From the NCBI GenBank assembly GCA_944391805.1, contig CALXUY010000081.1, positions 5,914 through 69,913 on the forward strand: 64,000 bases of DNA, given 5' to 3'. Below, one piece after another: positions 1 through 64,000 of this stretch (the stretch's first letter is position 1; each line of letters starts with the position of its first letter). The position numbers were made by a program, and so were the translations under genes. The notes beneath the pieces are model-generated. The model did not search any database, was not told the DNA's origin, and was given only the letters and a program-made list of their open reading frames with translations. This DNA is from an uncultured Clostridia bacterium. GTDB lineage: Bacteria; Bacillota; Clostridia; Oscillospirales; CAG-272.

Positions 1-62
1 CGGAACAGCTCAAGGTTCAGGTCATCTCCTAAGGTTGCCGCATCCAGCACCGCAATTTTCAT
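1..62 (-). CDS. N-terminus of a D-isomer-specific 2-hydroxyacid dehydrogenase-like protein (partial; the gene runs off the window)
   Basis: The reverse complement of 1-62 reads ATG AAA ATT GCG GTG CTG GAT..., giving MKIAVLDAATLGDDLNLELF. This is a typical N-terminus for this family. Only 20 codons are visible. Confidence 0.35.
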   Translation of the reverse strand, partial: MKIAVLDAATLGDDLNLELF

Positions 63-269
63 ATTTTGTTCCTCCCGACACGTGATCTGCCAGATATTAT
101 AGCACAAGCGACGGCAAAATGCAAGCCCCAGCCTTGTGCGGACGTGCCATGACCGAAATTTCCGGTATCGGAAACAGCGAGTGGTTCAGCAAATTTTGCA
201 AAAGGGCTTGCGAAACACAGCAAAGTATGGTACAATAAAAAGGATACTGAAAAAAGGCGGAAGGTCTCA

Positions 270-1868
270 ATGATTACCATCAACAACCTCAGCTTTCATT
301 TCGGCGGACAGCTTCTCTTCAAAAACGTCGATCTGAAATTCACACCCGGCAACTGCTATGGCATCATCGGCGCCAACGGAGCCGGAAAATCCACGTTTCT
401 GCGCATCCTGTGCGGAGAGCTGGAGCCCTCCACGGGAGAGGTCATCATTCCCGAAACGGTCCGGATGTCGGTGCTGCGGCAGGATCACTTTGCGTTTGAC
501 GAATTCACGGTGCTGGATACCGTGATGATGGGCAACAAAAAGCTCTATGACATTATGAAGGAAAAGGACGCCATCTATGAAAAAGAGGACTTTACCGAGG
601 AGGACGGCCTGCGTGCCTCCGAGCTGGAGGCCGAATTTGCCGAGATGAACGGATGGGAGGCAGAATCCGACGTCTCCCGCCTGATACAGGGACTAGGGCT
701 GCCGGTGGACGCGCTGGAGCGCACCATGTCCACACTCAGGGAGAGCGACAAGGTCAAGGTGATGCTGGCGCAGGCGCTGTTCGGCAACCCGGACATCATC
801 ATGCTGGACGAGCCGACCAACGGCCTGGACGTGGACGCGGTGCTCTGGCTGGAGGATTTTCTCTCGGACTATTTCGGCACGGTTCTGGTGGTGTCGCATG
901 ACCGGCATTTTCTCAATGACGTCTGTACCAACATTGTGGACATCGATTACAACGGCATTAAAATGTACGTGGGCAACTACGAGTTCTGGTATGAATCCAG
1001 CCAGCTGATTCAACGCATGATCAAGCAGCAGAACAAAAAGGCCGAGGAAAAGATCCGGGAGCTGCAGGCATTTATCTCGCGCTTCTCGGCCAACAAGTCC
1101 AAATCGCGGCAGGCCACCTCCCGCCGCAAGCTGCTCGACAAGCTGACGGTGGAGGAGCTGCCCGCCTCCAGCCGGCGCTATCCCTTCATCGGCTTTGACA
1201 TGGACCGGGTGGCCGGAAAGGACATCCTGTTTGTGGAGAATCTCTCCAAGAACCTGGACGGCGCTCCGCTCTTTCAAAATCTCTCCTTCACGGTCAACAA
1301 GGAGGATAAAATCGCGCTGGTGGGCAACGAGCAGGCCATCACCGCCCTGTTCCGAATTCTGATGGAGGAGGATACGCCCGACGGGGGCAGCTTCAAGTGG
1401 GGCGTGAGCATCACCAAATCCTATTTCCCGCACGACAACACCGCGTATTTTCAGAACTGCAGCCTGAGCATCATCGACTGGCTGGCACAGTACTCCAAAG
1501 ACACCACCGAAACCTACCTGCGCGGCTTTCTCGGGCGGATGCTCTTCTCAAACGACAGCGTGTTCAAGCCGGTAAACGTCCTCTCTGGCGGAGAGAAGGT
1601 GCGCTGCATGTTCTCCCGCATGATGCTGTTCGGCTCCAACTTCCTGCTGCTCGACCAGCCGACCGACCACCTCGACCTCGAATCGATCAGCGCGGTGAAC
1701 AACGGCCTTGCGGCCTTCCGCGGCAACATTCTGTTCTCCTCGCGGGACTACGAGCTGGTGAACACCGTGGCCAATCGCATCATCGAGCTGACGCCGGACG
1801 GCATGACCGACTTCAGCGGCAGCTATGAGGATTTTCTGGCACGCAAAAAGGAGCAGGCGGCAACGTAA
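270..1868 (+). CDS. ABC-F family ATPase (two ABC domains, no transmembrane domain; translation-factor/Uup/EttA-like)
   Basis: The 532 aa ORF has Walker A GANGAGKST in domain 1 and LSGGEK signature motifs. A Lys/Gln-rich linker (KQQNKKAEEKIRELQAF) joins the two ABC halves. A GGAAGG SD lies upstream of the ATG. Confidence 0.9.
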   Translation: MITINNLSFHFGGQLLFKNVDLKFTPGNCYGIIGANGAGKSTFLRILCGELEPSTGEVIIPETVRMSVLRQDHFAFDEFTVLDTVMMGNKKLYDIMKEKDAIYEKEDFTEEDGLRASELEAEFAEMNGWEAESDVSRLIQGLGLPVDALERTMSTLRESDKVKVMLAQALFGNPDIIMLDEPTNGLDVDAVLWLEDFLSDYFGTVLVVSHDRHFLNDVCTNIVDIDYNGIKMYVGNYEFWYESSQLIQRMIKQQNKKAEEKIRELQAFISRFSANKSKSRQATSRRKLLDKLTVEELPASSRRYPFIGFDMDRVAGKDILFVENLSKNLDGAPLFQNLSFTVNKEDKIALVGNEQAITALFRILMEEDTPDGGSFKWGVSITKSYFPHDNTAYFQNCSLSIIDWLAQYSKDTTETYLRGFLGRMLFSNDSVFKPVNVLSGGEKVRCMFSRMMLFGSNFLLLDQPTDHLDLESISAVNNGLAAFRGNILFSSRDYELVNTVANRIIELTPDGMTDFSGSYEDFLARKKEQAAT

Positions 1869-1958
1869 AACACGGGCACTTCGCGGAATTGCGACCGCAG
1901 GAAACTTCTGAAAGAAATTTCCCAGTGCCCTCTCAAAACACTTCAAAAGAAAGACATG

Positions 1959-1995
1959 GCCGGGCACCCCAACCTAAGGTGCCCGGCTCTTTTAT
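1959..1995. terminator. Bidirectional intrinsic terminator between convergent genes
   Basis: GCCGGGCACC (1959-1968) pairs with GGTGCCCGGC (1978-1987) around a 9 nt loop, followed by TCTTTTATT. The opposite strand also has a T-rich tail. Confidence 0.6.
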
Positions 1996-1998
1996 TGA

Positions 1999-4137
1999 TC
2001 ACACAATATCATAATTGGCCGACTCATTGACAATGAAGTACAAACCGTCATCGTACTCCACGATGAACCACTTGACTGGCTCCAAGAAATCGTCTTCGAT
2101 TTGTCCCTGTGCAACCACCTTCAACGTGGTGCCTTCCTCTATCTCCTTGGCTATACTTGAGCTATCCGGAGCGCTCATCGCTTTGATGTCAACGCTGGTC
2201 TTGATGGTCAATGTCGTTTCGGTAAAGCCGTAAAGCTCGAGCAGCTCGTCCAGCGAGGCTGGAATCTGTGCCGGCGTGCCGTCAGAATTCGGGGTAAGGT
2301 AGCGATAGGAGACAAAATAAAATCCCAAATCCTCATCCTCCACCAAAACCCAAGTCATGTCAAACTTGGAGCCATCCTCATCGATGGTTTCCAGCATTCC
2401 GTAAGCAACTGCCTTCACAACATCGCATTTGTTGAGCAATTTGACAATGTTAAAGTCCTTCCCGCCGCTGTCCTTGACAAACGAAGGACTGCTGCGGCCA
2501 CATACACTCCCAGTCGTATACAGATTCAATGCTTTCTCATACTTCACAAGTCCGGGATAAGCCTTGATCATATCGTCCAGCGTTGCCTGCTGTGGCGTCA
2601 AGCTCAGGTATTCCGAAAGGATGAAACCGGTAACTGTTTTTCCGTCAATCAAAACCTCTACTTTGCTCCATTTTTCGCTTTCGGCAGTCACCTTGACTTC
2701 CGTATCCAAGGCAATGGTTCCCAAAATTTCCGAGATGGAATCCTCTTCCGAAGCCAGCTTTCTGACATTCACACTGTTGACGTTCACATATTTCGTCTTG
2801 TTACAAATCGTAAACGTTTTTCCGGTAAGATCATCCGTACTCAACGCACTGGTAACCACAAAATACTCTACTCCCTCGTATATCACCTTGCTATAGAAGC
2901 TGCTATAATCGGTACGAATCATCTCAGTCCCTATTTTAAAATTAGTAACTTGGTTGGTATCACTACACAGCAGAAAATTCGTATTTTCTGCAATCACATA
3001 GACCATTTCGTACACCGAAGCAAATTTGCTGAGCGCACTGGTAGCCACATAATATTCGACTCCCGCACACCTCACCTTACTCCAGAAATTATTGTAGCCA
3101 GTACGGATCATTGGCGTACCCTCCTCAAACTTTACGGTTTGATTAGGTTTGCTAATCTGCCAAAAAGTAGAATTTTCTTCGATTACCATTACTGTCTCGT
3201 TGACTGAAATAAAATCCACATCGTCCGGTATCAAAAATTCTTCTAAACAAAGTCCATTCTTCATAATCGCAGTCGCAGCTTCCTCTCCAACAAACCGAAA
3301 GTGCCAAGGCTCGTAGGAATGCCCAGTTATACTGACTTTGTCCTCCGGATAGCGCAGGATGAAGCCGAAGCGGTAGCTGTTTTCGATGAGCCATTCATAT
3401 GCATCAGTCTCTTCAAAATACTCGGTCAACACCTCTCCGACCTCGTTGTACTCGGCATTTGTACCGAAGTCCACGCACAGCCCGGTCTGGTGCTCGCTGG
3501 TGCCGGGATAAGCCGAATAAGTCAGCACAATCTGCTCGGCCTGCTCCCTTGTGAGCGCCGGGTTTTTGCTCATCTCCTCATCGATATATCCGTAAAACAG
3601 GCTCTGCTGCCGGTCGTAAGAGCGATAGCTGCTGGTGACGAAAATGTCGGTAACACCATCCTCGCCCATTGCGATCAGCATGGAATAAAGCGCCATGGCC
3701 GCTTGGAAATTAAGTGTTTCCTCCCTTTGATTGTAGGGATTGGTTGGACAAATCAAACGTACCAGCGCATTAGGAATATAATCTGCTCCAAGTGGGTGTT
3801 CTTTATTCACCAGTACAAGATACTGCGGATCCAATTCAGTCATAATATTGTCTGGCGTTTCTCCCGATTCGTCCGGCGTTTCTCCCGATTCGTCCGGCGT
3901 TTCTCCCGGTTCGTCCGGCGTTTCTCCCGGTTCGTCCGGCGTTTCTCCCGGTTCGTCCAGCGTTTCTCCCGGTTCGTCCGGCGTTTCTCCCGATTCATCT
4001 GGCGAGATGCCGGAAGTCTCTGAAGTCGGACTTACAAAGACTTGAGTGCATGAGACAAGAATAAAGACAAATGAAATTATTAACAATAAACATATGGAAC
4101 CCAATCTGATTCGTTTCACAATATCCACCGCCTTCAT
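1999..4137 (-). CDS. Lipoprotein with a VanY/M15B D-alanyl-D-alanine carboxypeptidase domain plus repeated SH3-like C-terminal modules
   Basis: The signal peptide has the lipobox LVSC. M15B motifs are present: SSYRSYDRQ, EHQTGLCVDF and EPWHFRFVG. The C-terminus has duplicated modules (MIRTGYNNFWSKVRCAGVEYYVATSALS and MIRTDYSSFYSKVIYEGVEYFVVTSALS) and a bacterial SH3-like segment (KWSKVEVLIDGKTVTGFI). Confidence 0.85.
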   Translation of the reverse strand: MKAVDIVKRIRLGSICLLLIISFVFILVSCTQVFVSPTSETSGISPDESGETPDEPGETLDEPGETPDEPGETPDEPGETPDESGETPDESGETPDNIMTELDPQYLVLVNKEHPLGADYIPNALVRLICPTNPYNQREETLNFQAAMALYSMLIAMGEDGVTDIFVTSSYRSYDRQQSLFYGYIDEEMSKNPALTREQAEQIVLTYSAYPGTSEHQTGLCVDFGTNAEYNEVGEVLTEYFEETDAYEWLIENSYRFGFILRYPEDKVSITGHSYEPWHFRFVGEEAATAIMKNGLCLEEFLIPDDVDFISVNETVMVIEENSTFWQISKPNQTVKFEEGTPMIRTGYNNFWSKVRCAGVEYYVATSALSKFASVYEMVYVIAENTNFLLCSDTNQVTNFKIGTEMIRTDYSSFYSKVIYEGVEYFVVTSALSTDDLTGKTFTICNKTKYVNVNSVNVRKLASEEDSISEILGTIALDTEVKVTAESEKWSKVEVLIDGKTVTGFILSEYLSLTPQQATLDDMIKAYPGLVKYEKALNLYTTGSVCGRSSPSFVKDSGGKDFNIVKLLNKCDVVKAVAYGMLETIDEDGSKFDMTWVLVEDEDLGFYFVSYRYLTPNSDGTPAQIPASLDELLELYGFTETTLTIKTSVDIKAMSAPDSSSIAKEIEEGTTLKVVAQGQIEDDFLEPVKWFIVEYDDGLYFIVNESANYDIV
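3851..3999 (-). repeat. In-frame 21 nt tandem repeat (about 7 copies) encoding (PDE[P/S]GET)n in the VanY-like lipoprotein
   Basis: The unit GGCGTTTCTCCCG[A/G]TTCGTCC recurs directly on the plus strand. It translates as ETPDEPGETPDESG... immediately after the lipobox. Confidence 0.9.
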
Positions 4138-4298
4138 TAATATTACACATAATTATATCATATACTAACTTTATTGTCAATACAAAACAACAAAATAGTA
4201 GGGATAAGAATAGAGTTGATCAAAAATAAATTAAGAGTTAATAAAATAAATCAAAAAGGCTGCCTAAGAGACAGCCCTTTACATATTCAATTGCTCCA

Positions 4299-5447
4299 TC
4301 AGTCCGACCGGACATAGCCGTACAGTGTTTTTGCATCCCGCATGACCTCAGCGTTCTGAGAACACATGCCGGTGACCAACACATATGTATTGCCCGCGGA
4401 ATCGGTGGCAAAGCTGGCAAGCGAATACTCCCAGGTTTCGTACTCCAGAGATCCGGTTTTGCCCCCGCCAAGGGTGAGCGGCGCAATCGTAAATTCGCCG
4501 TATTGCGTCTCATAAGCTCCGATGCGCCCGGAGCCGGTATCCCGCGCATCAAACAGCGTGCTGTAGGAATAGTTGCGGTAGCTCCCCTCCGCACCGCTCT
4601 CATCGGTATAATACGCCAGGAACTCATAGGACGGTCTGCTGAGGATATCGGCAATCAGGTCGCATTGCAGCGCGCGAATCAGAATTGCCGTCAAGTCGGA
4701 GGCGGTGCTGTAATTGTTTTCGCTGTCATAGCCGATGATGTTGTCAAAATGCGTGTTCTGCAAACCCATTTTCGCGGCTTCCTCGTTCATCCACTGCACA
4801 AACTCGGCCTCACTGTCGGCAGGCGACTTCCCCACCAGATAGCGGGCCACCATAATGGTACAGTCCGCGGCGGATTCCACTCCGATGCCGTATAGCAGAT
4901 CACGGATCGCAACGCGGTCCCCCAGATATTTTTCCTCCGACCAGTGGCAGGTGGCATTGCGATACTCTCCCGCCTTGGTGTAATTCATAATTTCCTGATC
5001 ATATTCCACGCGCTGCTCCAGATCCTGCTCGGTCAGCCGCTGGCAGGCCACCAGAAGCGTCATGATTTTGGTCATGGACGCGGGGCTGAATCGGGTATCC
5101 GCTCCCTTCCCTGCGATGATCTCTCCGGTCCGGGCATTCACTAAGGCGGCATAGTCGGAGGCAATCTGCGTGCTCACGGTTTGGGTATTTGCCGTGCTAT
5201 GAGGCAGCAGAATAGCACCCGAAGGGGAAAACACCGGCGCCGATGAGCCGCCCGGTTCATCCGAAACAGTACTGCCGTCCGAACCGGATCCGGAAGTATT
5301 TCCGGAGGAATCGGGCCGGGATTGAACGGTCAGCACGGTCACGAGGACGCAAACGAACACGGCAACCACGGTAATAAAGACAGAAAAAGCGGCAACCGCC
5401 ATGCCGGACGTGCGTTCATCCTGCTGCTGTACTGGCTTGTGATCCAT
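4299..5447 (-). CDS. Serine-type D-Ala-D-Ala carboxypeptidase (peptidase S11, PBP5/DacB-like), membrane anchored
   Basis: The 382 aa ORF has an N-terminal transmembrane helix and the active-site motif SMTK (FSPASMTKIMTLLVA). A downstream hairpin at about 4253-4285 is followed by a T-tract on the minus strand. Confidence 0.8.
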   Translation of the reverse strand: MDHKPVQQQDERTSGMAVAAFSVFITVVAVFVCVLVTVLTVQSRPDSSGNTSGSGSDGSTVSDEPGGSSAPVFSPSGAILLPHSTANTQTVSTQIASDYAALVNARTGEIIAGKGADTRFSPASMTKIMTLLVACQRLTEQDLEQRVEYDQEIMNYTKAGEYRNATCHWSEEKYLGDRVAIRDLLYGIGVESAADCTIMVARYLVGKSPADSEAEFVQWMNEEAAKMGLQNTHFDNIIGYDSENNYSTASDLTAILIRALQCDLIADILSRPSYEFLAYYTDESGAEGSYRNYSYSTLFDARDTGSGRIGAYETQYGEFTIAPLTLGGGKTGSLEYETWEYSLASFATDSAGNTYVLVTGMCSQNAEVMRDAKTLYGYVRSD

Positions 5448-5617
5448 TCCTCAATTCCTCCTGAATCCGATTTCAAATCGATACCCCCATTGTAACGCAC
5501 AAATGCATTTCTGTCAACCTTTTTTTCAAACTTTGATAAAAAAGTTACATTTTTCACGCTTCGATACACGCCTCCATTTTTGTCACAATTTTTTTCAAAA
5601 AAAATCCAAAAAAATTC

Positions 5618-5646
5618 TTGACATATGTCAGTAACCGTGTTATAAT
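5618..5646 (+). promoter_or_regulatory. Consensus sigma-A type promoter with a 12 bp palindrome over the -35 box
   Basis: TTGACA (5618-5623), a 17 nt spacer and TATAAT (5641-5646). The perfect palindrome TGACATATGTCA lies at 5619-5630. The SD AAAGGAGG sits 7 nt before the ATG at 5679. Confidence 0.6.
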
Positions 5647-5678
5647 AGTGGACGGAGAAAACAAAGGAGGCCGACAGT

Positions 5679-6065
5679 ATGGCACGAACAAAAAAAACAC
5701 GAACCATCTGCGCCGCTCCATGCTTTTGCCGTTTCTCTCCAACCGATCTCCCATCTCGGGGAACACTGAGGCTGACCTTTGACGAGTACGAGGTGCTTCG
5801 CCTGCATGATCTGGAGCATATGACGCAGGAGGAGGTTGCCAGGCAGATGCAGGTGTCACGCCCCACGGTAACCGAAATTCTCATCACTGCACATGAAAAA
5901 ATGGCGGCTGCGCTCTGCTACGGCAGGCAGATTGTACTCGAGCGCGGCGAATGCGAGGTCTGCGAGATCGGCAAGCAATGCCCCAAGGCTTCGGCCGGAA
6001 CCTGCTCCGACAGGCACCGCTGCGGTGCAGTCTGCCGGAACAGAACCCGGACCGAGTCACAATAA
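5679..6065 (+). CDS. DUF134 (UPF0251) family putative DNA-binding protein with a Cys-rich C-terminus
   Basis: Family-typical N-terminus (CAAPCFCRFSP) and an HTH-like segment (LTFDEYEVLRLHDLEHMTQEEVARQMQVSRPTVTEIL). Confidence 0.7.
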   Translation: MARTKKTRTICAAPCFCRFSPTDLPSRGTLRLTFDEYEVLRLHDLEHMTQEEVARQMQVSRPTVTEILITAHEKMAAALCYGRQIVLERGECEVCEIGKQCPKASAGTCSDRHRCGAVCRNRTRTESQ

Positions 6066-6090
6066 ATCATAACGAAAAGGAGAACAGGAA

Positions 6091-6636
6091 ATGAAAAAGT
6101 GGAGATGCACCATTTGCGGAGAAATTGTGGAGTCCGACGTCAGACCGGAGCAATGCCCTCTTTGCAAGGCTCCTGGCGAAAAATTTGAGGAAGTGGTTGA
6201 GGACAACATGTCCTGGGCGACCGAGCACGTTGTCGGTATTGCGAAGGACGCTCCCGCCGAAATTATAGAGGGCCTGCGCGCCAACTTCCAGGGCGAGTGC
6301 ACCGAGGTTGGCATGTACCTTGCGATGTCCCGCGTAGCGGCCAGAGAGGGCTACCCAGAAATTGCCCTGTACTGGAAGGAGGCTGCGCTGGAGGAGGCCG
6401 AGCATGCGGCAAAGTTTGCCGAGCTGCTGGGCGAGTGCGTGAGCGCTTCTACCAAAGAGAACCTGACGGCCCGCGTTGCTGCCGAAAACGGCGCGACCGC
6501 CGGAAAATTTGAGCTGGCAAAGATGGCAAAGGCCAACAATCTGGATGCGATTCACGACACGGTTCATGAGATGGCCAAGGACGAAGCACGCCATGGCAGA
6601 GCGTTTGCCGGCCTGCTTGCCAGATACTTCGGCTGA
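6091..6636 (+). CDS. rbr: Reverse rubrerythrin (N-terminal rubredoxin-like CxxC...CxxC, C-terminal ferritin-like di-iron domain)
   Basis: The ORF begins [32 protein letters not shown]. ExxH di-iron motifs follow (EEAEHAAKF and [10 protein letters not shown]). The domain order is reversed relative to classical rubrerythrin. Confidence 0.9.
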
Positions 6637-6647
6637 TCGGTGAGCAT

Positions 6648-6851
6648 ATGGAAACTACCGAAAACATTCTGATCTGCAAATGTAAAAAGGTGACGCTTGC
6701 AGATATCGAAAACGCGCTTCACGACCACACAAGCCTCTCCGATGTAGAAAACGAGTTTCGGCATGTGCAGGAAGTGACGCATTGCTCCACCGGCTGCGGC
6801 GGTTGTCACGATAAAATCATGGATGTGATCTCCTCCATCATCAGCGGTTGA
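6648..6851 (+). CDS. BFD-like [2Fe-2S]-binding domain protein
   Basis: The 67 aa ORF shows the Cys pattern C-x-C...C-x3-C-x2-C (ICKCKKV...HCSTGCGGCHDKI) typical of the BFD-like domain. It is tightly linked to rbr. Confidence 0.7.
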   Translation: METTENILICKCKKVTLADIENALHDHTSLSDVENEFRHVQEVTHCSTGCGGCHDKIMDVISSIISG

Positions 6852-6876
6852 CTTTCAGGCTGCCGGCTTTCATTAC

Positions 6877-6934
6877 AAAAAGACTTGTACGCTTCGGATA
6901 TCCGTGATATCCCCTGCAGACAAGTCTTTTTTAT
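6877..6934. terminator. Bidirectional intrinsic terminator (long stem with an internal hairpin)
   Basis: AAAAAGACTTGT (6877-6888) pairs with ACAAGTCTTTTT (6920-6931). The inner element GGATATC-CGT-GATATCC forms a second hairpin. T-runs are present on both strands. Confidence 0.6.
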
Positions 6935-7088
6935 TGCGGTACACGTCAATAGGCGCGCAGAGCCGTTGCAAATATGCCTTTGGCCGATTCCATGCGGCGC
7001 CCGGCTGTGAGCGCAGAAAAGCGCGCTCCGGTTTCCGATTGCCGGCAGCCTGCTCTGCCCGCACACACGGCTCCGCACCCGGGGGCAA

Positions 7089-8687
7089 TCAGTCGCCCAG
7101 CGCGTCGGTCGCCTGAACCGTGACCTCCTCGCTGTAGCAACTGAAAATGGCATCCACCTGTTTCCGGTCGCATTTCCGGGTGAACAGGCTGACCACCGGC
7201 ACAATCACCAGCCCGCCGAGCATTGCGAACACGCCGGAGTACAGCGAGTTCTGAAAAACAAATCCGAGAAAGCCGCCCTCTACATGGAACACCCCCAGCA
7301 TAATCAGAAGCTGTACAATTTCGATGCCGCAGCCGAAGACAAAACTTGCGGCACAGGCGGCGCGCGTCGTGCGCTTGCTGTACAGTCCGTACAGAAACGG
7401 CGCGATGAAGGCTCCGGCCAACGCCCCCCAGGAGACCCCCATCATCTGGGCAATGAAGGTGAATTCGGGATATGCGTCCTTGATGATCGCGATCACCGCG
7501 GAAATCACCACAAAGAAAACGATAAAGCCGCGCATGATGCGAAGCTCCTGCTTCCCTTCCGATTTTTTCCGCATCGGAACAATCACATCCAGCGTCAGCG
7601 TGGACGCCGAGGTCAGAACAAGTGAGGAAAGCGTGGACATCGACGCCGCCAGAACCAGGATAATGACCAGCGAAATGATGACATCCGGAAGCGTGGAGAG
7701 AATGGTCGGGATGATATTGTCAAAGTTCCGGAAATGATCCGGATCGCTGGTTAGCCGGTCGGTGTAAAGCCGTCCGAAGCCGCCGATGAAATAGCAGCCA
7801 CCGGCTACAATCAGCGCAAATACCGTGGAAATTATGGTGCCTTTTCTGATCGCGTCCTCATTCTTGATGGAATAAAATTTTCCGACCATCTGCGGAAGCC
7901 CCCATGTCCCCAGCGAGGTCAGCAGTACCACAATCAGCAGATACAGCGGCTGCGCCCCGAAAAACGAGGTGAACGCCCCGCTCTGCCCTGCCGACTCGGG
8001 ATAGGGACTCGGAATTTCCGAAAGCCTGCGCACAGCCTCACTCAGGCCTCCGTTGTCGGCAAGCACCGCCGCAACCACAGCGACAATGCCCACCAGCATG
8101 ATGATACCCTGAATAAAGTCGTTGATCGCCGTCGCCATATAGCCGCCGAACATGACGTAGATACAGGTCAGGGCCGCCATCACAACGATACAGACCCAGT
8201 ACGGAACGCTGAAGGCGATGTTGAACAGGCTGGAAAGGCCGTTATAAAGCGAAGCGGTATACGGAATCAGGAACACGAACACAATTACCGACGCCGCAAT
8301 TTTCAGCTTTTTGGAGTCAAAACGCTTGTCAAAAAAATCCGGCATGGTCTTGCTCCCGATATGATTGGTCATCAGGCGTGTGCGTCTGCCCAGGACCACC
8401 CAGGCCAGAAGCGATCCGATGAATGCGTTCCCAAGCCCGATCCATGTTGAAGCCAAACCGAAGTTCCAGCCGAACTGCCCGGCGTAACCGACGAAAATCA
8501 CGGCGGAAAAATACGATGTACCAAAGGCGAAGGCGGTCAGCCATGGGCCAACGTTTCGCCCGCCAAGCACAAACCCGTTCACAGAGTTTGCATGCCTGCG
8601 GCAATAAAGCCCGATTCCAATCATCAAAGAGAAGAACAGGATCAGTAAAATTACGGTCAGAACGGTTGCTGAGGTTGCCATTTGCAT
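7089..8687 (-). CDS. Sodium:solute symporter family (SSF) transporter, PutP/PanF-like; substrate unknown, possibly an aromatic amino acid (see the T-box)
   Basis: Multi-pass membrane protein with an SSF-typical N-terminus (GFVLGGRNVGPWLTAFAFGTSYFSAVIFVGYAGQFGW). The start was chosen among the clustered ATGs at 8681-8693 just after the SD GAAAGGA. The upstream part of the 567 aa ORF is the T-box leader and is not coding. Confidence 0.85.
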   Translation of the reverse strand: MQMATSATVLTVILLILFFSLMIGIGLYCRRHANSVNGFVLGGRNVGPWLTAFAFGTSYFSAVIFVGYAGQFGWNFGLASTWIGLGNAFIGSLLAWVVLGRRTRLMTNHIGSKTMPDFFDKRFDSKKLKIAASVIVFVFLIPYTASLYNGLSSLFNIAFSVPYWVCIVVMAALTCIYVMFGGYMATAINDFIQGIIMLVGIVAVVAAVLADNGGLSEAVRRLSEIPSPYPESAGQSGAFTSFFGAQPLYLLIVVLLTSLGTWGLPQMVGKFYSIKNEDAIRKGTIISTVFALIVAGGCYFIGGFGRLYTDRLTSDPDHFRNFDNIIPTILSTLPDVIISLVIILVLAASMSTLSSLVLTSASTLTLDVIVPMRKKSEGKQELRIMRGFIVFFVVISAVIAIIKDAYPEFTFIAQMMGVSWGALAGAFIAPFLYGLYSKRTTRAACAASFVFGCGIEIVQLLIMLGVFHVEGGFLGFVFQNSLYSGVFAMLGGLVIVPVVSLFTRKCDRKQVDAIFSCYSEEVTVQATDALGD

Positions 8688-8714
8688 CATCATCCTTTCA
8701 TTTTCAGATATCGG

Positions 8715-9010
8715 AGCTGCGGCAAACAGCATCAAAAAAACCGCCCTCCGTTCGGAACAGAGGGCGGAAAACCTTCCGCGGTACCACCTCAATTCGCCAC
8801 TTCCTCACGGAAATGACCTCGGCAAGCACGGCACATTTCTGCGCTTATGCTCATTCCGCGATAACGGGCGAACCCGGTGAAAGCCTACTCCAAATTTCAG
8901 CCCACAGCTCTCGGGATGTATTCACACAGGCGGCGGCTTACCGTTTTGCACCCACCAACGGCTCTCTGAAAACCTCACGCACCCGGTTACTTCTTCCCGG
9001 TCATGGCCAT
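8715..9010 (-). promoter_or_regulatory. T-box riboswitch leader (tRNA-sensing transcription attenuator)
   Basis: On the minus strand the canonical T-box sequence AAUUGAGGUGGUACCGCG lies at about 8777-8795. It is immediately followed by the terminator CCGCCCUCUGUUCCGAACGGAGGGCGG plus U7. Stem I elements are present: the AG-bay AGAGAG (about 8962-8967) and the distal loop GGUGCAAA. A candidate specifier context GAA-UAC-A places UAC at 8918-8920. Confidence 0.8.
8734..8767 (-). terminator. T-box attenuator terminator hairpin
   Basis: CCGCCCTC pairs with GAGGGCGG (10-11 bp stem) and is followed by TTTTTTT on the minus strand. Its 5' arm can alternatively pair with the T-box sequence as an antiterminator. 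Confidence 0.8.
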
Positions 9011-9017
9011 TGCCGAT

Positions 9018-9046
9018 ATTATAGCATACTTTCAGGAGCCTGTCAA
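9018..9046 (-). promoter_or_regulatory. Consensus sigma-A promoter driving the T-box leader
   Basis: On the minus strand: TTGACA (9046-9041), exactly 17 nt, then TATAAT (9023-9018). Confidence 0.7.
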
Positions 9047-9223
9047 GTACCGGGAAAAAATTTTTTTGCGCGGACTGAAGGAGACCGGAGCCCCCGTATT
9101 GCACGGAAGCGCCTTACATCCGGTGCGTTCGGAACACCGCGCCACAGACAGACTCCATCTGCACTTTTGCCGCTCCCTACGACAAGCCTGCATTTTTTTA
9201 TTCAGAAAAAATGATAAAAGCAG

Positions 9224-9252
9224 TTGACTTTTTCCAAAAAATATGCTACAAT
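9224..9252 (+). promoter_or_regulatory. Sigma-A type promoter for the YegP-repeat gene
   Basis: TTGACT (9224-9229), a 17 nt spacer and TACAAT (9247-9252). Confidence 0.55.
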
Positions 9253-9287
9253 AAAGACAGATATTTGAGAAACAACGGAGGTTGGTT

Positions 9288-10493
9288 ATGGGATTCTGGA
9301 ATCTGTTTCAAAAGAAAAAGGACAAAGACGAGTCTGAGGCTGAAAAGGCGGCCGCAGCCAAACCGACCGACAGCAAGCCAGCCGTCAGCGCAGATGCAAG
9401 ATCCGCATCTGCCGCAAAGGCTGCGCCTGCCAAGCCGGCGGCTTCGTCTGCCAAGGCTGCTCCCGCAAAAGCAGCTTCGGGAACGGCAAAATCGGCTGCT
9501 GCAAAGCCGCAGCCGGCCAAAACAACAGCTCCCGCAGCGAAGTCCGGTGCGCAAAAGTCTGCATCTGCGGCGCCGAAGGCGGTTAAGATTTCGAGCGCGC
9601 CGGCAAATCCGCCTGCCCGCAGCAATGCCGGTTATCCGTTTTTTGCCACTACCGAGGAGGATATCCGCCTGGCCTTTGACAACGCCATTGCGGAGGCAGA
9701 AGCCGAAATCGAAAAGAACGGCGCCAAAGCCATCGGCAAGTACGAATTCAACCTGGAGGTGGACGGCTTCCACTTCTACTTGATCGCCAATAACGGCCAG
9801 GTGCTGTTTGACAGCCCCAGCTTCACCACCCTGATCGGCGCCCTCAACGGCATTAAAACCTTTAAGAAAACGGTTGCCAACGGTGAGTTTGACATCAAGG
9901 TGGATAAATACAAGCGGTATCGCTTCATTTTGGCCAACAAATACTATGGCGAAAATTATACCACACGCGAGCAGTGCCAGAAATGCGCCGAATCGGTGCG
10001 CAATTTTGCCAACAATGCGCGCATCATCCGTTATACACCGGACAAAGAGGCCTTGATTGCATATGAAACCGCCAGACTGACCAAGAACTCGGCCGACAAC
10101 GTGGACTGGAACGCCATTGCCAGAGCCGAAGCCACCGCGCAGAAAAAAGGCAAGTTTGAAATTTGCGAGGAAAAGAACGAATTTTGCTTCTATCTGCTGG
10201 CAAGCAATGGGCAGATTCTCTACTCCAGCCGGTATTATGCCAATGAAAACGCCTGCCGCAAGGGGATTGAATCCTTTAAGCGCGCCGCCTATGTGGGCAA
10301 TTTCTTTGTCGACCGCGACAAGTTCGGAAACTACCGCTATGTGCTCAAGAACATCGGCTCGGCTCCCAGCTTTATCGGTGAATCCTATGACAACAAGCCG
10401 CAGTGCGAGAAAATCATTGAATCGGTGAAAAACTTCATCGTCACCGCCACCATTGAAAAAGAGTCCGACGGCGAAAGCCCAGCAGAGGAATGA
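9288..10493 (+). CDS. DUF1508 (YegP) repeat protein with an Ala/Lys/Pro-rich N-terminal low-complexity region
   Basis: The ATG at 9288 lies 6 nt after the GGAGG SD; the tracked ORF starts at a TTG at 9282. Four YegP-like units are visible (FHFYLIANNGQVLFDS, YRFILANKYYGENYTT, FCFYLLASNGQILYSS and YRYVLKNIGSAPSFIGES). Confidence 0.75.
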   Translation: MGFWNLFQKKKDKDESEAEKAAAAKPTDSKPAVSADARSASAAKAAPAKPAASSAKAAPAKAASGTAKSAAAKPQPAKTTAPAAKSGAQKSASAAPKAVKISSAPANPPARSNAGYPFFATTEEDIRLAFDNAIAEAEAEIEKNGAKAIGKYEFNLEVDGFHFYLIANNGQVLFDSPSFTTLIGALNGIKTFKKTVANGEFDIKVDKYKRYRFILANKYYGENYTTREQCQKCAESVRNFANNARIIRYTPDKEALIAYETARLTKNSADNVDWNAIARAEATAQKKGKFEICEEKNEFCFYLLASNGQILYSSRYYANENACRKGIESFKRAAYVGNFFVDRDKFGNYRYVLKNIGSAPSFIGESYDNKPQCEKIIESVKNFIVTATIEKESDGESPAEE

Positions 10494-10499
10494 GCAAGA

Positions 10500-10536
10500 C
10501 CGCCCCGCAGATGTGATCTGCGGGGCGGGTTTTTGT
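10500..10536 (+). terminator. Intrinsic terminator
   Basis: CCGCCCCGCAGAT-GTG-ATCTGCGGGGCGG followed by GTTTTTGTT. Confidence 0.8.
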
Positions 10537-10705
10537 TAACTTTTCCTGTCGGAAGCGATTCAGAAAAAAGCTCCGCCTCCTTGCAAGCACTTCACGAAGG
10601 GCATTTTTCCAGTCTGCGCTGAAGGAGGCTCCCGCAAGCTCGTCCACTGCTCCTTCCGTGTTGCCTTAAAGGAAGCCCCGTCCTCACCCAAACGTACCCC
10701 TTTGC

Positions 10706-11479
10706 TCACGGATGTAGCGTCTCCTGTGCTTCCACGGCTGCAATCGCAGACTCGGTCATCTGTCCGAGGGCCTGTTCCGCATCCACGCCGAGAAGCGCCG
10801 AAAGCCTGACCACCGACCAAAGCAGCGCTCCGATCCGTGCGGCATCGTCCTGCGCGACAGCTCCGTCCGCGGGGAGGCCGCTCTCCGCCGCTTGGGCTGC
10901 CGCCTGCAGCCCCTCCGCCTGGGCGTGCAGTTCCTGCGCAAGCGCACCGAAGCTGTCTCCTTCCACTGCGCCGGACTTTTTGACGATCTTTTCCGCACGC
11001 ATGAGAGCCGGAAGCATCGGAGGAACCGCGCGCAGACGGGATGAGAGCGTTTTGCGCTGCTTTTCCTCGGTTTTGATGCGCTCCCAGCGGTTCAGCACAT
11101 CCTCCGTCCCGCTGACCGCACAGGAGGCAAAGACATGCGGGTGCCGGTGAATCATTTTCACGCAGATGTCATGCACCACGTCGTCCACTGTGAATCGCCC
11201 TGCCTCGGCCTCGATCTGCGAATGAAACATCACCTGAAACAGAACATCCCCCAGCTCCTCCCGCAGCAGGTCGGAATTTGCAGTGTCTATCGCCTCCACC
11301 ACCTCGTACGCTTCCTCAATCATGCAGCTCCGGATGCTCTCGTGCGTCTGCTCAATGTCCCACGGGCATCCGCCCGGCGCGCGCAGCAGGCGCATGATCG
11401 TCATCAAATCCGAAAAATCGTACCGCTCCTGTGCGAGCAGTGCTTTGACCGTCTCTTCCCTGTTCATATCGTCGTTCAT
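10706..11479 (-). CDS. mazG: MazG-family nucleoside triphosphate pyrophosphohydrolase (YabN-like)
   Basis: Conserved segment LRAPGGCPWDIEQTHESIRSCMIEEAYEVVEAID...LGDVLFQV...RHPHVF. The start ATG at 11479 follows the SD AGGAAGGA and overlaps the upstream stop as ATGA. The tracked 426 aa ORF is an artefactual 5' extension into the upstream gene. Confidence 0.85.
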   Translation of the reverse strand: MNDDMNREETVKALLAQERYDFSDLMTIMRLLRAPGGCPWDIEQTHESIRSCMIEEAYEVVEAIDTANSDLLREELGDVLFQVMFHSQIEAEAGRFTVDDVVHDICVKMIHRHPHVFASCAVSGTEDVLNRWERIKTEEKQRKTLSSRLRAVPPMLPALMRAEKIVKKSGAVEGDSFGALAQELHAQAEGLQAAAQAAESGLPADGAVAQDDAARIGALLWSVVRLSALLGVDAEQALGQMTESAIAAVEAQETLHP

Positions 11480-13137
11480 ATCGTCCTTCCTTTTTCCGCC
11501 GGCTCCAACGCCCGGATCAGGCGCAGGCGAACCAGCACATGGTATATTTTGTTGCCCATCGGCAGCGCGAGAATATCCTCTGCGCTGACCACGCCGAACA
11601 GGCAGGCAAACAGCAGATACAGCCCAACGCTGAGCAGCAAAGACCCAAGGGTGAGAACCGTGCTCTCCCCGATGCGCGCCGCAATCGCGAGATACCCGCC
11701 ATAGGCCAGCCCGACCGCTCCCAGCGCCGCTCCGAGAGGACGCAGGAACACCGGCAAAAGATCGGGGGTTTTGCACAAGCGGCCGGCAAACCAGAGGTTC
11801 ATTCCCACCACCACGGCATTGCAGAGAAAGGTGCTGACCGGCGCGCCGATCATGCCGACCGACGGAATGCCGATCAGGAAATACGCCGCCGCGATTTTCA
11901 CGGCCGCCCCGGCCAGCATGGAAAGAATGGGGCGTGTGACCGACTGATAGGCATGAAGCACCGAATTGGTGGCGGTGATCATGCACGAGAGGAACACCGA
12001 CACCCCGAGAATCGAGAGCAGCGGCGCCGCAATGGCCACCGCCTCCGGCTCTCCTCCGAACAGCAGCTTGAGAATGGGGCGGGCAAACGCCGAAACCCCG
12101 AGCGCCGCCGGAATGGCAAACAGTGCGGTGAGCTGATAAGAGGAGCGGATCATCTGCGCCTGCCGCTCGCGGTCGCCCGACGCAATGGCCGCCGACAGAA
12201 TGGGCACCAGCGGAAGCGCAACCGAGTTGACCAGCGCCGGCAGCAGCCCGAACACCGAGAGCGCCAGTGTGGTATAGCTCCCGTAGGCCTCGTTGGCCAT
12301 GGCCTCGCTCAAACCGATGGCCTGCAGACGGCGCAGAATCATGGTCATGTCAATCAGCTTGGTCAGGCTTACGGCAGAGGCGCCCAGTGTCATGGGGATG
12401 GCCAGGCGGCCGAGATCCGCCCAGATTCTGCGATACGTTCCGGAGGACAAAACCGTCTCCGGCGCCTCCCCCTCCCTGCCGTCCGGCCGGAAGCGGAGCT
12501 TTTCCACCACCAGATAGAGCATGGAAACCAGCGTTCCCAGCGTCAGCCCCACGCCGGCAGCGGCGGCGACCTGCGGCGTTTCATATCCCCGTCCCAGCGC
12601 CCAGCGCGCCAGAAGCAGGCCGAACGCCAGCTTTCCCACGGCCTCAATCAGCTGGGACACCGCGGTGGGCAGCATGCGCTGGTAGCCCTGAAAATACCCG
12701 CGGAGCGCCGAGGACACGCAGATGAAAAACACGGTCGGCGCGATGGACAGAATGCAGGCGTGGGCATTTTCACTCCGGATCAGGCGGCAGAAGGCGGGCG
12801 AAAAGACCACCATCACCGCGGTTCCGATCAGACCGATCAGAAGGAAAACCGCCATCGACGCGCGGTAAATTTTTTGCGCGCCCCTTCTCTCCCCCCGGGC
12901 AATGGAGGCAGAGATCAGCACCGAAAGCGCGACCGGAAGCCCCGCTGTGGCAATGACGCAGAACAGCGCGTAAATCTCATACGCGGAATTGAAGTAGCCC
13001 ATGCCCTCCGATCCGAGATAGGAGAGCATGGGAATTTTATAGATCAGCCCGATGACCTTGACCAGCACGGTGGAAAGCGAAAGCAGCAAAACCCCCGATA
13101 AAAATATTTTTTTGACTGTTTTCTGACCTTCCGCCAT
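11476..13137 (-). CDS. MOP-superfamily flippase (MurJ/SpoVB/YabM-like polysaccharide or lipid II flippase)
   Basis: 553 aa multi-pass membrane protein with the N-terminus KIFLSGVLLLSLSTVLVKVIGLIYKIPMLSYLGSEGMGYFNSAYEIY, typical of the family. The yabM-yabN (mazG) synteny is known from Firmicutes. Confidence 0.8.
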   Translation of the reverse strand: MAEGQKTVKKIFLSGVLLLSLSTVLVKVIGLIYKIPMLSYLGSEGMGYFNSAYEIYALFCVIATAGLPVALSVLISASIARGERRGAQKIYRASMAVFLLIGLIGTAVMVVFSPAFCRLIRSENAHACILSIAPTVFFICVSSALRGYFQGYQRMLPTAVSQLIEAVGKLAFGLLLARWALGRGYETPQVAAAAGVGLTLGTLVSMLYLVVEKLRFRPDGREGEAPETVLSSGTYRRIWADLGRLAIPMTLGASAVSLTKLIDMTMILRRLQAIGLSEAMANEAYGSYTTLALSVFGLLPALVNSVALPLVPILSAAIASGDRERQAQMIRSSYQLTALFAIPAALGVSAFARPILKLLFGGEPEAVAIAAPLLSILGVSVFLSCMITATNSVLHAYQSVTRPILSMLAGAAVKIAAAYFLIGIPSVGMIGAPVSTFLCNAVVVGMNLWFAGRLCKTPDLLPVFLRPLGAALGAVGLAYGGYLAIAARIGESTVLTLGSLLLSVGLYLLFACLFGVVSAEDILALPMGNKIYHVLVRLRLIRALEPAEKGRTI

Positions 13138-13153
13138 ACCGCATCACCGCCGT

Positions 13154-14443
13154 TTACTCAAAATAATGAGCAAACGTCTCGCGGCAATCGTAACGGAGCC
13201 GTTCCTCATCAATGGAAGTATACTCACCGTTCCGGTAAAGTATGCGTCCATCGACCATCGTCATGCGCACATCCGCCGTTTCCGCGCTGTAGGCCAGCAT
13301 CGCATAATCGTCATAGCACGGCAGATTGTGCAGCGGGCTGCGGTCGATCAGCACCAGATCGGCACGGCAGCCCACCCCGATGCGTCCGCAATCCTCCCGC
13401 CGCTGCGCCAGCGCGCCGCCCCTGGTGGCCAGCGCAAACAGCACTCGCGCCGGCGCCAGGGACGGGTCGCGGTTGACGCCCTTGTGGATCAGCGCCGCCG
13501 TTTGCAGCTCGCGCAGAATGTCCAGCCGGTTGTTGGAGGCTGCGCCATCGGTTCCCAGCGCCACATTCACGCCGGCGTTCAGCAGCTTGCCCAGCGGCAT
13601 CACCCCGCTGCCCAGCTTGAGGTTGCTGACCGGATTGTGCGCCACGCTTGCCTTCTTTTCGGCAAGAACCGCAATATCCTCATCGGTCAGCCACACGCCG
13701 TGCGCCGCGCAGGTGGGATTTTCCAGCACGCCGGTATCCCGGAAAAACGCGGTTGGCGTCTTGCCCCAGCGTGCGATGCACTCGCGGTGCTCCTTTTCGG
13801 TCTCCGAAAGATGAATCTGCATACCGGTGTGAAAGCGGCCGGCCACCTCCGCCACATAGGCGCAGGCCCGCGGCACATTGGTATACTCGGCATGCAGTGA
13901 AAAATCCACCAGAATGCGCCCGTCGTCATACCCGTGATACCACTCGGCCAGCCGCAGCGCCTCAATCATGCGGGGCTCCCTGGCAATGTCCCCATCCGGA
14001 TCAAAGGATACCAGCGAGCGCGAGAGATTGGCCTTGATGCCGCTGGCCAGCACCGCCTCGGCCACCGCGTCCTCAAACATATACATATCCGAAAACGAGG
14101 CGATGCCCGCGCGCAGCATTTCGGCAATGGCCAGCATGCTGGCATGATACACACTGCGGAAGGTCAGCCTTTCCTCTGCCGGAAAAATCTTCTCCTCCAG
14201 CCAACGCTGCAGGGGCAGATCCTCGCCGTAGCCCCGGAACAGCGTCATCGCCGCGTGGCAATGCGCATTGTAAAAGGCCGGAATCAGCAGGTTGCCGGCG
14301 CAATCGATCACCTCGTCGGCCGGCGCTTCCGGCGGCTGTTCGGTGATACCGGCAATTTTTTTGTCCTTGACCAGCACCGAGACCCGGCGGCTGCCATAGC
14401 CGTATTCGGGAAGCAGTGTGGCGTTTTTCAACAGTATTTTCAT
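13154..14443 (-). CDS. mtaD: Amidohydrolase, 5-methylthioadenosine/S-adenosylhomocysteine deaminase-like
   Basis: MKILLKNATLL... with the metal-binding motif HCHAAMTLFRG and later HLSET and DGAASNN motifs. The ATG at 14443 has an AAGGA SD. The 5' part of the tracked ORF was discarded. Confidence 0.8.
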   Translation of the reverse strand: MKILLKNATLLPEYGYGSRRVSVLVKDKKIAGITEQPPEAPADEVIDCAGNLLIPAFYNAHCHAAMTLFRGYGEDLPLQRWLEEKIFPAEERLTFRSVYHASMLAIAEMLRAGIASFSDMYMFEDAVAEAVLASGIKANLSRSLVSFDPDGDIAREPRMIEALRLAEWYHGYDDGRILVDFSLHAEYTNVPRACAYVAEVAGRFHTGMQIHLSETEKEHRECIARWGKTPTAFFRDTGVLENPTCAAHGVWLTDEDIAVLAEKKASVAHNPVSNLKLGSGVMPLGKLLNAGVNVALGTDGAASNNRLDILRELQTAALIHKGVNRDPSLAPARVLFALATRGGALAQRREDCGRIGVGCRADLVLIDRSPLHNLPCYDDYAMLAYSAETADVRMTMVDGRILYRNGEYTSIDEERLRYDCRETFAHYFE

Positions 14444-14583
14444 GGTTGTATCGTCCTTTGGCAAGGGGCAGAGCCCATGGGTTTGCAGACAAGCGCACCG
14501 GGCGGCAGCCCGGCAGTGCATTGGCAGGGGTTACGGTCCGAACAACGCATAGACCCGAAACGGCGCGCCTGCCTGCGCGGTTT

Positions 14584-15495
14584 TCAGATAAATTCCCTGT
14601 AAAGCGATTCCGGCCCGATATAGGAGTCCGGCACCGCCTGCACCTCGTCCAGCCGGGCCAGAATCGACTGCCCCTTGCCCCAAAAATGGTCGGTTTCCGG
14701 AATCTGCGGCAGAATCGATTCGAGATAGGGCTTGAGCACCCCGATTTCATACGGCATGGTGGAATCGATGCGGCTGCTGCAATGGTGCACATACGGGAAA
14801 ATATTCTTTTCCTCGTTTTCCCGCACGCTCTGCCAGAGATAGAAGGTGAACGCCGGGGTGGCGTTCCGGTAACGGTAATCGCGCACCAACCGCCGCATCA
14901 GACGGATTTCGTTCGGCAGAAACAGCTCTCCGCCCGCCGCAATTGAGGAGGACGGGCTGATATACACGCTCCGGTAAGCGCTCTGGGAGAGAATTGCATC
15001 CACGCCCGGATAGAGGATCTGAATGCCCTCAAACAAAAACAGATCGTTGTGTCGCGGGCAGAGCAGCTCTCCCTCCTCCCGGCAGCCCGAATGAAAGTTG
15101 AAATGCGGCATCCGGGTCGGCTTTCCGGCCAGCAGCGACTCGGTGCATTCCCGCAGAAAGTCCACGTCGATGGTTTCCTCCGAGTCAAAATCCGGCTCCT
15201 GCCGACCGCTCTCCTGCGCCTGCTCACGCAGATAGGATTTGTTGAAATAAAAATCGTCGATGGAAATGACATGCAGCGCCTTTCCATGCCGCGCAAGCGC
15301 CCGTGTCAGGTGCTCGGCCGCGGTGGTCTTTCCCGAGCAGGTCGGCCCGGTCAGACCGATCAGGTGCAGCTCGGGGAGCGCTGCCAGCTCGGCCGAGAGG
15401 TTCCCGAGCTGCTCCTCAAAGTGCTTCTCGCCCGCCTCCACCAGCTCGGCAAGGCCGGCGTTGCTGAGAATTGGTGCAATTGTGTAACGTTTCAT
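14584..15495 (-). CDS. Uridine kinase-family P-loop nucleoside kinase-like protein
   Basis: P-loop GLTGPTCSGKTT and an ISIDDFY motif. The start MKRYT at 15495 has an AAAGGA SD. Confidence 0.5.
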   Translation of the reverse strand: MKRYTIAPILSNAGLAELVEAGEKHFEEQLGNLSAELAALPELHLIGLTGPTCSGKTTAAEHLTRALARHGKALHVISIDDFYFNKSYLREQAQESGRQEPDFDSEETIDVDFLRECTESLLAGKPTRMPHFNFHSGCREEGELLCPRHNDLFLFEGIQILYPGVDAILSQSAYRSVYISPSSSIAAGGELFLPNEIRLMRRLVRDYRYRNATPAFTFYLWQSVRENEEKNIFPYVHHCSSRIDSTMPYEIGVLKPYLESILPQIPETDHFWGKGQSILARLDEVQAVPDSYIGPESLYREFI

Positions 15496-15564
15496 CCGAC
15501 TATGATCCTTTCCGGTATTCGGGCCGGCAGACAGCAGGCCAGAGGCCGACGCCTGCATGGCGCT

Positions 15565-17061
15565 TCAGTCCAGCAGCCCGTGCTGACGGTAGAAGGCTTC
15601 CATGACCGCGGTTTTCTGCCCGGTGCTATCGTCCTTGAGATACTCGTAAGGATACTTGGGATAAAACAGCCGTTCAATCACCGGTTTTCCGCCTCCCCGC
15701 GGGGTGTAATCCACCATTTTGGAGACGGCGCCGGCTCCGGCGGCGAATATGGAATGCACTTCCTCCATCATATAAACATTGTAGCGGCACTCCGCGCCCT
15801 CCAGCGCAAAGCCCACATTTTCAAAATTGCCCACCGTGTTCTTCTGGCGATACATATAGTATGGCCGGTAGCCCTCCTGCGCGGCCCGCAGCTGCGTGTA
15901 ATCCACGCACTTCCCGGCGTCACCGCCGCGAAGCGAATAGACGTGGCTGTCCTGACGCAGAATATCCGCCGCCTTTTTGACACAGAAGGTGTGCACCGTG
16001 AGGTTTTCGGGGCGCAGAGCGACCACCTGATCGAAGGACTTGGCAAAAATGTGGAAATGATCGCCCGGAAGCCCGACAATCAGATCCGTATTAATATATG
16101 GGATTCCCGACGCTCTTGCCACCGCAAACGCACGGAAAAAATCCGCGGCGGTGTGACAGCGCCCGATGTTTTGCAGCACCTCGTCCGAGAGCGACTGCGC
16201 ATTGACGCAGACGCGGTTGACGCCATACTCCCGTGCCACCGCAAATTTTTCGGCGGTGATGGTGTCCGCCCGGCCCGACTCCAGCGTATATTCCTCCAGC
16301 GCGCCGACGTCCACGCACTCGGCAATCGTCGAGAGCAGACGGCGGAGCTGGTCGGGCGTCAGGATCGTGGGCGTGCCGCCGCCGATGTAAACCGTGCAGA
16401 GCCGCAGCCCCAGCTCCCGAATCTTGGCCGCCATCTGCCGCACGTCAGTCATCAGACGCTCCAGATAATCCGGAATCAGGTCCAGCAGCTTGCGTGAGGT
16501 GTAGGAGACAAAGGAGCAGTAGGAGCAGCGGGTCGGGCAGAACGGAATGGAAATGTACAGGCTGCAATCTCTGCGGCCGGGATTGCCGATGATTTTCTGC
16601 TCATTGATGGCCACATCGGTGGCCAGCGCCGCCTTTTTGGGGATGACCGAATACTCGGAGGCCAGAATTTTTTTGACTCTGGTCTTGCTCAGCCCCTGCC
16701 GGAGCAGCTCGGTTGCCACCTTGCTCGGGCGCACCCCGGTCAGCATGCCCCATGATGGGCGGTAGCCCAGGAGCTGACCGCAGGCCGCAATCACGGCCAG
16801 CCCGCACACCAGCTTGGCGGTCTTCTCTCCGGTATGATGCTCGGAATCCTCCAGAAAACGGGTGGCGGAGGCGCTTTTCCCGTTCGCCGTGACGGTGACG
16901 GCGGCTTCCATGCCCCCGTTGCGTGCGCGCAGCCGCAGCGAGAGCATGGGGGCGTCCGGAGCCTCCTGCTCGGCCGCTCCGAATTTTTCGCCCGGGAAAA
17001 AAATCATGCACAGTGTCTGAATATAGTATACATTCACATTGCCGTCCAATATCAATTTCAT
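15565..17061 (-). CDS. hemZ: Radical SAM coproporphyrinogen dehydrogenase-like protein (HemZ/HemN family)
   Basis: The ORF starts [27 protein letters not shown]. The radical SAM cluster motif is [15 protein letters not shown]. The ATG at 17061 overlaps the dtd stop as ATGA. Confidence 0.8.
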
Positions 17062-17534
17062 TGTGATGTTTCCTTTATTTTTCTTTCGCTCAAAGCATCT
17101 GTATCCAGAAGGATGGTAACCGGGCCGTCGTTGAGCAGGCTGACCTGCATATCGGCTCCGAACACGCCGCTCTCCACATGCCGCACCTCGCGCGAAGCCA
17201 GCGTTTTGAAATATTCGTAAAGCGGCACGGCGGTATCCGGCTTGGCTGAGGCCAGAAAATCCGGCCGATTGCCCCGCCGGCAGTTGGCAAACAGCGTAAA
17301 CTGTGACACCACCAGCAGCTCGCCGCCCACATCCAGCAGCGAGCGGTTCATCTTTCCGTTCTCGTCCGCAAAGACCCGCAGGTTGATGATTTTGCGGCAG
17401 AGCAGCTCGGCCTCGCGCTCGGTGTCCCCCGCCGCAATCCCGAGCAGGACCAGAAAGCCCGCTCCGCAGCTCCCCACGGTTTTCCCGTCCACGGCAACCT
17501 CGGCATGACTGACACACTGCAATACAGCTCTCAT
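17058..17534 (-). CDS. dtd: D-aminoacyl-tRNA deacylase
   Basis: [33 protein letters not shown]...[18 protein letters not shown]...[11 protein letters not shown]; the family is easily recognised. Confidence 0.9.
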
Positions 17535-17595
17535 AAACAATGACCTCACAAAATGTTCTGAATGGTCGCGACACATGAGGCGGCACTTCCGCCGC

Positions 17596-19830
17596 TCACG
17601 AAAAGCCGCGTATCACGTTGTTCACACCGTCCAGCCCCCGCAGGCGGGAAACGATGGAATGGAAATGATCGATGTTTTTGCACCCCACGCTGAGGGTGAT
17701 AATGATGCCCTCGCTGCTCCGGCGCACCACATTGATCTGCAGAATGGAAACCCGCATATCGGCCAGCGCCGTTGTGATGTTCGCAAGCATTCCGATGCGG
17801 TCGTCGCTGTATACCTGGAGCAGTGCCTCGTACATGCCCTGATCGTTGCCGGTGGCCGCATTCTCCTCCCAGTGCGCCTCCTTCCAGCGCCCGACATATG
17901 CGGGATTTCCCCTGCCCCGCAGGACGTTGGGGCAATCGGTTTTGTGGATGGAAATACCAAAGCCCTTGGTGACAAAGCCGATGATGTCGTCACCCGGCAA
18001 AGGATTGCAGCATTTGGCGAATTTGACAAGGCACCCGGATTCCCCATCCACCACAATTCCGCCGCCCGAGTGCGAATTGTGCGGAAGCTGTTTGATGGGC
18101 ACCTGATCCGGCTCGAGAATACGGGCGGACTCCTCGGACTCCGGATGAATGAAGCGGGCACACTCCTCCTGCAGGCGGTTGATGAATTTGGAAACCGCCA
18201 GCCCACCGTAGCCGATGGCGTTGTAAAAATCCTCCACGCTGTTGTATCCGAAGCGGGTGCATATGGGCTGGAGCAGCTCCTCCTTCTGCGCCTCGCTCAA
18301 AGTGGTTTTGCCACAGAACTTGCGCAGCTCGGTCTCCACGGCGGCCTTGCCCACCGCAATGTTGTCGCTCCGGCGCTCCCGCTTGAACCAACCGCGGATC
18401 TTGGCTCTTGCCGCCGAGGTTTTGACGATGTTGAGCCAATCTCTGCTCGGCCCCCGCGCGGCGGAGGAGGTGAGAATCTCCACAATCTCCCCGTTCTGCA
18501 GCGTGCGGTCGATGGGAACAATCATGCCGTTGATCTTGCCGCCGATCATCTTGTTGCCCACCTCCGTGTGGACCGCGTAGGCAAAGTCGATCAGGTTCGC
18601 GCCGTACGGCAGGGCGATGACATCCCCTTTCGGCGTGAATACAAACACCTCGTCGTGGAAAATATCGGTTTTCAGTGCGCTCATAAACTCATCGGGGTCG
18701 CGCGCGCTGTCCTCGGTCTCAATCAGGCTGGCGATCCATGCCAGCTTTTTGTCCATCTCCTCCTTGGAGGTGGCGCCGGACTTGTATTTCCAGTGGGCGG
18801 CAATACCGTACTCGGCGATGTGGTGCATCTCCCATGTGCGGATCTGCACCTCGAACGGAATGCCGTCCCGCCCGATGACCGTGGTGTGCAGCGAACGGTA
18901 CATGTTTGGCTTCGGCGTGGAGATGTAGTCCTTGAAGCGCCCGGGAATCGAATTGAACATCTCATGAATCAGCCCCAGAGCGGTATAGCACTCCAGCTCG
19001 GTATCCACAATGATGCGCAGCGCATAGAAATCGTAAATCTCGTCAAAGGACTTGTTCTGGTTGTACATCTTGCGGTAGATGGAATAGACCGACTTGATTC
19101 TGCCCTCGAGCGTAAAGTGAATGCCGTTTTCCCGCATTTTGCGGTCCACAGCACCGCGCACATTCTCAATGAAGTTGAGGTTCTGCCCGTATTTTTCCTC
19201 AATGTGCCGGCGCACCTCCTCATAGCCGATGGGGTCCAGATACTGCAGGCTCAGATTTTCCAGCTCCTGCTTGATGCGCTGCATACCCAGCCGATGCGCC
19301 AGCGGGGCGTAGACATACATGGTTTCCAGCGCGGTCAGCCGCCGTTTGGAATCCGGCTTGGCGTCCAGCGTGCGCATATTGTGCAGACGGTCGCAGAGCT
19401 TGATGAAGATGACCCGCACATCCCGCGACATGGCCAGCAGCATCTTGCGCAGGTTCTCAATGTGCGCCTCTTCCTTGTCCTCCACCTGAAGCATGACGAT
19501 TTTGGTCAGACCGTCCACCAGTCCCGCAACCTCTTTGCCGAACTTCTTTTCAATTTCCTTGAGGTTGGTTTTATCCGAGCAGTCCTCTACCGTATCGTGC
19601 AGCAGCGCGGCGCAGATCGAATCGGTATCCAGCTCCAGACCGGCCACAATTTCGGCCACCGCTACCGGATGGGAAATATACGGCTCCCCGCTCACCCGCA
19701 TCTGCCCCTCATGCATTTCTCTGGCATATTCAAAGGCCCGGGTGATTTTATCCAGATCATATTTTTTGCCGGTTGCCCGCAGAATTTCGAGCAGCCTGCT
19801 GATATCGGTATGTACCGGGGTTTGGCTCAT
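17596..19830 (-). CDS. relA: Bifunctional (p)ppGpp synthetase/hydrolase, long RSH
   Basis: 744 aa. HD hydrolase domain (HPVAVAEI...LHDTVED), synthetase domain (YRSLHTTV...EVQIRT), TGS domain ([12 protein letters not shown]) and a C-terminal ACT domain. Confidence 0.95.
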
Positions 19831-19862
19831 ATATTGGCACCTCGCTCTCCTCGGGCTGCGGG

Positions 19863-22052
19863 TTATTTGATCTGCCGGCTCCGCAGCCGATGTAAAATTA
19901 ACGACTTTTCGAGATTGGTTTTGGTCGTCGGAAAGATATCAAACTGAAAAATCTCCGGCTCCGGCTCGCTCACGCCGCAAATGCCGAGCTCCTGCAGAAT
20001 CCGCAGGATAAACCGGAGCTTGCTGTAGCTCATCGGCTCTCCCGCGCCGGTGCGGATCACATCCAGAAGCCGGCACAGCGAAAACCGGCTGTGGCCCGAG
20101 CGGAATTCCCGACGCAGGAAGGTATACACGGACGCCACGTCCTCGCGGCAGGGCAGAACCTTCTCGGCCGAGTCATATTCGGCTCCGGCGCACAGCGCCT
20201 CATAGCGCCGCTGCTGCTGCTCGTACCGTTCCCGTGTGGCACGGGAGGGCATGGCGTCCTGCACGATCAACTGCAGGCTGACCCTGCCCTGAAATTCATT
20301 GATTCCGAGCTGAAACAGCAGGTCAACCGTATCTCCCGCCTCAAACGGCAGGCAGTCCGGATTCTGGCCGAACCAAACGGCCGTGACCGCCCGTCCGTCC
20401 TTCTCCAGCGTCATGCGGATGTGCTTCCCTCCCCCCATCGGTACCACGCGAAGCAGCGTGGTATCCCGCAAAAGGAAGCAGGGCACGGGATTGGAAACAC
20501 CGAACGGCTCGAGCCGCCCCAGCTCCTCGGCAAGAGACAGGGTCAGATCGCGCACCTCCACCTCGCAATCGGCCTCCATACAGACAGACAGCATCCCGTC
20601 GGTCAACCGCTCGGCGGCATAGGCATTGATCTGCCGGCGGAAGTCCTCCACATCTCCGCGGCGAATGCTGAGTCCTGCCGCCAGCTCATGTCCCCCAAAG
20701 CGCACGAGAAGCCCGCCGCAGGCCGAAAGCGCCTCCACAAGGTTCAGGCCCCGGATGCTTCTGCCGGAGCCCTTACCCACGTCGTCGGGGGACGGAGCAC
20801 CGTTTGCCTCCTGCTCTCCGCGGCCGTAGGAAATCAGAATCGAGGGCAGACCGTACCGCTCGGTGATGCGGGAGGAGACAATTCCAATCACGCCCTGGTG
20901 CCAGCTATCGTCGTCCAGCACCAGCACATATCCCCGCTCGGAAGCGGGCATCTGATCGATTTTGCGGTAGGCTTCCTGGGAGATGCGGTTTTCCTCGGCC
21001 TGCCGCTCGCTGTTGAGCGCGCAGAGCTGAGCGGCCAGCTCCTCGGCACGCGCCTTTGTACCTGCCAGCAGCAGCTCCACGGCGATGGACGCGCGGCTGA
21101 CCCTCCCGGCTGCATTCATACGCGGCGCCAGCACATAGCCGATATAGGTAGAGGTGATTTTGGGAAGCGTCCGCCCCTTTCCCGAAGCGGCGCAGGCCAA
21201 TTCCCGCAGGCCAAGCCGGCAATCGGTCTCCATCCGCCGCAGGCCGAGAGAGATCATCAGCCGGTTTTCGTCGGTCACCGGCATCACGTCGGCAATGGTG
21301 CCCAGCGCAACCAGATCAGCATAGCTCCGGCAGACCTCCCGCACGCCGTCCAGCTCGGAGCGCCCCATCCGGCGGCACTGGGTCATTTCAAATGCACACA
21401 CCAGCTTGAACACCACGCCCACGCCGGCCAGCTCCGTGAAGGGATAGCGCTCGCCCGGGCGGTGCGGGTTGATGACCGCACAGGCCGCGGGAAGCACCTC
21501 GAGGCATTCGTGATGGTCGGTGATGATCATATCCATCCCCAGACCGGCGGCATACTGCACCTCGGAAACGGCGGTCACACCGGTGTCCACCGTAACAATC
21601 AGCTTCACGCCGCCCGCGTGCAGGCGATCCACCGCCGTGAGCGAAAGCCCGTAGCCCTCCGCACTGCGGCTGGGGATGTAATAGCTCACATCGGCTCCCA
21701 GTTCGTTCAGGTAGAGCCACAGCAGACTGACCGAGGTGACGCCGTCCACATCATAGTCCCCATAGATGGCGATTTTCTCCCGGCGCTCAACGGCCTGCTC
21801 CAGCCGCTCCACCGCCTGACGCATGTCCGACAGCAGAAAGGGATCGTGCAGGAAGGAGGCCTCCATGCGGAAAAAGCGAACGGCCTCCTCCGGCGTGCGA
21901 TATCCGCGCACATAGAGCAGTCGCGCAAGGATCTCGGAAACGCCAACCTCCTCCGCTATCCGGCGGATCTGTGCGTCGGCCCCGGCGTCCCCTGGGCGGT
22001 ATCGGGTCAGCCAGCGCCGGCTCCGCACCCGAGTCTCTGTATCCGACATCAT
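19863..22052 (-). CDS. recJ: Single-stranded-DNA-specific exonuclease RecJ
   Basis: DHH motifs (IAIYGDYDVDGVTS, TVDTG, ITDHH) and a DHHA1 region. The start MMSDTE at 22052 lies after a GGAGG SD. The tracked ORF carries a spurious 70-codon extension. Confidence 0.9.
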   Translation of the reverse strand: MMSDTETRVRSRRWLTRYRPGDAGADAQIRRIAEEVGVSEILARLLYVRGYRTPEEAVRFFRMEASFLHDPFLLSDMRQAVERLEQAVERREKIAIYGDYDVDGVTSVSLLWLYLNELGADVSYYIPSRSAEGYGLSLTAVDRLHAGGVKLIVTVDTGVTAVSEVQYAAGLGMDMIITDHHECLEVLPAACAVINPHRPGERYPFTELAGVGVVFKLVCAFEMTQCRRMGRSELDGVREVCRSYADLVALGTIADVMPVTDENRLMISLGLRRMETDCRLGLRELACAASGKGRTLPKITSTYIGYVLAPRMNAAGRVSRASIAVELLLAGTKARAEELAAQLCALNSERQAEENRISQEAYRKIDQMPASERGYVLVLDDDSWHQGVIGIVSSRITERYGLPSILISYGRGEQEANGAPSPDDVGKGSGRSIRGLNLVEALSACGGLLVRFGGHELAAGLSIRRGDVEDFRRQINAYAAERLTDGMLSVCMEADCEVEVRDLTLSLAEELGRLEPFGVSNPVPCFLLRDTTLLRVVPMGGGKHIRMTLEKDGRAVTAVWFGQNPDCLPFEAGDTVDLLFQLGINEFQGRVSLQLIVQDAMPSRATRERYEQQQRRYEALCAGAEYDSAEKVLPCREDVASVYTFLRREFRSGHSRFSLCRLLDVIRTGAGEPMSYSKLRFILRILQELGICGVSEPEPEIFQFDIFPTTKTNLEKSLILHRLRSRQIK

Positions 22053-22128
22053 GGATTTCCTCCTTTCCCTGAAAATTCCGACCGCCTGCATGCACAAGTG
22101 ATGAGATGCGGCCGCCACCCGGCACGAT

Positions 22129-22587
22129 TCATGCTTCGGAAGCAGACCGGTCCGTGTCACCGACAATTTCGGTGATGACGACATCGGCCCGCTTGACGCG
22201 CACCGCGCCCGAATAGATGCGCAGCCCGATAAAACTGCAGACAAACCCCGCCGCCGCGCCAACCGCCCGCCACAGCGTCCGCTCGGTGACGGCGGACGCG
22301 ATCAGCCAGCCGAGAAAACAGATCAGAAGCGGCAGCAGAAAGACCAGCGCGGCGTCGAGCAGGACCCGGGAGGAGGCACTCTCAATGACAACCTTATCTC
22401 CGACCTGCGCTCCCGCCCGGTTCTCAGCACGGGCGGTCATCGGCTTCCCGCCGCCGACCAGTGAGCAGACCGCGCAGCCCTTTTCCCCATCCGCCATTTT
22501 GTGGCAGCCCTCACAGGCAGAGGTGCGCACGGCCTGTACGGTTGCAAACGGCCCGTTGACCGATACGACGGTTGCGGTGGTTTTCAT
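22129..22587 (-). CDS. RseC/MucC-family small membrane protein (SoxR-reducing system component-like)
   Basis: 152 aa with N-terminal Cys motifs (ACEGCHKMADGEKGCAVCS) followed by two transmembrane helices. This architecture is typical of the RseC family. Confidence 0.55.
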   Translation of the reverse strand: MKTTATVVSVNGPFATVQAVRTSACEGCHKMADGEKGCAVCSLVGGGKPMTARAENRAGAQVGDKVVIESASSRVLLDAALVFLLPLLICFLGWLIASAVTERTLWRAVGAAAGFVCSFIGLRIYSGAVRVKRADVVITEIVGDTDRSASEA

Positions 22588-22634
22588 ATCAGCTCCTCCT
22601 TTCCTGAAATGTTCAGATAAGATGCGGTATGGAA

Positions 22635-24266
22635 TCAGGCCTCCGGCGCAAAGCGGGACATCAATGCCTGTGCAATCCGGATACCGTCCACCGCGGCGCT
22701 GGTGATGCCGCCGGCGTATCCGGCGCCCTCACCGCAAGGGTAAACGCGGTCGTGCCCGGCGGCCGTATAGCGCTCGGGACACCGAAGGATCCGCAGCGGC
22801 GCCGAGGTGCGCGTTTCGGCAGCGGTGAGCAGCGCGTCGGGCGCGTCATAGCCCGGCAGCTTTTGGCCGAACGAATGCAGGGCGTACCGCAGCGCCTCGG
22901 CAATGGGCGCGGGATACAGCGCGGCAAGATCCGCAAGCCGCACCTGCCCTTCCCGATAACTCGGCTGCACCCGGCCTGGCTCGCTCCCCGAACGGCCTCC
23001 CAGAAAATCCCCAACTGTCATCACCGGCGCGCAGTAATCCGCTCCGCCGGTGCGGAAGGCAGCCTGTTCAATCCCTCGCTGAAAAGCGATTGCCCCCAGC
23101 GCCAAGCTGCCGTTGACCGGCTCATAGTCGGAAACGCCCACCGACGCCAAAACCGCCGCATTGGCGTTTCTGCCGTCCCGCGCATGGTTGCTCATGCCGT
23201 TGACAACCAGCCCGCCCTGCTCGGAGGCCGCCGCAACCACCTCCCCGCCCGGGCACATGCAAAAGGTGTAAACGCCGCGTGCCCGGCTGGTGTCGGAAAG
23301 CTGGTATTCCGCATGTCCAAGCCGCGGATGACCGGCATACGCGCCGTACAGCGCCGCGTCAATGTCGGACTGCAGGTGCTCTGCGCGAAAGCCGACCGAG
23401 ATCGGCTTTGGCTCGACGGCATAGTTTTTTTCGAGCAGCCGCACATAGGTATCCCGCGCGCTGTGCCCGACAGCCAGAATCAGCGCGCCGGCCTGCAGCT
23501 CGCCGCGGGTGGTTCTGACCGACAGCGTACCGTCCGGCCGCTCGGTAAAATCAGTCATCCTGCAGCGGTACAACAGTCGGCCGCCCAGCCGTTCGATTTC
23601 CTCCAGCAGATCGGACACCACCACCCGGAGCAGATCGGTGCCGATGTGCGGCTTGGCAAGCGTCAGAATCTCCTCGGGAGCGCCGAACTGCCGCAGCGTC
23701 CGGAGGACAAGCTGACAGCGGGGGTCGTGGATGCGGGTTACGAGCTTGCCGTCCGAAAAGGTACCCGCGCCTCCGGCGCCGAACTGGATATTGCACTCGG
23801 GATCAAGCCGTCCGTCTCTCCGGAAGCGCTCCACAGCCGCCGTCCGGTCCGCAATATCCCCGCCGCGGTCGATCACAACCGGAGCGTACCCGTTTTGCGC
23901 CAGCAGCAATGCGGCGAACATTCCGGCAGGTCCCATCCCCACCACCAAAGGCGGCGCGCCGAGCCGCTGTGTCCCGCGGGGGGCGTCGGTCTCCGGTTCG
24001 GGCAGCAGGCGGAGGTTCAGCTTCCGGCAGACCGCCTCGGGCAATGCGTCCGCAGCCTCCAGAAGTACGGTACAGACCAGCCGGATGCGTTCCCGCCGGC
24101 GCGCGTCCACCGACTGTTTATAAAGCCGAAAATGAAGCGACTGCGGAGAAATCCCCGCGCGCTTCATTCGGTCAGACGCCAGCTTCAAAATTTCTCCGTC
24201 GCTTGCTTCGGGCGGGACGCTCAGGCCGCCGAGCAGATAGCGATACCGATCGGTGTGCGGCTTCAT
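22635..24266 (-). CDS. FAD-dependent oxidoreductase (COG2509-like NAD(FAD)-utilizing dehydrogenase)
   Basis: Rossmann motif VVGMGPAGMFAALLLAQNGYAPVVIDRG. The start MKPHTDRY at 24266 overlaps the upstream stop as ATGA. Confidence 0.7.
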   Translation of the reverse strand: MKPHTDRYRYLLGGLSVPPEASDGEILKLASDRMKRAGISPQSLHFRLYKQSVDARRRERIRLVCTVLLEAADALPEAVCRKLNLRLLPEPETDAPRGTQRLGAPPLVVGMGPAGMFAALLLAQNGYAPVVIDRGGDIADRTAAVERFRRDGRLDPECNIQFGAGGAGTFSDGKLVTRIHDPRCQLVLRTLRQFGAPEEILTLAKPHIGTDLLRVVVSDLLEEIERLGGRLLYRCRMTDFTERPDGTLSVRTTRGELQAGALILAVGHSARDTYVRLLEKNYAVEPKPISVGFRAEHLQSDIDAALYGAYAGHPRLGHAEYQLSDTSRARGVYTFCMCPGGEVVAAASEQGGLVVNGMSNHARDGRNANAAVLASVGVSDYEPVNGSLALGAIAFQRGIEQAAFRTGGADYCAPVMTVGDFLGGRSGSEPGRVQPSYREGQVRLADLAALYPAPIAEALRYALHSFGQKLPGYDAPDALLTAAETRTSAPLRILRCPERYTAAGHDRVYPCGEGAGYAGGITSAAVDGIRIAQALMSRFAPEA

Positions 24267-24469
24267 TCGACAGATGCTTCCCACGTGATATCGTCCATTG
24301 CATCCGGATCCTCGTTCCGGTTCTCCCGGTTCAGATTTACCACCGTCAGCCAGATCAGAACCGCCAGCAGCAGGCACAGCAGCCGCGTGATGATCCGGGT
24401 CCGGCGGAGCCATCCGCCAACCCCCTCCTTCGGGGCGGTCATGCGCCCGATGATATTTTTCTTTTTCAT
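24263..24469 (-). CDS. 68 aa single-pass membrane protein resembling only the N-terminal anchor of CdaR/YbbR
   Basis: The sequence is MKKKNIIGRMTAPKEGVGGWLRRTRIITRLLCLLLAVLIWLTVVNLNRENRNEDPD.... A basic stretch, a transmembrane helix and a V-N motif resemble the CdaR N-terminus. The gene sits where cdaR normally follows cdaA. No YbbR domain is present. Confidence 0.45.
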   Translation of the reverse strand: MKKKNIIGRMTAPKEGVGGWLRRTRIITRLLCLLLAVLIWLTVVNLNRENRNEDPDAMDDITWEASVE

Positions 24470-24647
24470 GTTCCGTCACCCCCGAGCTCATTCATTGAAA
24501 ATCACGCGGCCGCACATTCATAAGCGCCGCTGCGGGTACAAGCCTCGCTTCCCTCCGGATTACACCGTTCCGCAGACCGACAGGTGAAACCGGCATTCCC
24601 GCCGCCGGACGGCTTCCGCATCTCAAGCGCCGCAGCAATGCGGCGTC

Positions 24648-25685
24648 TCAATCGGAGCCGCTCTCCGAATCCTCACCGGTGGGCGCTCTGTCAGCGCCCG
24701 GGTCGGCGTCCGGCTCCTCTGCGGGAGGTGCCGACGCGGTCTTTGGCTTCGGAGCAGCCGCGACGCTGAACTGATTGATGTTGACGGCTGCCTTGTCCGC
24801 CAGCGCAGACGCGGCCTTTGCGGCCTTTGCCTCCTGCCGCTTGGTTCGCAGATAGAGGCTGCCGGCCAGAAAGGTCATCAGAATGTCCCGCAGGGTTTCC
24901 CTGTCCACTCCGCGCAGCAGCTTGCCGTCCTGCGCCACCGATATGATTCCGGTCTGCTCCGAAACCACCACAACCAGCGCGTCGCTGACCTCGCTGATAC
25001 CGACCGCCGCACGATGGCGGGTACCCATATTGCCAAAATCCATCTGACTGTTGGTGGAGGGCAGCACGCAGCTCGCACCCCAGATGCGCATATTCCGGAT
25101 GATGACCGCCCCATCGTGCAGCGGGGCCTTGTCGTAAAAAATATTCTGCAGCAGATGGGAGGTGACGCGCGCATCCACAATTTTTCCGCTCTCCAGACTG
25201 TCGCCCAGGCGAGTCAGCCCCTCAAACACAATCAGCGCTCCGGTGCAGGAATCCGACATGTGAATCACCGCATCTACCGTTTCATCCGCAACCTGTCTGG
25301 CGGCAGGAAGCTGCTTGCGCGGGAGGGTATCGCTCCGGGGAGAAACCAGGCGCGAGTTTCCGATGCGCTCCAGGCCGTCCCGAATCTCGGGCTGAAAAAT
25401 CAGAATGATGCAGAAAAAGGCAACCGATGCGCAGAGCCGGATGATATAGGTCAGCGCCGGCAGCTCCAGAAGCGTGATCAGCAGGCTGGAAAGCAGCACA
25501 ACGACCAGGCCCACAAGCACCCTTCCCGCGCGCCGGTTTCTGGAAAACCGGATAATTTCAAACAGAATGACCGCAAGAATGAGGATATCCGCAGCATCCT
25601 TCCACCCGAAATGCGCAAAGGGCTCCACGACATACCGCTCAAAAAAAGCACACACACTGTTCCACCAGCCCAGCAAAAGCTCCAT
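24648..25685 (-). CDS. cdaA: Diadenylate cyclase CdaA (membrane-anchored DAC domain) with an extended Ala/Pro/acidic C-terminal tail
   Basis: Three N-terminal transmembrane helices. DAC domain motifs are present: GALIVFEG, HDGAVII, GTRHRAA and VVVVSEQTGIISVA. An extra C-terminal tail of about 70 aa follows. Confidence 0.9.
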   Translation of the reverse strand: MELLLGWWNSVCAFFERYVVEPFAHFGWKDAADILILAVILFEIIRFSRNRRAGRVLVGLVVVLLSSLLITLLELPALTYIIRLCASVAFFCIILIFQPEIRDGLERIGNSRLVSPRSDTLPRKQLPAARQVADETVDAVIHMSDSCTGALIVFEGLTRLGDSLESGKIVDARVTSHLLQNIFYDKAPLHDGAVIIRNMRIWGASCVLPSTNSQMDFGNMGTRHRAAVGISEVSDALVVVVSEQTGIISVAQDGKLLRGVDRETLRDILMTFLAGSLYLRTKRQEAKAAKAASALADKAAVNINQFSVAAAPKPKTASAPPAEEPDADPGADRAPTGEDSESGSD

Positions 25686-25878
25686 GCAAACCGCCTCCGA
25701 TCGTCACAGGAATTCCGACCACACAAGTATATATTATTATAGCATATTCCGAAAAAAAAACCAATAGGTTTTTCAAAAAAAATGAAAAAATCCAGCGGTT
25801 TTTGTGCGGCGAAGAAAGAGCGCAGAGCGCCATACTGCAAAATATGATAAAAAAGCCGATCAAATTTGAAAATTGCTA

Positions 25879-25907
25879 TTGACAAATGGCGTATCTTTGT
25901 ATAAAAT
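25879..25907 (+). promoter_or_regulatory. Sigma-A type promoter
   Basis: TTGACA (25879-25884), a 17 nt spacer and TAAAAT (25902-25907), upstream of the lipoprotein gene. Confidence 0.55.
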
Positions 25908-25941
25908 ATTACCATACTGAAAAAACAGGAGGTATGCTACC

Positions 25942-27579
25942 ATGAAAATCACAAAATGGCTCCCGTTTCTTGCCGCGCTGCTTTGCCTGACGCTACTGTT
26001 CACCGCATGTCAGGAGGCCGGCAATCCGTCCGATTCCACTGGAAATTCCCAAACACCTTCCACCCCTTCCACACCGGAGGACAACCGCGATACCGACGCC
26101 GAAAAGGCCGTTGTACTGGACTGGCTCACAGACTGGGCAGGCCTGATAGAAGAAGCCGGCTCCGCCGATTCTTCCAAAATCATCGAGGACACGCTGGAGG
26201 GGTTGGAATTCGGGCTCGGTCAGCTCAAGGTTGACATGGGTACCGGAGAGGCCGTTATGCTGGAGTCGGCCCGACTGCAGGATATGAAGCTGGAGCTTGT
26301 GCTTCCGGGCGCGGATCCCTTCTACATGCTGATCTCCCCCGAAGGCGAAATGCTGGCGCTGGAGCCGGGAACGGCCGCCGGCGAATATCTGACGGAAATT
26401 CTCTCGATGCTGGAGCTCACAGGCAGAATGAATGCCGAAAATCCGACGCCGGAGAACGAAATGCCAGACCCCGTGCAGACGGAAACCGATCAAACGGAGC
26501 TGCCGGAAACCGTGCTGCCGGATACCGAGTATCCGCCGCTGAAGCTGCCGGAGATCGAGCTGCCGACTGCCGATCAACTGATTCACGAGGGGAACGGCGT
26601 TTATGCCATTTCCGATGACTATTATGCCGCTTTGATCGACCAGCTTGTGGAACAGCTCGCCGTGCTGATGGGCGCGACCAGCGCCACCGAGATCCGTGCC
26701 GTGAAGGCGATGATTGAAAGCTATTTTGAAGATCTGAATCTGCGCATTGCCTTTGCGGTGGCAGACGGCGCGGTGACCGAGCTGCAGCTATCGGTACAGC
26801 CGGAGGATACGCTGCTGCCGGAAATTTTCGAGATGGCAGGCATACCTGCCGAGGAAGACAGAGTCCATCTCTCTCTCGACGTCAAGCTGGGCGTTACCGA
26901 CCACAGCTTTACCGCCTGCGACATGGCATTCAGCTTCTGCATCCCGACCGGCACAGTGAAATCCGGAAGCGGCTCCTACACCGAATATATAGAAGCAGAT
27001 ATGGAATTTTCCTGCGATGACAATCTGCTCACCGAAGAAAATGCGGAAATCCTTGCGCTTTCCTGCAATATGACACGTATGGTTTGCTACTATACGGCCG
27101 ATCAAGAGCCGTTGGACGACCAGACCGAAACAGAGTCCCTCGGCATTGCCCTGACAATAACCTCCACCGATACACCGCTGCAGTTCTTGCTGGAGGCCGA
27201 CATACAGGCTCCCACCGGCGAAACTATGCGGGCAAGCGTTGAGATGCTGCTGAACGACGGCCAGCCGGACGTCACGCTGCCCGATGCCGCACAGGAAAAG
27301 GTAACTGCTTTTTATAGTGATTATGTTCCGAACCGCACCGAAATCTGGGGAGTGATCTCGGAGCTGCCCTACTATGATGAGGTGCAACAGCTTGCACAGG
27401 AAATGGAGCCGGAAACCGACATCCTTCTCTGCTGGTTCGAGGACTATGGTGTTTACGCCGTTTTTTACACCGATGATTACAACGAGCTGTATTTTGACAG
27501 TCTGTCCTTCGAGCCGAGTCCTGACGCAAAGTATGTGCTGAACGTATCCGACGGCGCAATTACGCTTGCGGGGCAGTAA
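25942..27579 (+). CDS. Acidic lipoprotein of unknown function
   Basis: Signal peptide with the lipobox LFTAC. 545 aa, rich in Asp/Glu. No family was recognised. Confidence 0.65.
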   Translation: MKITKWLPFLAALLCLTLLFTACQEAGNPSDSTGNSQTPSTPSTPEDNRDTDAEKAVVLDWLTDWAGLIEEAGSADSSKIIEDTLEGLEFGLGQLKVDMGTGEAVMLESARLQDMKLELVLPGADPFYMLISPEGEMLALEPGTAAGEYLTEILSMLELTGRMNAENPTPENEMPDPVQTETDQTELPETVLPDTEYPPLKLPEIELPTADQLIHEGNGVYAISDDYYAALIDQLVEQLAVLMGATSATEIRAVKAMIESYFEDLNLRIAFAVADGAVTELQLSVQPEDTLLPEIFEMAGIPAEEDRVHLSLDVKLGVTDHSFTACDMAFSFCIPTGTVKSGSGSYTEYIEADMEFSCDDNLLTEENAEILALSCNMTRMVCYYTADQEPLDDQTETESLGIALTITSTDTPLQFLLEADIQAPTGETMRASVEMLLNDGQPDVTLPDAAQEKVTAFYSDYVPNRTEIWGVISELPYYDEVQQLAQEMEPETDILLCWFEDYGVYAVFYTDDYNELYFDSLSFEPSPDAKYVLNVSDGAITLAGQ

Positions 27580-27633
27580 TTACAGACTGCCGCACAACGC
27601 CTCATCACTGTTTGCGCGGAGGCGCGCGGAATG

Positions 27634-27682
27634 AAACCCCGGGGGCGGGCAATCCGTTTTGGATTGCCCGCCCCCGGGGTTT
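27634..27682. terminator. Bidirectional intrinsic terminator between convergent genes
   Basis: AAACCCCGGGGGCGGGCAATCC pairs with GGATTGCCCGCCCCCGGGGTTT (about 19-22 bp stem) and is flanked by A/T runs. Confidence 0.75.
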
Positions 27683-27696
27683 CCCGGTTGAGGCGT

Positions 27697-29160
27697 TTAT
27701 TGCTTCGGGCGATAGACGCCGCGCGATTTGAGCATGTCGTTTTTGATGTTCCAGAGCTTTTCCGAAAGATCGACGTAATAGTTATGCGGGTTGCTGAAGC
27801 GCCGCACCTCGTCCCAGATCCCCTCCAGCTCCTCCTGGCAATGCCGGCGAATGCTGTCCAGCTCGGGCAGAGCATACACCTGCCTGCCCCCCCGGAACAC
27901 CGGAACCAAAAGCTCTGTGGCCGTAAAGTTTTCCATCCATTTGCGCTTCCATGTGTATTCGGGGTCGAAAATCTCAAGCGGCTTGGTGTCGTCCACCGTC
28001 TCGTCCCATACGCAGATCAGGTCGGCCTCGGCCTTTCCCGTATCCCGTCCGCGCAGACGGTACACCTTTTTGAAATGCGGCGTGGTGATTTTTCCCACAT
28101 TCTCACTGATCTTGATCTTCGGCCGGATATTTCCCTGTTCGTCCTCCACGGCCGCCAGCTTATACACCCCGCCGAACACCGGGTCGCTCTTGGCGGTAAT
28201 CAGACGCTCGCCCACGCCAAAGCCGTCAATCTCCGCGCCCTGGCGGAGCAGCTCGCGGATCAGGTACTCGTCCATCGAGTTGGAAACCACAATTTTGCAC
28301 TCGTTCCAGCCCGCGTCGTCCAGCATTCTGCGCACCTTCTTGGTCAGATAGGTGATGTCCCCCGAATCGATGCGGATGCCGCATTTGCGGATGCCCCGGG
28401 GCGCCAGCACCTCGTTGAAGGCCCGGATGGCGTTCGGAATGCCCGATTCGATGACGTTGTAGGTGTCCACCAGCAGGGTGGCATTATTGGGGTAGACCTC
28501 ACAGTAGGCGCGGAAGGCCTCATACTCGGAATCGAACATCTGCACCCAGGAGTGCGCCATGGTTCCGGTGGCCGGAACTCCAAAGGCCTGATCGGTGATC
28601 GTGCACGCGGTCGCGCTGCATCCCCCGATATACGCGGCGCGCGCCCCAAGCATGGCCGCGTCGGCCCCCTGTGCCCGGCGGGAGCCGAACTCGCTGATCG
28701 CTCTGCCCTTGGCCGCGCGGGCAATGCGGGCTGCCTTGGTGGCGATGAGCGACTGGTGATTGATCATCATCAGCACATAGGTCTCGATGAACTGCGCTTC
28801 CACGGCCCGCCCCCTCACAATCATCAGCGGCTCGCCGGGAAAGACCACGGTGCCCTCCGGCACTGCCCAGATGTCGCCCTCAAAGCGGAAATCCCGCAGG
28901 AATGCGAGAAACTCCTCCGAAAAGCACTCCTTGCTGCGCAGATAGGCGATGTCCTGCTCGGTGAAATGAAGCTGATTGATATACTCCACAATCTGCTCCA
29001 GCCCGGCCACAATGGCAAAGCCTCCGTTGTCGGGATTCTGCCGGTAAAACACGTCGAAATAGACGATTTTATCCTTCATCCCCTTCACAAAATACCCGTT
29101 GCCCATGGTCAGCTCGTAAAAATCGCAAAGCATGGTCAGGTTTCTGGACAAATCCTTCAT
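27697..29160 (-). CDS. pncB: Nicotinate phosphoribosyltransferase
   Basis: 487 aa. The N-terminus LTMLCDFYELTMGNGYF and overall conservation are typical of PncB. Confidence 0.9.
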   Translation of the reverse strand: MKDLSRNLTMLCDFYELTMGNGYFVKGMKDKIVYFDVFYRQNPDNGGFAIVAGLEQIVEYINQLHFTEQDIAYLRSKECFSEEFLAFLRDFRFEGDIWAVPEGTVVFPGEPLMIVRGRAVEAQFIETYVLMMINHQSLIATKAARIARAAKGRAISEFGSRRAQGADAAMLGARAAYIGGCSATACTITDQAFGVPATGTMAHSWVQMFDSEYEAFRAYCEVYPNNATLLVDTYNVIESGIPNAIRAFNEVLAPRGIRKCGIRIDSGDITYLTKKVRRMLDDAGWNECKIVVSNSMDEYLIRELLRQGAEIDGFGVGERLITAKSDPVFGGVYKLAAVEDEQGNIRPKIKISENVGKITTPHFKKVYRLRGRDTGKAEADLICVWDETVDDTKPLEIFDPEYTWKRKWMENFTATELLVPVFRGGRQVYALPELDSIRRHCQEELEGIWDEVRRFSNPHNYYVDLSEKLWNIKNDMLKSRGVYRPKQ

Positions 29161-29324
29161 ACGAATATCCTCGTTTCCTCATTTGCAGTCAAGTATATCA
29201 CATTTCCTTCCAAAATGCAAGATTTCTCAAAAACTTTTCCAGAAATACTTGTTTTCTGCGGCAAATCAAGCTATAATATTGGTATCAAAAGCCAACTGCC
29301 GCAAGGTACAGAAAGGACAAACAT

Positions 29325-31271
29325 ATGAATCACGGCTTTATCAAGGTGGCCGCAGGCGCACCGGAGGTCCGGGTTGCCGACCCCGACCGCAATGCTGCCT
29401 GCCTGCTCCGCATGGCACAGGAGGCAGCGGAGGCAGGCGCCCGGCTGCTTGTGTTCCCGGAGCTTGCCCTCACCGGCTACACCTGCGGGGATCTGTTTCT
29501 CTCCGAGGCATTGCTGGAGGCAGCGCTGCGCGGTCTGAATACCCTGCTCTCCGGAACCGCGGAGCTTGACCTGCTGGTTGCGGTCGGTCTGCCGCTGGTC
29601 TGGCAGAACAAGCTCTACAACTGCGCCGCCGTCTGCCACAGGGGGCGGCTTCTCGGCGTAGTCCCCAAAACCGCAATCCCCAACTACGGCGAGTTTTACG
29701 AGGCACGCCATTTTACCCCGGCTCCTGCCGACGACGCCCAAGCCGAAATATCGCTCTGCGGGCAAACCGTTCCCTTCGGCACACATCTGCTGTTTGCCTG
29801 CCGCGAGCTGCCGGCATGGAAAATAGCGGCCGAGATCTGCGAGGACGTCTGGGTGTCGGTTCCCCCCTCCTGCAATCATACGGCGGCCGGTGCAACCGTG
29901 GTCTGCAATCTCTCGGCCTCGCCCGAAATTATCGGGAAGGAGGATTACCGGCGGCTCCTGATGCAGTCGCACTCCGCGCGCACGGTCTGCGGCTATGTGT
30001 TCAGCTCGGCCGGCAGCGGCGAATCGACAACCGATCTGGTGTTCAGCGGACACAACATCATCTGCGAAAACGGCATTGTATTGGCAGAGGCTCTGCCGTT
30101 TGACGATTCCTCCCGGATTGTATACAGCGAAATTGATGTGGAGCGCCTGGTTTACGAGCGCCGCCGCATGAATACGCACATCTCCTCATCGGCCGCCCGG
30201 TACCGGGAAATTCCCTTCTCTCTGCATCCATCCCAGACCCGCCTGAGCCGCTATGTGGCGCCCCACCCGTTCGTCCCGTCGGACGTCAGCGAGCGAAACC
30301 GCCGGTGCGAGACCATTCTGAACATTCAGGCCAAGGGTCTGGCGCAGCGCATCCGCTGCGCGGGGGCCGGGAAAGCGGTGATCGGTATTTCGGGAGGACT
30401 GGATTCCACGCTGGCGCTGCTGGCGGCAGTTCGCGCCATGGATCTGCTGGAGCGCCCGCGAACCGATATTCTGGCCGTCACAATGCCCTGCTTCGGCACC
30501 ACCAAGCGCACAAAGAACAACGCAACCGTGCTGTGCCGGGAGCTTGGCGTGGATTTTCGCTGCGTCAGCATCGGGAAATCGGTGGAACGGCATTTTGCGG
30601 ATATCGGCCACGACCCGGCGGACCGCAACGTCACCTATGAAAACAGTCAGGCCCGTGAGCGCACACAGGTGCTGATGGATCTGGCCAACGACTGCGGTGG
30701 GCTGGTGGTTGGCACCGGAGATCTCTCCGAGCTGGCGCTTGGCTGGGCCACCTACAACGGGGACCATATGTCAATGTACGGGGTCAACGCCTCAGTTCCC
30801 AAAACGCTGGTGCGCCATATGGTGGCCTGGTGTGCCGACCGGGCCGCAGAGGCTGGGCAGGACAGGCTGGCCTCCGCTCTGCGGGATGTGCTGGACACCC
30901 CGGTTTCCCCCGAGCTGCTGCCGGCCACCGAGACCGGAGAGATCGCACAGAAAACCGAGGATCTGGTCGGTCCTTACGAGCTGCACGACTTTTATCTCTA
31001 CTATATGCTCCGCTTTGGCTTCCGCCCGCAGAAGCTCTACCGCCTTGCCAAATACGCGTTGGGGGAGCATTACACAGACGACGTCCTCCTGCACTGGCTT
31101 GAGGTCTTTCTGCGCCGCTTCTTTGCCCAGCAGTTCAAGCGCTCCTGCCTGCCGGACGGCCCGAAGGTCGGCTCTGTTGCCCTTTCCCCGCGCGGTGACT
31201 GGAGAATGCCTTCGGATGCGTCGGCTGACGCATGGCTGGCCGAGGTACAGGCGCTGCGCGCCAAGTCATAA
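29325..31271 (+). CDS. nadE: Glutamine-dependent NAD+ synthetase (N-terminal nitrilase-like domain plus C-terminal synthetase domain)
   Basis: 648 aa. CN-hydrolase region (FPELALTGYTCGDLF, ICED) and ATP-PPase motif (GISGGLDST). It is divergent from pncB. Confidence 0.9.
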   Translation: MNHGFIKVAAGAPEVRVADPDRNAACLLRMAQEAAEAGARLLVFPELALTGYTCGDLFLSEALLEAALRGLNTLLSGTAELDLLVAVGLPLVWQNKLYNCAAVCHRGRLLGVVPKTAIPNYGEFYEARHFTPAPADDAQAEISLCGQTVPFGTHLLFACRELPAWKIAAEICEDVWVSVPPSCNHTAAGATVVCNLSASPEIIGKEDYRRLLMQSHSARTVCGYVFSSAGSGESTTDLVFSGHNIICENGIVLAEALPFDDSSRIVYSEIDVERLVYERRRMNTHISSSAARYREIPFSLHPSQTRLSRYVAPHPFVPSDVSERNRRCETILNIQAKGLAQRIRCAGAGKAVIGISGGLDSTLALLAAVRAMDLLERPRTDILAVTMPCFGTTKRTKNNATVLCRELGVDFRCVSIGKSVERHFADIGHDPADRNVTYENSQARERTQVLMDLANDCGGLVVGTGDLSELALGWATYNGDHMSMYGVNASVPKTLVRHMVAWCADRAAEAGQDRLASALRDVLDTPVSPELLPATETGEIAQKTEDLVGPYELHDFYLYYMLRFGFRPQKLYRLAKYALGEHYTDDVLLHWLEVFLRRFFAQQFKRSCLPDGPKVGSVALSPRGDWRMPSDASADAWLAEVQALRAKS

Positions 31272-31388
31272 AACAGCGCTCCGTGCGCCGACGATGACAC
31301 AGGACCGCAATGGTCACCATGACAATTGCGGGGGTTTTTCCTGTCCGCAGCCTCCGGCAAGTTTTTTTCCCAAAAACAAATATTCCTA

Positions 31389-31417
31389 TAGACAAACACA
31401 GAAAACTGTGGTATAAT
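31389..31417 (+). promoter_or_regulatory. Extended -10 promoter upstream of the ktrBA leader
   Basis: TAGACA (31389-31394), a 17 nt spacer and TGgTATAAT (-10 at 31412-31417). This leaves a leader of about 140 nt before the ATG at 31565. Confidence 0.55.
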
Positions 31418-31564
31418 ATGCGAGGACTGCGGCCTTGTGTGCTCGCAGCACCGAAAACGGTTGCGCCTGCGGCGAGGAAAATCGGTTTTCCTTCCATGCG
31501 TCGAGCACAGCCCCGAACCGCCGGAAATCGCGCGGTTTACCATTCATATGGAGAGGAACATCTG

Positions 31565-32863
31565 ATGAACCAAATCCTGAAAAAGCTATCCCCTGTCAGA
31601 ATCATCGCGCTTGGCTTTGCACTCACCATTTTGCTGGGTTCCCTGCTGCTGATCATGCCCTTCAGTGTCAAGGACGGGGTAGAGCTGCATTACATCGACG
31701 CGCTGTATACCTCTACCAGCGCCGTATGCGTCACCGGGCTGATTGCCGTGGATGCGGGCGATACCTTTACTCCGCTCGGTCAGTTCATTCTGGCTGCCCT
31801 GATTCAGATCGGCGGGCTTGGCGTGACCACCATCGGCGCAGGCATCATTCTTGCAATGGGCAAACGCATGGATCTCAAGGGGCGCACGATCATCAAGGAA
31901 GCGGTCAATCTGGATACCGGAAAAGGGATTGTCACCCTCGTTAAAAACATCTTTATCACCACGGTCATCTTCGAGCTGATCGGAGCCATTCTGAGCTTTA
32001 CTGTTTTTGTACAGGACTACCCGGTCGGAAAGGCCATCGGCATCAGCTTCTTCCACTCGGTTGCTGCCTTCAACAACTCCGGGTTTGATATCCTCGGCAA
32101 CTACCAGAACCTGATTCCCTACCGCGACAACGTCATGCTGAATCTCACCACCTGCGGCCTGATTTTCTTCGGCGGGATCGGATTTCTGGTGATTCGTGAA
32201 ATGTGGACCAAAAAATTCCGTTGGAAAAAGTTTTCCATGCATGCCAAGGTGGTTTTGACCTTCAGTGCGGCGCTGATTGTGGTTGGAACCGTGTTGATCA
32301 AGCTGACCGAGGACGTGACATGGATGGGCGCCTTTTTCCACAGTGTTTCGGCCAGAACGGCCGGCTTTTCCACCTATCCGCTCGGTACATTTTCCAATTC
32401 CGGTCTGCTTGTGCTGACGGTATTGATGTTTATCGGCGCGTCTCCCGGATCGACGGGCGGCGGTATCAAAACCAGTACGCTGTTTGTACTGTTTCAGGGA
32501 ATCAAATCGGCCGCCACCAACAAATCGGAAAAGGGCTTTCACTATTCGGTGCCGAAGGACGCCTTCAAAAAAGCGGCCGTCATTACGCTGCTTGCCCTTG
32601 GTGTGGTGATCACCGGCACCTATCTGTTCACCATTCTGGAGCCGGAGGTCGGCCTGATGGACGCGCTGTTTGAAGTCACCAGCGCATTCGGAACGGTTGG
32701 TCTTTCCACCGGAATCACACCGGGACTCGGAGTCGGCGCAAAGCTGCTTTCGATTTTCACCATGTATATCGGCCGATTGGGGCCGCTGACCGTTGCCTCG
32801 CTTTGGTATTTTTCCAGAGGCGAGCGCGTCAAATTTCCCGATGGGAACATTGCCATCGGATAA
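31565..32863 (+). CDS. ktrB: TrkH/KtrB-family K+ transporter membrane subunit
   Basis: The ORF starts MNQILKKLSPVRIIALGFALTILLGSLLL. Selectivity-filter-like motifs are visible (CVTGL, GGLGV, FNNSGF, GSTGGGIKT, FGTVGLS). The start follows the SD GGAGAGGA. The tracked ORF carries an 85-codon spurious extension. Confidence 0.85.
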   Translation: MNQILKKLSPVRIIALGFALTILLGSLLLIMPFSVKDGVELHYIDALYTSTSAVCVTGLIAVDAGDTFTPLGQFILAALIQIGGLGVTTIGAGIILAMGKRMDLKGRTIIKEAVNLDTGKGIVTLVKNIFITTVIFELIGAILSFTVFVQDYPVGKAIGISFFHSVAAFNNSGFDILGNYQNLIPYRDNVMLNLTTCGLIFFGGIGFLVIREMWTKKFRWKKFSMHAKVVLTFSAALIVVGTVLIKLTEDVTWMGAFFHSVSARTAGFSTYPLGTFSNSGLLVLTVLMFIGASPGSTGGGIKTSTLFVLFQGIKSAATNKSEKGFHYSVPKDAFKKAAVITLLALGVVITGTYLFTILEPEVGLMDALFEVTSAFGTVGLSTGITPGLGVGAKLLSIFTMYIGRLGPLTVASLWYFSRGERVKFPDGNIAIG

Positions 32864-32881
32864 GGAGGATGTAAGGAGATT

Positions 32882-33559
32882 ATGTACCATAAAACCAAAA
32901 ACGATCGGATGAGCTATGGGATTGTCGGAATCGGGCGGTTCGGCTATGCGTTGGCAAACGCGCTTGTGGAATCCGGCTGCGAACTGATTGTTCTGGACCG
33001 CGACGAGGAAAAAATCCGAGAAATGCGGGAAAGAACCGAAAACGCCTTTGTGGTAAACAACCTCGAAAAGAAAACGCTGATGGACACCGGAATTCAGAAC
33101 TGCGATGTGGCAATCGTGTGCATCGGGGAACATATCGACACCTCGATTCTGACCACACTGAACCTGGTTTCCATGAACATTCCTACCGTCATCGCCAAAG
33201 CGACCAGTACCGAGCACGGTCTGATTCTGGAAAAGCTGGGCGCCGAGGTGGTTTACCCGGAGCGCGACATGGCGGTGCGCCTTGCAAACCGGCTGGAAAA
33301 CTCGAGGATGCTGGATTTTGTGCAATTGAGCGAACAGATCAACGTCACCAAAATGCAGGTGCCCGCACAGATCATCGGCAAAACCGTTCTGGACGTGAAT
33401 TTCCGTTCCCGCTTCGGATTGAATATCATTGCCATCGAAAACAACAACTCGGTGGTGGAGGTCATCCTGCCCGAATATGTCTTTCGGAAGAACGATATTC
33501 TGTTCCTTGCCGGCTCCAAGCAGGGTCTGTCCAAGCTGAACAAGTGGACCGAGGGTTGA
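32882..33559 (+). CDS. ktrA: TrkA/KtrA-family K+ transporter gating subunit (RCK_N and RCK_C domains)
   Basis: Rossmann motif GIVGIGRFGYALANAL plus a C-terminal RCK_C region. It lies immediately downstream of ktrB. Confidence 0.85.
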   Translation: MYHKTKNDRMSYGIVGIGRFGYALANALVESGCELIVLDRDEEKIREMRERTENAFVVNNLEKKTLMDTGIQNCDVAIVCIGEHIDTSILTTLNLVSMNIPTVIAKATSTEHGLILEKLGAEVVYPERDMAVRLANRLENSRMLDFVQLSEQINVTKMQVPAQIIGKTVLDVNFRSRFGLNIIAIENNNSVVEVILPEYVFRKNDILFLAGSKQGLSKLNKWTEG

Positions 33560-33669
33560 TTGCCAGCCGGCGGCAAAAGTCCCGTTCCCCCGGCTGCGGC
33601 GGGCCTACCCGAACGGTACGGGCAGTCCCCATCCCGCATCGCATCCATTTATGATCGTTTCCATACCGA

Positions 33670-33697
33670 GCTGACACCTCTTGCGGGAGTTGTCAGC
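33670..33697 (+). repeat. 28 nt hairpin, copy 1 (left boundary of the stem-loop array)
   Basis: GCTGACACCTC-TTGCGG-GAGTTGTCAGC. It shares the identical 17 nt core GACACCTCTTGCGGGAG with copy 2 in direct orientation and is followed by TGTAGAC (33704-33710). Confidence 0.8.
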
Positions 33698-33810
33698 TGA
33701 GGTTGTAGACAAAAGGCGCATCAAATCAAAATTGCACAAAAGCGTTCGTCCGCTTTTTCTTTGAGCGTGTAGGCGCAAAGAAACAAGCAAAGGCTTCGCA
33801 TGGCTCAGCC

Positions 33811-34071
33811 GCAAATCTGCTTCGCAGAGTTTGCCAAAGAAGAAAAGGATTTGTTCCAAATCCGCGAATCGCTGCGCGAGTTCGCCGCCGTTTAGGGATT
33901 TCGCCGCCTGCGGGGGAAACTTCTGCGAAGCAGAATTTCCGGCACCTATGGTGCCTTGCGACACAACGCCCCACGGCGTTGGATCCGTGGGAACTTTTTG
34001 CAAAGCAAAAATTCCCGGTGGCCTTTGCCACCTGCCGCCATTTTGAGAAAAGGAAATGCGCTTTGCGCATT
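33811..34071. repeat. Dense array of short stem-loops, including four bulged hairpins of one family in both orientations
   Basis: Bulged family, forward: 33811-33834 (GCAAATCTGC-TTC-GCAGAgTTTGC) and 33864-33885 (GCGAATCGC-TGC-GCGAgTTCGC). Bulged family, inverted: 33915-33940 (GGAAAcTTCTGC-GAA-GCAGAATTTCC) and 33989-34016 (GGGAAcTTTTTGC-AAA-GCAAAAATTCCC). Abutting perfect 6-7 bp hairpins lie at 33847-33863, 33941-33955 and 34017-34032. Further hairpins lie at 33964-33981 and 34055-34071. Confidence 0.8.
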
Positions 34072-34124
34072 GGCGAAAACTTTAGCTAAACTGACGAAAG
34101 CCGTTGCTTTGGTCTACAGTCTGA

Positions 34125-34152
34125 GCAGACACCTCTTGCGGGAGGTGTCTGC
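34125..34152 (+). repeat. 28 nt hairpin, copy 2 (right boundary of the stem-loop array)
   Basis: GCAGACACCTC-TTGCGG-GAGGTGTCTGC. Relative to copy 1, the T-to-A change at stem position 3 is matched by an A-to-T change at the pairing position. It is preceded by GTCTACA (34112-34118), the complement of TGTAGAC at 33704-33710. Confidence 0.8.
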
Positions 34153-34220
34153 TTTGCTTTGAGCCGGATGCACCGCTTGCTCTGTGCCTGCGCAAGCGCG
34201 GTCACACGCAAATCCGCCAA

Positions 34221-34253
34221 ACGGAAAAGCCCCGCGCCGTGACGGCGCGGGGC
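34221..34253 (-). terminator. Intrinsic terminator of the minus-strand lipoprotein gene
   Basis: GCCCCGCGCCG-TCA-CGGCGCGGGGC (11 bp GC stem) followed by TTTTCCGTTT on the minus strand. Confidence 0.75.
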
Positions 34254-34258
34254 GGGCA

Positions 34259-34843
34259 TTATGGATTTGCAACCGAGATGACCTGATACTTGCAGAGCGG
34301 CAGCAAGGCCTCGTACCCTTGATACACATTGTAGCCTCTGACCGCGAACAAATCGTTTCCAACGGCAACGCTGACCTCGTTCCAATCCTCCACATACAGC
34401 GTGTTTTCGTCGATTGGCTCCAATCTCATAGATTCCTTGCGTTCCTCATACAACGGGCGATCCGACAGCGAGTTGACGGTATAGTAGAAGGACAGTTCCT
34501 GTTCCACATTCACCCTCTCGTCCATGGACTGCGGCATATGCTCCTCCGGGATAAAAATGAAGTGGAGCGAAGAAGTGACCACTTCAACCCGAAGCAACGC
34601 ATATTCTTCCGGAACCGTTTGCGGATAGAGATATTCGGTCAGACCGGACAGAAATATTTCTTCCCGTGTCATCGGTGCTTCGTTTGCCTTTTTCTGTTTG
34701 CACTCCTGAATGCCTTTCTGAAAATCTTCCAAGCTGTCATAGCTTAAATAGGAGCAATCCGAAAGTTCCGGCTCCTCCTGCCTGCATCCGCCAAAGCAGA
34801 GCATTGCGAGGAATATAACGATTATGCCTGTTTTCTGTAACAC
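34259..34843 (-). CDS. Small lipoprotein of unknown function (visibly AT-richer than its flanks)
   Basis: The GTG start lies 7 nt after a GGAGG SD. The signal peptide has the lipobox CFGGC. 194 aa with no recognised family. Confidence 0.6.
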   Translation of the reverse strand: MLQKTGIIVIFLAMLCFGGCRQEEPELSDCSYLSYDSLEDFQKGIQECKQKKANEAPMTREEIFLSGLTEYLYPQTVPEEYALLRVEVVTSSLHFIFIPEEHMPQSMDERVNVEQELSFYYTVNSLSDRPLYEERKESMRLEPIDENTLYVEDWNEVSVAVGNDLFAVRGYNVYQGYEALLPLCKYQVISVANP

Positions 34844-34984
34844 GGGGTATGCCTCCTTTCCGTTCTACACATGACAGAATATGCCGAACAAAGTCAATCC
34901 GATATGCTACCCGGCATCGCGTAATGAAACTTTTTTGTCGGATTTACAGAGCCTTTTTTCGTTTTTTGATCAGGGAAACAACCA

Positions 34985-35087
34985 TCAAAAAACGCGCAAA
35001 TCTCCTTTTCCGGAAGTTTGCGCGTTCATTTTCCGATCTTCACAAGTCGGAGAATGAGGAATTTCCGGCTGCAGGGGATCTTGGATA
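34985..35087 (-). ncRNA. Candidate small RNA or 5' leader: an orphan promoter plus intrinsic terminator pair
   Basis: On the minus strand: TTGCAT (35122-35117), 17 nt, then TGaTATAAT (-10 at 35099-35094). About 100 nt downstream lies the hairpin AACGCGCAAA/TTTGCGCGTT (34991-35026) followed by TTTTTTGATGG. No plausible ORF lies between them. Confidence 0.3.
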
Positions 35088-35310
35088 ATTGGGATTATAT
35101 CACATCAAGAACAGAAATGCAACTGTTTTTCAGCAATTTTTTCTATATTCAGCAGATGTTTCTGATACCAGATCATTTCCGGTATATCAAATTCGTTTGG
35201 TCATCAATCATTCACAAATTGTTTATATATTTGGGGTTCCCTGCACCGGAATTTTCTGGTATAATAATATATTCATTGGTATATGAGACGGAAGGAAAAA
35301 AGACGGACAT

Positions 35311-37044
35311 ATGAAAAAACTGCTTCCCTTTTTGAAGCCCTACACCAAGGAATCCATCATCAGCCCGCTGTTCAAGCTGCTGGAGGCGGGCTTTGACCTG
35401 ATGGTTCCCATTGTGGTCAAGCGGATGATGGATTCCGGCATTCCGGCCGGCGACCGCGCGCAGATCTGGCGGCTGTGCGGCGTGCTCGTGATCTTTGCGC
35501 TGGCCGGCATTGCCTGCTCGCTCACCGCCCAGTATTTTGCCGCCCGAGCGGCGGTCGGCTTCGGCGCGGGGCTGCGCAGCGCGCTGTTCCGGCACATTCA
35601 GGGCTTTTCCTATGCACAGACCGACCAAGCCGGCACCTCTACCCTGATCACGCGGATGACCGCCGACATCAACCAGATGCAGACCGGCGTAAATATGACC
35701 CTGCGCCTGCTGCTCCGCTCCCCGATCATCGTATTCGGAGCGATGATCCTCGCCTTTACGGTCAATGCATCCAGCGCATGGGTGTTTGTGGTAGCCATTC
35801 CCCTGTTGGCAGTGGTGGTGTTCAGCATCATGTTTGCGGGCATTCCGCTCTACCGCCGCGTGCAGCAGAACCTGGACCGGGTGACGTCGATCACGCGGGA
35901 AAATCTCAACGGCGTGCGGGTGATCCGCGCCTTTCGCAAGGAGCAGGAGGAAATTGACCGCTTTGAGGCTGCCAACACCGCGCACAACCGGATTCAGAAT
36001 CACGTGGGCAGAATCTCCGCCCTGCTCAACCCCATCACCATGCTGATTGTCAACGGCGGGCTGATCGCGCTGCTGCTCTCGGGCGCCATCCGCGTGGAGA
36101 GCGGCAGCATGACCACCGGCGATGTGTTTGCGCTGACCAACTACATGTCGCAGATTCTGGTGGAGCTGATCAAGTTTGCCGACGTCATCATCACGGTCAA
36201 CAAGGCGCTGGCCTGCGCCTCGCGCGTGGAAAGCGTGCTGGACATGCCGGTTGGCATGGAGGTGCAGGACATCCCGGCCGACCCTTCGGCCGCCGGCAGT
36301 GCGGTCTGCTTCCGGAGCGCGGGGCTGACCTACGCGGGCAACGCCGCCCCCTCGGTCTCCGGAATCGATTTTACGGTGCGTCCGGGTGAGACGGTTGGCA
36401 TCATCGGCTCCACCGGCTCGGGCAAAACCTCGGTGGTCAATCTGATTCCCCGGTTCTATGACGCAACCGAGGGCGCGGTGCTGGTGAACGGCCGGGATGT
36501 GCGGAGCTACCCCTTGGAAGAGCTGCGCGGCCGCGTGGCCGTGGTGCCGCAAAAGGCCGTGCTGTTCCGGGGCACCGTGCGCTCCAACCTGCTGTGGGGC
36601 AACGGGAACGCGACCGACGAGGAGCTGTGGCGGGCGCTGGAGCTTGCCCAGGCCAAGGATTTCATTCAGCAGAAGCCGGGCGGGCTGGACGCGCCGGTCT
36701 CCCAGAACGGGCGCAATTTTTCGGGCGGGCAGCGACAGCGGCTCTGCATTGCCCGCGCGCTGGTGCGCGGCACGGCCGATATTCTGATTCTGGACGACAG
36801 CTCCTCGGCGCTGGACTACGCAACCGACGCGGCGCTGCGCGCGGCACTCCGGCATCTGCCGGGAAAGCCGACCGTTTTCCTGATCTCCCAGCGCACGGCC
36901 TCGATTCAGCACGCCGACCGGATTCTGGTGCTCGAGGAGGGCCGGCCGGTGGGCCTTGGCAGGCATGAGGAGCTGCTGGAGAACTGCCCGGTATACCGCG
37001 AAATATATGAATCCCAGTTCCGCAAAGGAGGTGAGGGCGCATGA
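35311..37044 (+). CDS. ABC exporter, fused permease-ATPase (half transporter, subunit 1 of a heterodimeric pair)
   Basis: 577 aa. Type I exporter transmembrane domain plus a nucleotide-binding domain with GSTGSGKTS, FSGGQRQR and ILILDD. The stop overlaps the next start as ATGA. Confidence 0.9.
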   Translation: MKKLLPFLKPYTKESIISPLFKLLEAGFDLMVPIVVKRMMDSGIPAGDRAQIWRLCGVLVIFALAGIACSLTAQYFAARAAVGFGAGLRSALFRHIQGFSYAQTDQAGTSTLITRMTADINQMQTGVNMTLRLLLRSPIIVFGAMILAFTVNASSAWVFVVAIPLLAVVVFSIMFAGIPLYRRVQQNLDRVTSITRENLNGVRVIRAFRKEQEEIDRFEAANTAHNRIQNHVGRISALLNPITMLIVNGGLIALLLSGAIRVESGSMTTGDVFALTNYMSQILVELIKFADVIITVNKALACASRVESVLDMPVGMEVQDIPADPSAAGSAVCFRSAGLTYAGNAAPSVSGIDFTVRPGETVGIIGSTGSGKTSVVNLIPRFYDATEGAVLVNGRDVRSYPLEELRGRVAVVPQKAVLFRGTVRSNLLWGNGNATDEELWRALELAQAKDFIQQKPGGLDAPVSQNGRNFSGGQRQRLCIARALVRGTADILILDDSSSALDYATDAALRAALRHLPGKPTVFLISQRTASIQHADRILVLEEGRPVGLGRHEELLENCPVYREIYESQFRKGGEGA

Positions 37045-38819
37045 GCAAGACAGGAAAGAAAAAACAGTTCAGTGCCTCCACCGTCCGCCGGGTGCTCCGT
37101 CTGCTCAGCGCCTATCGCGGGCTGCTGACGCTCTCGCTGATCTGTGCGGCGGTCTGCTCGCTGCTGAATCTGGCCATTCCGCTGCTGGTCGGCAACGCAA
37201 TCGACCGGATGATCGGTCCGGGGAACGTGGATTGGCGAGGGGTTGTGCGCATCGCCCTGACCATCGGCGGCTGCACGCTGGCGGCCGCGCTGGCACAGTG
37301 GCTGATGAACGTGCTGAACAACCGCATGACCTTCGGTCTGGTCTACCGGCTGCGGCGGGACGCCTTCCGCCATCTGCAAAAGCTCCCTCTCTCCTATCTG
37401 GATTCCCACTCGGTGGGAGACGTGGTCAGCCGCATGATGACCGACGTCGATCAGTTCACCGACGGTCTGCTGCTCGGCTTCAACCAGTTTTTCACCGGCG
37501 TGCTGACCATCGCGGGCACGCTGGTCATCATGCTCACGATCAAGCCTGCCATCGCGCTGGTGGTCATTCTCATCACCCCGCTCTCGCTGTTTGCGGCATC
37601 CTTTATCGCCAAACGGACCTATGCCATGTTCCGCAGACAGTCCGAAACCCGTGCCGAGCAGACCGCCATGGTGGACGAATATATCGGCAATCACAAGGTG
37701 GTTGCCGCCTTCGGGCAGGAGGACGGGGCACAGGCGCAGTTTGACGAGATCAACAACCGCCTCACCCACTGCTCGCTGCGCGCCACCTTTTATTCCTCCA
37801 TCACCAACCCGGTCACCCGCTTTGTCAACAATCTGGTCTATGCCGGCGTGGCGGTGACCGGCGCGCTGCTCTGCATTCCGGTGGGCGGCACCGCCTCCTT
37901 TACCGTGGGGCGCCTGACCAGCTTTCTCTCCTATGCCAATCAGTACACCAAGCCCTTCAACGAAATTTCCGGCGTTCTGGCCGAGCTTCAGAATGCGCTG
38001 GCCTGCGCCGCGCGCCTGTTTGAGATTCTCGACGAGCCGACCGTCCCGCCCGACACGCCCGACGCGCGGGTACTGGAGCGGGCCGACGGGAATGTGGCGC
38101 TGCGGGAGGTGGCCTTCTCCTACTCGCCCGACCGCGAGCTGATCCGTGGCCTGAACCTGACCGTGCGGCCGGGTCAGCGGGTGGCAATCGTCGGTCCCAC
38201 CGGCTGCGGGAAAACCACCGTGATCAATCTGCTGATGCGGTTCTACGATGTGAACGGCGGCTCGATTGCCGTCAGCGGCACCGACATCCGCGGGATTACC
38301 CGGAACAGCCTGCGCGCCAACTGGGGGATGGTTTTGCAGGAAACCTGGCTCCGAGCCGCCACCGTGCGCGAAAACCTGTGCATGGGCAAGCCGGACGCGA
38401 CCGATGAGGAGATGATTGCGGCGGCCAAGGCTGCGCACGCGCACACCTTTATCTGCCGGCTGCCGCAGGGCTACGATACCGTGCTGGGTGAGGGCGGCGG
38501 CTCGCTCTCGCAGGGGCAGAAGCAGCTTCTCTGCATTGCCCGCGTGATGCTCTGCCCTCCCCCGATGCTGATTCTGGACGAAGCAACCTCCTCGATCGAC
38601 ACGCGCATGGAGCTCAAAATTCAAAACGCCTTTGCCAAGCTCATGCAGGGGCGTACCTGCTTCCTTGTGGCGCACCGGCTCTCCACCATCGAGTCGGCCG
38701 ATGTGATTCTGGTCATGAAGGACGGGCAGGTGGTGGAACAGGGCAAGCATGCGGAGCTGCTCGCAAGGAAAGGCTTTTACCATCACCTTTACAACAGTCA
38801 GTTTGACCCCGCGGAATAG
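37041..38819 (+). CDS. ABC exporter, fused permease-ATPase (subunit 2 of a heterodimeric pair)
   Basis: 592 aa. Nucleotide-binding domain motifs GPTGCGKTT, LSQGQKQL and ILDEATSSID. It is translationally coupled to the upstream half transporter. Confidence 0.9.
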   Translation: MSKTGKKKQFSASTVRRVLRLLSAYRGLLTLSLICAAVCSLLNLAIPLLVGNAIDRMIGPGNVDWRGVVRIALTIGGCTLAAALAQWLMNVLNNRMTFGLVYRLRRDAFRHLQKLPLSYLDSHSVGDVVSRMMTDVDQFTDGLLLGFNQFFTGVLTIAGTLVIMLTIKPAIALVVILITPLSLFAASFIAKRTYAMFRRQSETRAEQTAMVDEYIGNHKVVAAFGQEDGAQAQFDEINNRLTHCSLRATFYSSITNPVTRFVNNLVYAGVAVTGALLCIPVGGTASFTVGRLTSFLSYANQYTKPFNEISGVLAELQNALACAARLFEILDEPTVPPDTPDARVLERADGNVALREVAFSYSPDRELIRGLNLTVRPGQRVAIVGPTGCGKTTVINLLMRFYDVNGGSIAVSGTDIRGITRNSLRANWGMVLQETWLRAATVRENLCMGKPDATDEEMIAAAKAAHAHTFICRLPQGYDTVLGEGGGSLSQGQKQLLCIARVMLCPPPMLILDEATSSIDTRMELKIQNAFAKLMQGRTCFLVAHRLSTIESADVILVMKDGQVVEQGKHAELLARKGFYHHLYNSQFDPAE

Positions 38820-39001
38820 TATTGACCGGAGTTGATAAATATTTTGAAAAATTCCGGCTCCCATTCACATGAAATTCAAAGTGTAGTGTTAAAATGTATG
38901 AGTATGATGCGTTCTGATTTTGCCGGATGCCCCCGCCGGGCACCTGCAGTCGATTTGAAACGGCGTGCGCGGCCGCGCCGATTGGTCTAAGGAGGTTACC
39001 A

Positions 39002-42000
39002 TTGCTTTCACTCAAAAACATCATCAAAGAATATCCGACCGGGGATACCACGGTACGGGCACTGGACGGGATTTCGCTGGACTTCCGGGAGCATGAATTT
39101 GTCTCGATTCTCGGCCCGTCCGGATGCGGCAAAACCACTATGCTCAATATCATCGGCGGTCTGGATCAGTACACCAGCGGAGACCTGATCATCAACGGCA
39201 TTTCCACCAAAAAATTCAGCGACGCCGACTGGGACACCTACCGCAACCACTCGATCGGCTTTGTGTTTCAGAGCTACAATCTGATTCCCCATCAGACGGT
39301 TCTGGCCAATGTGGAGCTGGCGCTCACACTATCCGGCGTCTCTCGTGCCGAGCGCCGCCGGCGGGCTGTGGAGGCTTTGAAAACCGTTGGGCTGGGCAGC
39401 CAGCTCCGCAAAAAGCCGAACCAGATGTCGGGCGGCCAGATGCAGCGCGTTGCCATTGCGCGGGCGCTGGTCAACGACCCGGACATTCTGCTGGCGGACG
39501 AGCCGACCGGCGCGCTGGATACCCAGACCAGTATTCAGATCATGGACATTCTGCGCAGCATCTCCGAGAAGAAGCTGATTATCATGGTCACGCACAATCC
39601 CGAGCTGGCGCAGCGCTACTCCAGCCGCATCATCCGGGTGGTCGACGGCCATGTCGTGGACGACAGCCGCCCGTATACAGCCGAGCCGGTGCACGCCGCC
39701 GCACCGCGGAAGAAGCCGAAGAAGGCGGCGAGCGCCAACCCGTTCCTGATTTCTCCGGAGGAAGCGAGAAAATGCCAGATCGGCGGGCTTGGGCGCAGGA
39801 AAAAAGCCTCGCAACTCGGCCGGAAGCGCTCGATGTCCTTCCTTACGGCGCTTTCGCTCTCGCTGAACAATCTGATGACCAAAAAGGGCCGTACCCTGAT
39901 GACCTCCTTTGCCGGCTCGATCGGCATTATCGGCATAGCGCTGATTCTGTCGGTTTCCTCCGGCGTCAACGGCTATATCAACACGGTGCAGCGGGAAACC
40001 CTCTCGAGCTACCCGATTCAGCTCGAGGCCGAGTCGGTGGACGTCACCGCGCTGGTCACCACCCTGATGAGCTCGCAAAGCGATGACGGCCATTCGCACG
40101 AGCTGGATAAGGTATATGAGAGCGCGATTCTGGCAGAGCTGATGAACGCAATGGGTTCCGCCAGCGCAAGCACCAACGATCTGGCCTCCTTTAAGAAATA
40201 TCTCGAATCAACCGACAAATTTGACCCCTACCTCTCGGCCGTTCAATACACCTACAACTTCAACTGGAGCGTGTTTGTACGCGAAGGCAACGAAATCGGC
40301 GAGGGTGAGGGCGCTGTGGTAAAATCCGACGTCATGGGCTGGCTGACGGGAATCAGCGGCTCCACATCCGACTCCCCCATGGGCAGCATGATGGGGGGCG
40401 GAGGCTTTGACGTGTGGCAGGAGCTGCTCTCGCCGATCAACGGTGAGGACGGCGAGCTGATCAACAGCCTGCTCAAAGACCAGTATGAGCTTGTGGACGA
40501 GGGGAGCAGATGGCCCGAAGCCGCCAACGAGGTTGTTCTGGTGGTAGACGAAAACAACGAAATCAGCGATCTTGCGCTGTTCGCGCTGGGGCTGCGCACC
40601 GAGGAGGAAATGAACGAAAGCCTGATGGCCGGCATGGGAGGCGAGCAGGTTGATCTTTCCAACCGCAAATCCTGGACCTATGACGAAATCCGGCAGATGG
40701 AATTCCGCCTGCTGCTGGCATCCGAGTGCTACGAGCTTCAGGAGGACGGCACCTATCTGGATCTGAGCACCACCGCGGCCGGCCGTGAAAAGCTGTACAC
40801 CGATGAGAACGTCGGTTTTACGCTGAAGGTGGTCGGCATCATCCGTCCCCGTGAGGACGCCACTGCAACCTCGCTCTCCGGCAACATCGGCTATACCTCG
40901 GCACTGGCAGAGGAGGCACTGGAGCGCACACTGAACAGTGCAATGCTCCTGCTGCAAAAGCAGAATCCGGACATTGACGTCATCACCGGCCTGCCATTCG
41001 AAACCAAAGAAGGGCTGACCGTCGAGCAGAAAAAGCAGGCGGTGCTGAATTATCTGGCTGCCCTTGAGGAGGCCGAGGCCAGAGCCTTCCTGTTCCCGGT
41101 GCTGGCTCCGACGCCTACCGAAGAGCAGCTCGCTCCTATGATCGCCTACCTTTCGGCTTTGCCGGACGATCAGCTCCGACAGATTCTGGAGCAGGCACTG
41201 GCTGAAACCGAAGGGCTCCCCGACGGCATTACCATCGACCAGATTCTGCAGAACAGCGAGATGAAGGCCGCGGTCATTCAAAGCATTGCAACGGCAAGCG
41301 TGCAGGCGCAGCTGTTTGAATCGCTGTACGGCGACAAAACCAACGATGAGCTGATCGCGCTGCTGACCGACGAGCAGTTTGAGACGCTCTATGACAGCGA
41401 TGAGGTGCCGAAGGAATTTTCACAGTCGACCTACGCAAAGAATCTCTCACTGCTCGGGGATGTTGACAAGGACAATCCCGCCACAATTTCTCTTTATTCC
41501 CCCAGCTTTGAGGATAAGGATATGGTAAGCACGCTGATTCAGGAGTACAACCAGACCGTGGATGAGGAACAGCAGATCTCCTACACCGATTATGTGGAGC
41601 TGCTGATGTCCTCCATCACCACCATCATCAACGCCATTTCCTATGTGCTCATCGCCTTTGTCGCCATCTCTCTGGTGGTTTCCTCGATTATGATCGGCAT
41701 CATCACCTATATCTCGGTGCTGGAGCGCACCAAGGAAATCGGTATCCTGCGCGCCATCGGCGCCTCCAAAAAGGATGTCGGGCGTGTGTTCAATGCCGAA
41801 ACGCTGATTGTCGGCTTTGTGGCAGGCATGATCGGCATTCTGGCAACCCTGCTGCTCAATCAGGTCATCAACATCATTCTGTTCCATTACACCGGAATTG
41901 TAGCGCTCAAAGCGGTACTGCCGGTGGGCGGCGCCATTATATTGGTTGCCATCAGTATGTTCCTGACCTTTATCGCAGGCTTGGTTCCCTCCGGCTTTGC

Positions 42001-42040
42001 GGCCAAGAAGAACCCAGTGGAGGCGTTGCGAACCGAATAA
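39002..42040 (+). CDS. MacB-like fused ABC ATPase plus FtsX-type permease with a very large extracytoplasmic domain
   Basis: The TTG start at 39002 lies 6 nt after the AAGGAGG SD. The N-terminal nucleotide-binding domain has [24 protein letters not shown] and LLADEPTG. One transmembrane helix lies near residue 300, followed by about 560 aa of acidic extracytoplasmic sequence. Three C-terminal transmembrane helices carry the FtsX signature ([16 protein letters not shown]). Confidence 0.85.
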
Positions 42041-42107
42041 GCCATTTGCGGGGGGAGCTTTGCATCAGTCCCCCCTCTCCATCAAAGCCTTCCAGATAAA
42101 GAATATG

Positions 42108-42148
42108 AAAAAAGCAAGGTCCATGGATGCGTTGACCTTGCTTTTTTT
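42108..42148. terminator. Bidirectional intrinsic terminator
   Basis: AAAAAAGCAAGGTC pairs with GACCTTGCTTTTTTT. A-runs and T-runs on each side serve both convergent operons. Confidence 0.75.
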
Positions 42149-42166
42149 ATGATTGCCGGTACCGCT

Positions 42167-44329
42167 TCAGGCCGGCTCCTCCTCCATGCGGGACATTTCC
42201 CGCTGTGCCATAACCAACGAATAATAGATGCCCTTCCTTGCCATCAGCTCGTCATGTGTCCCCACCTCGGCAATTCTGCCCTGGTCCATCACCACCAGCC
42301 TTGTGGCATTGCGCAGCGTGGAAAGCCGGTGGGCAATGGCGATTGTTGTGCGTCCGCAGGTCAGCACCTTCAGCGCGTCCTGAATCAGCTTTTCGGTTTC
42401 GGTGTCCAGAGCCGATGTGGCCTCATCGAGAATCAGGATGCTGGGATTATGCAGCAGCGCGCGGGCAATGGCCACACGCTGGCGTTCCCCGCCCGAGAGC
42501 GAATGGCCGCGCTCCCCTACATAGGTCTGGTACCCGTCCGGCAAATTGATGATAAACTCATGCGCGCCTGCCATTTTTGCGGCCTGTATGACCTCCTCGC
42601 GGCTCGCATCCGGCTTGGCATACGTCAGGTTCTGCAGCACGGTTCCGGCAAACAGGAAGTTCTCCTGCAGCACTACGCCCATGCGGGAGCGCAGCAGACT
42701 CTGCGGAATATCCCGGATGTCGTTGCCGTCAATGCGGATGCTGCCGTCGGTCACATCATACATGCGCAGAATCAGGTTGATCAGCGTGGACTTCCCCACC
42801 CCGGATTTTCCGACCAGACCGATAAACTCACCCGGCTCGATCCGCAGCGAAACATCGTGCAGAATCTCCTCGGATTCGTCATAGGCAAACGAAACGTGAT
42901 CCAGCTCAATCCGCCCCTGCAGGTCGGCAACAGGCAGTGCGTCGGGGCGGTCGGTCACGTCAATCGGCTCATCCAGCAGCTCATAAACGCTATTGAGAGA
43001 GGTCATCATATGCAAAAACATCCGCGGTACCCGCAAAAGCGTGGCCAGCGGCGCGTAAATCATGCTGGAATAGGAGGAGATCTGTGACATCTCACCGGCA
43101 GTCATGCTGCCCTCAAGCATTTTGCTGCCCACGTAATACAGCAGCACATATTCGCCGATGCCCATCAGAAAATTGAGAATCGACATCAGCACCGCCCAGA
43201 TGCGCTCCTGGCGGAGCTGGGAGCGGCGTTCCTCGGCCGACACCGAAAGGAAGCGCTCTGCCTCCTTCTCCTCCATCCCGTAGGATTTCACCACGCGGAT
43301 GCCCGAAAAAATATCGTGCAGAATGGCATTGCCCCGGGCGTTGAGCGCGCGTACCCGACGGGAAAGCGTGCGCATGAACCGCCAGAACAGCCGGAATGCC
43401 AGCGTGATCAGGGGAGCGGGAACCAGCACCAGCAGCGCCAGACGCCAGTCGATCACAAACAGAACCACCGTCACAGCCACCAGAAGAATGCCCTGCTCGA
43501 GCAGATTCGGAAGCTGATTGATCAGAAACTGCTTGATGCGTGCGGTATCTCCGCTGACCCGCTTCATCAGCTCGCCCGAGGTCTGCCTGGAAATGCGCGC
43601 GATCGAAAGCTCCTGAATTTTGCGGAATACCAGATCCCGCAGGCGCACAATGAGCCGGTTGCCGGCAATGGTGAGAAAATACCCACGCGCCATGGAGATG
43701 AGCCGGCGCAGCAGGTTGAGCGCCAGAATGCTGAAGATCACCCCGAGAAAGCCGGCCAGAAAGGCGCCGGCCGCCTCGTTGCGGATGTAATCGTCCACCA
43801 GCACGCGGTTGATGTCTGGCAGCCAGAGGCCGATTACCGTGGTGAGCAGAAACAGCACCACGGTGACAGCCAGATACTTCCACTCGTGAGAGGCCAATCG
43901 GATCAGCCGCAGCAGTGCGCGTTTGCCCGAGGTACGCGGCGTCTGCGGTTTTGCCGAGGCTCTCCCGGCCGGCTCCTCCCTGCTGCGCAGCGCCCGGTTG
44001 GCCGCCCGCACAAATTCGGACGCCGCCCCCTGCATCCGGCAGTCTCCCCGCGCAAAGAGCACCGGCTCGCCATTCCGCCGGGTATATTCCACAAATACAC
44101 AGCCCACTCCCTTGCGGAAATGAAAAGCCTCGATCCGGTCTGCCGGCTCATTGACGGTCTGTGTTTCCCCCACCCACACGGTGAGCCGGTCGGCAAAAAG
44201 AAATGCCTGCGTCTCGGCCTGTGCCGCCGGATCGGTCGGGTGGAGATTGGTGGTCAACGCCGCAGCAACCGACGCCGGGTCGGCCTCCGGCTCCAGTCTG
44301 CGCAGGGCCTGTGCCTGTTTATCCGTCAC
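42167..44329 (-). CDS. ABC exporter (permease-ATPase) with an N-terminal cytoplasmic extension of about 140 aa; third gene of the ABC-DUF1854-ABC operon
   Basis: The GTG start lies after a GGGGGG SD, directly downstream of the DUF1854 stop. Nucleotide-binding domain motifs are GKSGVGKST, LSGGERQR and ILILDEATS. The N-terminal domain resembles that of the first ABC gene. Confidence 0.85.
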   Translation of the reverse strand: MTDKQAQALRRLEPEADPASVAAALTTNLHPTDPAAQAETQAFLFADRLTVWVGETQTVNEPADRIEAFHFRKGVGCVFVEYTRRNGEPVLFARGDCRMQGAASEFVRAANRALRSREEPAGRASAKPQTPRTSGKRALLRLIRLASHEWKYLAVTVVLFLLTTVIGLWLPDINRVLVDDYIRNEAAGAFLAGFLGVIFSILALNLLRRLISMARGYFLTIAGNRLIVRLRDLVFRKIQELSIARISRQTSGELMKRVSGDTARIKQFLINQLPNLLEQGILLVAVTVVLFVIDWRLALLVLVPAPLITLAFRLFWRFMRTLSRRVRALNARGNAILHDIFSGIRVVKSYGMEEKEAERFLSVSAEERRSQLRQERIWAVLMSILNFLMGIGEYVLLYYVGSKMLEGSMTAGEMSQISSYSSMIYAPLATLLRVPRMFLHMMTSLNSVYELLDEPIDVTDRPDALPVADLQGRIELDHVSFAYDESEEILHDVSLRIEPGEFIGLVGKSGVGKSTLINLILRMYDVTDGSIRIDGNDIRDIPQSLLRSRMGVVLQENFLFAGTVLQNLTYAKPDASREEVIQAAKMAGAHEFIINLPDGYQTYVGERGHSLSGGERQRVAIARALLHNPSILILDEATSALDTETEKLIQDALKVLTCGRTTIAIAHRLSTLRNATRLVVMDQGRIAEVGTHDELMARKGIYYSLVMAQREMSRMEEEPA

Positions 44330-44341
44330 TGCAATCCCCCC

Positions 44342-44923
44342 TCACAGGTAAAGCTCCAGCCTGCGCTGGCTTTTGGCATCCAGCTTGCTCACATCGGGAA
44401 TTTCAAACCGGTTGCCGTTGACGTCCGAAAACACAATGCGTCCCGCATCCACCCGCTGGATGCTCCGATAGGTGTCGTGCAGGGTAAACCGCACCTCCCC
44501 CTCCGGCGTCTGCACCTTCCAGTAGGAGAAGCCATACCGTTCCTTGACCGACAGGATGCGCAGAACCTCCGGCGCGTAATAGCGCCTGCGCAGCTCATTC
44601 TCGAGCAGCTCGCGGGTCTCCCCTGCAAACAGCCCGGTGCTGCGGATGATGCCAAGCTCGCGGTGCTCCTCATCCAGCACAGAGATGTACTCCCACAGGC
44701 AGTCAAACGGGAACTCCCTGCAGAGAATGACCCTTGTCTCCTTGCCGTCCAGTGTAAGCCACAGCAGGCCGTTCCGGCTTGAAAACACCGCGTTTTCAGG
44801 TGTAAGCCACACCGTTTTGGAAATTTCGTCGAGCGAGCGCGCGGGAGCTCCGTGCTTTTCCCCGTCTCTCTCCCGACTCTCCCGTCTTCCCGGCCCCGGC
44901 CGGCCATGCATAAAATCGTCCAT
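44342..44923 (-). CDS. DUF1854 domain protein (ABC-transporter-associated)
   Basis: The C-terminal 150 aa (VWLTPENAVFSSRNGLLWLTLDGKE...RYGFSYWKVQTPEGEVRFTL...DVNGNRFEIPDVSKLDAKSQRRLELYL) matches the DUF1854 pattern. The family is typically sandwiched between two ABC exporter genes. Confidence 0.8.
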   Translation of the reverse strand: MDDFMHGRPGPGRRESRERDGEKHGAPARSLDEISKTVWLTPENAVFSSRNGLLWLTLDGKETRVILCREFPFDCLWEYISVLDEEHRELGIIRSTGLFAGETRELLENELRRRYYAPEVLRILSVKERYGFSYWKVQTPEGEVRFTLHDTYRSIQRVDAGRIVFSDVNGNRFEIPDVSKLDAKSQRRLELYL

Positions 44924-44944
44924 TCGCTTCCCCGCCTTTCCCCA

Positions 44945-47179
44945 TCACTCCACAATGCCTGCGCTCCGCAGCGCCTCCATTTGCAGCGTGAACAGTTTTT
45001 TGTAAATCCCGTCCTCTTTTTGCAGCAGCTCCCGATGCGTTCCGCACTCGGCCACCCTGCCGTGCTCAATCACCACCAGCGCGTCGGCATCCCGCAGAGT
45101 GGAAAGCCTGTGCGCGATCATAATCGTGGTTTTCCCCTCGATGAGCCTGGCCAGCGCCTCCTGAATCCTGCGCTCGGTTCCGGTGTCCATCGCGGCGGTT
45201 GCCTCATCCAGAATCAGAATTTTGGGATTTTTGAGGATGGCGCGCGCAATTGAGAGGCGCTGCCGCTCTCCGCCCGAAAGATCCTGATAGCCAAAGCCGA
45301 TGCGGGTGTGATAAGCGTCCGGCAGCTTCATGATGAATTCATGCGCGCCGGCGCAGCGGGAGGCCTCAATCACCTCCTCATAACTCGCGTCGGGGCGGGC
45401 ATACCGGATGTTATCCAGAATGGTACCCATGAACAGGTAGGTTTCCTGCGAAACAATGGCGATGTTCTGATAGAGCGAGGAGAAGGCCAGCTCGCGCACC
45501 GGAATGCCCCCCACGCGGATCTCTCCCTCCTCCGCGTCGTAGAGCCGCATCAGGAGATTGGCCAGCGTGCTCTTTCCCGCGCCCGTATGCCCGACAATGC
45601 CCAGCACCCCTCCCTCGGGTACCGAAAAGCTGACATGGTCGATAACGCGCTTGCCCTTGATGTAGGAGAAGGACACGTTGTCAAATTCCACGCTGCCTCC
45701 GAGCACCTCCGGGCGAACCGGATGCTCCGGCTCACAGACGTCTGGCTGCGCGTCCATGATTTCAAACAGGCGCTGCATGGCGTTGGTGCAGTCGGCGCTG
45801 CGGTTCATCATATCCGAGAAAAAATGCAGCGGGGAGTAGATCATGCCCACGTAAGCGATAAAGGTCATCAGCATTCCGTATGTCAGCCCACCGTAGCCGG
45901 TGATGACCATCCAGCCGCCCACCGCCCACGAGATGATTGTGCCCAGATACAGCACCACGCCCGAGATATGCCCAGCATAGTTGTGAAACAGCGAGAGCTT
46001 TCGGTCGCTCTCGGCCAGTGTTTCGCTGCGGACGGTAAAGCGGTCGATCTCCTGCTGCTCCCGCGAAAAGGCCTTGACCACCCGCATCCCCGAGAGCACG
46101 TCGGAGAGCAGCGAGTTGAGCTGACGCGAGCCGGAAAAACGGCGGGCATGCAGCTTTTTCTCGTTGCGGTACACCCAGCGCATCATGAAGAAAAACACCG
46201 GAACCGTGATCAGGGTCAGCAGCGCCAAGAGGGGCTGAATCACCGCCATGAGCACCGTGAGCACAACGACCTGCACGATGTTGACGATCAGATACGGCAG
46301 CCCGTCGCAGAAGAACTCGTAAATGGTGTTGGCGTCCTCGTTGACCTGTGTCATCAGGCCGCCGGTCTGCCGCCCGGAAAAGAAGCTGAGCGACAGCCGC
46401 TCGATCGAATGGAAGATGGTTTTTTTCAGCTCATACACCATTTTGGCAGCCACCGACGAGGTAATCCAGTTGTTGACCATGGTCGCCAGCATTTTGAGCA
46501 GGCGGGTGGCGATCACAAGCCCCAGCACCAGCAGAATCTCTCCGTAAAACGGTCCGGCTCCGTCAATGACCTCGTCATAAAAGAAGCCCTTGGAGAAATA
46601 GGGGGTGAGAATGCTCATGGCGGTGAGCACCACCAGCGACACCAGAATCAGCACCAGGCTGACCTTGTATTTGGCAAAAAAGCCTGCCATACGGCGGAAC
46701 AGCTTTCCCTTTTCCATACAATGCGGGCAGATCCTTCGGTTGAGGTCGGGATACGGCATCCCGCATTTGGGGCAGCATTTGGAGGAGGGCAGATCCTTGG
46801 GATCCGGCTCGATCGGCTCCCCCTGCGCCAGCCTTTTGAGGTACTTGACAAACAGCAGAACCGATTCCTTGCAGAAATTGGTAAACGACGCCAAAAGAAC
46901 AGTATCCTCCCGGAAGCGTGCGAGCAGCCGCCCGGTGGAGCGCTGTTCCTCCACCGCGATGTTGCTCAGCTCCCGCAAAGGGTACTGTTCCAACGGACGC
47001 GACTCCCGATCCAGCACATAAAGGCTCTGAAGATCGGCGAGCAAAAAAACTTCCCCCGGCTCCTGCTCCCGGGTGCGGTCGCATCGTGCCGCCAGCTGCG
47101 GTGCGATGCCGGCTTCTTTGATTTTGTCGGTCACCCATGTAGGGATTCTGTCTATTTCCAGCATGAAGCTCCTCCGCAT
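44945..47179 (-). CDS. ABC exporter (permease-ATPase) with an N-terminal PH-like domain plus zinc-ribbon extension; first gene of the ABC-DUF1854-ABC operon
   Basis: The preferred start is MRRSF at 47179, 5 nt after a GGGAGG SD. Codons upstream of it in this frame are almost exclusively GAA/CAA/CCA (A-ending), unlike the rest of the gene. A zinc ribbon (CCPKCGMPYPDLNRRICPHCMEKG) lies before TM1. Nucleotide-binding domain motifs are GHTGAGKST, LSGGERQR and ILILDEATA. Confidence 0.8.
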   Translation of the reverse strand: MRRSFMLEIDRIPTWVTDKIKEAGIAPQLAARCDRTREQEPGEVFLLADLQSLYVLDRESRPLEQYPLRELSNIAVEEQRSTGRLLARFREDTVLLASFTNFCKESVLLFVKYLKRLAQGEPIEPDPKDLPSSKCCPKCGMPYPDLNRRICPHCMEKGKLFRRMAGFFAKYKVSLVLILVSLVVLTAMSILTPYFSKGFFYDEVIDGAGPFYGEILLVLGLVIATRLLKMLATMVNNWITSSVAAKMVYELKKTIFHSIERLSLSFFSGRQTGGLMTQVNEDANTIYEFFCDGLPYLIVNIVQVVVLTVLMAVIQPLLALLTLITVPVFFFMMRWVYRNEKKLHARRFSGSRQLNSLLSDVLSGMRVVKAFSREQQEIDRFTVRSETLAESDRKLSLFHNYAGHISGVVLYLGTIISWAVGGWMVITGYGGLTYGMLMTFIAYVGMIYSPLHFFSDMMNRSADCTNAMQRLFEIMDAQPDVCEPEHPVRPEVLGGSVEFDNVSFSYIKGKRVIDHVSFSVPEGGVLGIVGHTGAGKSTLANLLMRLYDAEEGEIRVGGIPVRELAFSSLYQNIAIVSQETYLFMGTILDNIRYARPDASYEEVIEASRCAGAHEFIMKLPDAYHTRIGFGYQDLSGGERQRLSIARAILKNPKILILDEATAAMDTGTERRIQEALARLIEGKTTIMIAHRLSTLRDADALVVIEHGRVAECGTHRELLQKEDGIYKKLFTLQMEALRSAGIVE

Positions 47180-47214
47180 ATGTACCTCCCGCCGAAACGG
47201 GAGCCGCCGGGCAA

Positions 47215-47385
47215 TCAGTCGCAGCGGTTTTTCTGGTTGTTGTTCTTGTTCTGGTTCTGGTTGTTCTGGTTCTGGTTGTTCTGGTTCTGATTGTTGTTCT
47301 GGTTTTGGTTCTGGTTGTTCTGGTTCTGGTTTTTGTTCTGATTGTTCTGGTTCTGGTTGTTGTTCTGATTCTGGTTGTTCTGCAT
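47215..47385 (-). CDS. Candidate 56 aa Asn/Gln-repeat small ORF (MQNNQNQNNNQ...KNRCD) upstream of the ABC operon
   Basis: The ATG at 47385 lies 9 nt after a strong AAGGAG SD (47400-47395). The frame uses CAG/AAC (G/C-ending) codons, as does the rest of the genome. It ends at the TGA at 47217-47215, 35 nt before the ABC start. It falls below the 60 aa cut-off of the ORF track. Confidence 0.35.
   Translation of the reverse strand: MQNNQNQNNNQNQNNQNKNQNQNNQNQNQNNNQNQNNQNQNNQNQNKNNNQKNRCD
47228..47380 (-). repeat. Hexanucleotide tandem repeat (AACCAG)n with variants, about 25 units
   Basis: The plus strand reads CTGGTT CTGGTT GTT CTGGTT... throughout. The repeat generates open frames on both strands (PEPEQ, NQ and TR frames; GSGCSG and LVLV on the plus strand). 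Confidence 0.85.
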
Positions 47386-47462
47386 AACTGTATACTCCTT
47401 TTTCTTGAAATCCCATTGGGATTTTGGATTTCAGCATTCAGTATGCACCGAATCAGGCCGGA

Positions 47463-48860
47463 TTATACATGCGGCTTGACAGGACAGCAGGTGGTCATTT
47501 CCTCCGATAGCTGCGTAAGGAAGCCGGCAAAGCAGAGCGAGGCAATAAAGGAAAGCACAAACTGCACCATCCACATCCAGCCATAGGTTTGCTGCAGGAA
47601 AATTTCGCAAATTTTGGCAGCAAGAGAAAGCGCCAGAAACACCCATACCGGAATGGTTCTCTTATGCAGCCGCAAGGCTGACAGCTCTGCCGACCACTCC
47701 GAGCCGGCCGGCCGCTGCGCCGCATACGCCAAGGCATACCGGCCGGCCATTGCCGCGAGCGCACGAACCACGAGCAAAACAAATACCACCAGCAGAATCG
47801 CCTCCAGCACGCTCAGGATCTGCACCGTCAGATACTGCTGATAGGCATTCGGCAGATAAAGCGCGTCTCTTGGGACAAACTCCTTGAGATAGCGCATATT
47901 GAGCGCGCTTCTGGCAGTTCCCACACCGATCAGGAGCAGACCGGCGGCCACACATGGGAGACGCTTTTCGACAAGCCCGCCCAGCATGAGCAGTCCACAG
48001 AAAAACAGCAACGCGCAGAACCAATCCGGCAGAACCGAATAATACATCAGGGACAGGTTGATGAAGAATACGCTGCCGACCCGAAAAAAGGTGAGCGCCG
48101 CGTTCATACGGCGGTGGAGCAGCAGGCCCGAATTGGAGAGCACCTCCTCCTCATACTCCCGGCAGAGCTGCTCTCTCCATGGCGTGTCGGATGCGGCAAG
48201 CCGCATAAAGCGGAGGTAGCGCACCAGCCAGATCACCCCAATCACACCGGAGATCACCGCGGCACCCGTCCGCAGCGGATTGGCATAGGAAAACCAATCA
48301 AATGAAAAGAAGGGATTGCCGTCGTCATACTCAAACGAGGTCAGCACGGTCAGCTCGGGCAGAAGCGTGAGCAGTGAGTGCAGGACAACAAATCTCCCGG
48401 AGGCCTTTGCCATCCGCTCGCACCATGTCCTTCCCCGTTTTTCCCGAAGCAAAACGGTTCCGCCGTGGAATTGCGCCAGAGCAGACAGGCCGCTGAAAAA
48501 CCGGCGCCACGCAGGCAGGAGATAATACCACTGAAAAACCAGCAGCACAAAGCTGAACAGAAGCACCCACATCGGCTGCTCATACTGATTGAGGGATTCG
48601 GAGGATTTCCGGAGCACCACATCCACCAAAAGCTCGGCAAGAATCTGCCCCAGCCCCACCCAGAGCATGGCGCGAAAGGCTTTTTGCGAATCCAGTAGCT
48701 GCTCGCTCCTGTCCAGATCCGCCAGCCTGGAAAGCCCCAGTAGCAACAGCAGATACCCAATGGCATCCGGCAAAATATCCATCACGCCGAGCACCGGATT
48801 CCAAAGGAAACAGCCGGCGGCAACCAGAAGCCCAAACCCCAGTTTCCGATTGCTTAACAT
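47463..48860 (-). CDS. Multi-pass membrane protein of unknown function
   Basis: The start MLSNRKLGFGLL at 48860 lies after an AAAGGAG SD. At least 10 hydrophobic segments are predicted. No family was recognised. Confidence 0.6.
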   Translation of the reverse strand: MLSNRKLGFGLLVAAGCFLWNPVLGVMDILPDAIGYLLLLLGLSRLADLDRSEQLLDSQKAFRAMLWVGLGQILAELLVDVVLRKSSESLNQYEQPMWVLLFSFVLLVFQWYYLLPAWRRFFSGLSALAQFHGGTVLLREKRGRTWCERMAKASGRFVVLHSLLTLLPELTVLTSFEYDDGNPFFSFDWFSYANPLRTGAAVISGVIGVIWLVRYLRFMRLAASDTPWREQLCREYEEEVLSNSGLLLHRRMNAALTFFRVGSVFFINLSLMYYSVLPDWFCALLFFCGLLMLGGLVEKRLPCVAAGLLLIGVGTARSALNMRYLKEFVPRDALYLPNAYQQYLTVQILSVLEAILLVVFVLLVVRALAAMAGRYALAYAAQRPAGSEWSAELSALRLHKRTIPVWVFLALSLAAKICEIFLQQTYGWMWMVQFVLSFIASLCFAGFLTQLSEEMTTCCPVKPHV

Positions 48861-49100
48861 CGTTTCTCCTTTCTGCGAAAGAGGCGGCCCGGCCTCCCTC
48901 TTCGGGAAGGCCGCGTGCGGCGCTCTCCGCAAGCGTTGTTGTCTGTACCGGGCAATATGATTCCCGGAACTCCGGCGGCCTGCCGCTCCGCATTCCCTGC
49001 AGAGGTACGGCGCATCACCAAGCCGCCGACAGGATCCGTGAACGCGTCCGGATATTGCCCTTTCCGCCGCCCGACACCGTGCGCAGGCCGCGGCCGATGA

Positions 49101-49829
49101 TTATCGTTTCTTTTTTTTCTTTCGCTGCTCGCGCTTTTCCTGCCGTTTTTTCAGGTAATTTTCGATTTCCTCGCGGTTGCTGTCGGCCGCCTTTTTCATG
49201 TTTCCCGAAAAGGTGTCGCCGATGCGGTTGAGCACGTTCCACCGGTAACGCTTGGGCTGCGGCTCCTCCTGCCCCGCGGGACAGATGTTCTTCGCGCAGG
49301 ACAGCAGCAGCAGCAGGTTGCAGACAATCCATACCAGGTTGAGCAGGTTAAGCGAAAAATTGAAATACACCCGCACACCGTCCCATGCCGGAATGGGCAG
49401 GCTGTACAGCACATACACCACACCGTACACCAATAAAATCACGGCATTCCGCACAGCGGCGGCCGAAATGCAATTCAGCTCCACCCGCATTCCAAGCTCC
49501 CGGATGGCCGAGAGGAGCGCCGCATGGAACAGCATAATGAGCAAAAACTCCACCCATGCCATGACGGTCTCCGCGCCGTGCGGCAGGAAGCTCCACAGGA
49601 AAATCTGCGAAAGATCCTCCAGCGCACGCCAGACCGCCGTAAGCAACAGCGCACAGGTCACTCCCCCGGCCCACAAAAAGGAACGGCAGTAATCCTTGAG
49701 CCGCCACAAGCCGAACAGCATCAGCCCGTACCCGACCAGCAGAGCCAGAGAACCGAGGTGCAGCGCACTTGCGGTCAGCTTGAGTACAAATGTGACGAGA
49801 TAGCCGAGCAACAGGTAGCCGAATCCCAT
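49101..49829 (-). CDS. Multi-pass membrane protein of unknown function with a Lys/Arg/Glu-rich C-terminal tail
   Basis: 242 aa with about 6 hydrophobic segments. The tail is KKAADSNREEIENYLKKRQEKREQRKKKKKR. The gene starts 30 nt after the secA stop. Confidence 0.55.
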   Translation of the reverse strand: MGFGYLLLGYLVTFVLKLTASALHLGSLALLVGYGLMLFGLWRLKDYCRSFLWAGGVTCALLLTAVWRALEDLSQIFLWSFLPHGAETVMAWVEFLLIMLFHAALLSAIRELGMRVELNCISAAAVRNAVILLVYGVVYVLYSLPIPAWDGVRVYFNFSLNLLNLVWIVCNLLLLLSCAKNICPAGQEEPQPKRYRWNVLNRIGDTFSGNMKKAADSNREEIENYLKKRQEKREQRKKKKKR

Positions 49830-49858
49830 GAATTCATATCCTTTCCGGGAATTGCCGC

Positions 49859-52618
49859 TCAGCCCTCATTGGAATTTTTGCGCATACAGCAATTCTTGTA
49901 TTTTTTCCCGCTGCCGCAGGGGCAGGGGTCGTTCCGCCCAACCGTCGCCTTGGCCACGGCGGGCACCTTTTTCTGCACCACGGTTTTCTTCTGCCCTCCG
50001 TTCTCAAAGCCCTCGGACACGGGGTTTGCCACCTGTACGCGGCGGATGGGCTGCTGCCGCGGCACGACAGACAGGATCATGCGCACGGTGTTCTGGCGGA
50101 TGTCGTTCACCATCGTATCGAACAGATCGGCCCCCTGAATGCGGTATTCGGTGACCGGGTCGCGCTGCGCGTAGGCCTGCAGGCGCACGGTGTCCTTCAG
50201 ATCCTCCATCACGTCGATGTGCTCCATCCACGCGGAGTCCACATTCCGCAGCAAAACGGCACGCTCGACCTCCCGGAAGACCTCCTCCCCGAACAGCTTC
50301 TCCTTTTCGTGGTACCGGTTGATCGCACGGGTGGTGAGCTGCTCGGAAAGCTCCTCGCGGTTCAGCGATTTCAGCTCCTCGGGCGTATAGCGGAAATCCT
50401 CCTCGGTGGTCAGGTATCCCATGAAATGCGCGCGCAGCGCGTCAAAATTCCACTCCTCGGGGCTGCCGTCTCCTGCAAAGAAGCTGACATATTCCTCGAC
50501 CGTGGAGGTGATCATCTTCTGAATCGTCTCGGAGATGTTCTCCCCGTTGAGCACATCCTGCCGCTGGCGGTAAATCAGCGTTCTCTGCTGATTCATCACG
50601 TCGTCATAAGCCAAAACGTACTTTCTGCGCTTGAAGTTCGCGTCCTCCAGACGCTTCTGCGCGCGCTCAATCGCGCCGGACAGGATTTTTGCGTCGATCG
50701 GCACATCCTCCGGCATTTTGAGCGCGGCTACAATTCCCTGCATCCGGTCGTTGACAAACAGCCGCATCAGGTCGTCCTCCATGGAAAGGTAGAACTTGGA
50801 TTCACCGCAGTCCCCCTGCCGGCCGGAGCGGCCGCGAAGCTGATTGTCAATCCGGCGGCTCTCGTGCCGCTCGGTACCGAGGATAAAGAGGCCTCCGGCA
50901 GCCTTGACCTTTTCGGCCTCGGGCGCAATCTCCTGCCTGTGCTTTTCCACCAGCTCGCGGAACTGCGCGCGCGCCTCAATCAGCTCCGGGTCGTCGGTCT
51001 CGGTCATACCGGTGCAGCGGGCAATGATCTCCTCGGGAACCCCTTTTGCGCGCAGGTCGGATTTTGCCATGAATTCCGGGTTGCCGCCCAGCAGGATATC
51101 GGTACCGCGCCCGGCCATGTTGGTGGAGATGGTAACCGCACCGAATTTACCGGCCTGCGCGACAATTTCGGCCTCCTTTGCGTGGTACTTCGCATTCAGA
51201 ACCGTGTGCGGAATGCCCTCGTTGCGCAGGCGGCGGGAAAGCTCCTCGGATTTGTCGATCGAAATGGTGCCGACCAGAACCGGCTGTCCCTTTTCGTGGC
51301 AGGCCTTGACCTGCTGGACGATGGCGTCGTACTTCCCCTTCATGCTGCGGTAAACGGCGTCGGGGTGGTCGACGCGGATCATGGGCTTGTTGGTGGGAAT
51401 TTCGATCACGTCGAGATTGTAAATCTCACGGAACTCGTTTTCCTCGGTCAGCGCGGTACCGGTCATGCCCGCGAGCTTGGTATACATGCGGAAGTAGTTC
51501 TGGAAGGTGATGGTGGCAAGCGTCTTGTTCTCCTTCTGAATCTGCACGCCCTCCTTGGCCTCAATGGCCTGGTGCAGCCCGTCAGAGTACCGCCGCCCGG
51601 GCATCAGACGGCCGGTGAAGGAATCCACAATCACCACGCCGTTTTCGTTGACCACATAGTCCACGTCCCGGTGCATACAGCCATGCGCACGGATAGCCTG
51701 GTTGATGTGATGCGCCAGCGTGGTGTTCCCCTCATCGTTCAGATTTTCAATGCCGAAGAAGGCCTCGGCCTTCCGGGCGCCCTGATCGGTGAGAATGGCG
51801 TTGTTCGCCTTTTCGTCCACGATATAATCCGCGTCGATATCATCGTGGCTCTCCTTGGCGTCCAGCTCCTTGATGACAAACTTGCGCATCGAGCGCACCA
51901 GGCGGTCGGCACGCTCGTACAGGTCGGACACCTGCTCTCCGGCGCCCGAGATGATCAGCGGCGTGCGCGCCTCGTCGATGAGGATCGAGTCCACCTCGTC
52001 CACAATGGCAAAGGCATGGCCGCGCTGCACCATCTGCTCCCGATAGATCACCATATTGTCACGCAGATAGTCAAATCCGAACTCATTGTTGGTGCCATAG
52101 GTGATGTCGGCCGCATAGGCGGCGTGCTTTTCGGCAGAGGTCTGCCCGTGCACCACAAGTCCGGTGGAGAGGCCCATGAACTCGTACACACGCCCCATCT
52201 CCTCGCAGCCCACGCGGGCCAGATAATCGTTGACCGTGACAATGTGCACGCCGTTCCCCGAGAGCGCGTTGAGGTAAGCCGGCAGAGTGGCAACCAGCGT
52301 TTTCCCTTCACCGGTTTTCATCTCGGCAATTCTGCCCTCGTGCAGAACGATGCCGCCCACCACCTGCACACGGAAGGGGCGCTTGCCCAGCACGCGGTCG
52401 TCCGCCTCCCGCACGGCAGCAAATGCGTCGGGCAGAATGTCGTCCAGCGTTTCCCCACGCTCGAGGCGCGCCTTGAGCGCAGGAGTGACCGCCTGCAGCT
52501 CGGTGTTGCTCATCGCCTTGTATTTGTCGGCAAGCGCATCGACACGGTCGGCAATGACATTGACTTTTTTGAGCTGGTGTTGGCTGTAGGTTCCGAAAAT
52601 TTTGGTCAGCAAAGACAT
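49859..52618 (-). CDS. secA: Preprotein translocase ATPase SecA
   Basis: 919 aa. Family-typical N-terminus (LTKIFGTYSQHQLKK) and DEAD-like motifs (MKTGEGKTLVATLP, DEVDSILIDEARTPLIISG). The C-terminal zinc-binding tail is CPCGSGKKYKNCC. Confidence 0.95.
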   Translation of the reverse strand: MSLLTKIFGTYSQHQLKKVNVIADRVDALADKYKAMSNTELQAVTPALKARLERGETLDDILPDAFAAVREADDRVLGKRPFRVQVVGGIVLHEGRIAEMKTGEGKTLVATLPAYLNALSGNGVHIVTVNDYLARVGCEEMGRVYEFMGLSTGLVVHGQTSAEKHAAYAADITYGTNNEFGFDYLRDNMVIYREQMVQRGHAFAIVDEVDSILIDEARTPLIISGAGEQVSDLYERADRLVRSMRKFVIKELDAKESHDDIDADYIVDEKANNAILTDQGARKAEAFFGIENLNDEGNTTLAHHINQAIRAHGCMHRDVDYVVNENGVVIVDSFTGRLMPGRRYSDGLHQAIEAKEGVQIQKENKTLATITFQNYFRMYTKLAGMTGTALTEENEFREIYNLDVIEIPTNKPMIRVDHPDAVYRSMKGKYDAIVQQVKACHEKGQPVLVGTISIDKSEELSRRLRNEGIPHTVLNAKYHAKEAEIVAQAGKFGAVTISTNMAGRGTDILLGGNPEFMAKSDLRAKGVPEEIIARCTGMTETDDPELIEARAQFRELVEKHRQEIAPEAEKVKAAGGLFILGTERHESRRIDNQLRGRSGRQGDCGESKFYLSMEDDLMRLFVNDRMQGIVAALKMPEDVPIDAKILSGAIERAQKRLEDANFKRRKYVLAYDDVMNQQRTLIYRQRQDVLNGENISETIQKMITSTVEEYVSFFAGDGSPEEWNFDALRAHFMGYLTTEEDFRYTPEELKSLNREELSEQLTTRAINRYHEKEKLFGEEVFREVERAVLLRNVDSAWMEHIDVMEDLKDTVRLQAYAQRDPVTEYRIQGADLFDTMVNDIRQNTVRMILSVVPRQQPIRRVQVANPVSEGFENGGQKKTVVQKKVPAVAKATVGRNDPCPCGSGKKYKNCCMRKNSNEG

Positions 52619-52838
52619 AATTTGTCAATCCTTTCTGTACACCGGCGGGTGCATTGCATATCATATCAGCTTATATTATACTATATTTTTTGTGGAAAGA
52701 TATGATTATATTGTAAATTTTAATGCAGGATGCAAGGTTTTTCGCGCAGCCCCTTGCAGCGGGGAGCAAAATGTGTTATGATATTGGCCGGGCAAAGGCC
52801 GCACCGCATATGCCGGCCCACCGGAAAGGGACACATCC

Positions 52839-53336
52839 ATGAACCGCATTCACATCGTTCTCCATGAGCCGGAAATTCCGCAGAACACCGGCAATATTGC
52901 CCGCACCTGCGCCGCCACAGGCGCGTCTCTGCACCTGATCCGTCCGCTCGGCTTCGCGATTGACGACAGAAAGCTCAAGCGCGCGGGGCTGGACTACTGG
53001 CACCAGCTTGACATCTCCTATTACGACGGCATGGATGACTTTTTTGCGCAGCACCCGGCGGCCGATTTTTATTGCTTTTCCACCAAGGCCAAGCAACGGT
53101 ATACCGATATTTCCTATCCCTCCGAGGTCTATCTGATGTTCGGCAAGGAGACGCGGGGACTGCCCGAGGAATTTCTGCACGCGCATCCCGACCGCTGTGT
53201 ACGCATCCCGATGCGGGAGGGGCTGCGCTCACTCAATCTCTCCAATTCGGCGGCGATTGCCGTGTACGAGGTTCTCCGCCAGCATGATTTTGCCGGGCTG
53301 AAGACTACAGGCGAGCTGACGCGTTTTGAATGGTAA
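52839..53336 (+). CDS. trmL: tRNA (cytidine/uridine-2'-O-)-methyltransferase TrmL (SpoU/TrmH family)
   Basis: The ORF starts MNRIHIVLHEPEIPQNTGNIARTCAATGASLHLIRPLGF and has the C-terminal knot motifs LNLSNSAAIAVYE. Confidence 0.85.
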   Translation: MNRIHIVLHEPEIPQNTGNIARTCAATGASLHLIRPLGFAIDDRKLKRAGLDYWHQLDISYYDGMDDFFAQHPAADFYCFSTKAKQRYTDISYPSEVYLMFGKETRGLPEEFLHAHPDRCVRIPMREGLRSLNLSNSAAIAVYEVLRQHDFAGLKTTGELTRFEW

Positions 53337-53465
53337 AATTTACGGGGAAAAGAAAAAAGGCCTTGAAAGGAGAAACACCTTTTGAAAGAGACGCCCTCCC
53401 TCCAAGCCTTCCTCCCCCCCAAGAATTTTCCACAATGCCGTTCTGTTTTTTCGCCCTGCTACTGA

Positions 53466-53510
53466 GGCGGCTCCGGAAACCGATGGTTTCCGGAGCCGCC
53501 TCGCTTTTGT
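53466..53510. terminator. Intrinsic terminator hairpin between convergent trmL and the ybaK-like gene
   Basis: GGCGGCTCCGGAAACC-GAT-GGTTTCCGGAGCCGCC (16 bp perfect stem) followed by TCGCTTTTGTT on the plus strand. Confidence 0.6.
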
Positions 53511-53992
53511 TACTCCCGTGTTTCCTGCCACCCGCGGCAGACATCCACCCAGCCCGCGGCATGGGAAAGCCGCTCCAGCTCCTCCGGCGTCAGCCTGACC
53601 GCGCTGTGGTCGCTGCCCGCTGCGGGATAAACAATCGGGAACCGCCGCAGGGAAACGTCAAGATAAACGCGGACACCTGTGTGAATGACAAACGGGCAAA
53701 CCCCGCCCGGCGCATGTCCGATGAAATGCTCCACCTCGTCCGCGGGGATCATTTTCGCCTTTGTTCGAAAGGTTTCTCTGTACTTTTGATTGTCCACACG
53801 CGCGTCACCGGCAACCACAATCAGGAGCGCACATCCGTCCGCAAGAAAGGACAGGGTTTTGGCAATCTGCCGCGTCTCGCATCCGATGGCCTCGGCAGCC
53901 TCCCCAACGGTTGCGCTGGAATGCTCCAGCAGCATCAGGCGGTCGCCCAGACCCGCATGTTCAAAATAGCCTTTGACGCTCTCATACGACAT
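53510..53992 (-). CDS. YbaK/EbsC-family aminoacyl-tRNA editing (deacylase) domain protein
   Basis: 160 aa. The TVGEAAEAIGCETRQIAKTLSF...GDARVDNQKY... pattern is typical of the YbaK/ProX family. The gene starts 18 nt after the helicase stop. Confidence 0.7.
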   Translation of the reverse strand: MSYESVKGYFEHAGLGDRLMLLEHSSATVGEAAEAIGCETRQIAKTLSFLADGCALLIVVAGDARVDNQKYRETFRTKAKMIPADEVEHFIGHAPGGVCPFVIHTGVRVYLDVSLRRFPIVYPAAGSDHSAVRLTPEELERLSHAAGWVDVCRGWQETRE

Positions 53993-54010
53993 GGCATCGG
54001 TTCTCCTTTT

Positions 54011-56245
54011 TCATGAGTATTCATCGGATATTTCCAGAATCCGCTTCCCTGCCTCGGTTCCGTTGAGCTTGTCCACCGCATAGGCATGGCGGAGCAGGTC
54101 GGCCGGGATATCATCGTCATACTTTTCAAACACCGGAATTTCGGCGCTGCCCACCAGCGCCCCGGTGTCAATCCCCTCCTGCGCCTGCTCCGCCAGCGCG
54201 GAGATCAGGTCGGCATCGCTCCCCCCTGACATTTTGAAGCTGATGAAATAGCAGCCCTCGTACTCCACACCCGTGATGCCGAAGCGCTTGGCCTGTGCCT
54301 GAATCAGGCGGCGTACCGTGCGAAAGGAACGGGTGCCCAGCCAGGGGAACAGGCACCATGAGTATCCGCCGAGATGCACCAGCGAGTGCTCCAGCATGCC
54401 GGTATTGCGCGCCACATGCCGCGCCACCTCCAGCCGCTTCTGTGCGTTGGGCTTGAGATAGGGGTAGACGGTATCCTCGGAGAGCACCTGCTTCATGCGC
54501 TCGGCAATGCGGGTGTGCACCTCGCCGAAGTCGCCCGGCCAAGAGACCTCCATCTTTCCTTCCACGCTCTTGACATAAATCAGCTTGCGCTGAATATCCA
54601 GCTCCTCCACCTCCCACACACGTCCGGCCAGTGCGAACCGGTCTCCCACCGGAGGCGGCGTGGTGATGGTGCCGATCTCGTCCGAGCCGCAGCGCACCGT
54701 GTAATCCTCGGAATCCTTGAACACCGCGTAAAATTTGAAGCTGCGCAGCAGCCGCTCGCCGGCCAGCCCCACAATCAGGGTTTTCTCCTCGGTCATCTCG
54801 AGAAAATCGTTGTTGAGCATCGAGAGCAGCAGCACCTTGTAGTCCTCCCGCGGCACACCGCCGAACGGAGGGAGGGCCAGCACCCGCTCGGCCAGCCGCC
54901 GCGCGGTCAGCTCCCCGGAGGCGGCCAGCACGCTCAGCGTCTGGTGAAACAGCAGGCTGAAGGGCAGCCTGCGCCAGGTGGGCGGCTCGATGAAGCGCTC
55001 CTCGCGGTAAAGCTGCACAATGGCAATGGCCTTGAGCAGCTCCCACGGGATCAGATGGGGCAGCGGCGTGTTGGGCAGCGGATCCTCCTCGCGGAACACC
55101 ATCATCATCTCCGGGGGCTGCCCTCGCCGCCCCGAGCGTCCCATACGCTGCAGAAAGCTCATGACCGAGTTTGGGGACTGATTCTGCAGCACCCGCTCCA
55201 GCCGGCCGATGTCGATTCCCAGCTCCATGGTCACGGTGGCGCAGGTGACGGCCAGCGTGTCCTCCTCCTTCATCTTCAGCTCCGCCTCCTCACGGATCGA
55301 GGCCGAAAGATTGCCGTGGTGAATCAGGAACACATCCGGGTCTCCCCGGACACGCGCGATCTGGCGAAAGGTGGCGCACACATATTCGGTCTCCTCCCTG
55401 GAGTTGGAAAACACCAGGGATTTTTTGTCGTGTACGCAGTCGTACATAAAGGAATACCCGGCGTCAAAGGTCGCGGCCGGCGGCGCCGGCTCGGTCTGCT
55501 CCTTCGGCTCCTTTGCCTGATCCTCACGGGTGTTCTGCACATAAAAGTGTTCCATGCCCAGACGCCAGCGCAGCCGCCCCTCCTCAAAGCGCGGGATGTC
55601 GGTCTCCCTGCCCGAGCCGGCGCTCAGCCATGCGGCGGCCTGGGGCGGGTCTCCGATGGTAGCCGAGAGCCCGACGCGGCGGGGCTGCCGGCCGATGAGC
55701 CGCCCGATGCGGGAGAGCTGGCAGAGAATCTGGTTGCCGCGGTCACTGCCGGTCAGGGTATGGATTTCATCCAGCACCACATAGCGCAAGTCTCCGAACA
55801 GACGCACCAGATCATTGTTCCGGTTGATGAGCATGGCTTCGAGCGACTCCGGCGTGATCTGCAGAATGCCGCGCGGCCGCTCGAGCAGCTTTTTCTTGTG
55901 GGACCCGGCCACATCGCCGTGCCAATGCGTGACCGGAATGCCGCTTTGCTCCAGCAGCTCCTCAATGCGGTAAAACTGATCGTTGATCAGGCTTTTGAGC
56001 GGAGCGATATACAGCGCGCCCACGCTCTGGGGCGGGTTCTCCCAAAGCTCGGTCAGAATCGGGAAGAAGGCGGCCTCGGTCTTGCCGCTGGCGGTGGAGG
56101 AGCAAAGCAGCAGATTGTGGTCGGTATTGAACAAGGTTTCGGCCGCCGCCACCTGCACGGCGCGCAGCGACTCCCAGCCGCGCGAATAGATGAACTCCCG
56201 GATAAACTCCGGGAAACGGTCAAATACGGACGTTCCCTGCGGCAT
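54011..56245 (-). CDS. Lhr/BrxHI-like DEAD/DEAH-box superfamily 2 helicase (Shango SngC-like)
   Basis: 744 aa. Motif I is SSTASGKTEAAFFP and motif II is VVLDEIHTL. Motif VI is QRMGRSGRRG. A long C-terminal Lhr-type associated domain follows. The SD GGAGGGAG precedes the ATG at 56245. Confidence 0.85.
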   Translation of the reverse strand: MPQGTSVFDRFPEFIREFIYSRGWESLRAVQVAAAETLFNTDHNLLLCSSTASGKTEAAFFPILTELWENPPQSVGALYIAPLKSLINDQFYRIEELLEQSGIPVTHWHGDVAGSHKKKLLERPRGILQITPESLEAMLINRNNDLVRLFGDLRYVVLDEIHTLTGSDRGNQILCQLSRIGRLIGRQPRRVGLSATIGDPPQAAAWLSAGSGRETDIPRFEEGRLRWRLGMEHFYVQNTREDQAKEPKEQTEPAPPAATFDAGYSFMYDCVHDKKSLVFSNSREETEYVCATFRQIARVRGDPDVFLIHHGNLSASIREEAELKMKEEDTLAVTCATVTMELGIDIGRLERVLQNQSPNSVMSFLQRMGRSGRRGQPPEMMMVFREEDPLPNTPLPHLIPWELLKAIAIVQLYREERFIEPPTWRRLPFSLLFHQTLSVLAASGELTARRLAERVLALPPFGGVPREDYKVLLLSMLNNDFLEMTEEKTLIVGLAGERLLRSFKFYAVFKDSEDYTVRCGSDEIGTITTPPPVGDRFALAGRVWEVEELDIQRKLIYVKSVEGKMEVSWPGDFGEVHTRIAERMKQVLSEDTVYPYLKPNAQKRLEVARHVARNTGMLEHSLVHLGGYSWCLFPWLGTRSFRTVRRLIQAQAKRFGITGVEYEGCYFISFKMSGGSDADLISALAEQAQEGIDTGALVGSAEIPVFEKYDDDIPADLLRHAYAVDKLNGTEAGKRILEISDEYS

Positions 56246-56265
56246 TTCCGCTCCCTCCCTTCGGT

Positions 56266-57738
56266 TCAGATATCGATTTCATCCGGCGAATACATCCGCC
56301 GTCCGGCGTTCTCCCGCGCCCCGCCGGAGGCAGGATCGGATTGCCGCCCCGACGGCCCTTCCTCTCCCGCCGCGGCTGTGCCCCGATGCGCTTCACCCCG
56401 CGAGTGGTCTGCCTCATCGTCCTCAACCGGCCGGAGCGTCACCGCGCTGCCCACCACCTGCTCAAAGGTGGCGTCGGGATTCTGCATCAGAATGTTGAGC
56501 ACGGTCATATAGTCCCGCAGCATCTCGCGCGGGGTGATCATGCTGTCGGCTCCGGCACGACTCAAGCAGATCTGCAGAAACTGCGCCATCTGCTCGGGCG
56601 AGAGATCGGGGGCGCTCCCGTAATTCTGCGCGTACAGACGGGTGACCCGGGTGATCAGCGCAAACAGCTCGTCGTCCGAAAGCCTGCGCAGGCGGATCAC
56701 CGGTCCGATCAGATTTTTGAACCCGTCCAGCGCAAACCGGCTGTCACAGAGCCGGCTGCGCAGCGCCTCATAGCTGAACAGCCCGCGCCGGGTGTCCTCA
56801 AGAAACTGCGGCGTGCCCCCCAGAATCAGCGCCAGCCCCGGCGCCCGCCCCTGCAGGGTGTCGTTGAACATGGCGAGAATTTTCTCATAGTTGTTCTCCC
56901 GGCTGACCCGGTGGGAAATTTTGTAGAGGTTGACGCACTCGTCGATGAACACCACCAGCCCGCGGTACCCCATCGTGCGCGCCGCGGCGGCCCAGAGCTT
57001 GAGAAAATCGTACCAGTTCTCATCGTCGATGATGACCGATACCGCAAAGCCAAGCTCCTGCCTTGCCTCGGTTTTGGTGGAAAATTCCCCGCGCAGCCAG
57101 CGCAGGCAGGCGCTCTTGCGCAGGTCGTCCCCATCGGTGTATGCCCGGTAGTAGGCGGTCACCACGTGCGCAAAATCAAAGCCGCCCACCAGAAACTCCA
57201 GCTCCTGCAGCGCGGAGAGCACCCGGCGGTTCAGCTCGGCGGCAAACCGCTCCCCCTCGGCGGGGACGCCGTCCGACACAATGGCCGCCTGCAGCCCGGT
57301 GATCCAGCGGGCGAGAATTTTGGGCAGCGCGCCGCCGTCCGGCGAGGATTTGGAGGCGAGATTTTTCATCAGCTCGCGGTAGGTGGCCACACCGCTGCCC
57401 CCGCTGCCGTACAGCCTGCGCTCGGGCGAGAGATCGGCGTCCGCCGTCAGAAAGCCGCGCTCCAGCGCATACCCGCGGATGAGCTGCATCAGAAAGCTCT
57501 TTCCGCTGCCGTACCGCCCGATGAGAAAGCGCATCGAGCCTCCCCCCTCGTTGACCGTTTCGAGATCCGAGAGCAGCGCGGCAATTTCGTCGGTGCGCCC
57601 GATGGCAAGATAGGGCGCGCCCGCGCGTGGGACCACCCCGGCAGAGACCGAGGCGAGCAGGGATGTCAGGATCCGCTTCGGAACCTTGGGAATTTCGTTC
57701 TGATCGGTTTGTTCCATCAAAATGCAGTCTCCTTTCAT
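56266..57738 (-). CDS. DUF2791/BrxD-like P-loop ATPase (Shango SngB-like)
   Basis: Walker A GRYGSGKSFL and Walker B-like VVFIDE. The N-terminal segment VVPRAGAPYLAIGRTDEI is typical of DUF2791. The ATG at 57738 overlaps the upstream stop as ATGA. Alternative starts at 57720 or 57717 lie downstream of an internal AAAGGAG. Confidence 0.8.
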   Translation of the reverse strand: MKGDCILMEQTDQNEIPKVPKRILTSLLASVSAGVVPRAGAPYLAIGRTDEIAALLSDLETVNEGGGSMRFLIGRYGSGKSFLMQLIRGYALERGFLTADADLSPERRLYGSGGSGVATYRELMKNLASKSSPDGGALPKILARWITGLQAAIVSDGVPAEGERFAAELNRRVLSALQELEFLVGGFDFAHVVTAYYRAYTDGDDLRKSACLRWLRGEFSTKTEARQELGFAVSVIIDDENWYDFLKLWAAAARTMGYRGLVVFIDECVNLYKISHRVSRENNYEKILAMFNDTLQGRAPGLALILGGTPQFLEDTRRGLFSYEALRSRLCDSRFALDGFKNLIGPVIRLRRLSDDELFALITRVTRLYAQNYGSAPDLSPEQMAQFLQICLSRAGADSMITPREMLRDYMTVLNILMQNPDATFEQVVGSAVTLRPVEDDEADHSRGEAHRGTAAAGEEGPSGRQSDPASGGARENAGRRMYSPDEIDI

Positions 57739-59951
57739 GGGACGGACGGGCTCCACCCGTCCAGCAGATGGCGGTATTCTTCAAGCACGCGGTAGCCGTC
57801 GCCGACGTCCTCCAGCAGGATGTCGCCGGTCCGGTCGGCCGCCAGCTCATTGATCTCATCCGCCACCGCGTCGGGCAGCCTGCCCAGTTTGGCAGCCTCC
57901 GAACGCTGCGCGCCGGAATCCTCGCGCAGCACCGCCTCCAGAAACGCGCGGTACAGAGACAGGGCATCACACAGCCCGGCTTCGGGCATGGTCTGCGACC
58001 CCTGCGGTGGGGACGCCTCCGGTGTGGAAGCCTTCCGTACAGACACCTCCGGGGAAACGGCACGGTCCGGCACACCCGTCACAGACGGCGTGACCATGCT
58101 GGACACCGGCCCGTGTACGGCTTCCGGAGCGGTTTCCGGAACGGTTTCCGACGCAGATGCCGAACCGGGCACGGACTCCTCCCTGCCGGGCGCGCCGGCA
58201 GTCCCCGCCCCTGTCATGGGGGGCACCTGCGATGCGGACGATGGCTCGGCCTGCCGTTCCCCCTCCTCCGCAAACGCCTCCACCAGCTTCTGCGTGGTGT
58301 TCCACGACAGGCGCTCAATATCGGCGGCGTTGGAGAAGCTCAGGGGCGTTTCCGGCAAATCGTAGAGACGCTCGTATGCCGGTATTTCCTGTTTTCTGTT
58401 TGCGGTTTGCTTTGCCGGGAGCAGCTCTGCGACGGCCGCGTCGATGCGTTCCCGCAGCCTGACCGGCAGCGCATAAATGGTGAGCCTCGAGCGCACGCCG
58501 AGCCAGGCGCGGAGCTTGTTTTCGGTATACTTGACAATATCGGTGATGAGAAAGCGCAGCTCGTGCGAGCGCGAGAAGGAGCAATAGGAAATTTCGATCT
58601 TTCGCTTGACGCGCCAGGAGCAGAGCGCCCCGGAGTAGGCATCCCGGGTCAGGCGGCTGTCATCCATTCCGGAAGCCGAAAACAGCCTGCCCGATTCGCT
58701 GAGCAGCTCTGTCGCCTGCCGGAGCACCGCCGCCACGGTACGGTCAAACAGCTCCCAGTTCTCTGGGGTGCAGAATTTGCTCTTTCTGTAATCGTAATTG
58801 CAGCAAAAGGCGAGCAGCACCTGTACATAGCCGTCCGCTGCACCGCCGCTCACATAAAACTCCCTGAGCGCGCAATGCTGCATGATCTGTGCCAGCAGCT
58901 CACCGCCCAGGCAGGCGGGCGAGGACAGATGGTGTACCAGACTGTAGTCGCAGATCCACTCGGGCAGATAGTTGTCAAGCTGCCGGAAGCGCTCCCGATA
59001 GCCGGACCAGATGCCGCAGAGCAGCTCCTGCCCCCTGTCCGGGGAAATGCGGTCGGACAGATTGAGGATTTCATAAACCAGCAGCAGCACATAGCTGTAG
59101 TCGGTATCCGGAAAGCTGCCCTCCCGGATGCACTCCCGGAGATGCAGATACCATGCAAGCTGTTGGGGGTTCATCTGCGAATACTGCGGAACGTAGGAAA
59201 AAAACGGGACGCGCTCACATCGCTGCCCGCATTCCCCGAGCAGCTTTTCGGCCGTTCTGACAAACTCCTCATAATACGGATACCGGCTTTTCCAGCGGAA
59301 AATGCGCACCCGGTGAATCAACGCGCTGTCAGGGACGTATTCATCGTCGGGCTGTGGCGCGTTCGCCGCGTCCTCGGCCGTGTGCGGATACACATACCCG
59401 TGAATGACCGGCTGCCCGCCGGAGGCCGAAACCGTGTGGACAACGGTGCGGGCCGCCCGCGGTGCAGGCTGCTCCTGCGATCCGGGAGCCACCGGCATAT
59501 CCCGCGGCACAGGTGAACCGGCAGATGCGGGAGGCACCGGCGGTACAGGAGGCACCGACGGTACAGGAGGCACCGGCGGTACAGGAGGCATCGGTGGTAC
59601 GGGAGGTACGGGCGGTACCGATGGCGCCGCCGATTCTGAGCGGGCGGCCGCTCCTTTTGGGCGCGGCCGAGAAGTCCGCCCGGACATGCCGGAATGCCCG
59701 CCCGGAACCGGCGCAACCCGTGCTGTCGGATCGGAGATTCTGTCCGGTGCCGGAATCGGCGCCGGATGCACAATATCCTCATCCTCCTGTCCGGAGCCAG
59801 GCAGAGGCTCCAGTACGATTTCCGTCGTGTCGGTATGCTCACTCCGCCTCACCGGACGCCTGGGCGGAAGCAGCGCGTCAATATCCCAGAACCGGTCCAG
59901 CTCTTCTTCCCTTCTCTGCCGGTCTGTCTGCTTCGGTTCGATCTCTCCCAC
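57735..59951 (-). CDS. TerB-N plus TerB-C domain protein with a Pro-rich repeat linker (Shango SngA-like)
   Basis: TerB-N-like core: FFSYVPQYSQMNPQQLAWYLHLRECIREGSFPDTDYSYVLLLVYEILN. TerB-C-like end: LPDAVADEINELAADRTGDILLEDVGDGYRVLEEY. The start is uncertain: GTG 59951, GTG 59852 and GTG 59771 are candidates. The first 20 codons of the tracked ORF are actually the promoter. Confidence 0.7.
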   Translation of the reverse strand: MGEIEPKQTDRQRREEELDRFWDIDALLPPRRPVRRSEHTDTTEIVLEPLPGSGQEDEDIVHPAPIPAPDRISDPTARVAPVPGGHSGMSGRTSRPRPKGAAARSESAAPSVPPVPPVPPMPPVPPVPPVPSVPPVPPVPPASAGSPVPRDMPVAPGSQEQPAPRAARTVVHTVSASGGQPVIHGYVYPHTAEDAANAPQPDDEYVPDSALIHRVRIFRWKSRYPYYEEFVRTAEKLLGECGQRCERVPFFSYVPQYSQMNPQQLAWYLHLRECIREGSFPDTDYSYVLLLVYEILNLSDRISPDRGQELLCGIWSGYRERFRQLDNYLPEWICDYSLVHHLSSPACLGGELLAQIMQHCALREFYVSGGAADGYVQVLLAFCCNYDYRKSKFCTPENWELFDRTVAAVLRQATELLSESGRLFSASGMDDSRLTRDAYSGALCSWRVKRKIEISYCSFSRSHELRFLITDIVKYTENKLRAWLGVRSRLTIYALPVRLRERIDAAVAELLPAKQTANRKQEIPAYERLYDLPETPLSFSNAADIERLSWNTTQKLVEAFAEEGERQAEPSSASQVPPMTGAGTAGAPGREESVPGSASASETVPETAPEAVHGPVSSMVTPSVTGVPDRAVSPEVSVRKASTPEASPPQGSQTMPEAGLCDALSLYRAFLEAVLREDSGAQRSEAAKLGRLPDAVADEINELAADRTGDILLEDVGDGYRVLEEYRHLLDGWSPSVP
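59529..59625 (-). repeat. In-frame 18 nt tandem repeat encoding (PPVPPV)n in the TerB-N/C protein
   Basis: The plus strand shows about 5 copies of GGAGGCACCGGCGGTACA with variants. It translates on the minus strand as VPPVPPVPPMPPVPPVPPVPSVPPVPPVPP. Confidence 0.85.
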
Positions 59952-59982
59952 CCCCCTTCCGGTTATGCTCTCCGAATATTTT

Positions 59983-60011
59983 ATTATACCATGTATCCGG
60001 CTGCTTGTCAA
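59983..60011 (-). promoter_or_regulatory. Consensus extended -10 promoter of the three-gene TerB/ATPase/helicase operon
   Basis: On the minus strand: TTGACA (60011-60006), exactly 17 nt, then TGgTATAAT (-10 at 59988-59983). Confidence 0.65.
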
Positions 60012-60020
60012 TCGGTTTTT

Positions 60021-60071
60021 GGAAAAAACAGTCCGCCCCAGACCCGTTGATCCTCTGCGGGCCTGAGGCGG
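60021..60071 (-). terminator. Intrinsic terminator of the kdgK-eda operon, insulating it from the downstream operon
   Basis: On the minus strand: CCGCCTCAGGCCCG, an 11 nt loop, then CGGGTCTGGGGCGG, followed by ACTGTTTTTTCC. Confidence 0.65.
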
Positions 60072-60099
60072 AGCATATGTATGAAGTCCGATCGGTGAA

Positions 60100-61119
60100 T
60101 CAGCGCTGCACCCTGCCGTTGGCGCTGCCGTTTGCCAGCGACAGCACCTCCCTGGCGGAGAGCGGACTGCTGTCCCCCTCCACCGAGTGCTTCAGACAAC
60201 TGGCAGCCGCTGCGAAGGATACGGCCTCCTGCGTGGAAAAGCCCTCGCGCAGCGCATAGATCAGCCCGGCGGCAAAGGCGTCCCCTCCGCCGATGCGGTC
60301 GACGATGTCCATCCGGTACTTCACCGATGTGCAGAGCGCTTCCCCATCATAGAGCTTGGCGCAGAAGCTGTTGTCCTCGGCCGAAAAGGTTCTGCGCTCC
60401 GCAATGGCGACATACCGCAGACCGTGGTTCTTTTGCAGCTCATGAGCGAGAAAGAGATAGCCGCGGTCGGTGACGTCATCCCCGTTGATTTCGGTCTGCG
60501 GAATCCGGATATCCATCAGATCGGCAGCCTGATTCTCGTTGGTGATGAGCACATCCACATAGGGGAGAATGCGCCGCATATATGCCGCAGCATCCGAGAG
60601 GCTCCAGAGCTTGGCGCGATAGTTGGGATCAAACGAGACGGTCAGCCCCTTCTCCTTTGCCGTCCGGCAGGCAGACAGGCAGATGTCCGCCAGCTCCGGG
60701 CTGAGTGCGGGAGTGATACCGGTGAGGTGAAACCAATCCGCCCCCGCAAACACGGCCGGCCAATCAAACTCCCCGGCAGAGGCCTGCGCAATGGCCGAAT
60801 GCGCGCGATCGTACACTACGTTGGAGGGGCGCTGCGAGGCGCCGCGTTCCAGATAATACACCCCCAGGCGCTCGCCGCCGCGCACGATATTCCCGGTTTG
60901 CACTCCCCAGCGCCGCAGGCTGTTGAGCGCCGCCTGCCCCAGGTCGTTCGCCGGCAGCTTGCTGACAAACTCGGCCTGCGTACCGAGGCAGCAAAGAGAC
61001 ACCGCCACGTTCGCCTCGGCGCCGCCGTAGGCGGCCTCAAAGGACTCTGCCTGCACCAGCTTCCGGTAGCCCGGCGGGGTCAGGCGAAGCATCAGCTCTC
61101 CAAACGTCACCACTCTCAT
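60100..61119 (-). CDS. kdgK: 2-dehydro-3-deoxygluconokinase (PfkB family sugar kinase)
   Basis: 339 aa. PfkB motifs are GGAEANVAV near the N-terminus and DRIGGGDAFAAGLIY near the C-terminus. The start overlaps the eda stop as ATGA. Confidence 0.85.
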   Translation of the reverse strand: MRVVTFGELMLRLTPPGYRKLVQAESFEAAYGGAEANVAVSLCCLGTQAEFVSKLPANDLGQAALNSLRRWGVQTGNIVRGGERLGVYYLERGASQRPSNVVYDRAHSAIAQASAGEFDWPAVFAGADWFHLTGITPALSPELADICLSACRTAKEKGLTVSFDPNYRAKLWSLSDAAAYMRRILPYVDVLITNENQAADLMDIRIPQTEINGDDVTDRGYLFLAHELQKNHGLRYVAIAERRTFSAEDNSFCAKLYDGEALCTSVKYRMDIVDRIGGGDAFAAGLIYALREGFSTQEAVSFAAAASCLKHSVEGDSSPLSAREVLSLANGSANGRVQR

Positions 61120-61712
61120 TTCAGTACCTCCAGAATCCGGCGGCAGTTCTGCCGGATATCGCCCTTCATCATAAAGCTGCCTCCCACCGCCGCAATGCAG
61201 CCACAGTCCAGAAATTCACGCAGATTGTCAAAATCCACGCCGCCCGTGGGCAAAAACCGGACCTGCGGAAAGGGTGCGGACAGCGCCTTGATGGCGGCAA
61301 GCCCCCCGTAAACATTGGCCGGGAAAAACTTGACCGTGGTAATGCCGAGGCCGATGGCCTGCATGATTTCGGTCGGCGTCGCACACCCCGGCAAATAAAG
61401 CACGCCGGCCTGCCGGGCGATTTCGGCCACCTCCGCGGAAAGCCCGGGCGATACGAGGAAGGCGGCACCGGCTTCGAGCGCTTGCTGCGCCTGCGCAGCG
61501 TTGATAACGGTTCCCGCTCCGATGTACATTCTGGGAAAATGCCTGACTCCCAGCCGGATGGCCTCGGCGGCGCATGGGGTGCGGAAGGTGATTTCCGCAG
61601 CGGGAATGCCCCCCTCCTCGAGCGCCTGCAGGGTTGGGATCGTATCCTCCGGATTGCGGATGACCACCACGGGCAAAACCCGGATCGTCTCCGGCAGCGA
61701 TGATTGGTTCAT
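61116..61712 (-). CDS. eda: KHG/KDPG aldolase (2-dehydro-3-deoxy-phosphogluconate aldolase)
   Basis: 198 aa with EITFRTPCAAEAI, GAGTV and KFFPA motifs typical of Eda. Confidence 0.85.
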   Translation of the reverse strand: MNQSSLPETIRVLPVVVIRNPEDTIPTLQALEEGGIPAAEITFRTPCAAEAIRLGVRHFPRMYIGAGTVINAAQAQQALEAGAAFLVSPGLSAEVAEIARQAGVLYLPGCATPTEIMQAIGLGITTVKFFPANVYGGLAAIKALSAPFPQVRFLPTGGVDFDNLREFLDCGCIAAVGGSFMMKGDIRQNCRRILEVLK

Positions 61713-61964
61713 AGTTGTTTCCTTTCTGTTTCCCGGTCAGCCGGGGTCTGTCCTTCTACATACAACATTATACCGCAAAAACGCGGTTTGTCAAGACCTT
61801 CCTGCCGAAAATCGGCCGAATCCAATCGGAAATTCGCCTCGAATGCACCGGACAAACGCAATGCCAGCCGCAATGCCCGGTTGCTTGACCCGGGAGCAGA
61901 AGTAAACGGAACAGGGCGCAAGCAGTTGGCTTGCGCCCTGTTTGAGGCAGCAATGATTGCCGGA

Positions 61965-62594
61965 TTACTTTCTGACCACGCTGATACGCTGACCAATGTG
62001 GCCTCCCTTGACAATTTCGTCCACCATGGCAATGGCATAGTCCGCATAGCTGATGACGCTCTCTCCCCGGTCATTCAGAGTAAGTTCCTCTCCGCCGAGC
62101 AGATAGCCGCCTGTTCTTTCTCCGTCCGCCTGAAAATCGCACGCAGGGCTGATAAATGTCCATGCGACATCTTTACGTTCACGCAAATCGGCCAATGCCT
62201 TTCCCTGCGCCTTTGCCAAAGGCAGATACTCTGCCGGAAAGTCCGGCCCGTCGGATACAACGGCAGTATGCGCCTTATTTACATACAGGCTGCCGGCTCC
62301 GCCGACCACAATCAGCCGTTTCTCCGTACCGGAGAGGATATCGCAAAGATGCATAAGCGATTTGCTGTGCAACGGAAGCTGTTCTTCCATCCACACACCA
62401 AAAGCGTCCACAACCACATCGAAAGGCTCCAGATCCTTTGCGGTCAAATCAAACAAATCCTTGCAAAGATACTGTTTGGCCGCGGTTTGGTTCTCCCCCT
62501 TCGCAATGGCGGTAACATCCAGCCCTCTGCCCACAGCCTCTTTCACTACCAGTTTTCCAACTCTTCCGTTTGCGCATACAACTGCTACTTTCAT
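61965..62594 (-). CDS. NAD(P)H-binding (NmrA/atypical SDR-like) protein
   Basis: 209 aa. Rossmann N-terminus MKVAVVCANGRVGKLVVKEAVGRG. Confidence 0.75.
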   Translation of the reverse strand: MKVAVVCANGRVGKLVVKEAVGRGLDVTAIAKGENQTAAKQYLCKDLFDLTAKDLEPFDVVVDAFGVWMEEQLPLHSKSLMHLCDILSGTEKRLIVVGGAGSLYVNKAHTAVVSDGPDFPAEYLPLAKAQGKALADLRERKDVAWTFISPACDFQADGERTGGYLLGGEELTLNDRGESVISYADYAIAMVDEIVKGGHIGQRISVVRK

Positions 62595-62616
62595 AATTCT
62601 ATCCTCCGCATATTTA

Positions 62617-62637
62617 TTGTAATCTTTTTAATTACAA
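62617..62637. promoter_or_regulatory. Inverted repeat TTGTAAT-N7-ATTACAA (candidate Rrf2 operator downstream of the NmrA-like gene promoter)
   Basis: A perfect 7 bp dyad 23 nt upstream of the ATG at 62594. Its half-site is related to the 20 nt repeats at 62659 and 63209. Confidence 0.45.
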
Positions 62638-62658
62638 CAATAGTATATCACAGTTTTG

Positions 62659-62678
62659 TTGTAATGTCAATAGTTACA
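62659..62678. promoter_or_regulatory. 20 nt operator-like repeat, copy 1, overlapping the -35 of the NmrA-like gene promoter
   Basis: TTGTAATGTCAATAGTTACA is identical to 63209-63228. It contains the dyad TGTAA-N9-TTACA and, on the minus strand, the TTGACA of a TTGACA-17-TATACT promoter. Confidence 0.55.
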
Positions 62679-62733
62679 TCAAACTTTTTGGCGGGAATAT
62701 TATACGAATTTGCAGTCTGTACAAACTGTATTT

Positions 62734-63159
62734 TTATTGAATAGAGCTGTATTCTACCGCCAGATCGGCAAGAGTCACGCTGCGTAAGGACTGCTCCATG
62801 GCAAGCTGTGCATCCGCCAGGTGTTTGTCCAGCAAGGCGTGAATATTTTTTCCGACCGGGCAGTCGGGATTGGGATTCTCGTGAAAGTGAAACAACTCCC
62901 CCTCCACACAATCCACCGCGCGATAGACGTCGTACAGGGTGATCTCCCCGAGCGGCTTCGCAAGAGTTGCTCCCCCGCTCCCTGCCTTGACCTCCACAAA
63001 ACCAGCAGCCTTCAGGCTTTGCAGGGTGCGGCGGATAATGACGGGATTGACGTTGACGCTGGACGCGATCAGCTCCGAGGTCATTTTGTATTGCTGCCCC
63101 AGAATGTGGATCGCCAGCAGGGTATGCACCGCCACTGTAAATCTTGACGTAATCTTCAT
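62734..63159 (-). CDS. Rrf2-family transcriptional regulator
   Basis: 141 aa. N-terminal wHTH region MKITSRFTVAVHTLLAIHILGQQYKMTSELIASSVNVNPVIIRRTLQSLKAAGFVE. Cys residues (C-x...C) lie in the C-terminal half. Confidence 0.85.
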   Translation of the reverse strand: MKITSRFTVAVHTLLAIHILGQQYKMTSELIASSVNVNPVIIRRTLQSLKAAGFVEVKAGSGGATLAKPLGEITLYDVYRAVDCVEGELFHFHENPNPDCPVGKNIHALLDKHLADAQLAMEQSLRSVTLADLAVEYSSIQ

Positions 63160-63208
63160 TTTGTTTGCCTCCGTTCATTCTCTTCCCTTTGATTATAGCA
63201 AAATTAAA

Positions 63209-63228
63209 TTGTAATGTCAATAGTTACA
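63209..63228. promoter_or_regulatory. 20 nt operator-like repeat, copy 2, overlapping the -35 of the Rrf2 gene promoter (autoregulation site)
   Basis: TTGTAATGTCAATAGTTACA. On the minus strand it embeds the TTGACA of a TTGACA-17-TATAAT promoter upstream of the Rrf2 ATG at 63159. Confidence 0.55.
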
Positions 63229-63309
63229 ATTAAAATTCTCTCAAAAAACTGGGAAAAGGCTCTCCGCGGAATTGCGGAAGAGCCTTTTGCCTGCGGCCGG
63301 ATGCCCGGT

Positions 63310-64000
63310 TCAGTGCCGGTCGAATTCCATGGTCATCTGGGAAGCCAGCGCGCTGCGGTGCTTTTCCATCAGATTCTGGATGCGCTTGACCGGATTGAGC
63401 AGAGCGCTGATGGTGTCGTCATTGTTCAGGGAATCGATCAGATAGGCGACATATTTGCACATGTTCACCTCCACGTACCAATCTCTGGTCAGCAGCTCGG
63501 GGCGGCGGTATACCAGATTGGTGGTGAACACCTTGTCAAACACCCCGGCCTTTGCGGCCTGATCGAACTTGTCCAGCCCGTCGGTGAACAGGCCGAAGGT
63601 GGCGAAACAGAACACCCGGTTTGCGCCGATTTCCCGGAGCTGCTTGCAGACGTCGATCATCGATTCTCCGGAGGAGATCATATCGTCCACAATAATCACA
63701 TCCTTGCCGTGGAGATCCTGCCCGAGATACTCGTGCGCCTCGATGGGATTGCGGCCGTTGATGACAACCGAATAGTTGCGGCGCTTGTAGAACATGCCGA
63801 TGTCCAGCTCCAGCACCGAGCTGTAGTACATGCAGCGCGACATGGCGCCCTCATCCGGGGAGATGATCGCCATGTGATCCTTGTCGATCTGCACGTCGGG
63901 CACGGCGCGGACCAGCGCCTTGATCATCTGATAGGTGGGCTGCACATTGTCAAAGCCGGCAAGCGGGATGGCGTTGCTGATGCGCTGGTCGTGCGCATCG
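63310..64000 (-). CDS. prs: Ribose-phosphate pyrophosphokinase (PRPP synthetase), C-terminal part; the gene continues beyond the window
   Basis: PRPP-binding loop DVIIVDDMISSGESM. The reading frame stays open to position 64000 (upstream residues ...DAHDQRISNAIPLAGFDN). Confidence 0.85.
   Translation of the reverse strand, partial: DAHDQRISNAIPLAGFDNVQPTYQMIKALVRAVPDVQIDKDHMAIISPDEGAMSRCMYYSSVLELDIGMFYKRRNYSVVINGRNPIEAHEYLGQDLHGKDVIIVDDMISSGESMIDVCKQLREIGANRVFCFATFGLFTDGLDKFDQAAKAGVFDKVFTTNLVYRRPELLTRDWYVEVNMCKYVAYLIDSLNNDDTISALLNPVKRIQNLMEKHRSALASQMTMEFDRH

Follow-up and report, generated by a model that had tools for sequence, protein, structure and literature searches.

The segment at positions 33698–34124 of the window (the whole 64-kb stretch of DNA that was analysed) is very probably a non-autonomous, MITE-like DNA transposon, dispersed in this uncultured gut Clostridia species, which targets hairpins and duplicates them. 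The element was inserted into short DNA hairpins (palindromes), mostly terminator-like and located just downstream of genes, with no preference for a primary sequence. The whole hairpin was duplicated on insertion, and the length of the duplication ranged from 15 to 30 nt according to hairpin size. The 28–30-nt hairpins that bracket the element in the window are the duplicated insertion target and not part of the element, because element-free strains carry one copy.

The tract containing the element (33560–34258, 699 nt) lies between two genes that were used for context only. These are ktrA (32882–33559, + strand), the last gene of ktrBA, recognised as an ORF with the Pfam domains TrkA_N/TrkA_C, and an orphan ORF of 194 aa (34259–34843, − strand) with a lipoprotein-like product and a signal-peptide/lipobox-like N-terminus. 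The orphan ORF is species-restricted, with no Pfam family and only two homologues among 5.8 billion proteins. An intrinsic-terminator-like hairpin of 11 bp, all G-C and followed by TTTTCCGTTT (34229–34253, − strand), belongs to the lipoprotein-like gene and is outside the element. The tract had been described as non-coding in an earlier note on this DNA, and this was borne out: no credible gene was found between ktrA and the lipoprotein-like ORF, and the ORFs there were short or odd in composition, without homologues or families. The sole ORF called in the element (31 aa) was disrupted in other copies; it was used as an exact-match handle, which led to the second copy of the element. This spurious ORF carries a gene annotation.

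Perfect hairpins were scanned for with a stem of at least 6 bp and a loop of 3–6 nt. The tract held 15, equivalent to 21.5 per kb, compared with 1.9 per kb elsewhere in the window; the density in the tract was 11 times that of the window, and no 700-nt stretch of the 64 kb was denser. RNA folding of the tract gave z-scores of −8.9 (+ strand) and −7.1 (− strand), with equally good folding in 0 of 20 shuffles, and the fold as single-stranded DNA was very strong (z = −10.6). A blind structural scan for bulged hairpins, defined by a 5-bp lower stem, a bulge of 1 nt, 4 bp or more of upper stem and a 3–4-nt loop, returned six matches in 64 kb, four of them inside the tract (33811–33834, 33864–33885, 33915–33940 and 33989–34016), while a shuffled window yielded approximately 1.6. 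The four follow a common design, GNNAA / T..GC / triloop / GC..A / G / TTNNC; two of them run forward, and the other two are inverted. The description of a hairpin-filled tract with four bulged hairpins of one design, two per orientation, was thus accurate in position and in structure, and density, shuffle and blind-scan results agreed that the hairpins are non-random. The single bulged base is G in the tract, as had been claimed, but that of the first hairpin is A in the copies L041 and L043-inner. Perfect hairpins abut three of the bulged ones as described (33847–33863, 33941–33955 and 34017–34032), but the hairpin at 33811 adjoins only a 3-bp GGC-TCA-GCC hairpin.

The limits of the element were set by its copies. 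An nhmmer profile made from four full copies mapped exactly to 33698–34124, giving a non-coding, hairpin-rich element of 427 nt, and found no further copy within the 64-kb window. The copies were drawn from gut metagenome contigs of the same species. The copy in L039 (1927–2344) was 97.6% identical and stood in an unrelated gene context; beyond it, copies were found in L041–L045, L057–L065 and L067–L073, and further copies at other sites had 75–94% identity. They represent at least seven distinct insertion sites (window, L039, L042/L067, L043-outer, L043-inner, L044 and L045), with an additional, unplaced partial copy in L041. Two of the seven sites are nested, L043 and L044 each holding a copy inside an internal hairpin of another copy. 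The element occurs in both orientations relative to neighbouring genes and is 324–427 nt long across the family, with a 152-nt derivative in L059. The same samples or MAG carried different loci in differing occupancy states. The earlier note had proposed a repeat-like or mobile nature and had named recurrence elsewhere as its own refutation test; that recurrence was found, for the 427-nt element as a whole.

All full copies end in TCAGACTGTAGACAAAAG ... CTTTGGTCTACAGTCTGA, terminal inverted repeats of approximately 18 nt. In the window the left repeat (33698–33715, + strand) is TGAGGTTGTAGACAAAAG, with TCAGACTGTAGACAAAAG as the family consensus, and the right repeat (34107–34124, − strand) is CTTTGGTCTACAGTCTGA; both were placed as inverted repeats with ends aligned across copies. 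The pattern YTGTMGACMAAAG is present at both ends of every copy. The pair TGTAGAC/GTCTACA, previously noticed on either side of the hairpin array, does flank it, and TGTAGAC proved to be the core of the terminal inverted repeats. Pfam scans of all genes in the window were negative for transposases, recombinases, HUH enzymes and reverse transcriptases, which confirmed the view that no mobilising enzyme is encoded nearby. Queries with the complete tract, with the left end and with the 19–20-mers from both ends gave no meaningful match in plasmid, phage and viral collections, and these yielded no autonomous partner with the same ends. Four features by which a MITE is recognised were found: conserved terminal inverted repeats, several unrelated sites, target duplication relative to unoccupied sites, and no transposase coding. 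Of the 26 contigs retrieved at the locus through ktrA or lipoprotein look-ups, 23 stop in the ktrA–lipoprotein tract, 18 of them inside the element; two contigs assembled with k=31 stop 31 nt past the first base of the element.

The left copy of the target hairpin in the window (33669–33698) is AGCTGACACCTC TTGCGG GAGTTGTCAGCT. The right copy, AGCAGACACCTC TTGCGG GAGGTGTCTGCT, is followed by TTTGCTTTG (34124–34162) and was called terminator-like on the + strand; the T-tract is kept by the downstream copy only. The two hairpins (33669–33698 and 34124–34153) have in common a 17-nt core, GACACCTCTTGCGGGAG, found nowhere else in the window, and differ by a T/A to A/T change at a paired position and by one G/T difference. 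They had been taken for copies of a 28-nt hairpin repeat; the two copies and the identical core stand, but they form a duplicated target and not a repeat family. When the hairpin was used as query in 185,579 species genomes (a 20-nt hairpin pattern, with the chance estimate made on 19 bases), seven matches in unrelated phyla were obtained, close to the approximately four estimated by chance, and a dispersed repeat was rejected.

Filled and empty alleles were compared at three loci. At locus 1 the window is filled, and L036 and L051 are empty, with a single hairpin AGCTGACACCTCTTGCGGGAGGTGTCTGCT followed by TTTGCTTTG approximately 110 nt past the ktrA stop; from its position and form this hairpin is probably the intrinsic terminator of ktrBA. 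The possibility that the empty allele is a simple assembly artefact was rejected because two independent assemblies, made with different assemblers, gave the same junction and the common core is only 17 nt. The pattern was repeated at locus 2 (L060 and L057 filled; L058 and L066 empty) and at locus 3 (L042 filled; L074 empty); the hairpins there are 15 and 19 nt long, and the targets of the three loci share no sequence kinship. The filled and empty alleles of locus 2 differ by several flanking SNPs, which argue for separate lineages without proving direction. Altogether seven different flanking hairpins were seen, four of them on both sides of a copy. The hairpins flanking copies measured 15, 17, 19 and 30 nt, and the hairpin was duplicated in all four fully sequenced insertions, that is, at every site with both flanks seen.

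The empty hairpin holds a mismatch at all three loci, and in five of the six flanking copies the arm adjoining the element was rewritten to perfect pairing; the gene-side copy at locus 2 is the one left unperfected. Of the seven differences between the flanking copies and the empty sites, six fall in the element-adjoining arm and one in a loop; the far arm has none. Five create a Watson-Crick pair where there was a mismatch. For randomly placed changes, with approximately 40% of positions in the element-adjoining arm, the bias would have P ~0.02. In the left copy of the window this arm differs from the empty site at two positions, and one of the changes introduces a mismatch. The rewriting of a mismatched empty hairpin explains the "compensatory change" previously noted between the bracketing copies: rather than RNA-type covariation, it consists of two different corrections of one T.T mismatch in the empty site.

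The strongest competing explanation accepts the element as real. It would derive the flanking pairs from a staggered-cut duplication followed by selection or mutation for terminator pairing, and the empty alleles from secondary deletions within the identical core. The hybrid hairpin of L036/L051 is the exact product expected of a crossover in the 17-nt identical core, and taken alone it fits either direction. The empty site of locus 2 is identical to one filled copy, and the flanks there differ by SNPs, which speaks against deletion. The locus 3 empty site has a mismatched combination and matches neither filled copy, against the same idea, although such a combination is also expected from recombination of two perfect copies. 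Selection for pairing has in its favour the terminator-like right copy with its T-tract and the compensatory evolution of element-internal hairpins between copies, so that pairing selection or correction does exist. It would, however, require paired double mutations at three independent loci while the element copies diverged only 2–9%, and it leaves unexplained why six of seven changes fall in the element-adjoining arm and none in the far arm (P ~0.02). This explanation was considered rather unlikely.

The interior of the element was compared among copies. In the nearest relative (KtrA 95% identical; DNA 83%) synteny stops precisely at the ktrA stop codon, with no homologous tract and a tRNA gene in its place; for this reason, paralogous copies of the element were used to measure covariation. 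Bulged hairpin 1 (33811–33834, forward), GCAAA-TCTGC-TTC-GCAGA-G-TTTGC, has a stem invariant in six copies and G or A as its bulge. The perfect hairpin 33847–33863 and the second bulged hairpin (33864–33885) form a module (33847–33885) that is present or absent as a unit; it is missing from L043-inner and from L037, a strain variant of the window's own locus. In the module at 33915–33955 the third bulged hairpin (inverted, 33915–33940) shows a compensatory C-G to T-A change in L042 and L043-inner, and the perfect hairpin beside it (33941–33955) has three pairs changed among copies with pairing preserved. The fourth bulged hairpin (inverted, 33989–34016) and the perfect hairpin 34017–34032 constitute a further present/absent unit (33989–34032), missing from L042, L043-inner and L044; the second hairpin of this module is replaced by ACAACCGC..GCGGTTGT in L041 and L043-outer. 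Near the left end are two overlapping A/T-flanked hairpins (33738–33757 and 33756–33783), of which the latter is still paired in L043-inner, where T is changed to C and A to G. The perfect hairpin AATGCGC TTT GCGCATT (34055–34071) has two compensatory pairs among copies. Its homologue in L043-outer is AACGTGCGCAGCACGTT, which is duplicated around the inner copy and is thus the target of the nested insertion.

Such pairing could suggest a gene for a large structured non-coding RNA, or an array that acts on ktrBA as a 3'-UTR stabiliser or terminator, its multiple copies being incidental. The fold z-scores are strong, compensatory double changes affect 10 base pairs across copies (4.8 +/- 1.6 in shuffles), and the filled allele places the element between ktrA and the T-tract hairpin, where it is probably co-transcribed. 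The strands fold equally well, however, and G.T and A.C mismatches are balanced (4 vs 3), so the transcribed strand is not indicated. Rfam 15 (ROOL, GOLLD, HEARO, raiA, group II intron and others) gave no match to the tract at gathering score; at E up to 10 only unrelated families, well below gathering score, were matched, and the long variant L067 returned nothing. An RNA gene also accords poorly with absence from the nearest relative, presence/absence polymorphism at three loci between strains of a single species, self-nesting, the appearance and disappearance of entire hairpin modules, and occurrence in either orientation relative to neighbouring genes. It was judged very unlikely.

Still less probable is a REP/BIME- or REPIN-like array, or an IS200/IS605-type element, moved as single-stranded DNA by an HUH enzyme (RAYT/TnpA) that reads the bulged hairpins. 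The single design of these hairpins, their alternating orientation between the halves, the intergenic site between convergent genes and the very strong ssDNA fold (z = −10.6) all agree with it. HUH-mobilised elements have neither terminal inverted repeats nor target duplication. The recurring unit here is the whole 427-nt element, with both of these features, and not the single hairpin: the 28-nt hairpin and the bulged hairpins of the tract were found nowhere else in the 64 kb. The hairpins are 22–28 nt long, without the 5' GTAG motif that is conserved in REPs, and no HUH enzyme, RAYT included, is encoded in the window. Integron attC sites measure 57–141 nt, have R''/L''-L'/R' boxes (GTTRRRY), share one orientation and adjoin intI. 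They were rejected as well, given hairpins of 22–28 nt in both orientations, with an unpaired G that is not in an AAC/GTT box; no integron integrase is encoded in the 64-kb window. The REP/BIME, IS200/IS605 and attC comparisons offered earlier thus each lack their defining features, the sizes and motifs being wrong and terminal inverted repeats and target duplication being present. A reading of the 12-6-12 hairpins as the cores on which a tyrosine recombinase acts (dif/lox-like), and of the 455-nt segment as a small integrative module that comes and goes by site-specific recombination, is barely credible: the window hairpin does have an arm-spacer-arm layout, and the empty-allele crossover lies in the identical 17-nt core that holds the spacer, but the hairpins beside other copies have neither sequence nor length in common (15, 17, 19 and 30 nt), the element carries no copy of any flanking hairpin and therefore offers no common core for site-specific recombination, it has conserved inverted-repeat ends of its own, and no recombinase is encoded in the 64-kb window.

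For the hairpin-duplicating transposon a mechanism can be proposed. Insertion into the hairpin approximately 110 nt past ktrA left the element with a hairpin copy on either side. The inverted repeats would be recognised by a transposase provided in trans (we infer its class and chemistry). The 3' ends of the element may be joined at the two 5' feet of an extruded or palindromic target, and repair synthesis over the two single-stranded hairpin gaps would then duplicate the target. In the course of this repair the arm adjoining the element would be copied afresh from the far arm of that strand, either through quasi-palindrome template switching or through the correction of mismatches within the hairpin, and imperfect target hairpins would therefore emerge perfect. 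The internal hairpins, with the bulged family in dyad symmetry, are maintained by compensatory change and are themselves used as landing sites by further copies.

A more far-reaching version is possible, and is put forward tentatively: the target would pass through single-stranded hairpin intermediates, each insertion would duplicate and "perfect" an imperfect palindrome, and the interior array would have accreted from past cycles. The interior of the element is a stack of hairpins and would itself attract insertions preferentially (nesting was seen at two of seven sites), and the family would therefore breed the structures that it needs. The gained and lost hairpin-pair modules would record earlier insertion, excision and repair, and would not be a designed RNA or protein-binding array. 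If this is true, transposons that target hairpins would supply the intergenic DNA of bacteria with new perfect palindromes and terminator-like hairpins.

Among known systems, the behaviour of the element is closest to that of IS1272 (IS1182 family). IS1272/TnSha1 of staphylococci undergo structure-dependent, stem-loop-replacing transposition. Their targets are inverted repeats or hairpins of 21–85 bp without sequence consensus, often just downstream of genes and in some cases verified terminators; the terminal inverted repeats are approximately 16 bp, and one hairpin was struck by multiple independent insertions (PMC5678879; PMC4923244). The element described here likewise targets hairpins of varied size without sequence consensus and has terminal inverted repeats. 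IS1272/TnSha1, however, delete or replace the hairpin without duplication, and the present element duplicates it. The arm-rewriting footprint is not described in PMC5678879 or PMC4923244, and the present element is a 324–427-nt non-coding derivative without a transposase. Duplication of a whole stem-loop is predicted by pathway b in Fig. 13 of PMC5678879.

Bacterial MITEs (Correia, RUP, MITEAba12) are short, non-coding, multi-copy intergenic elements with terminal inverted repeats and target duplication (PMC3184786; PMC10969869). The element resembles them in being strain-polymorphic, in folding into long hairpins and in internal deletion (compare the 152-nt L059). It differs in its interior of a dozen small hairpins gained and lost by module, and in its duplication, which is 15–30 nt and follows the target hairpin where that of a typical MITE is short, fixed at 2–9 bp and set by the transposase. 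Integration of CRISPR spacers and casposons by Cas1-type enzymes (PMC5137440) is comparable in its staggered attack at both borders of an often palindromic sequence, tens of bases in length, which is duplicated by gap repair; casposons give 14–15-bp duplications, and CRISPR integration duplicates the repeat (PMC5137440). The analogy is one of outcome only, since those systems are specific for one site, whereas many unrelated targets were used here, and no cas1 is present in the window. REP/BIME/REPIN sequences with RAYT (PMC2817692; PMC3337134) share the intergenic palindromes, the alternating orientation, the frequent location between convergent genes and non-autonomous mobility. They are, however, units of 20–40 nt that number in the hundreds, carry a conserved tetranucleotide and have neither terminal inverted repeats nor duplication, and in the present case it is the complete 427-nt element that recurs and not the single hairpin.

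Template switching at quasi-palindromes, in which imperfect inverted repeats are made perfect by arm copying during DNA synthesis, is an established mutational route (PMC7202029). In that process the rewritten arm is the later-synthesised one (PMC7202029; repair-associated form, 10.1101/2023.08.09.552703), as would be the case here. Template switching is known, however, as a class of replication or repair mutation; as a regular footprint of transposon integration it was not described in the literature examined.

In practical terms, short-read assemblies of this gut species break systematically at the edge of the element. Structure-directed transposition, guided by DNA shape and not by sequence, has had essentially one studied case, IS1272, which destroys the hairpin. 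The three pairs of natural filled and empty alleles document the reverse, previously only predicted on paper. The whole hairpin is duplicated over a length set by the target, and a consistent repair footprint reports which strand was re-synthesised. These observations bear on how enzymes engage cruciforms and hairpins, on the survival of terminators after insertion, and on the origin of perfect palindromes in intergenic DNA.

Inspection of open reading frames revealed no credible gene in the 699-nt tract between ktrA (32882-33559, forward strand) and a species-restricted lipoprotein-like ORF (34259-34843, reverse strand). No other stretch of the window was as dense in hairpins; perfect hairpins in the tract scored 15 (21.5 per kb, versus 1.9 per kb in the remainder), and on each strand it folded much more strongly than dinucleotide shuffles (z = -8.9 and -7.1). 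A blind scan for the bulged-hairpin design gave 6 hits over the 64 kb, where a shuffled window gives about 1.6; four of the six were the hairpins singled out in the earlier note (33811-33834, 33864-33885, 33915-33940 and 33989-34016), recovered at its exact coordinates. Its other structural observations, namely two hairpins of 28-30 nt with an identical 17-nt core and the inverted pair TGTAGAC/GTCTACA, were likewise present as described.

The recurrence elsewhere that the earlier note had named as a test was found. Exact lookup of a 31-aa ORF within the tract (33800-33895, forward strand) led to a contig, L039, in which window positions 33704-34122 recur at 97.6% identity between a GNAT acetyltransferase gene and a carrier-protein/MBOAT operon, a gene context wholly unlike that of the window. 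A pseudo-protein search of metagenome contigs yielded copies at five further loci together with one contig of the window's own locus, and lookups around the new flanking genes produced many additional copies. The sole match in the window to a profile built from four full copies was 33698-34124. Several public assemblies call a gene at the 31-aa ORF, which is disrupted in other copies of the element and is almost certainly a mis-annotation.

Every copy ends in TCAGACTGTAGACAAAAG ... CTTTGGTCTACAGTCTGA. The terminal inverted repeats in the window are TGAGGTTGTAGACAAAAG (33698-33715) and CTTTGGTCTACAGTCTGA (34107-34124), and TGTAGAC is their core. Each copy with both flanks visible lay between two copies of one hairpin, which varied by locus: AGCWGACACCTCTTGCGGGAGKTGTCWGCT (30 nt) in the window; RCGGCTGTRAGCCGT (15 nt), with the GNAT stop codon in its loop, at locus 2; GGGGGCGCAGTGCGCCCCC / AGGGGCGCAGTGCGCCCCT (19 nt) at locus 3; and AACGTGCGCAGCACGTT, found twice (17 nt), around the inner of the two copies on contig L043. 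The outer L043 copy and those on L044 and L045, with one flank visible each, likewise adjoined a hairpin. Empty alleles carrying a single hairpin were obtained at three loci (L036 and L051; L058 and L066; L074). At the window locus the strain variant L036 lacks 455 nt and reads AGCTGACACCTCTTGCGGGAGGTGTCTGCT, the single hairpin, followed by TTTGCTTTGAG; the junction in L051, an independent assembly, is identical. The bracketing hairpins are thus the duplicated target of an insertion. On L043 and L044 the target was an internal hairpin of another copy of the element, so that these insertions are nested. Most non-nested targets lay directly downstream of a gene end; that of the window is followed by a T-tract, scored as terminator-like and is probably a terminator.

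Each empty-site hairpin contained a single mismatch. At the window site this was T.T, at pair 4; at loci 2 and 3 it was an outer G.T, or A.C when read from the opposite strand. In filled alleles the proximal arm, which adjoins the element, was altered such that it pairs with the far arm. The changed arms in the window read ...GTCaGCT (left copy) and AGCaGAC... (right copy); filled locus 3 has G...C in one flanking copy and A...T in its counterpart, and filled locus 2 has aCGGCT on one side, with the gene-side copy unaltered. The mismatched state of the locus 3 empty site was written out before L074 was seen, and L074 agrees with it. Seven differences separated the flanking copies from the empty sites, six in the proximal arm and one in a loop; the distal arm had none. 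Five of the seven turned a mismatch into a Watson-Crick pair. For random positions, about 40% of them in the proximal arm, at least six of seven would fall there by chance with P ~0.02. The corrected base in the window is internal to the arm and followed by three target-derived bases, and is therefore not the terminal base of the element. The compensatory change reported in the earlier note is this footprint, for which the likeliest reading is intrastrand re-templating while the integration gaps were repaired. This might proceed by quasi-palindrome template switching or by mismatch correction within a folded single strand. The former is a known mutational route (PMC7202029) and also occurs in repair synthesis (10.1101/2023.08.09.552703).

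Full copies were typically 324-427 nt, all folded strongly as single strands (z of -5 to -11), and their size variation was modular. The hairpin pair at 33847-33885 was missing from the inner L043 copy and from L037, a strain variant at the window's very locus; the pair at 33989-34032 was missing from L042, the inner L043 copy and L044. Single hairpins were replaced by unrelated ones at the same position between copies. At locus 2 (L059, 3294-3690), one strain carried a version shortened to 152 nt by internal deletion, with the terminal repeat and target copy of each side retained, which shows ongoing miniaturisation. At locus 3, contigs of the window's own species carried a 745-nt diverged version, roughly 75% identical (L067, 1670-2417; also L068-L073), with an AT-rich, hairpin-bearing internal insert of roughly 300 nt. 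The 366-nt version on L042 occupies the same site with identical corrected target ends, so the interior is replaced more rapidly than the insertion.

Among the contigs of the ktrA locus, 23 of 26 ended between ktrA and the lipoprotein gene, 18 of them within the element. Two k=31 contigs ended at 33729, 31 nt past its first base, which is the repeat-edge signature of a de Bruijn graph. Locus 1, the ktrA site, was filled in both ERZ27349973 and GCA_964318585.1, with locus 2 empty in the former and locus 3 empty in the latter; since the loci differ in state within one sample or one MAG, these are insertion polymorphisms among strains of one species. The sequence of L036 past 34983 is unrelated to the window, and the lipoprotein-ORF side of the locus is therefore variable too. 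A search of 5.8 billion proteins turned up just two homologues of the lipoprotein-like ORF, each belonging to the same species, and the ORF is a true orphan adjoining a mobile-element insertion site. A low-GC spacer (34850-35310, 33-43% GC) separates it from an ABC-transporter operon. In the nearest relative (GCA_949294025.1; KtrA 95% identical, ktrBA DNA identity 83%) homology and synteny stop exactly at the ktrA stop codon (33559/33560). In place of the tract its contig, L023 (4179-4560 and 5770-5830), carries a putative tRNA gene, by reading of the sequence alone, and, at a greater distance, tandem repeats of the heptamer CACTGTT.

Two features lie elsewhere in the window. A complete T-box leader (Rfam RF00230, 108.5 bits; 8757-9013, reverse strand) immediately precedes a sodium:solute symporter gene (7089-8792, reverse strand), which suggests an amino-acid transporter under tRNA-sensed control. 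A candidate anti-phage defence cluster is suggested by three neighbouring genes at 54011-60011 (reverse strand), whose products are a DEAD/ResIII helicase, a BrxC/BrxD-type ATPase (PF10923, 523 bits) and a TerB_N/TerB_C protein.

The earlier note had also considered a large structured RNA or a REP array. In an eight-copy alignment (103 pairs in 14 helices) 93% of cells were paired, and both sides had changed at 10 of the 103 pairs. Shuffles gave 4.8 +/- 1.6 such pairs, with a count as high in 1 of 500, and slid controls gave 1-6. The balance of G.T and A.C mismatches (4 versus 3) does not indicate a transcribed strand. No Rfam family matched the tract at gathering score, and searching to E values up to 10 gave solely matches far under threshold. 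The tract holds a mobile element, neither a structured RNA nor a REP array. The two forward and two inverted bulged hairpins reflect the overall dyad symmetry of the element, seen in a weak reverse-strand self-match and inverted repeats I1, I2 and I5. The 28-nt hairpin is not itself a dispersed repeat family: among 185,579 species, each represented by one genome, the pattern ACACCTCTTGCGGGAGNTGT gave only seven matches, in unrelated phyla, near the roughly four estimated by chance. No part of the tract recurred in a window-wide search, and it was not found in plasmid and phage collections. For each of the REP/BIME, IS200/IS605-type, attC and dif-like models, a defining feature does not fit.

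The genes of the 64-kb window include none for a transposase, recombinase, HUH enzyme or reverse transcriptase; the element is non-autonomous. Duplications listed in ISfinder for the IS1182 family range from 0 to 60 bp. The closest documented behaviour is that of IS1272/TnSha1 of this family, whose insertion sites are hairpins and terminators that differ in sequence and size, but which delete the hairpin with no duplication (PMC5678879, PMC4923244), whereas here it is duplicated. In pathway b of the model of Wan et al. (Fig. 13), 3' ends attacking the 5' feet of a cruciform are predicted to duplicate the whole stem-loop (PMC5678879), which is the outcome at these sites. Membership of the IS1182 family cannot be claimed. 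The element represents a MITE family marked by structure-directed targeting, duplication of a whole hairpin with its length set by the target, self-nesting and a proximal-arm correction footprint, and is of greater interest than a plain intergenic hairpin cluster.

What the first reader, a model, noticed from the sequence alone, without database searches (positions are those of the whole stretch)
47215..47437. Frame ambiguity at an (AACCAG)n repeat: an SD-led Asn/Gln-rich 56 aa small ORF versus the annotated acidic PEPEQ extension of the ABC gene
The long ORF 44945-47437 begins with about 70 residues of (PEPEQ)-like repeat. In that frame the codons are almost entirely GAA, CAA and CCA, all A-ending. 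Downstream, the same gene uses CAG for every Gln I checked and mostly CCG for Pro. The ATG at 47437 also lacks an SD. In the adjacent frame a strong AAGGAG lies 9 nt before the ATG at 47385. It opens a 56-codon ORF, MQNNQNQNNNQNQNNQNKNQNQ...NQKNRCD, built from the genome-preferred CAG and AAC codons. That ORF stops 35 nt before a well-placed GGGAGG-5 nt-ATG (47179), which gives an ABC protein beginning MRRSFMLEID. The annotation is therefore probably wrong. The operon may instead be preceded by an Asn/Gln-repeat leader peptide, or by an untranslated hexanucleotide microsatellite in its 5' UTR. A Gln/Asn-rich upstream ORF could couple ABC-DUF1854-ABC expression to Asn/Gln-tRNA charging or ribosome stalling. 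It could also be an exported product. Length variation in the repeat could tune expression.
Basis: partly seen in the sequence, partly recalled or inferred. Interest (0 to 1): 0.65.

Follow-up and report, generated by a model that had tools for sequence, protein, structure and literature searches.

The report
Unannotated Asn/Gln-rich forespore-type microprotein gene
The (AACCAG)n tract is a real, separately promoted small gene for a 56-residue protein that is about 88% asparagine and glutamine and probably made in the developing spore; it is not an acidic N-terminal extension of the ABC transporter nor a leader peptide for it.

Summary
The sequence observation holds. The Asn/Gln frame (47385-47215, minus strand) has CAI 0.95 and GC3 0.89. 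The PEPEQ frame has CAI 0.29 and GC3 0.04.

Comparative data settle the frame. In 14 same-genus loci an SD-led MQNN... ORF of 41-74 aa occupies this position, with different DNA. The ABC frame is closed 0-34 codons upstream of a conserved M-[FL]-E-I-D-R-I-P start in 16 of 18 loci. The ABC gene therefore starts at ATG 47164, not 47437 or 47179, and only the 739-aa form is in the public collection searched.

Eight same-species contigs carry in-frame length alleles of 56, 57, 61 and 66 aa, with invariant flanks.

The leader-peptide reading is not supported:
- 0 of 29 ABC homologue loci outside the genus have such an ORF.
- Other genera carry it after a homologous polytopic membrane gene, or standing alone with a canonical terminator.

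The gene has a conserved GTATA-N18-CATACTG promoter of forespore (sigmaG/F) type. In this genome the same motif precedes spoVAC, a thioredoxin and a yetF-like gene.

The likely product is an abundant small spore protein, analogous to but not homologous with gamma-type SASP.

The parts
47464..47468 (-). -35 element GTATA of a forespore-type (sigmaG/sigmaF-like) promoter. It overlaps the TAA stop (47465-47463) of the upstream membrane-protein gene.
   Evidence: Coordinates. The motif G[TCA]ATA-N17/18-[CG]ATA[CA]T[GAT] is present 36-53 nt before the ATG in 13 of 14 genus loci. It is also present in six out-of-genus loci and weakly in a seventh. In L003 the same GCATAAA lies inside the coding sequence, so it is not conserved merely as a stop codon.
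47439..47445 (-). -10 element CATACTG, 18 nt after the -35 element.
   Evidence: Mapped C. difficile SigG promoters have the same form: CD2375 GTATA-N17-CATAATA and sspA GAATT-N17-CATAATA (PMC7438776 supplement). In this genome the motif precedes spoVAC, a thioredoxin and a YetF/DUF421 gene.
47408..47424 (-). 5' UTR stem-loop (AAATCCC-AAT-GGGATTT) close to the predicted transcript start. Inferred to be an mRNA-stabilising 5' hairpin.
   Evidence: RNAfold results. The equivalent position in relatives holds GTAATT..AATTAC (L003, L005, L006, L012, L017, L096, L097) or other complementary arms (L014, L102). The pairing is kept while the sequence changes.
47395..47400 (-). Shine-Dalgarno AAGGAG, 9 nt before ATG 47385.
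   Evidence: An A-rich GGAG-type SD precedes the ATG in all 14 genus loci: AAAGGAG or AAGGAG in 11, AGGAG in L015, AAAGGGAG in L009, and only GGAG in L004.
47215..47385 (-). Small gene of 56 codons plus TGA: MQNNQNQNNNQNQNNQNKNQNQNNQNQNQNNNQNQNNQNQNNQNQNKNNNQKNRCD. It has 31 N, 18 Q, 3 K, 1 R and net charge +3.
   Evidence: CAI 0.947 and GC3 0.89. Orthologous ORFs of 41-74 aa occur in 14 genus loci with divergent DNA (CAA versus CAG) and a constant net charge of +3 to +5. The ORF was called as a gene (57, 61, 66 aa) on same-species contigs.
47231..47382 (-). Imperfect tandem repeat (periods 6, 15 and 54 nt) inside the small gene. It is the source of in-frame length alleles.
   Evidence: Tandem Repeats Finder. 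Same-species alleles differ by +3, +15 and +30 nt, giving 56, 57, 61 and 66 aa. The flanks are otherwise invariant (one SNP between SD and ATG in L105), and the single SNP inside the ORF (AAC>AAT) is synonymous in the N/Q frame.
47186..47203 (-). GC-rich 3' hairpin CTCCCG-TTTCGG-CGGGAG directly after the small gene, with no U-tract.
   Evidence: Folds at -11 to -19 kcal/mol in 13 of the 14 genus loci (L002's window fell downstream of its hairpin). Arm sequences differ between species, for example GCCCGC/GCGGGC, CCCCTC/GAGGGG and CCCTCTC/GAGAGGG.
47179..47184 (-). Conserved TACATA box abutting the hairpin. Function unexplained. In this species it supplies the non-conserved ATG 47179.
   Evidence: G[GA]TACAT[AC] is invariant in 14 genus loci. 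It is unique in this genome: only 1 of 491 TACATA sites follows a GC hairpin. ATG 47179 is absent in L102, which reads ACATCGGG.
47169..47175 (-). Shine-Dalgarno GGAGGAG of the ABC1 gene.
   Evidence: An SD precedes the conserved start in all 18 genus loci.
44945..47164 (-). ABC1 gene with the corrected start: 739 aa, MLEIDRIP.... It has an N-terminal cytoplasmic domain with a zinc ribbon, then ABC_membrane and ABC_tran domains.
   Evidence: Start conserved as M-[FL]-E-I-D-R-I-P. The exact 739-aa product is in public collections, while the 830-aa and 744-aa forms are not. Pfam domains. Best NCBIfam hit is CphA_assoc_ABC, below its cut-off.
47165..47437 (-). Spurious in-frame open stretch (the PEPEQ 'extension'). 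It is open only because the A/C/G-only repeat lacks AAT-AAN junctions in this species.
   Evidence: CAI 0.288 and GC3 0.04. ATG 47437 lies 2 nt after the -10 box and has no SD. The ABC frame is closed 0-34 codons upstream in 16 of 18 genus loci. It is open in L102 but has no ATG there. Over the small ORF this frame has stops in 10 of 14 loci.
47463..48860 (-). Upstream uncharacterised polytopic membrane protein gene (465 aa from ATG 48860). It is the neighbour of the N/Q gene that is conserved across genera.
   Evidence: No Pfam, NCBIfam or PDB family. Homologues at 22-32% identity in other genera are followed on the same strand by an N/Q ORF in L059, L093, L096 and L097, and by a short N/Q/K/H codon run in L094 whose ORF was not read. 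These are among 11 loci examined.

Best explanation
The tract is an independent small gene, and the ABC1 gene begins at ATG 47164.

Shown:
- An ORF led by an SD and an ATG encodes a 56-aa protein that is basic (net +3), very probably disordered, and 88% Asn/Gln.
- The frame, start signals, composition and net charge are conserved across species, while the DNA and the length are not.
- Slippage in the internal 3/6/15-nt repeats gives in-frame length alleles even within the species.
- The PEPEQ frame is a compositional by-product.

Inferred:
- The gene is transcribed from its own GTATA-N18-CATACTG promoter by forespore RNA polymerase (sigmaG, possibly also sigmaF).
- The message starts about 47433-47430. 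It carries a stabilising 5' stem-loop and a strong SD, and ends at or is processed at the GC hairpin.
- The peptide therefore accumulates in the developing spore.
- Its most likely role is that of an abundant small spore-core protein. It could serve as an amide-rich amino-acid and nitrogen reserve, or as a matrix or nucleoid-associated protein. That would be functionally analogous to the gamma-type SASP that clostridia lack.
- Its position before the ABC-DUF1854-ABC operon is local gene order in this genus, not a regulatory or cargo relationship.
For: Coding frame:
- Codon statistics favour the N/Q frame.
- 14 genus loci carry an MQNN-type ORF of 41-74 aa with a GGAG-type SD and synonymous CAA/CAG and AAT/AAC turnover.
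- Net charge is +3 to +5 in all 14.
- Gene callers called the ORF on same-species contigs.
- Alleles of 56, 57, 61 and 66 aa are all in frame, and the one ORF SNP is synonymous.

ABC start:
-.

Independence from the ABC operon:
- 0 of 29 out-of-genus ABC1 loci have an N/Q/K/H run within 1.5 kb.
- N/Q genes are present in genomes without a match to this transporter's N-terminal domain: G289, G165 and G271.
- Stand-alone copies have canonical terminators.

Promoter type:
- The motif is present in 13 of 14 genus loci, in six of 8 out-of-genus loci, and weakly in a seventh, L058.
- It matches mapped C. difficile SigG promoters (PMC7438776 supplement).
- In this genome a strict motif scan gives 82 hits against 25 in the control. 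The only credible downstream genes are spoVAC, a thioredoxin, a YetF/DUF421 gene and this gene.
- trxA1B1 is sigmaG-dependent in C. difficile (PMC10880999).

Spore capacity and context:
- The genome encodes an alpha/beta SASP, GPR and SpoVAC/EB.
- SASP genes are sigmaG-dependent, and SspE is absent from clostridia (PMC3533761).
Against:
- The promoter assignment rests on consensus similarity. The last -10 base is G rather than A in most genus members.
- The genome's own alpha/beta SASP gene shows no clear copy of the motif.
- The phyletic test was uninformative, because SpoVAC is near-universal in the order: 33 of 34 candidate N/Q-positive genomes (chosen by pattern-hit counts; only a few verified) and 34 of 36 N/Q-negative genomes.
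- No GPR-type cleavage motif (EFASE-like) is present, so the reserve-protein analogy is functional speculation.
- The 3' hairpin lacks a U-tract, so read-through into ABC1 in this genus cannot be excluded.
- The conserved hairpin-TACATA box is unexplained.
- Low-complexity sequence defeats homology searches, so the 'family' is defined by composition, signals and synteny rather than by alignment.
Confidence: 0.68

Rival explanations
1. Leader peptide or uORF. Translation of the Asn/Gln-rich ORF would sense Asn-/Gln-tRNA supply or stall ribosomes, and so control ABC-DUF1854-ABC through the hairpin that contains an SD-like GGGAGG arm.
For: - The ORF lies 50 nt before ABC1 on the same strand.
- The hairpin pairs CTCCCG with CGGGAG next to the ABC1 SD and has no U-tract.
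- The arrangement is kept in 14 genus loci.
Against: - The linkage is genus-specific: 0 of 29 ABC1 loci elsewhere have it.
- The same kind of ORF is followed elsewhere by pcrA, by convergent genes or by canonical terminators.
- The distance from the hairpin to the ABC start varies from 8 to about 70 nt.
- The real ABC1 SD (GGAGGAG, 47175-47169) lies outside the hairpin.
- There is no alternative antiterminator pairing.
- The ORF is 41-74 codons long and length-polymorphic within the species, which is atypical of attenuator leaders.
- It has its own sporulation-type promoter.
Confidence: 0.07
2. Cargo or partner of the exporter. The ribosomally made poly-Asn/Gln peptide would be the 'amino-acid polymer' handled by the ABC-DUF1854-ABC system, in parallel with the cyanophycin-synthetase-linked DUF1854 transporters of proteobacteria.
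For: - DUF1854 with an ABC transporter has been proposed as an efflux system for an amino-acid polymer (bioRxiv 10.1101/072470).
- The best NCBIfam hits are CphA_assoc_ABC and CphA_assoc_prot.
- This genome has no cyanophycin synthetase, so the cargo is unknown.
- The two are adjacent in this genus.
Against: - NCBIfam scores are far below the cut-offs: 492 and 521 against 880, and 84 against 150.
- Adjacency is absent in 29 of 29 loci outside the genus.
- N/Q genes exist in near-complete genomes with no match to this transporter's N-terminal domain.
- Genus members L007, L011 and L016 have the ABC operon but no N/Q ORF.
- The peptide has no export leader and the ABC has no C39 peptidase domain.
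Confidence: 0.07
3. Functional partner of the upstream polytopic membrane protein. The N/Q peptide would be a substrate, regulator or accessory of that protein. This is compatible with forespore expression.
For: - The membrane gene followed by the N/Q ORF on the same strand recurs in the genus and in at least four other genera.
- The membrane protein has diverged to 22-32% identity, and the downstream gene differs between loci.
Against: - The N/Q gene carries its own promoter at the end of the membrane gene.
- Other families in the order have stand-alone N/Q genes with no such neighbour.
- About half of the membrane-protein homologue loci lack an N/Q run.
- Inherited synteny within one family can explain the pairing.
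- The membrane protein matches no known family, so no mechanism can be tested.
Confidence: 0.12
4. Untranslated microsatellite, or a real PEPEQ N-terminal extension of ABC1.
For: - The ABC frame is open from 47437 in this species, and open (without an ATG) in its closest relative.
- Simple repeats can expand neutrally.
Against: - Codon usage in that frame is alien: CAI 0.29 and GC3 0.04.
- There is no SD, and ATG 47437 sits 2 nt after the -10 box.
- The frame is closed in 16 of 18 genus loci.
- Public gene calls give 739 aa.
- The SD, ATG, stop, composition and charge of the N/Q frame are conserved although the DNA repeat structure is not.
Confidence: 0.03

Closest known systems
Gamma-type small acid-soluble spore protein SspE (Pfam SASP_gamma, Bacillales)
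   Same: - Small, hydrophilic and repetitive, and rich in Gln/Asn.
- Its gene stands alone behind a forespore sigmaG-type promoter with a strong SD.
- Length and repeat number vary widely between species.
- Clostridia lack SspE (PMC3533761), which leaves the niche open.
   Different: - No sequence homology and no Pfam hit.
- No GPR cleavage motif.
- Composition is far more extreme: about 80% N+Q across the family and 88% here.
- Expression in spores is not shown.
Alpha/beta-type SASPs (PF00269)
   Same: Small, forespore-expressed proteins. One copy is encoded elsewhere in this genome. The N/Q peptides are basic (net +3 to +5), which would permit nucleic-acid association.
   Different: Alpha/beta SASPs have a conserved helical DNA-binding fold and sequence. 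The N/Q peptides have neither.
Ribosome-mediated leader-peptide attenuators (hisL, pheL, trpL, thrL)
   Same: A short upstream ORF enriched in one or two amino acids, followed by a hairpin before an operon.
   Different: - The ORF is 3-5 times longer and polymorphic in length.
- There are no alternative terminator and antiterminator structures and no U-tract.
- It is not linked to the operon outside one genus.
- It has its own sporulation-type promoter.
Cyanophycin-metabolism-associated ABC transporter with a DUF1854 protein (NCBIfam NF052233/NF052234; Price et al., bioRxiv 10.1101/072470)
   Same: The downstream operon's three proteins hit these models best. The proposed cargo is an amino-acid polymer.
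   Different: - Scores are below the equivalog cut-offs.
- There are two ABC genes with extra N-terminal domains.
- The genome has no cyanophycin synthetase.
- There is no conserved link to the N/Q gene.
Bacterial N/Q-rich prion-like domains, such as that of Clostridium botulinum Rho (recalled from memory, not tested)
   Same: Extreme Asn/Gln composition of the kind that drives amyloid or condensate formation.
   Different: Those are domains within large proteins. Here the whole product is a 41-74-aa stand-alone peptide, and no aggregation data exist.

Membership tests
Gamma-type SASP (SspE, PF04259) | Sequence match to the SASP_gamma profile | tested here: not met
   No Pfam or NCBIfam family at E<=0.01. 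HMMER's composition filter limits sensitivity for this sequence.
Gamma-type SASP (SspE, PF04259) | GPR protease cleavage motif (E-[FI]-A-S-E-type pentapeptide; recalled from memory) | tested here: not met
   Reading the 14 genus peptides finds no E-x-A-S-E. Ala, Ser and Phe are nearly absent.
Gamma-type SASP (SspE, PF04259) | Forespore (sigmaG) promoter and abundance in dormant spores | tested here: inconclusive
   A promoter motif of sigmaG type is conserved.
Leader-peptide transcription or translation attenuator | Conserved physical linkage of the leader ORF to the regulated operon | tested here: not met
   0 of 29 out-of-genus ABC1 loci carry it. The ORF occurs before unrelated genes.
Leader-peptide transcription or translation attenuator | Mutually exclusive terminator and antiterminator (or SD-sequestering) structures overlapping the ORF end | tested here: not met
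   There is a single hairpin with no U-tract. The ABC1 SD 47175-47169 lies outside it, and the spacing to the ABC start varies from 8 to 70 nt.
RiPP or bacteriocin precursor with a dedicated ABC exporter | Leader with a double-glycine or other cleavage motif, a Cys/Ser/Thr-rich core, and a C39 peptidase domain on the transporter | tested here: not met
   The peptide is about 80% N/Q with no GG motif. ABC1 and ABC2 have only ABC_membrane and ABC_tran domains plus unassigned N-terminal domains.
Cyanophycin-associated ABC/DUF1854 system (NF052233/NF052234), for the downstream operon | Score above the NCBIfam equivalog cut-off, and a cyanophycin synthetase in the genome | tested here: not met
   Scores are 492 and 521 bits against 880, and 84 against 150. 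The best TIGR02068 hit is 91 bits against 850.
Real protein-coding small gene (general criteria) | Conserved start, SD and stop, frame-specific conservation with synonymous turnover, and in-frame polymorphism | tested here: met

The most novel reading that the evidence does not exclude
Spores of this order of uncultured gut Clostridia may contain a lineage-specific, non-homologous replacement for gamma-type SASP. It would be a hypervariable, basic, almost pure poly-Asn/Gln microprotein made from a sigmaG-type promoter. It would fill the spore core as an amide-nitrogen reserve and/or a gel- or glass-forming matrix. Repeat slippage would generate length alleles between strains of one species. 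In one family the gene has stayed coupled to a fast-evolving polytopic membrane protein that may handle it.
Probability: 0.28. Interest if true: 0.7.

Novelty: new variant of a known kind. Interest (0 to 1): 0.5.

Why it matters
- It corrects the gene model. ABC1 starts at 47164, and a separate 56-aa gene lies upstream.
- It removes a tempting but unsupported regulatory story for the ABC-DUF1854-ABC operon.
- It adds a well-documented instance to an undescribed family of tiny Asn/Gln-only proteins that homology searches cannot detect, because composition filters reject them, and whose open alternative frames can mislead a longest-ORF reading.
- If these peptides are abundant spore-core proteins, they would be the first candidate analogue of gamma-type SASP in clostridia. 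They would also be a natural example of a stand-alone prion-like or IDP sequence with strain-level length polymorphism. That bears on spore dormancy, germination nutrition and strain typing in gut anaerobes.

Tried and rejected
1. A homology search with the peptide scored nothing, although 1792 word candidates were found. The cause is the composition filter.
2. An exact look-up of 10 small ORFs in the protein collection found none. Same-species contigs later showed gene calls of 57-66 aa.
4. An Rfam scan of 47050-47560 found nothing meaningful.
5. The sigma70 scan found no promoter. The TGATT-N17-TGTAAT resemblance I first noted fails at the essential A2 of the -10 box and is better explained by the 5' stem-loop.
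6. The search for related loci with a membrane-protein alignment had no usable conserved block. The single-protein scan gave one locus, L102.
7. Phyletic correlation with sporulation was uninformative, because SpoVAC is present in 67 of 70 genomes regardless of candidate N/Q status.
8. The genome's own alpha/beta SASP gene was tried as a promoter control and showed no clear motif. spoVAC and gpr served instead.
9. Reading TACATA as a sigmaE, sigmaK or sigmaG -10 box was rejected, because the downstream bases are not conserved.
10. Literature searches for Asn-rich small proteins in Clostridia, and for consensus strings, returned nothing relevant.
11. The membrane protein has no Pfam, NCBIfam or PDB match.
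Full report
**Observation**

On the minus strand the longest ORF (47437..44945, 830 aa) begins with an acidic PEPEQ-like stretch. An overlapping frame holds a 56-codon ORF (47385..47215) reading MQNNQNQNNNQNQNNQNKNQNQ...NQKNRCD, preceded by AAGGAG at 9 nt.

Tandem Repeats Finder sees an imperfect array at 47231-47382 with periods of 6, 15 and 54 nt.

I built a codon table from 958 long ORFs of the 3.0 Mb assembly. It gives CAG 85%, CCA 9% and GAA 34%. Against that table:
- The PEPEQ frame scores CAI 0.288 and GC3 0.04.
- The N/Q frame scores CAI 0.947 and GC3 0.89.
- The ABC body scores CAI 0.776 and GC3 0.77. It uses CAG 20/CAA 2 and CCG 16/CCA 1.

The tract is the only one of its kind in the genome.

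**Which frame and which start**

I retrieved orthologous loci from same-genus genomes, where ABC1 is 64-74% identical, and aligned the upstream regions.

- Thirteen of them, plus the closest species found in the named genome collection (L102, an uncultured Clostridia MAG), carry an ATG-initiated ORF of 41-74 aa at the same position. It starts MQN in 13 of the 14 (MNLNQNN in L008).
- All have an A-rich GGAG-type SD.
- The DNA is not conserved as a repeat. Some species use mostly CAA, others CAG. Composition (N 51%, Q 29%, K 5%, R 5%) and net charge (+3 to +5 in all 14) are conserved.
- The ABC frame is closed 0-34 codons upstream of a conserved, SD-preceded M-[FL]-E-I-D-R-I-P start in 16 of 18 loci. 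It stays open only in the window and in L102, where it has no ATG.
- The exact 739-aa product from ATG 47164 is in the public protein collection under NCBI, ENA and Logan sources. The 830-aa and 744-aa forms are not.

So the PEPEQ extension is not a public annotation. It is an open frame left open by composition: stops in that frame need AAT followed by AAN, which this species happens to lack.

**Within-species variation**

Eight contigs from other samples encode the identical ABC1. On six of them gene callers called the small ORF, at 57, 61 or 66 aa.

Alignment shows four alleles:
- 56 aa in the window.
- 57 aa (+AAT).
- 61 aa (+15 nt).
- 66 aa (+30 nt).

The promoter region, hairpin and ABC start are invariant. 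L105 has one SNP in the 5' UTR, between the SD and the ATG. The single SNP inside the ORF (AAC>AAT) is synonymous in the N/Q frame.

**Is it tied to the ABC operon?**

I searched 401 genomes of the order with the ABC1 N-terminal domain and took 29 loci outside the genus. None has a run of 9 or more N/Q/K/H codons within 1.5 kb.

N/Q small ORFs do occur elsewhere in the order.
- In other genera of the same family they follow a homologue of the upstream polytopic membrane protein, at 22-32% identity. The next gene there is pcrA/uvrD or a convergent gene (L059, L093, L096; L097's downstream gene was not read).
- In other lineages, both in another genus of this family (L058) and in another family of the order, they stand alone with canonical U-tract terminators (L058, L043, L039; L042 also stands alone, though no terminator was noted).
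- Near-complete genomes such as G289, G165 and G271 have an N/Q gene but no match to the ABC1 N-terminal domain.
- Genus members L007, L011 and L016 have the ABC operon without the N/Q gene.

These results argue against both a leader-peptide relationship and an obligate cargo-exporter relationship. I reached this conclusion before consulting earlier notes.

**Signals around the gene**

Earlier notes from this scan, on other genomes, suggested a sporulation-type promoter. I tested that here.

- A motif G[TCA]ATA-N17/18-[CG]ATA[CA]T[GAT] lies 36-53 nt before the ATG in 13 of 14 genus loci. The exception, L004, has a ~150-nt insertion.
- In the window it is GTATA (47468-47464), then 18 nt, then CATACTG (47445-47439).
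- In L003 the -35 element lies inside the membrane gene's coding sequence rather than at its stop. Its conservation is therefore not a stop-codon artefact.
- Six of eight out-of-genus N/Q genes have the same arrangement, and a seventh (L058, CAAAATT) matches only weakly. L039 does not.
- Experimentally mapped C. difficile SigG promoters have this form: CD2375 GTATA-N17-CATAATA and sspA GAATT-N17-CATAATA (PMC7438776 supplement).
- Within this genome the motif is enriched (82 hits against 25 in the reversed control). The only credible genes directly behind it are spoVAC, a thioredoxin, a YetF/DUF421 protein and the N/Q gene.
- spoVA is a classical forespore operon. trxA1B1 is sigmaG-dependent in C. 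difficile (PMC10880999). From my own recollection, YetF is a spore inner-membrane protein in B. subtilis.
- The genome encodes an alpha/beta SASP, GPR and SpoVAC/EB.

ATG 47437 lies 2 nt after the -10 box. It is therefore upstream of, or at, the predicted transcript start.

The 5' UTR forms a stem-loop whose arms differ between species but stay complementary. A GC hairpin follows the stop, with different arm sequences in different species.

In this genus the hairpin lacks a U-tract and abuts an invariant TACAT box. That combination is unique in the genome, and I cannot explain it.

**Interpretation**

Shown: this is a translated-looking, conserved, independently signalled small gene. ABC1 starts at 47164. 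The repeat is hypervariable but stays in frame.

Inferred, with moderate confidence: transcription by forespore sigmaG/sigmaF RNA polymerase and accumulation in the spore.

Speculative: a role like that of gamma-type SASP, as an amino-acid or nitrogen reserve, a core matrix, or a nucleoid-associated protein. Clostridia lack SspE (PMC3533761). The peptide is not a member of that family, because it has no profile match and no GPR motif.

**Limits**

- Homology tools fail on this composition.
- The phyletic test against sporulation capacity was uninformative, because SpoVAC is near-universal in the order.
- The genome's alpha/beta SASP gene shows no clear copy of the motif.

**The downstream operon**

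Its three proteins hit the NCBIfam cyanophycin-associated ABC and DUF1854 models best, but far below the cut-offs. The genome has no cyanophycin synthetase. DUF1854 has been proposed as part of an amino-acid-polymer exporter (bioRxiv 10.1101/072470). This keeps a low-probability cargo hypothesis alive, but the distribution data speak against it.

**Novelty and score**

I found no published description of such proteins. Earlier agents in this scan flagged the same family in other genomes.

This case adds four things:
- Strain-level length alleles.
- The corrected ABC start.
- The cross-genus pairing with a polytopic membrane gene.
- An in-genome promoter control.

I rate it a new variant of a known kind (small forespore proteins), with interest 0.5.

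Noticed in passing
window 47179-47203 (minus strand); L002-L018 and L102 equivalents: A GC hairpin abutting an invariant G[GA]TACAT[AC] box is conserved after the small gene in all 14 genus loci. It is unique in this genome: only 1 of 491 TACATA sites follows a hairpin. It has no U-tract, and out-of-genus copies have ordinary terminators instead. Its function is unexplained. It could be a processing site, a protein-binding site, or part of an ABC promoter.
   Followed up: partly
window 42167-47164 (minus strand): ABC1, the DUF1854 protein and ABC2 hit the NCBIfam 'cyanophycin metabolism-associated' models best, but well below the cut-offs. The 94%-complete genome has no cyanophycin synthetase (best hit 91 bits against a cut-off of 850). 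The exporter's cargo in this lineage is therefore unknown.
   Followed up: partly
window 47463-48860 (minus strand); L059, L093, L096, L097: The upstream 465-aa polytopic membrane protein has no Pfam, NCBIfam or PDB relative. It evolves much faster than ABC1: 32% against 69% identity to the same genome, G003. It nevertheless keeps an N/Q small gene directly downstream in several genera.
   Followed up: partly
L002 (G010), L004 (G009), L010 (G021), L007/L011 (G016/G013): Variants occur within the genus. In L002 the N/Q frame runs on through the hairpin region (65 aa with a ...KSGFCLPMGGTYLPAR tail). L004 has a ~150-nt insertion between the promoter region and the ORF. L010 has a divergent, less N/Q-rich ORF containing Cys (MQNNEQKKNQSQNVRCDKCKK...). 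L007 and L011 lack the gene altogether.
   Followed up: no
genome contigs C14 (~36571, minus), C87 (~843, plus), C8 (~31110, plus): The same forespore-type motif (G[ACT]ATA-N17/18-CATAxTA) sits 22-30 nt before a thioredoxin gene, a YetF/DUF421 gene and spoVAC. These are candidate members of this organism's forespore regulon.
   Followed up: partly
window 47073-47387 (+) and 47305-47586 (+): The complement of the repeat gives long open 'shadow' frames: a 104-aa Cys/Ser/Gly-rich frame and a 93-aa Leu/Val-rich frame. They could be mistaken for genes. They are mirror images of the A/C/G-only coding repeat.
   Followed up: no
window 48861-49100 (minus strand): A 240-nt gap containing a terminator-like hairpin (GAGGGAGGCCGGGCCGCCTCTTTC) separates the 242-aa and 465-aa membrane-protein genes. 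They are probably not one tight operon with secA.
   Followed up: no

Follow-up and report, generated by a model that had tools for sequence, protein, structure and literature searches.

The window analysed here (the whole 64,000-nt stretch of DNA, from an uncultured Clostridia bacterium) contains three packed, co-directional genes on the minus strand, first recognised in an earlier note, whose open reading frames occupy positions 54011-56245, 56266-57738/57756 and 57735-60011. Their features and those of their borders are listed in Table 1. Both junctions are as that note had described them: the sngA stop and the sngB start share 4 nt in an ATGA overlap (ccATGAaagg), and the sngB-sngC spacing, exactly 20 nt long, contains a GGGAGGGAG ribosome-binding site. 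The genes are adjacent and co-oriented in the order A-B-C, which is the canonical Shango arrangement and is also found in three-gene metagenome relatives and on plasmids. A mechanically assigned TTG start of sngA at 60011 was rejected because it falls within the promoter. Judged from the sequences, the true start is the GTG at 59951, giving 738 aa, because the N-terminal alignment is conserved and public gene calls are also of 738 aa.

Table 1. Features of the sngABC locus and its borders, in window coordinates
Feature	Position	Strand	Description
sngA	57735..59951	-	738 aa, GTG start 59951 after GGAAGGGGG; TerB_N/TerB_C protein (PADLOC SngA, Pfam)
sngB	56266..57738	-	490 aa, BrxD-type ORC/Cdc6-like AAA+ ATPase (PADLOC SngB, Pfam BrxC_BrxD)
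sngC	54011..56245	-	744 aa, SF2 DEIH helicase, BrxHI/Lhr-like group (PADLOC SngC, Pfam)
Shango promoter	59983..60011	-	TTGACA-17-TGnTATAAT, extended -10; score 12/12
Intrinsic terminator of the eda-kdgK unit	60023..60072	-	15-bp stem (~60072-60032) then GUUUUUU
SngA conserved N-terminal motif	59859..59912	-	EELDRFWDIDALLPPRR (aa 14-31), predicted helical
SngA linker 1	59397..59816	-	aa 46-185, disordered, Pro/Val/Ala-rich; pLDDT <50; 27% Pro
SngA ordered core	58257..59396	-	aa 186-565, holds the TerB_N match; pLDDT mostly >90
SngA linker 2	57987..58256	-	aa 566-655, disordered, Ser/Pro/Ala-rich; pLDDT ~35
SngA TerB_C domain	57738..57986	-	aa 656-738, helix-helix-helix-strand-strand; pLDDT 93-97
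YbaK/EbsC-family tRNA_edit gene	53510..53992	-	18 nt downstream of sngC; Pfam tRNA_edit 5e-25
Hairpin between convergent ybaK and trmL	53463..53503	.	19 bp, GC-rich; canonical terminator for trmL on the + strand

The consensus promoter attributed to the operon obtained the full score, and no other site within 53000-61500 (8.5 kb) did so, 1.9 being expected by chance. Each of the 21 related loci that were testable has a promoter scoring 11-12/12, situated 90-165 nt upstream of the SngA motif and in 20 cases with the TG, while scores >=11 were reached in 8 of 400 random windows taken as a control. The conservation of this near-consensus promoter supports the view of Shango as a self-contained cassette. 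The kdgK terminator, placed just upstream of the promoter by the earlier note, was confirmed as a stem with a U-run that folds at -31.9 kcal/mol (z = -5.0; 0 of 200 shuffled sequences as stable). The description of the operon as insulated holds on its upstream side but not downstream, where neither promoter nor terminator was detected between sngC and ybaK.

Identity was ranked by the best PADLOC model for each protein, beside Pfam profiles. For all three proteins, the top PADLOC match is the corresponding Shango model, above BrxD and BrxHI: SngA at E 7.1e-50 (aa 230-753 of the 758-aa ORF, HMM positions 69-526 of 528), SngB at 1e-164 (the BrxD model reaching only 1.4e-49) and SngC at 3.4e-242 (aa 7-729, HMM positions 5-710 of 720; BrxHI 8.8e-124 over aa 7-652). 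The Shango (SngABC) identity that the earlier note had given, and for which it had suggested a PADLOC search, is borne out by these models together with the canonical order and orientation. The domains proposed in that note were recovered by Pfam: TerB_N (3e-15) and TerB_C (aa 669-730) in SngA, the latter marginally (7.5e-6, 26.7 bits, barely over the 26.3-bit cut-off), and PF10923 BrxC_BrxD, the former DUF2791, in SngB (5.5e-157). The TerB_C profile matches 66 of the 67 SngA homologs, at best with 2.7e-11. The catalytic motifs of SngB (Walker A GRYGSGKS at aa 74, as had been noted, and Walker B VVFIDE at aa 262) and of SngC (DEIH at aa 159, SAT at aa 194 and QRMGRSGR at aa 366) are all intact. 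The reading of SngC as an Lhr/BrxHI-like DEIH helicase stands as regards the DEIH motif, the Pfam DEAD and Helicase_C matches and the BrxHI profile, but the proposed DEAD_assoc model gave no match at E<0.01. Because PADLOC models name all three proteins Shango, we assign the triad as a new member of a known family that has been validated by experiment. On this profile evidence it is a real copy of the already described Shango and an ordinary member of that family, and the cassette is very probably both Shango and a defence system.

SngA has a composite architecture (Table 1). Residues F21, W22 and L27 of its N-terminal motif are invariant across 67 homologs, and the AF2 model places a helix at aa 6-27 (pLDDT 75-85); the plasmid SngA proteins of C. 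estertheticum and Aeromonas lack this motif. Linker 1 carries a (PPV)n repeat (18-nt unit x4.9 at 59530-59618) whose copy number differs between strains, the window allele having 18 aa (3 repeat units) more than those of strains L196 and L197, and homologs also differ in the length of linker 2. Foldseek found no PDB relative below E = 0.2. Its matches of SngA to winged-helix DNA-binding domains were non-significant (E 0.7-2, probability 0.7-0.87) and probably fall on the TerB_C domain.

Membrane surveillance has been proposed in the literature for the TerB-containing Bunzi and Shango, and the Aeromonas plasmid SngA indeed has an N-terminal hydrophobic membrane segment (Kyte-Doolittle 19-residue maximum 2.69). 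A membrane-seated SngA would, on that account, detect phage envelope damage and trigger cell shutdown as in abortive infection. We consider this improbable for the window proteins: SngA, SngB and SngC show no transmembrane-like stretch (Kyte-Doolittle maximum <=1.35), none of the 67 clade SngA homologs, window protein included, gives a match to the TerB domain proper (PF05099) at E<=0.1, only TerB_N and TerB_C being found, the conserved N-terminal helix is acidic and a poor fit to membrane binding, and no pore-forming or lytic effector is encoded. Moreover, the Shango system of P. aeruginosa PA14 guarded liquid cultures at widely differing phage doses, a result that speaks against an exclusively abortive mode.

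SngA also diverges far more than its partners. Between strains it is 89-93% identical whereas SngB, SngC and KdgK are ~99% identical; against the sister species the identities are 62% for SngA (dN 0.29), 89% for SngB and 94% for SngC, and across the family they range over 28-60%, 37-85% and 60-83%, respectively. In the sister-species comparison the rate of SngA is 4-8 times that of its partners, and dN/dS is 0.10 for SngC, 0.21 for SngB and 0.375 overall for SngA, that is, below 1. Outpacing SngB and SngC at strain, species and family depth, SngA appears to be the variable subunit of the system. Its dS is doubled as well (0.77 vs 0.34), and the cause may be the replacement of sngA by a divergent allele instead of an arms race.

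The YbaK-like tRNA deacylase gene reported downstream was confirmed, both for its family and for its 18-nt spacing from sngC, and it is preceded by its own AAAGGAGA site. The hairpin that follows it lacks a U-tract on the minus strand. Since neither terminator nor promoter was found in the gap, transcription from the Shango promoter probably reads through into ybaK, in line with the co-transcription that had been suggested. This short gap, together with the adjacency of sngC and ybaK being kept in the sister species, could be taken to mean that ybaK belongs with sngABC to a single functional unit, its tRNA-deacylase-like product contributing to the defence. Such a four-gene unit is nevertheless extremely unlikely: a ybaK-like gene is missing within 10 kb at all 79 other related Shango loci, no gene family was found to recur downstream of sngC in related loci, YbaK homologs with 66-67% identity are stand-alone genes in other contexts, and PADLOC gave no match for the YbaK-like protein. 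As ybaK adjoins Shango only in the window species and its sister species, we class it, from this comparison of loci, as a lineage-specific neighbour and not as a fourth Shango component.

In composition, the operon resembles its host, as the earlier note had judged by eye: its GC content is 0.634 vs 0.575 in the rest of the window, inside the range of host genes, and its codon usage follows that of host genes (r = 0.93-0.97). The flanking genes tested are eda, kdgK, ybaK, trmL and secA, together with genes for an NAD-binding protein, an Rrf2 regulator and ABC transporters and two more whose function is not assigned; as had been stated, no mobile-element gene is among them, and the other annotated genes of the window are housekeeping genes. 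The context had been called unusual for a defence system. The cassette does lie alone among housekeeping genes, but this is normal for the clade: the 79 related SngC loci have unrelated, mostly housekeeping neighbourhoods, and gut and rumen metagenome cassettes sit alone among genes such as YchF, Obg, aconitase, PanE and MatE. A domesticated or housekeeping role would likewise agree with the species fixation, the host-like codon usage and the absence of mobile-element genes.

Within the species the triad is fixed (100% identical across all same-species contigs). The synteny comparison that had been proposed revealed variable presence at the locus: the triad occupies the same site in one sister species, and relatives with a SecA identity of 90, 88 and 85% lack it next to trmL-secA. 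The sister species has a nonsense allele of sngC (GAG-to-TAG), seen in two independent samples. Patchy site occupancy, scattered neighbourhoods and this allele suggest that Shango is accessory and behaves like a defence system. For phage resistance itself, the patchy distribution, the nonsense allele and the rapid evolution of SngA are indirect support. About a dozen further loci encode an SngC-like helicase (60-70% identity) without sngA or sngB within 10 kb, next to genes for an rRNA methyltransferase, a sigma factor, ArgRS or rpoB/C-sized genes.

These solo helicases, the fixation and shared site of the triad, its host-like codon usage and its housekeeping flanks free of mobile-element genes could also be expected of a DNA-repair or replication-restart module that is merely Shango-like and serves the host genome, with an Lhr/MrfA-like helicase and accessory factors; the best PDB sequence matches of SngC are indeed the repair helicases YprA/MrfA (6znp, 4e-28) and Lhr (5v9x, 7e-27), over the helicase core only (~aa 8-384). 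We regard such a role as doubtful, since for each protein the Sng models outscore any other model by far, the syntenic site is empty in near relatives and the location scattered, the sngC nonsense allele segregates in the sister species, and the rate of SngA would be unusual for a repair factor. In addition, the Shango family is common on conjugative plasmids, and protection against phages has been shown experimentally for the homologs of E. coli and P. aeruginosa PA14.

On plasmids, TerB_N / ATP-binding / DEAD-box triads adjoin relaxase, IS110, HipA and ParB genes. SngB homologs occur in 690 plasmid records, while no related gene was found in 50,697 phage records. This distribution, and the components themselves, an ORC-like AAA+ ATPase and a DNA helicase that would be active on incoming DNA of any kind, raise the question of whether the main target is not phages but plasmids or mobile DNA of another sort, through a helicase-driven block of replication or establishment. 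The published phenotypes are anti-phage, and the locus itself offers nothing to tell a phage target from a plasmid one; we consider this alternative unlikely.

Taken as a whole, the explanation we moderately favour is that of an intact Shango cassette with its own promoter, read-through into ybaK and a SngB-SngC motor gated by SngA. The division of labour into loader, helicase and sensor is put forward more tentatively, as possible rather than probable. Briefly, SngC would be an ATP-driven SF2 DNA helicase or translocase, and SngB an ORC/Cdc6-type AAA+ ATPase that loads it or switches it on at invading DNA; the loader role is proposed by analogy with its homolog BrxD, which stands beside BrxHI in type 2 BREX, and the BrxD-BrxHI dyad has been proposed to act as a helicase loader (PMC12839542). 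SngA would be the soluble, fast-evolving specificity or regulatory subunit, in which the conserved N-terminal helix is tethered by the long, length-polymorphic, proline-rich linker to an ordered core followed by the TerB_C domain, maybe winged-helix-like. SngA would either detect a cue from the phage or be what phage inhibitors attack, and in this way it would control the SngB-SngC motor. Among the encoded proteins, none can be recognised as an effector nuclease or toxin; the blocking or killing step is therefore a guess, and with no nuclease encoded, interference would proceed by unwinding phage DNA or stripping proteins from it, or by passing the DNA to host nucleases. The statement of the earlier note that the mechanism of Shango is unknown agrees with the literature searched, in which no publication on it was found.

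Among known systems, the Ter tellurite-resistance cluster shares the TerB_N/TerB_C accessory domains by name only, as PF05099 is missing from all 67 SngA homologs and no terZABCDE genes are present. The Lhr and YprA(MrfA) repair helicases are the nearest solved structures to the SngC core, with a likeness in the motor domains alone; SngC has no MrfB-like exonuclease partner, and in comparison with Lhr a match to DEAD_assoc, the profile for the C-terminal Lhr-core extension of winged helix plus domain 4, is not reported at E<0.01, yet the BrxHI profile aligns to aa 652, and BrxHI is described as having an Lhr-like C-terminal domain besides a winged helix and a beta-barrel (PMC12839542). The BrxD-BrxHI pair of type 2 BREX/Pgl is, like SngB-SngC, a tightly linked ATPase-helicase couple, but no PglX, PglZ, PglW or BrxC is found among the annotated neighbours, SngA is the partner instead, and the Sng models score far above the Brx models. 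Finally, the described Shango systems (Millman et al. 2022; Johnson et al. 2023, PA14 cDHS1) have the same three proteins in the same order, with Sng models matching near full length. The present cassette differs from them in residing in the chromosomal core of an uncultured gut Clostridia host, not in a defence hotspot or on a plasmid, and in its SngA, which is only ~20% identical to the plasmid SngA proteins examined, has no membrane segment and carries an N-terminal FWDIDALLP helix specific to the clade as well as a pair of long disordered linkers.

The region 54011-60011 holds three long ORFs on the minus strand, and all three products were named Shango by PADLOC, a defence-system profile set (SngA 7e-50, SngB 1e-164, SngC 3e-242), as the earlier note had claimed; the BrxD model for SngB (1e-49) and the BrxHI model for SngC (9e-124) came clearly second. 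The Pfam domains proposed there were also found, namely TerB_N (3e-15) and TerB_C (7.5e-6, barely over its cut-off) in SngA, the DUF2791-type BrxC_BrxD (5.5e-157) in SngB, and DEAD with Helicase_C in SngC; the DEAD_assoc model, likewise proposed for the helicase, has no match in SngC at E<0.01. The original TerB-N/TerB-C prediction is reportedly that of Anantharaman et al. 2012 (cited in Millman et al.). The catalytic motifs are intact in both SngB (GRYGSGKS, VVFIDE) and SngC (DEIH, SAT, QRMGRSGR).

Both junctions are present as first read: the sngA stop overlaps the sngB start by the 4-nt ATGA (ccATGAaagg), and exactly 20 nt, containing GGGAGGGAG, separate sngB from sngC. Upstream of Shango, the eda-kdgK pair is closed by a hairpin with a 15-bp stem and a U-run (-31.9 kcal/mol, z = -5.0), followed by the promoter claimed after this terminator, which scores 12/12 and is the sole such match within 8.5 kb. 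A mechanical ORF call that started sngA at TTG 60011 was rejected, since this TTG is part of the -35 box; the start is GTG 59951, preceded by GGAAGGGGG and backed by a homolog alignment of the first 30 residues and by public gene calls. In such calls SngA is often shortened to 587 aa, so that database entries such as P0001 and P0002 lack the conserved SngA N-terminal motif. These short calls and the longer SngA (at least 782 aa) of the related locus L096 were set aside as gene-calling differences, the sequences themselves not being different. An Rfam scan found no RNA element in the operon, its sole match being a T-box leader far from the locus.

The promoter was also sought in the 21 related loci in which the SngA N-terminus is preceded by at least 260 nt of sequence. 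TTGACA-17-TA(T/A/G)AAT, with 11 or 12 of 12 positions matching, occurs in 21/21, 90-165 nt upstream of the conserved SngA motif and with the TG extension in 20; among 400 random windows taken from these loci, 8 reach a score of at least 11. Conservation on this scale is good evidence for a functional Shango promoter that forms part of the cassette.

Coordinates of the features (window positions unless another locus or aa is named)
Feature	Position (strand)	Description
sngA	57735-59951 (-)	738-aa product
sngB	56266-57738 (-)	
sngC	54011-56245 (-)	
ybaK	53510-53992 (-)	
Shango promoter	60011-59983	TTGACA-17 nt-TATAAT with TG extension, 12 bases past the kdgK hairpin
Hairpin after ybaK	53463-53503	next strong hairpin; T-run on (+) strand
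End of synteny	~53336-53510	exactly past trmL, against relatives with SecA 85-90% (L192/L194/L195)
Antisense ORF	59404-60066 (+)	spurious 244-aa call over the proline-rich 5' part of sngA; equivalents in L088-L092
18-nt repeat	59530-59620	contigs L086, L087, L093, L094 break within a few hundred bases
489-aa gene	47463-48932 (-)	downstream of secA; no NCBIfam match
242-aa gene	49101-49829 (-)	downstream of secA; no NCBIfam match
Transporter genes	42167-47437 (-)	ABC exporter, DUF1854 protein, second ABC exporter; resemble cyanophycin-metabolism-associated transporter set, all under NCBIfam cut-offs
T-box leader	8757-9013 (-)	Rfam RF00230, 108.5 bits; upstream of 567-aa gene 7089-8792
652-aa ORF	22629-24587 (+)	no Pfam match; second-codon-position GC unusually high (0.52); could be low-complexity or called in the wrong frame
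SngA N-terminal helix	aa 14-31	EELDRFWDIDALLPxRR; F21, W22, L27 invariant
SngA linker 1	aa 46-185	disordered, expanded to ~140 aa in the window; 27% proline; (PPV)n from 18-nt unit x4.9
SngA ordered core	aa 186-565	pLDDT >90; no PDB relative
SngA linker 2	aa 566-655	disordered
SngA TerB_C domain	aa 656-738	pLDDT 93-97
pMAH4 SngA	L199 4575-6974	799 aa
Orphan SngC-like helicase	L135 9998-12286	
Orphan SngC-like helicase	L137 9998-12286	
Orphan SngC-like helicase	L157 9875-12325	
Orphan SngC-like helicase	L173 9977-12199	
sngB-sngC insertion	L111 8625-9953	GH39-like protein gene (442 aa)
sngB-sngC insertion	L113 9306-10004	polysaccharide deacetylase gene (232 aa)
sngB-sngC gap	L106 ~1653-3663	~2 kb

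One flank of Shango carries eda, kdgK, an Rrf2 regulator and PRPP synthetase, and the other ybaK, trmL, secA, two conserved genes of unknown function and ABC transporters, with RelA/SpoT, RecJ and MurJ-like genes farther out; apart from Shango, the annotated genes of the window are housekeeping. The GC content of the operon (0.634 vs 0.575 for the rest of the window) is inside the host range, as had been judged by eye, and its codon usage is like that of host genes (r = 0.93-0.97). The host is an uncultured Clostridia bacterium; named SecA relatives, 79-83% identical, carry the labels Ruminococcaceae or Clostridia MAG.

Same-species contigs were recovered from many samples by exact-protein look-up, and every one that spans the junctions has eda-kdgK-sngABC-ybaK-trmL-secA at ~100% identity. 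The sister species (SecA 96.7%, YbaK 86% identical) has sngABC at the same place, upstream of ybaK. Synteny in GTDB based on kdgK gives no empty-site test, because the best relatives are only ~55% identical and none of 80 loci has Shango, ybaK, trmL or secA nearby; the comparison was made by SecA-based look-ups. In relatives whose SecA is 90, 88 and 85% identical, trmL-secA and the genes that follow secA are retained; past trmL lie unrelated genes, and neither ybaK nor Shango is present at the site. The triad is therefore conserved at the trmL-secA site in two species only, a statement on the site and not on whole genomes, and it is variably present there, a point that the earlier note had raised. 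The genes past trmL differ in each of these relatives (GH20/lipase, glycogen phosphorylase, MutS2-like), and a recurrent rearrangement boundary therefore lies there. Counterparts of the 489-aa and 242-aa genes have no Pfam match in public records and keep their position in every relative examined.

A metagenome contig scan with SngC gave 79 further loci (SngC 60-83% identical), most of them with sngA-sngB-sngC. Their neighbours vary by locus, and housekeeping genes predominate (YchF, Obg, a two-component system, aconitase, PanE, MatE, a Na/Pi transporter); exceptions include one locus beside a gene for a type I restriction-modification specificity (S) subunit and another with a nucleotidyltransferase/HTH gene nearby. 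Cassettes of this Clostridial clade thus usually stand alone among core genes, and a context previously called unusual is the clade norm. Outside this clade the Shango family is clearly mobile; SngB homologs are found on 690 plasmid records, chiefly from conjugative plasmids of Klebsiella and Salmonella, and no phage record has one. Two annotated plasmid triads adjoin relaxase/IS110 genes and HipA/ParB genes.

The operon is not always compact, since in some relatives unrelated genes are inserted between sngB and sngC. Orphan SngC-like helicases, 60-70% identical to the window SngC and with no sngA or sngB within 10 kb, were seen at the loci in the table and also in L136, L147, L159, L164 and L165; their neighbours are housekeeping genes (RlmI-like methyltransferase, sigma factor, ArgRS and rpoB/C-sized genes). 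In a rough NJ tree they fall inside the Shango-linked helicases (L108 and L115, with long branches and probably wrong-frame ORF picks, were disregarded).

The tRNA_edit gene ybaK (YbaK/EbsC family, Pfam 5e-25) begins 18 nt past sngC, behind AAAGGAGA, and neither a promoter-like nor a terminator-like site was found in this junction. The close spacing first described is present. As a fourth component of Shango, ybaK was rejected and demoted to a bystander: it is carried by 0/79 related loci, and their neighbours share no recurrent gene family. Within 10 kb these loci also have no trmL, secA or kdgK. The T-run of the hairpin after ybaK is on the plus strand, which makes it primarily the trmL terminator. 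A terminator directly past sngC is detectable in only 29/69 relatives and is missing in the window, so read-through from Shango into whichever gene follows seems common. An AP-endonuclease-2/xylose-isomerase-like gene past sngC in L102 and L104 was rejected as a nuclease effector; it is confined to a small set of closely related loci, and in L103 it lies on the other strand.

Two alignments, of 17 and of 67 homologs, together with an AlphaFold2 model (mean pLDDT 73), delimit the parts of SngA. Foldseek of this model against the PDB gave no significant match (best E = 0.2), and the sole recurring matches are weak ones of ~70 residues to winged-helix DNA-binding domains (probability 0.7-0.87), which we suspect fall on TerB_C. 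The TerB domain proper has no match among the 67 homologs, and no membrane-like segment was found in SngA, SngB or SngC of the window. The SngA of the Aeromonas hydrophila plasmid pMAH4 is strongly hydrophobic at aa 4-60, likely a membrane anchor, and lacks the FWDIDALLP motif; window SngA has no comparable hydrophobic stretch. With an N-terminal anchor in one and the FWDIDALLP helix in the other, the SngA N-terminus looks like an exchangeable module. Because SngA of this Clostridia clade has neither TerB domain nor membrane segment, the name "TerB protein" does not apply to the clade, and nor does the idea of membrane surveillance that starts from this name.

SngA is the fast-evolving subunit at every depth examined. 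Identities between the window and two further strains (L196, L197) are 89-93% for SngA, 99.2-99.5% for SngB, 98.9% for SngC and 99% for KdgK; with the sister species they are 62, 89 and 94% for SngA, SngB and SngC and 97% for SecA, with, in the same subunit order, dN of 0.29, 0.07 and 0.03, dS of 0.77, 0.34 and 0.34, and dN/dS of 0.375, 0.21 and 0.10. Among the 79 related loci the best segments are 28-60, 37-85 and 60-83% identical. The strain differences cluster in linker 1, where the window allele has three more repeat units (18 aa) than L196 and L197. That dS is doubled in sngA points either to a substitution rate that is raised locally or to a divergent allele that has replaced the former one. 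This contrast at matched distance, SngB and SngC nearly frozen and SngA at 62%, directs specificity experiments to SngA and its N-terminal helix.

In the sister species, two independent metagenome samples share one GAG-to-TAG nonsense change within the part of sngC that encodes the helicase domain (L182 nt 625, L183 nt 584, codon ~350), and sngC is intact in L180, L181 and L184. A loss-of-function allele that segregates in this way is more in keeping with an accessory gene for defence than with an essential housekeeping one. An apparent sngC disruption in L096 was rejected as an assembly artefact (scaffold Ns).

We suggest that SngC would be an active SF2 DNA motor, loaded or licensed by SngB as an ORC/Cdc6-type AAA+ ATPase; PMC12839542 puts forward a loader role for the homologous BrxD-BrxHI dyad. 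SngA, whose translation is coupled to that of SngB, would be the sensor or regulator giving specificity and may be the main target of phage counter-evolution. The triad encodes no nuclease, and interference may therefore come via unwinding, protein stripping off phage DNA, or exposure to host nucleases. PA14 Shango protected liquid cultures across a wide phage-dose range, which fits direct interference better than altruistic suicide.

A joint reading, which we hold as speculative and rather unlikely in its entirety, is that in this large Clostridia clade of gut and rumen Shango is a long-resident cassette with its own promoter and not a hopping island set, with all specificity in SngA and a near-constant SngB-SngC motor. 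A soluble SngA would expose the conserved FWDIDALLP helix on a proline-rich tether whose length varies, and its diversity would arise through point changes, expansion of the repeat and perhaps the replacement of alleles; the orphan SngC-like helicases would be motors kept for host DNA transactions after loss of sngA and sngB. If this is true, SngA allele swaps would reprogram phage range and give a direct experimental handle on the Shango trigger.

Shango is widespread, and this locus and its relatives offer a clean natural comparison. Defence systems of gut Clostridia can stand solitary among core genes with their own conserved promoter, and searches based on defence islands would miss such cassettes.

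Shango has been described as a TerB-like protein with an ATPase and a helicase, guarding E. coli and P. aeruginosa against phages (Millman et al. 2022; Johnson et al. 2023). As noted earlier for its mechanism, no mechanistic paper was found in the literature searched, up to 2026, and TerB-type proteins are still described as having an unclear role in a preprint from 2025. In PDB sequence searches SngC came nearest to YprA/MrfA and Lhr, for the motor core only, and SngA and SngB gave no match. The first observation is confirmed and its interpretation supported overall: the locus is a further member of the already known Shango, the definition of which is unchanged, and what it adds is the SngA-centred diversification, the conserved cassette promoter, a clade without TerB domain or membrane features, and the standing of ybaK as a bystander.
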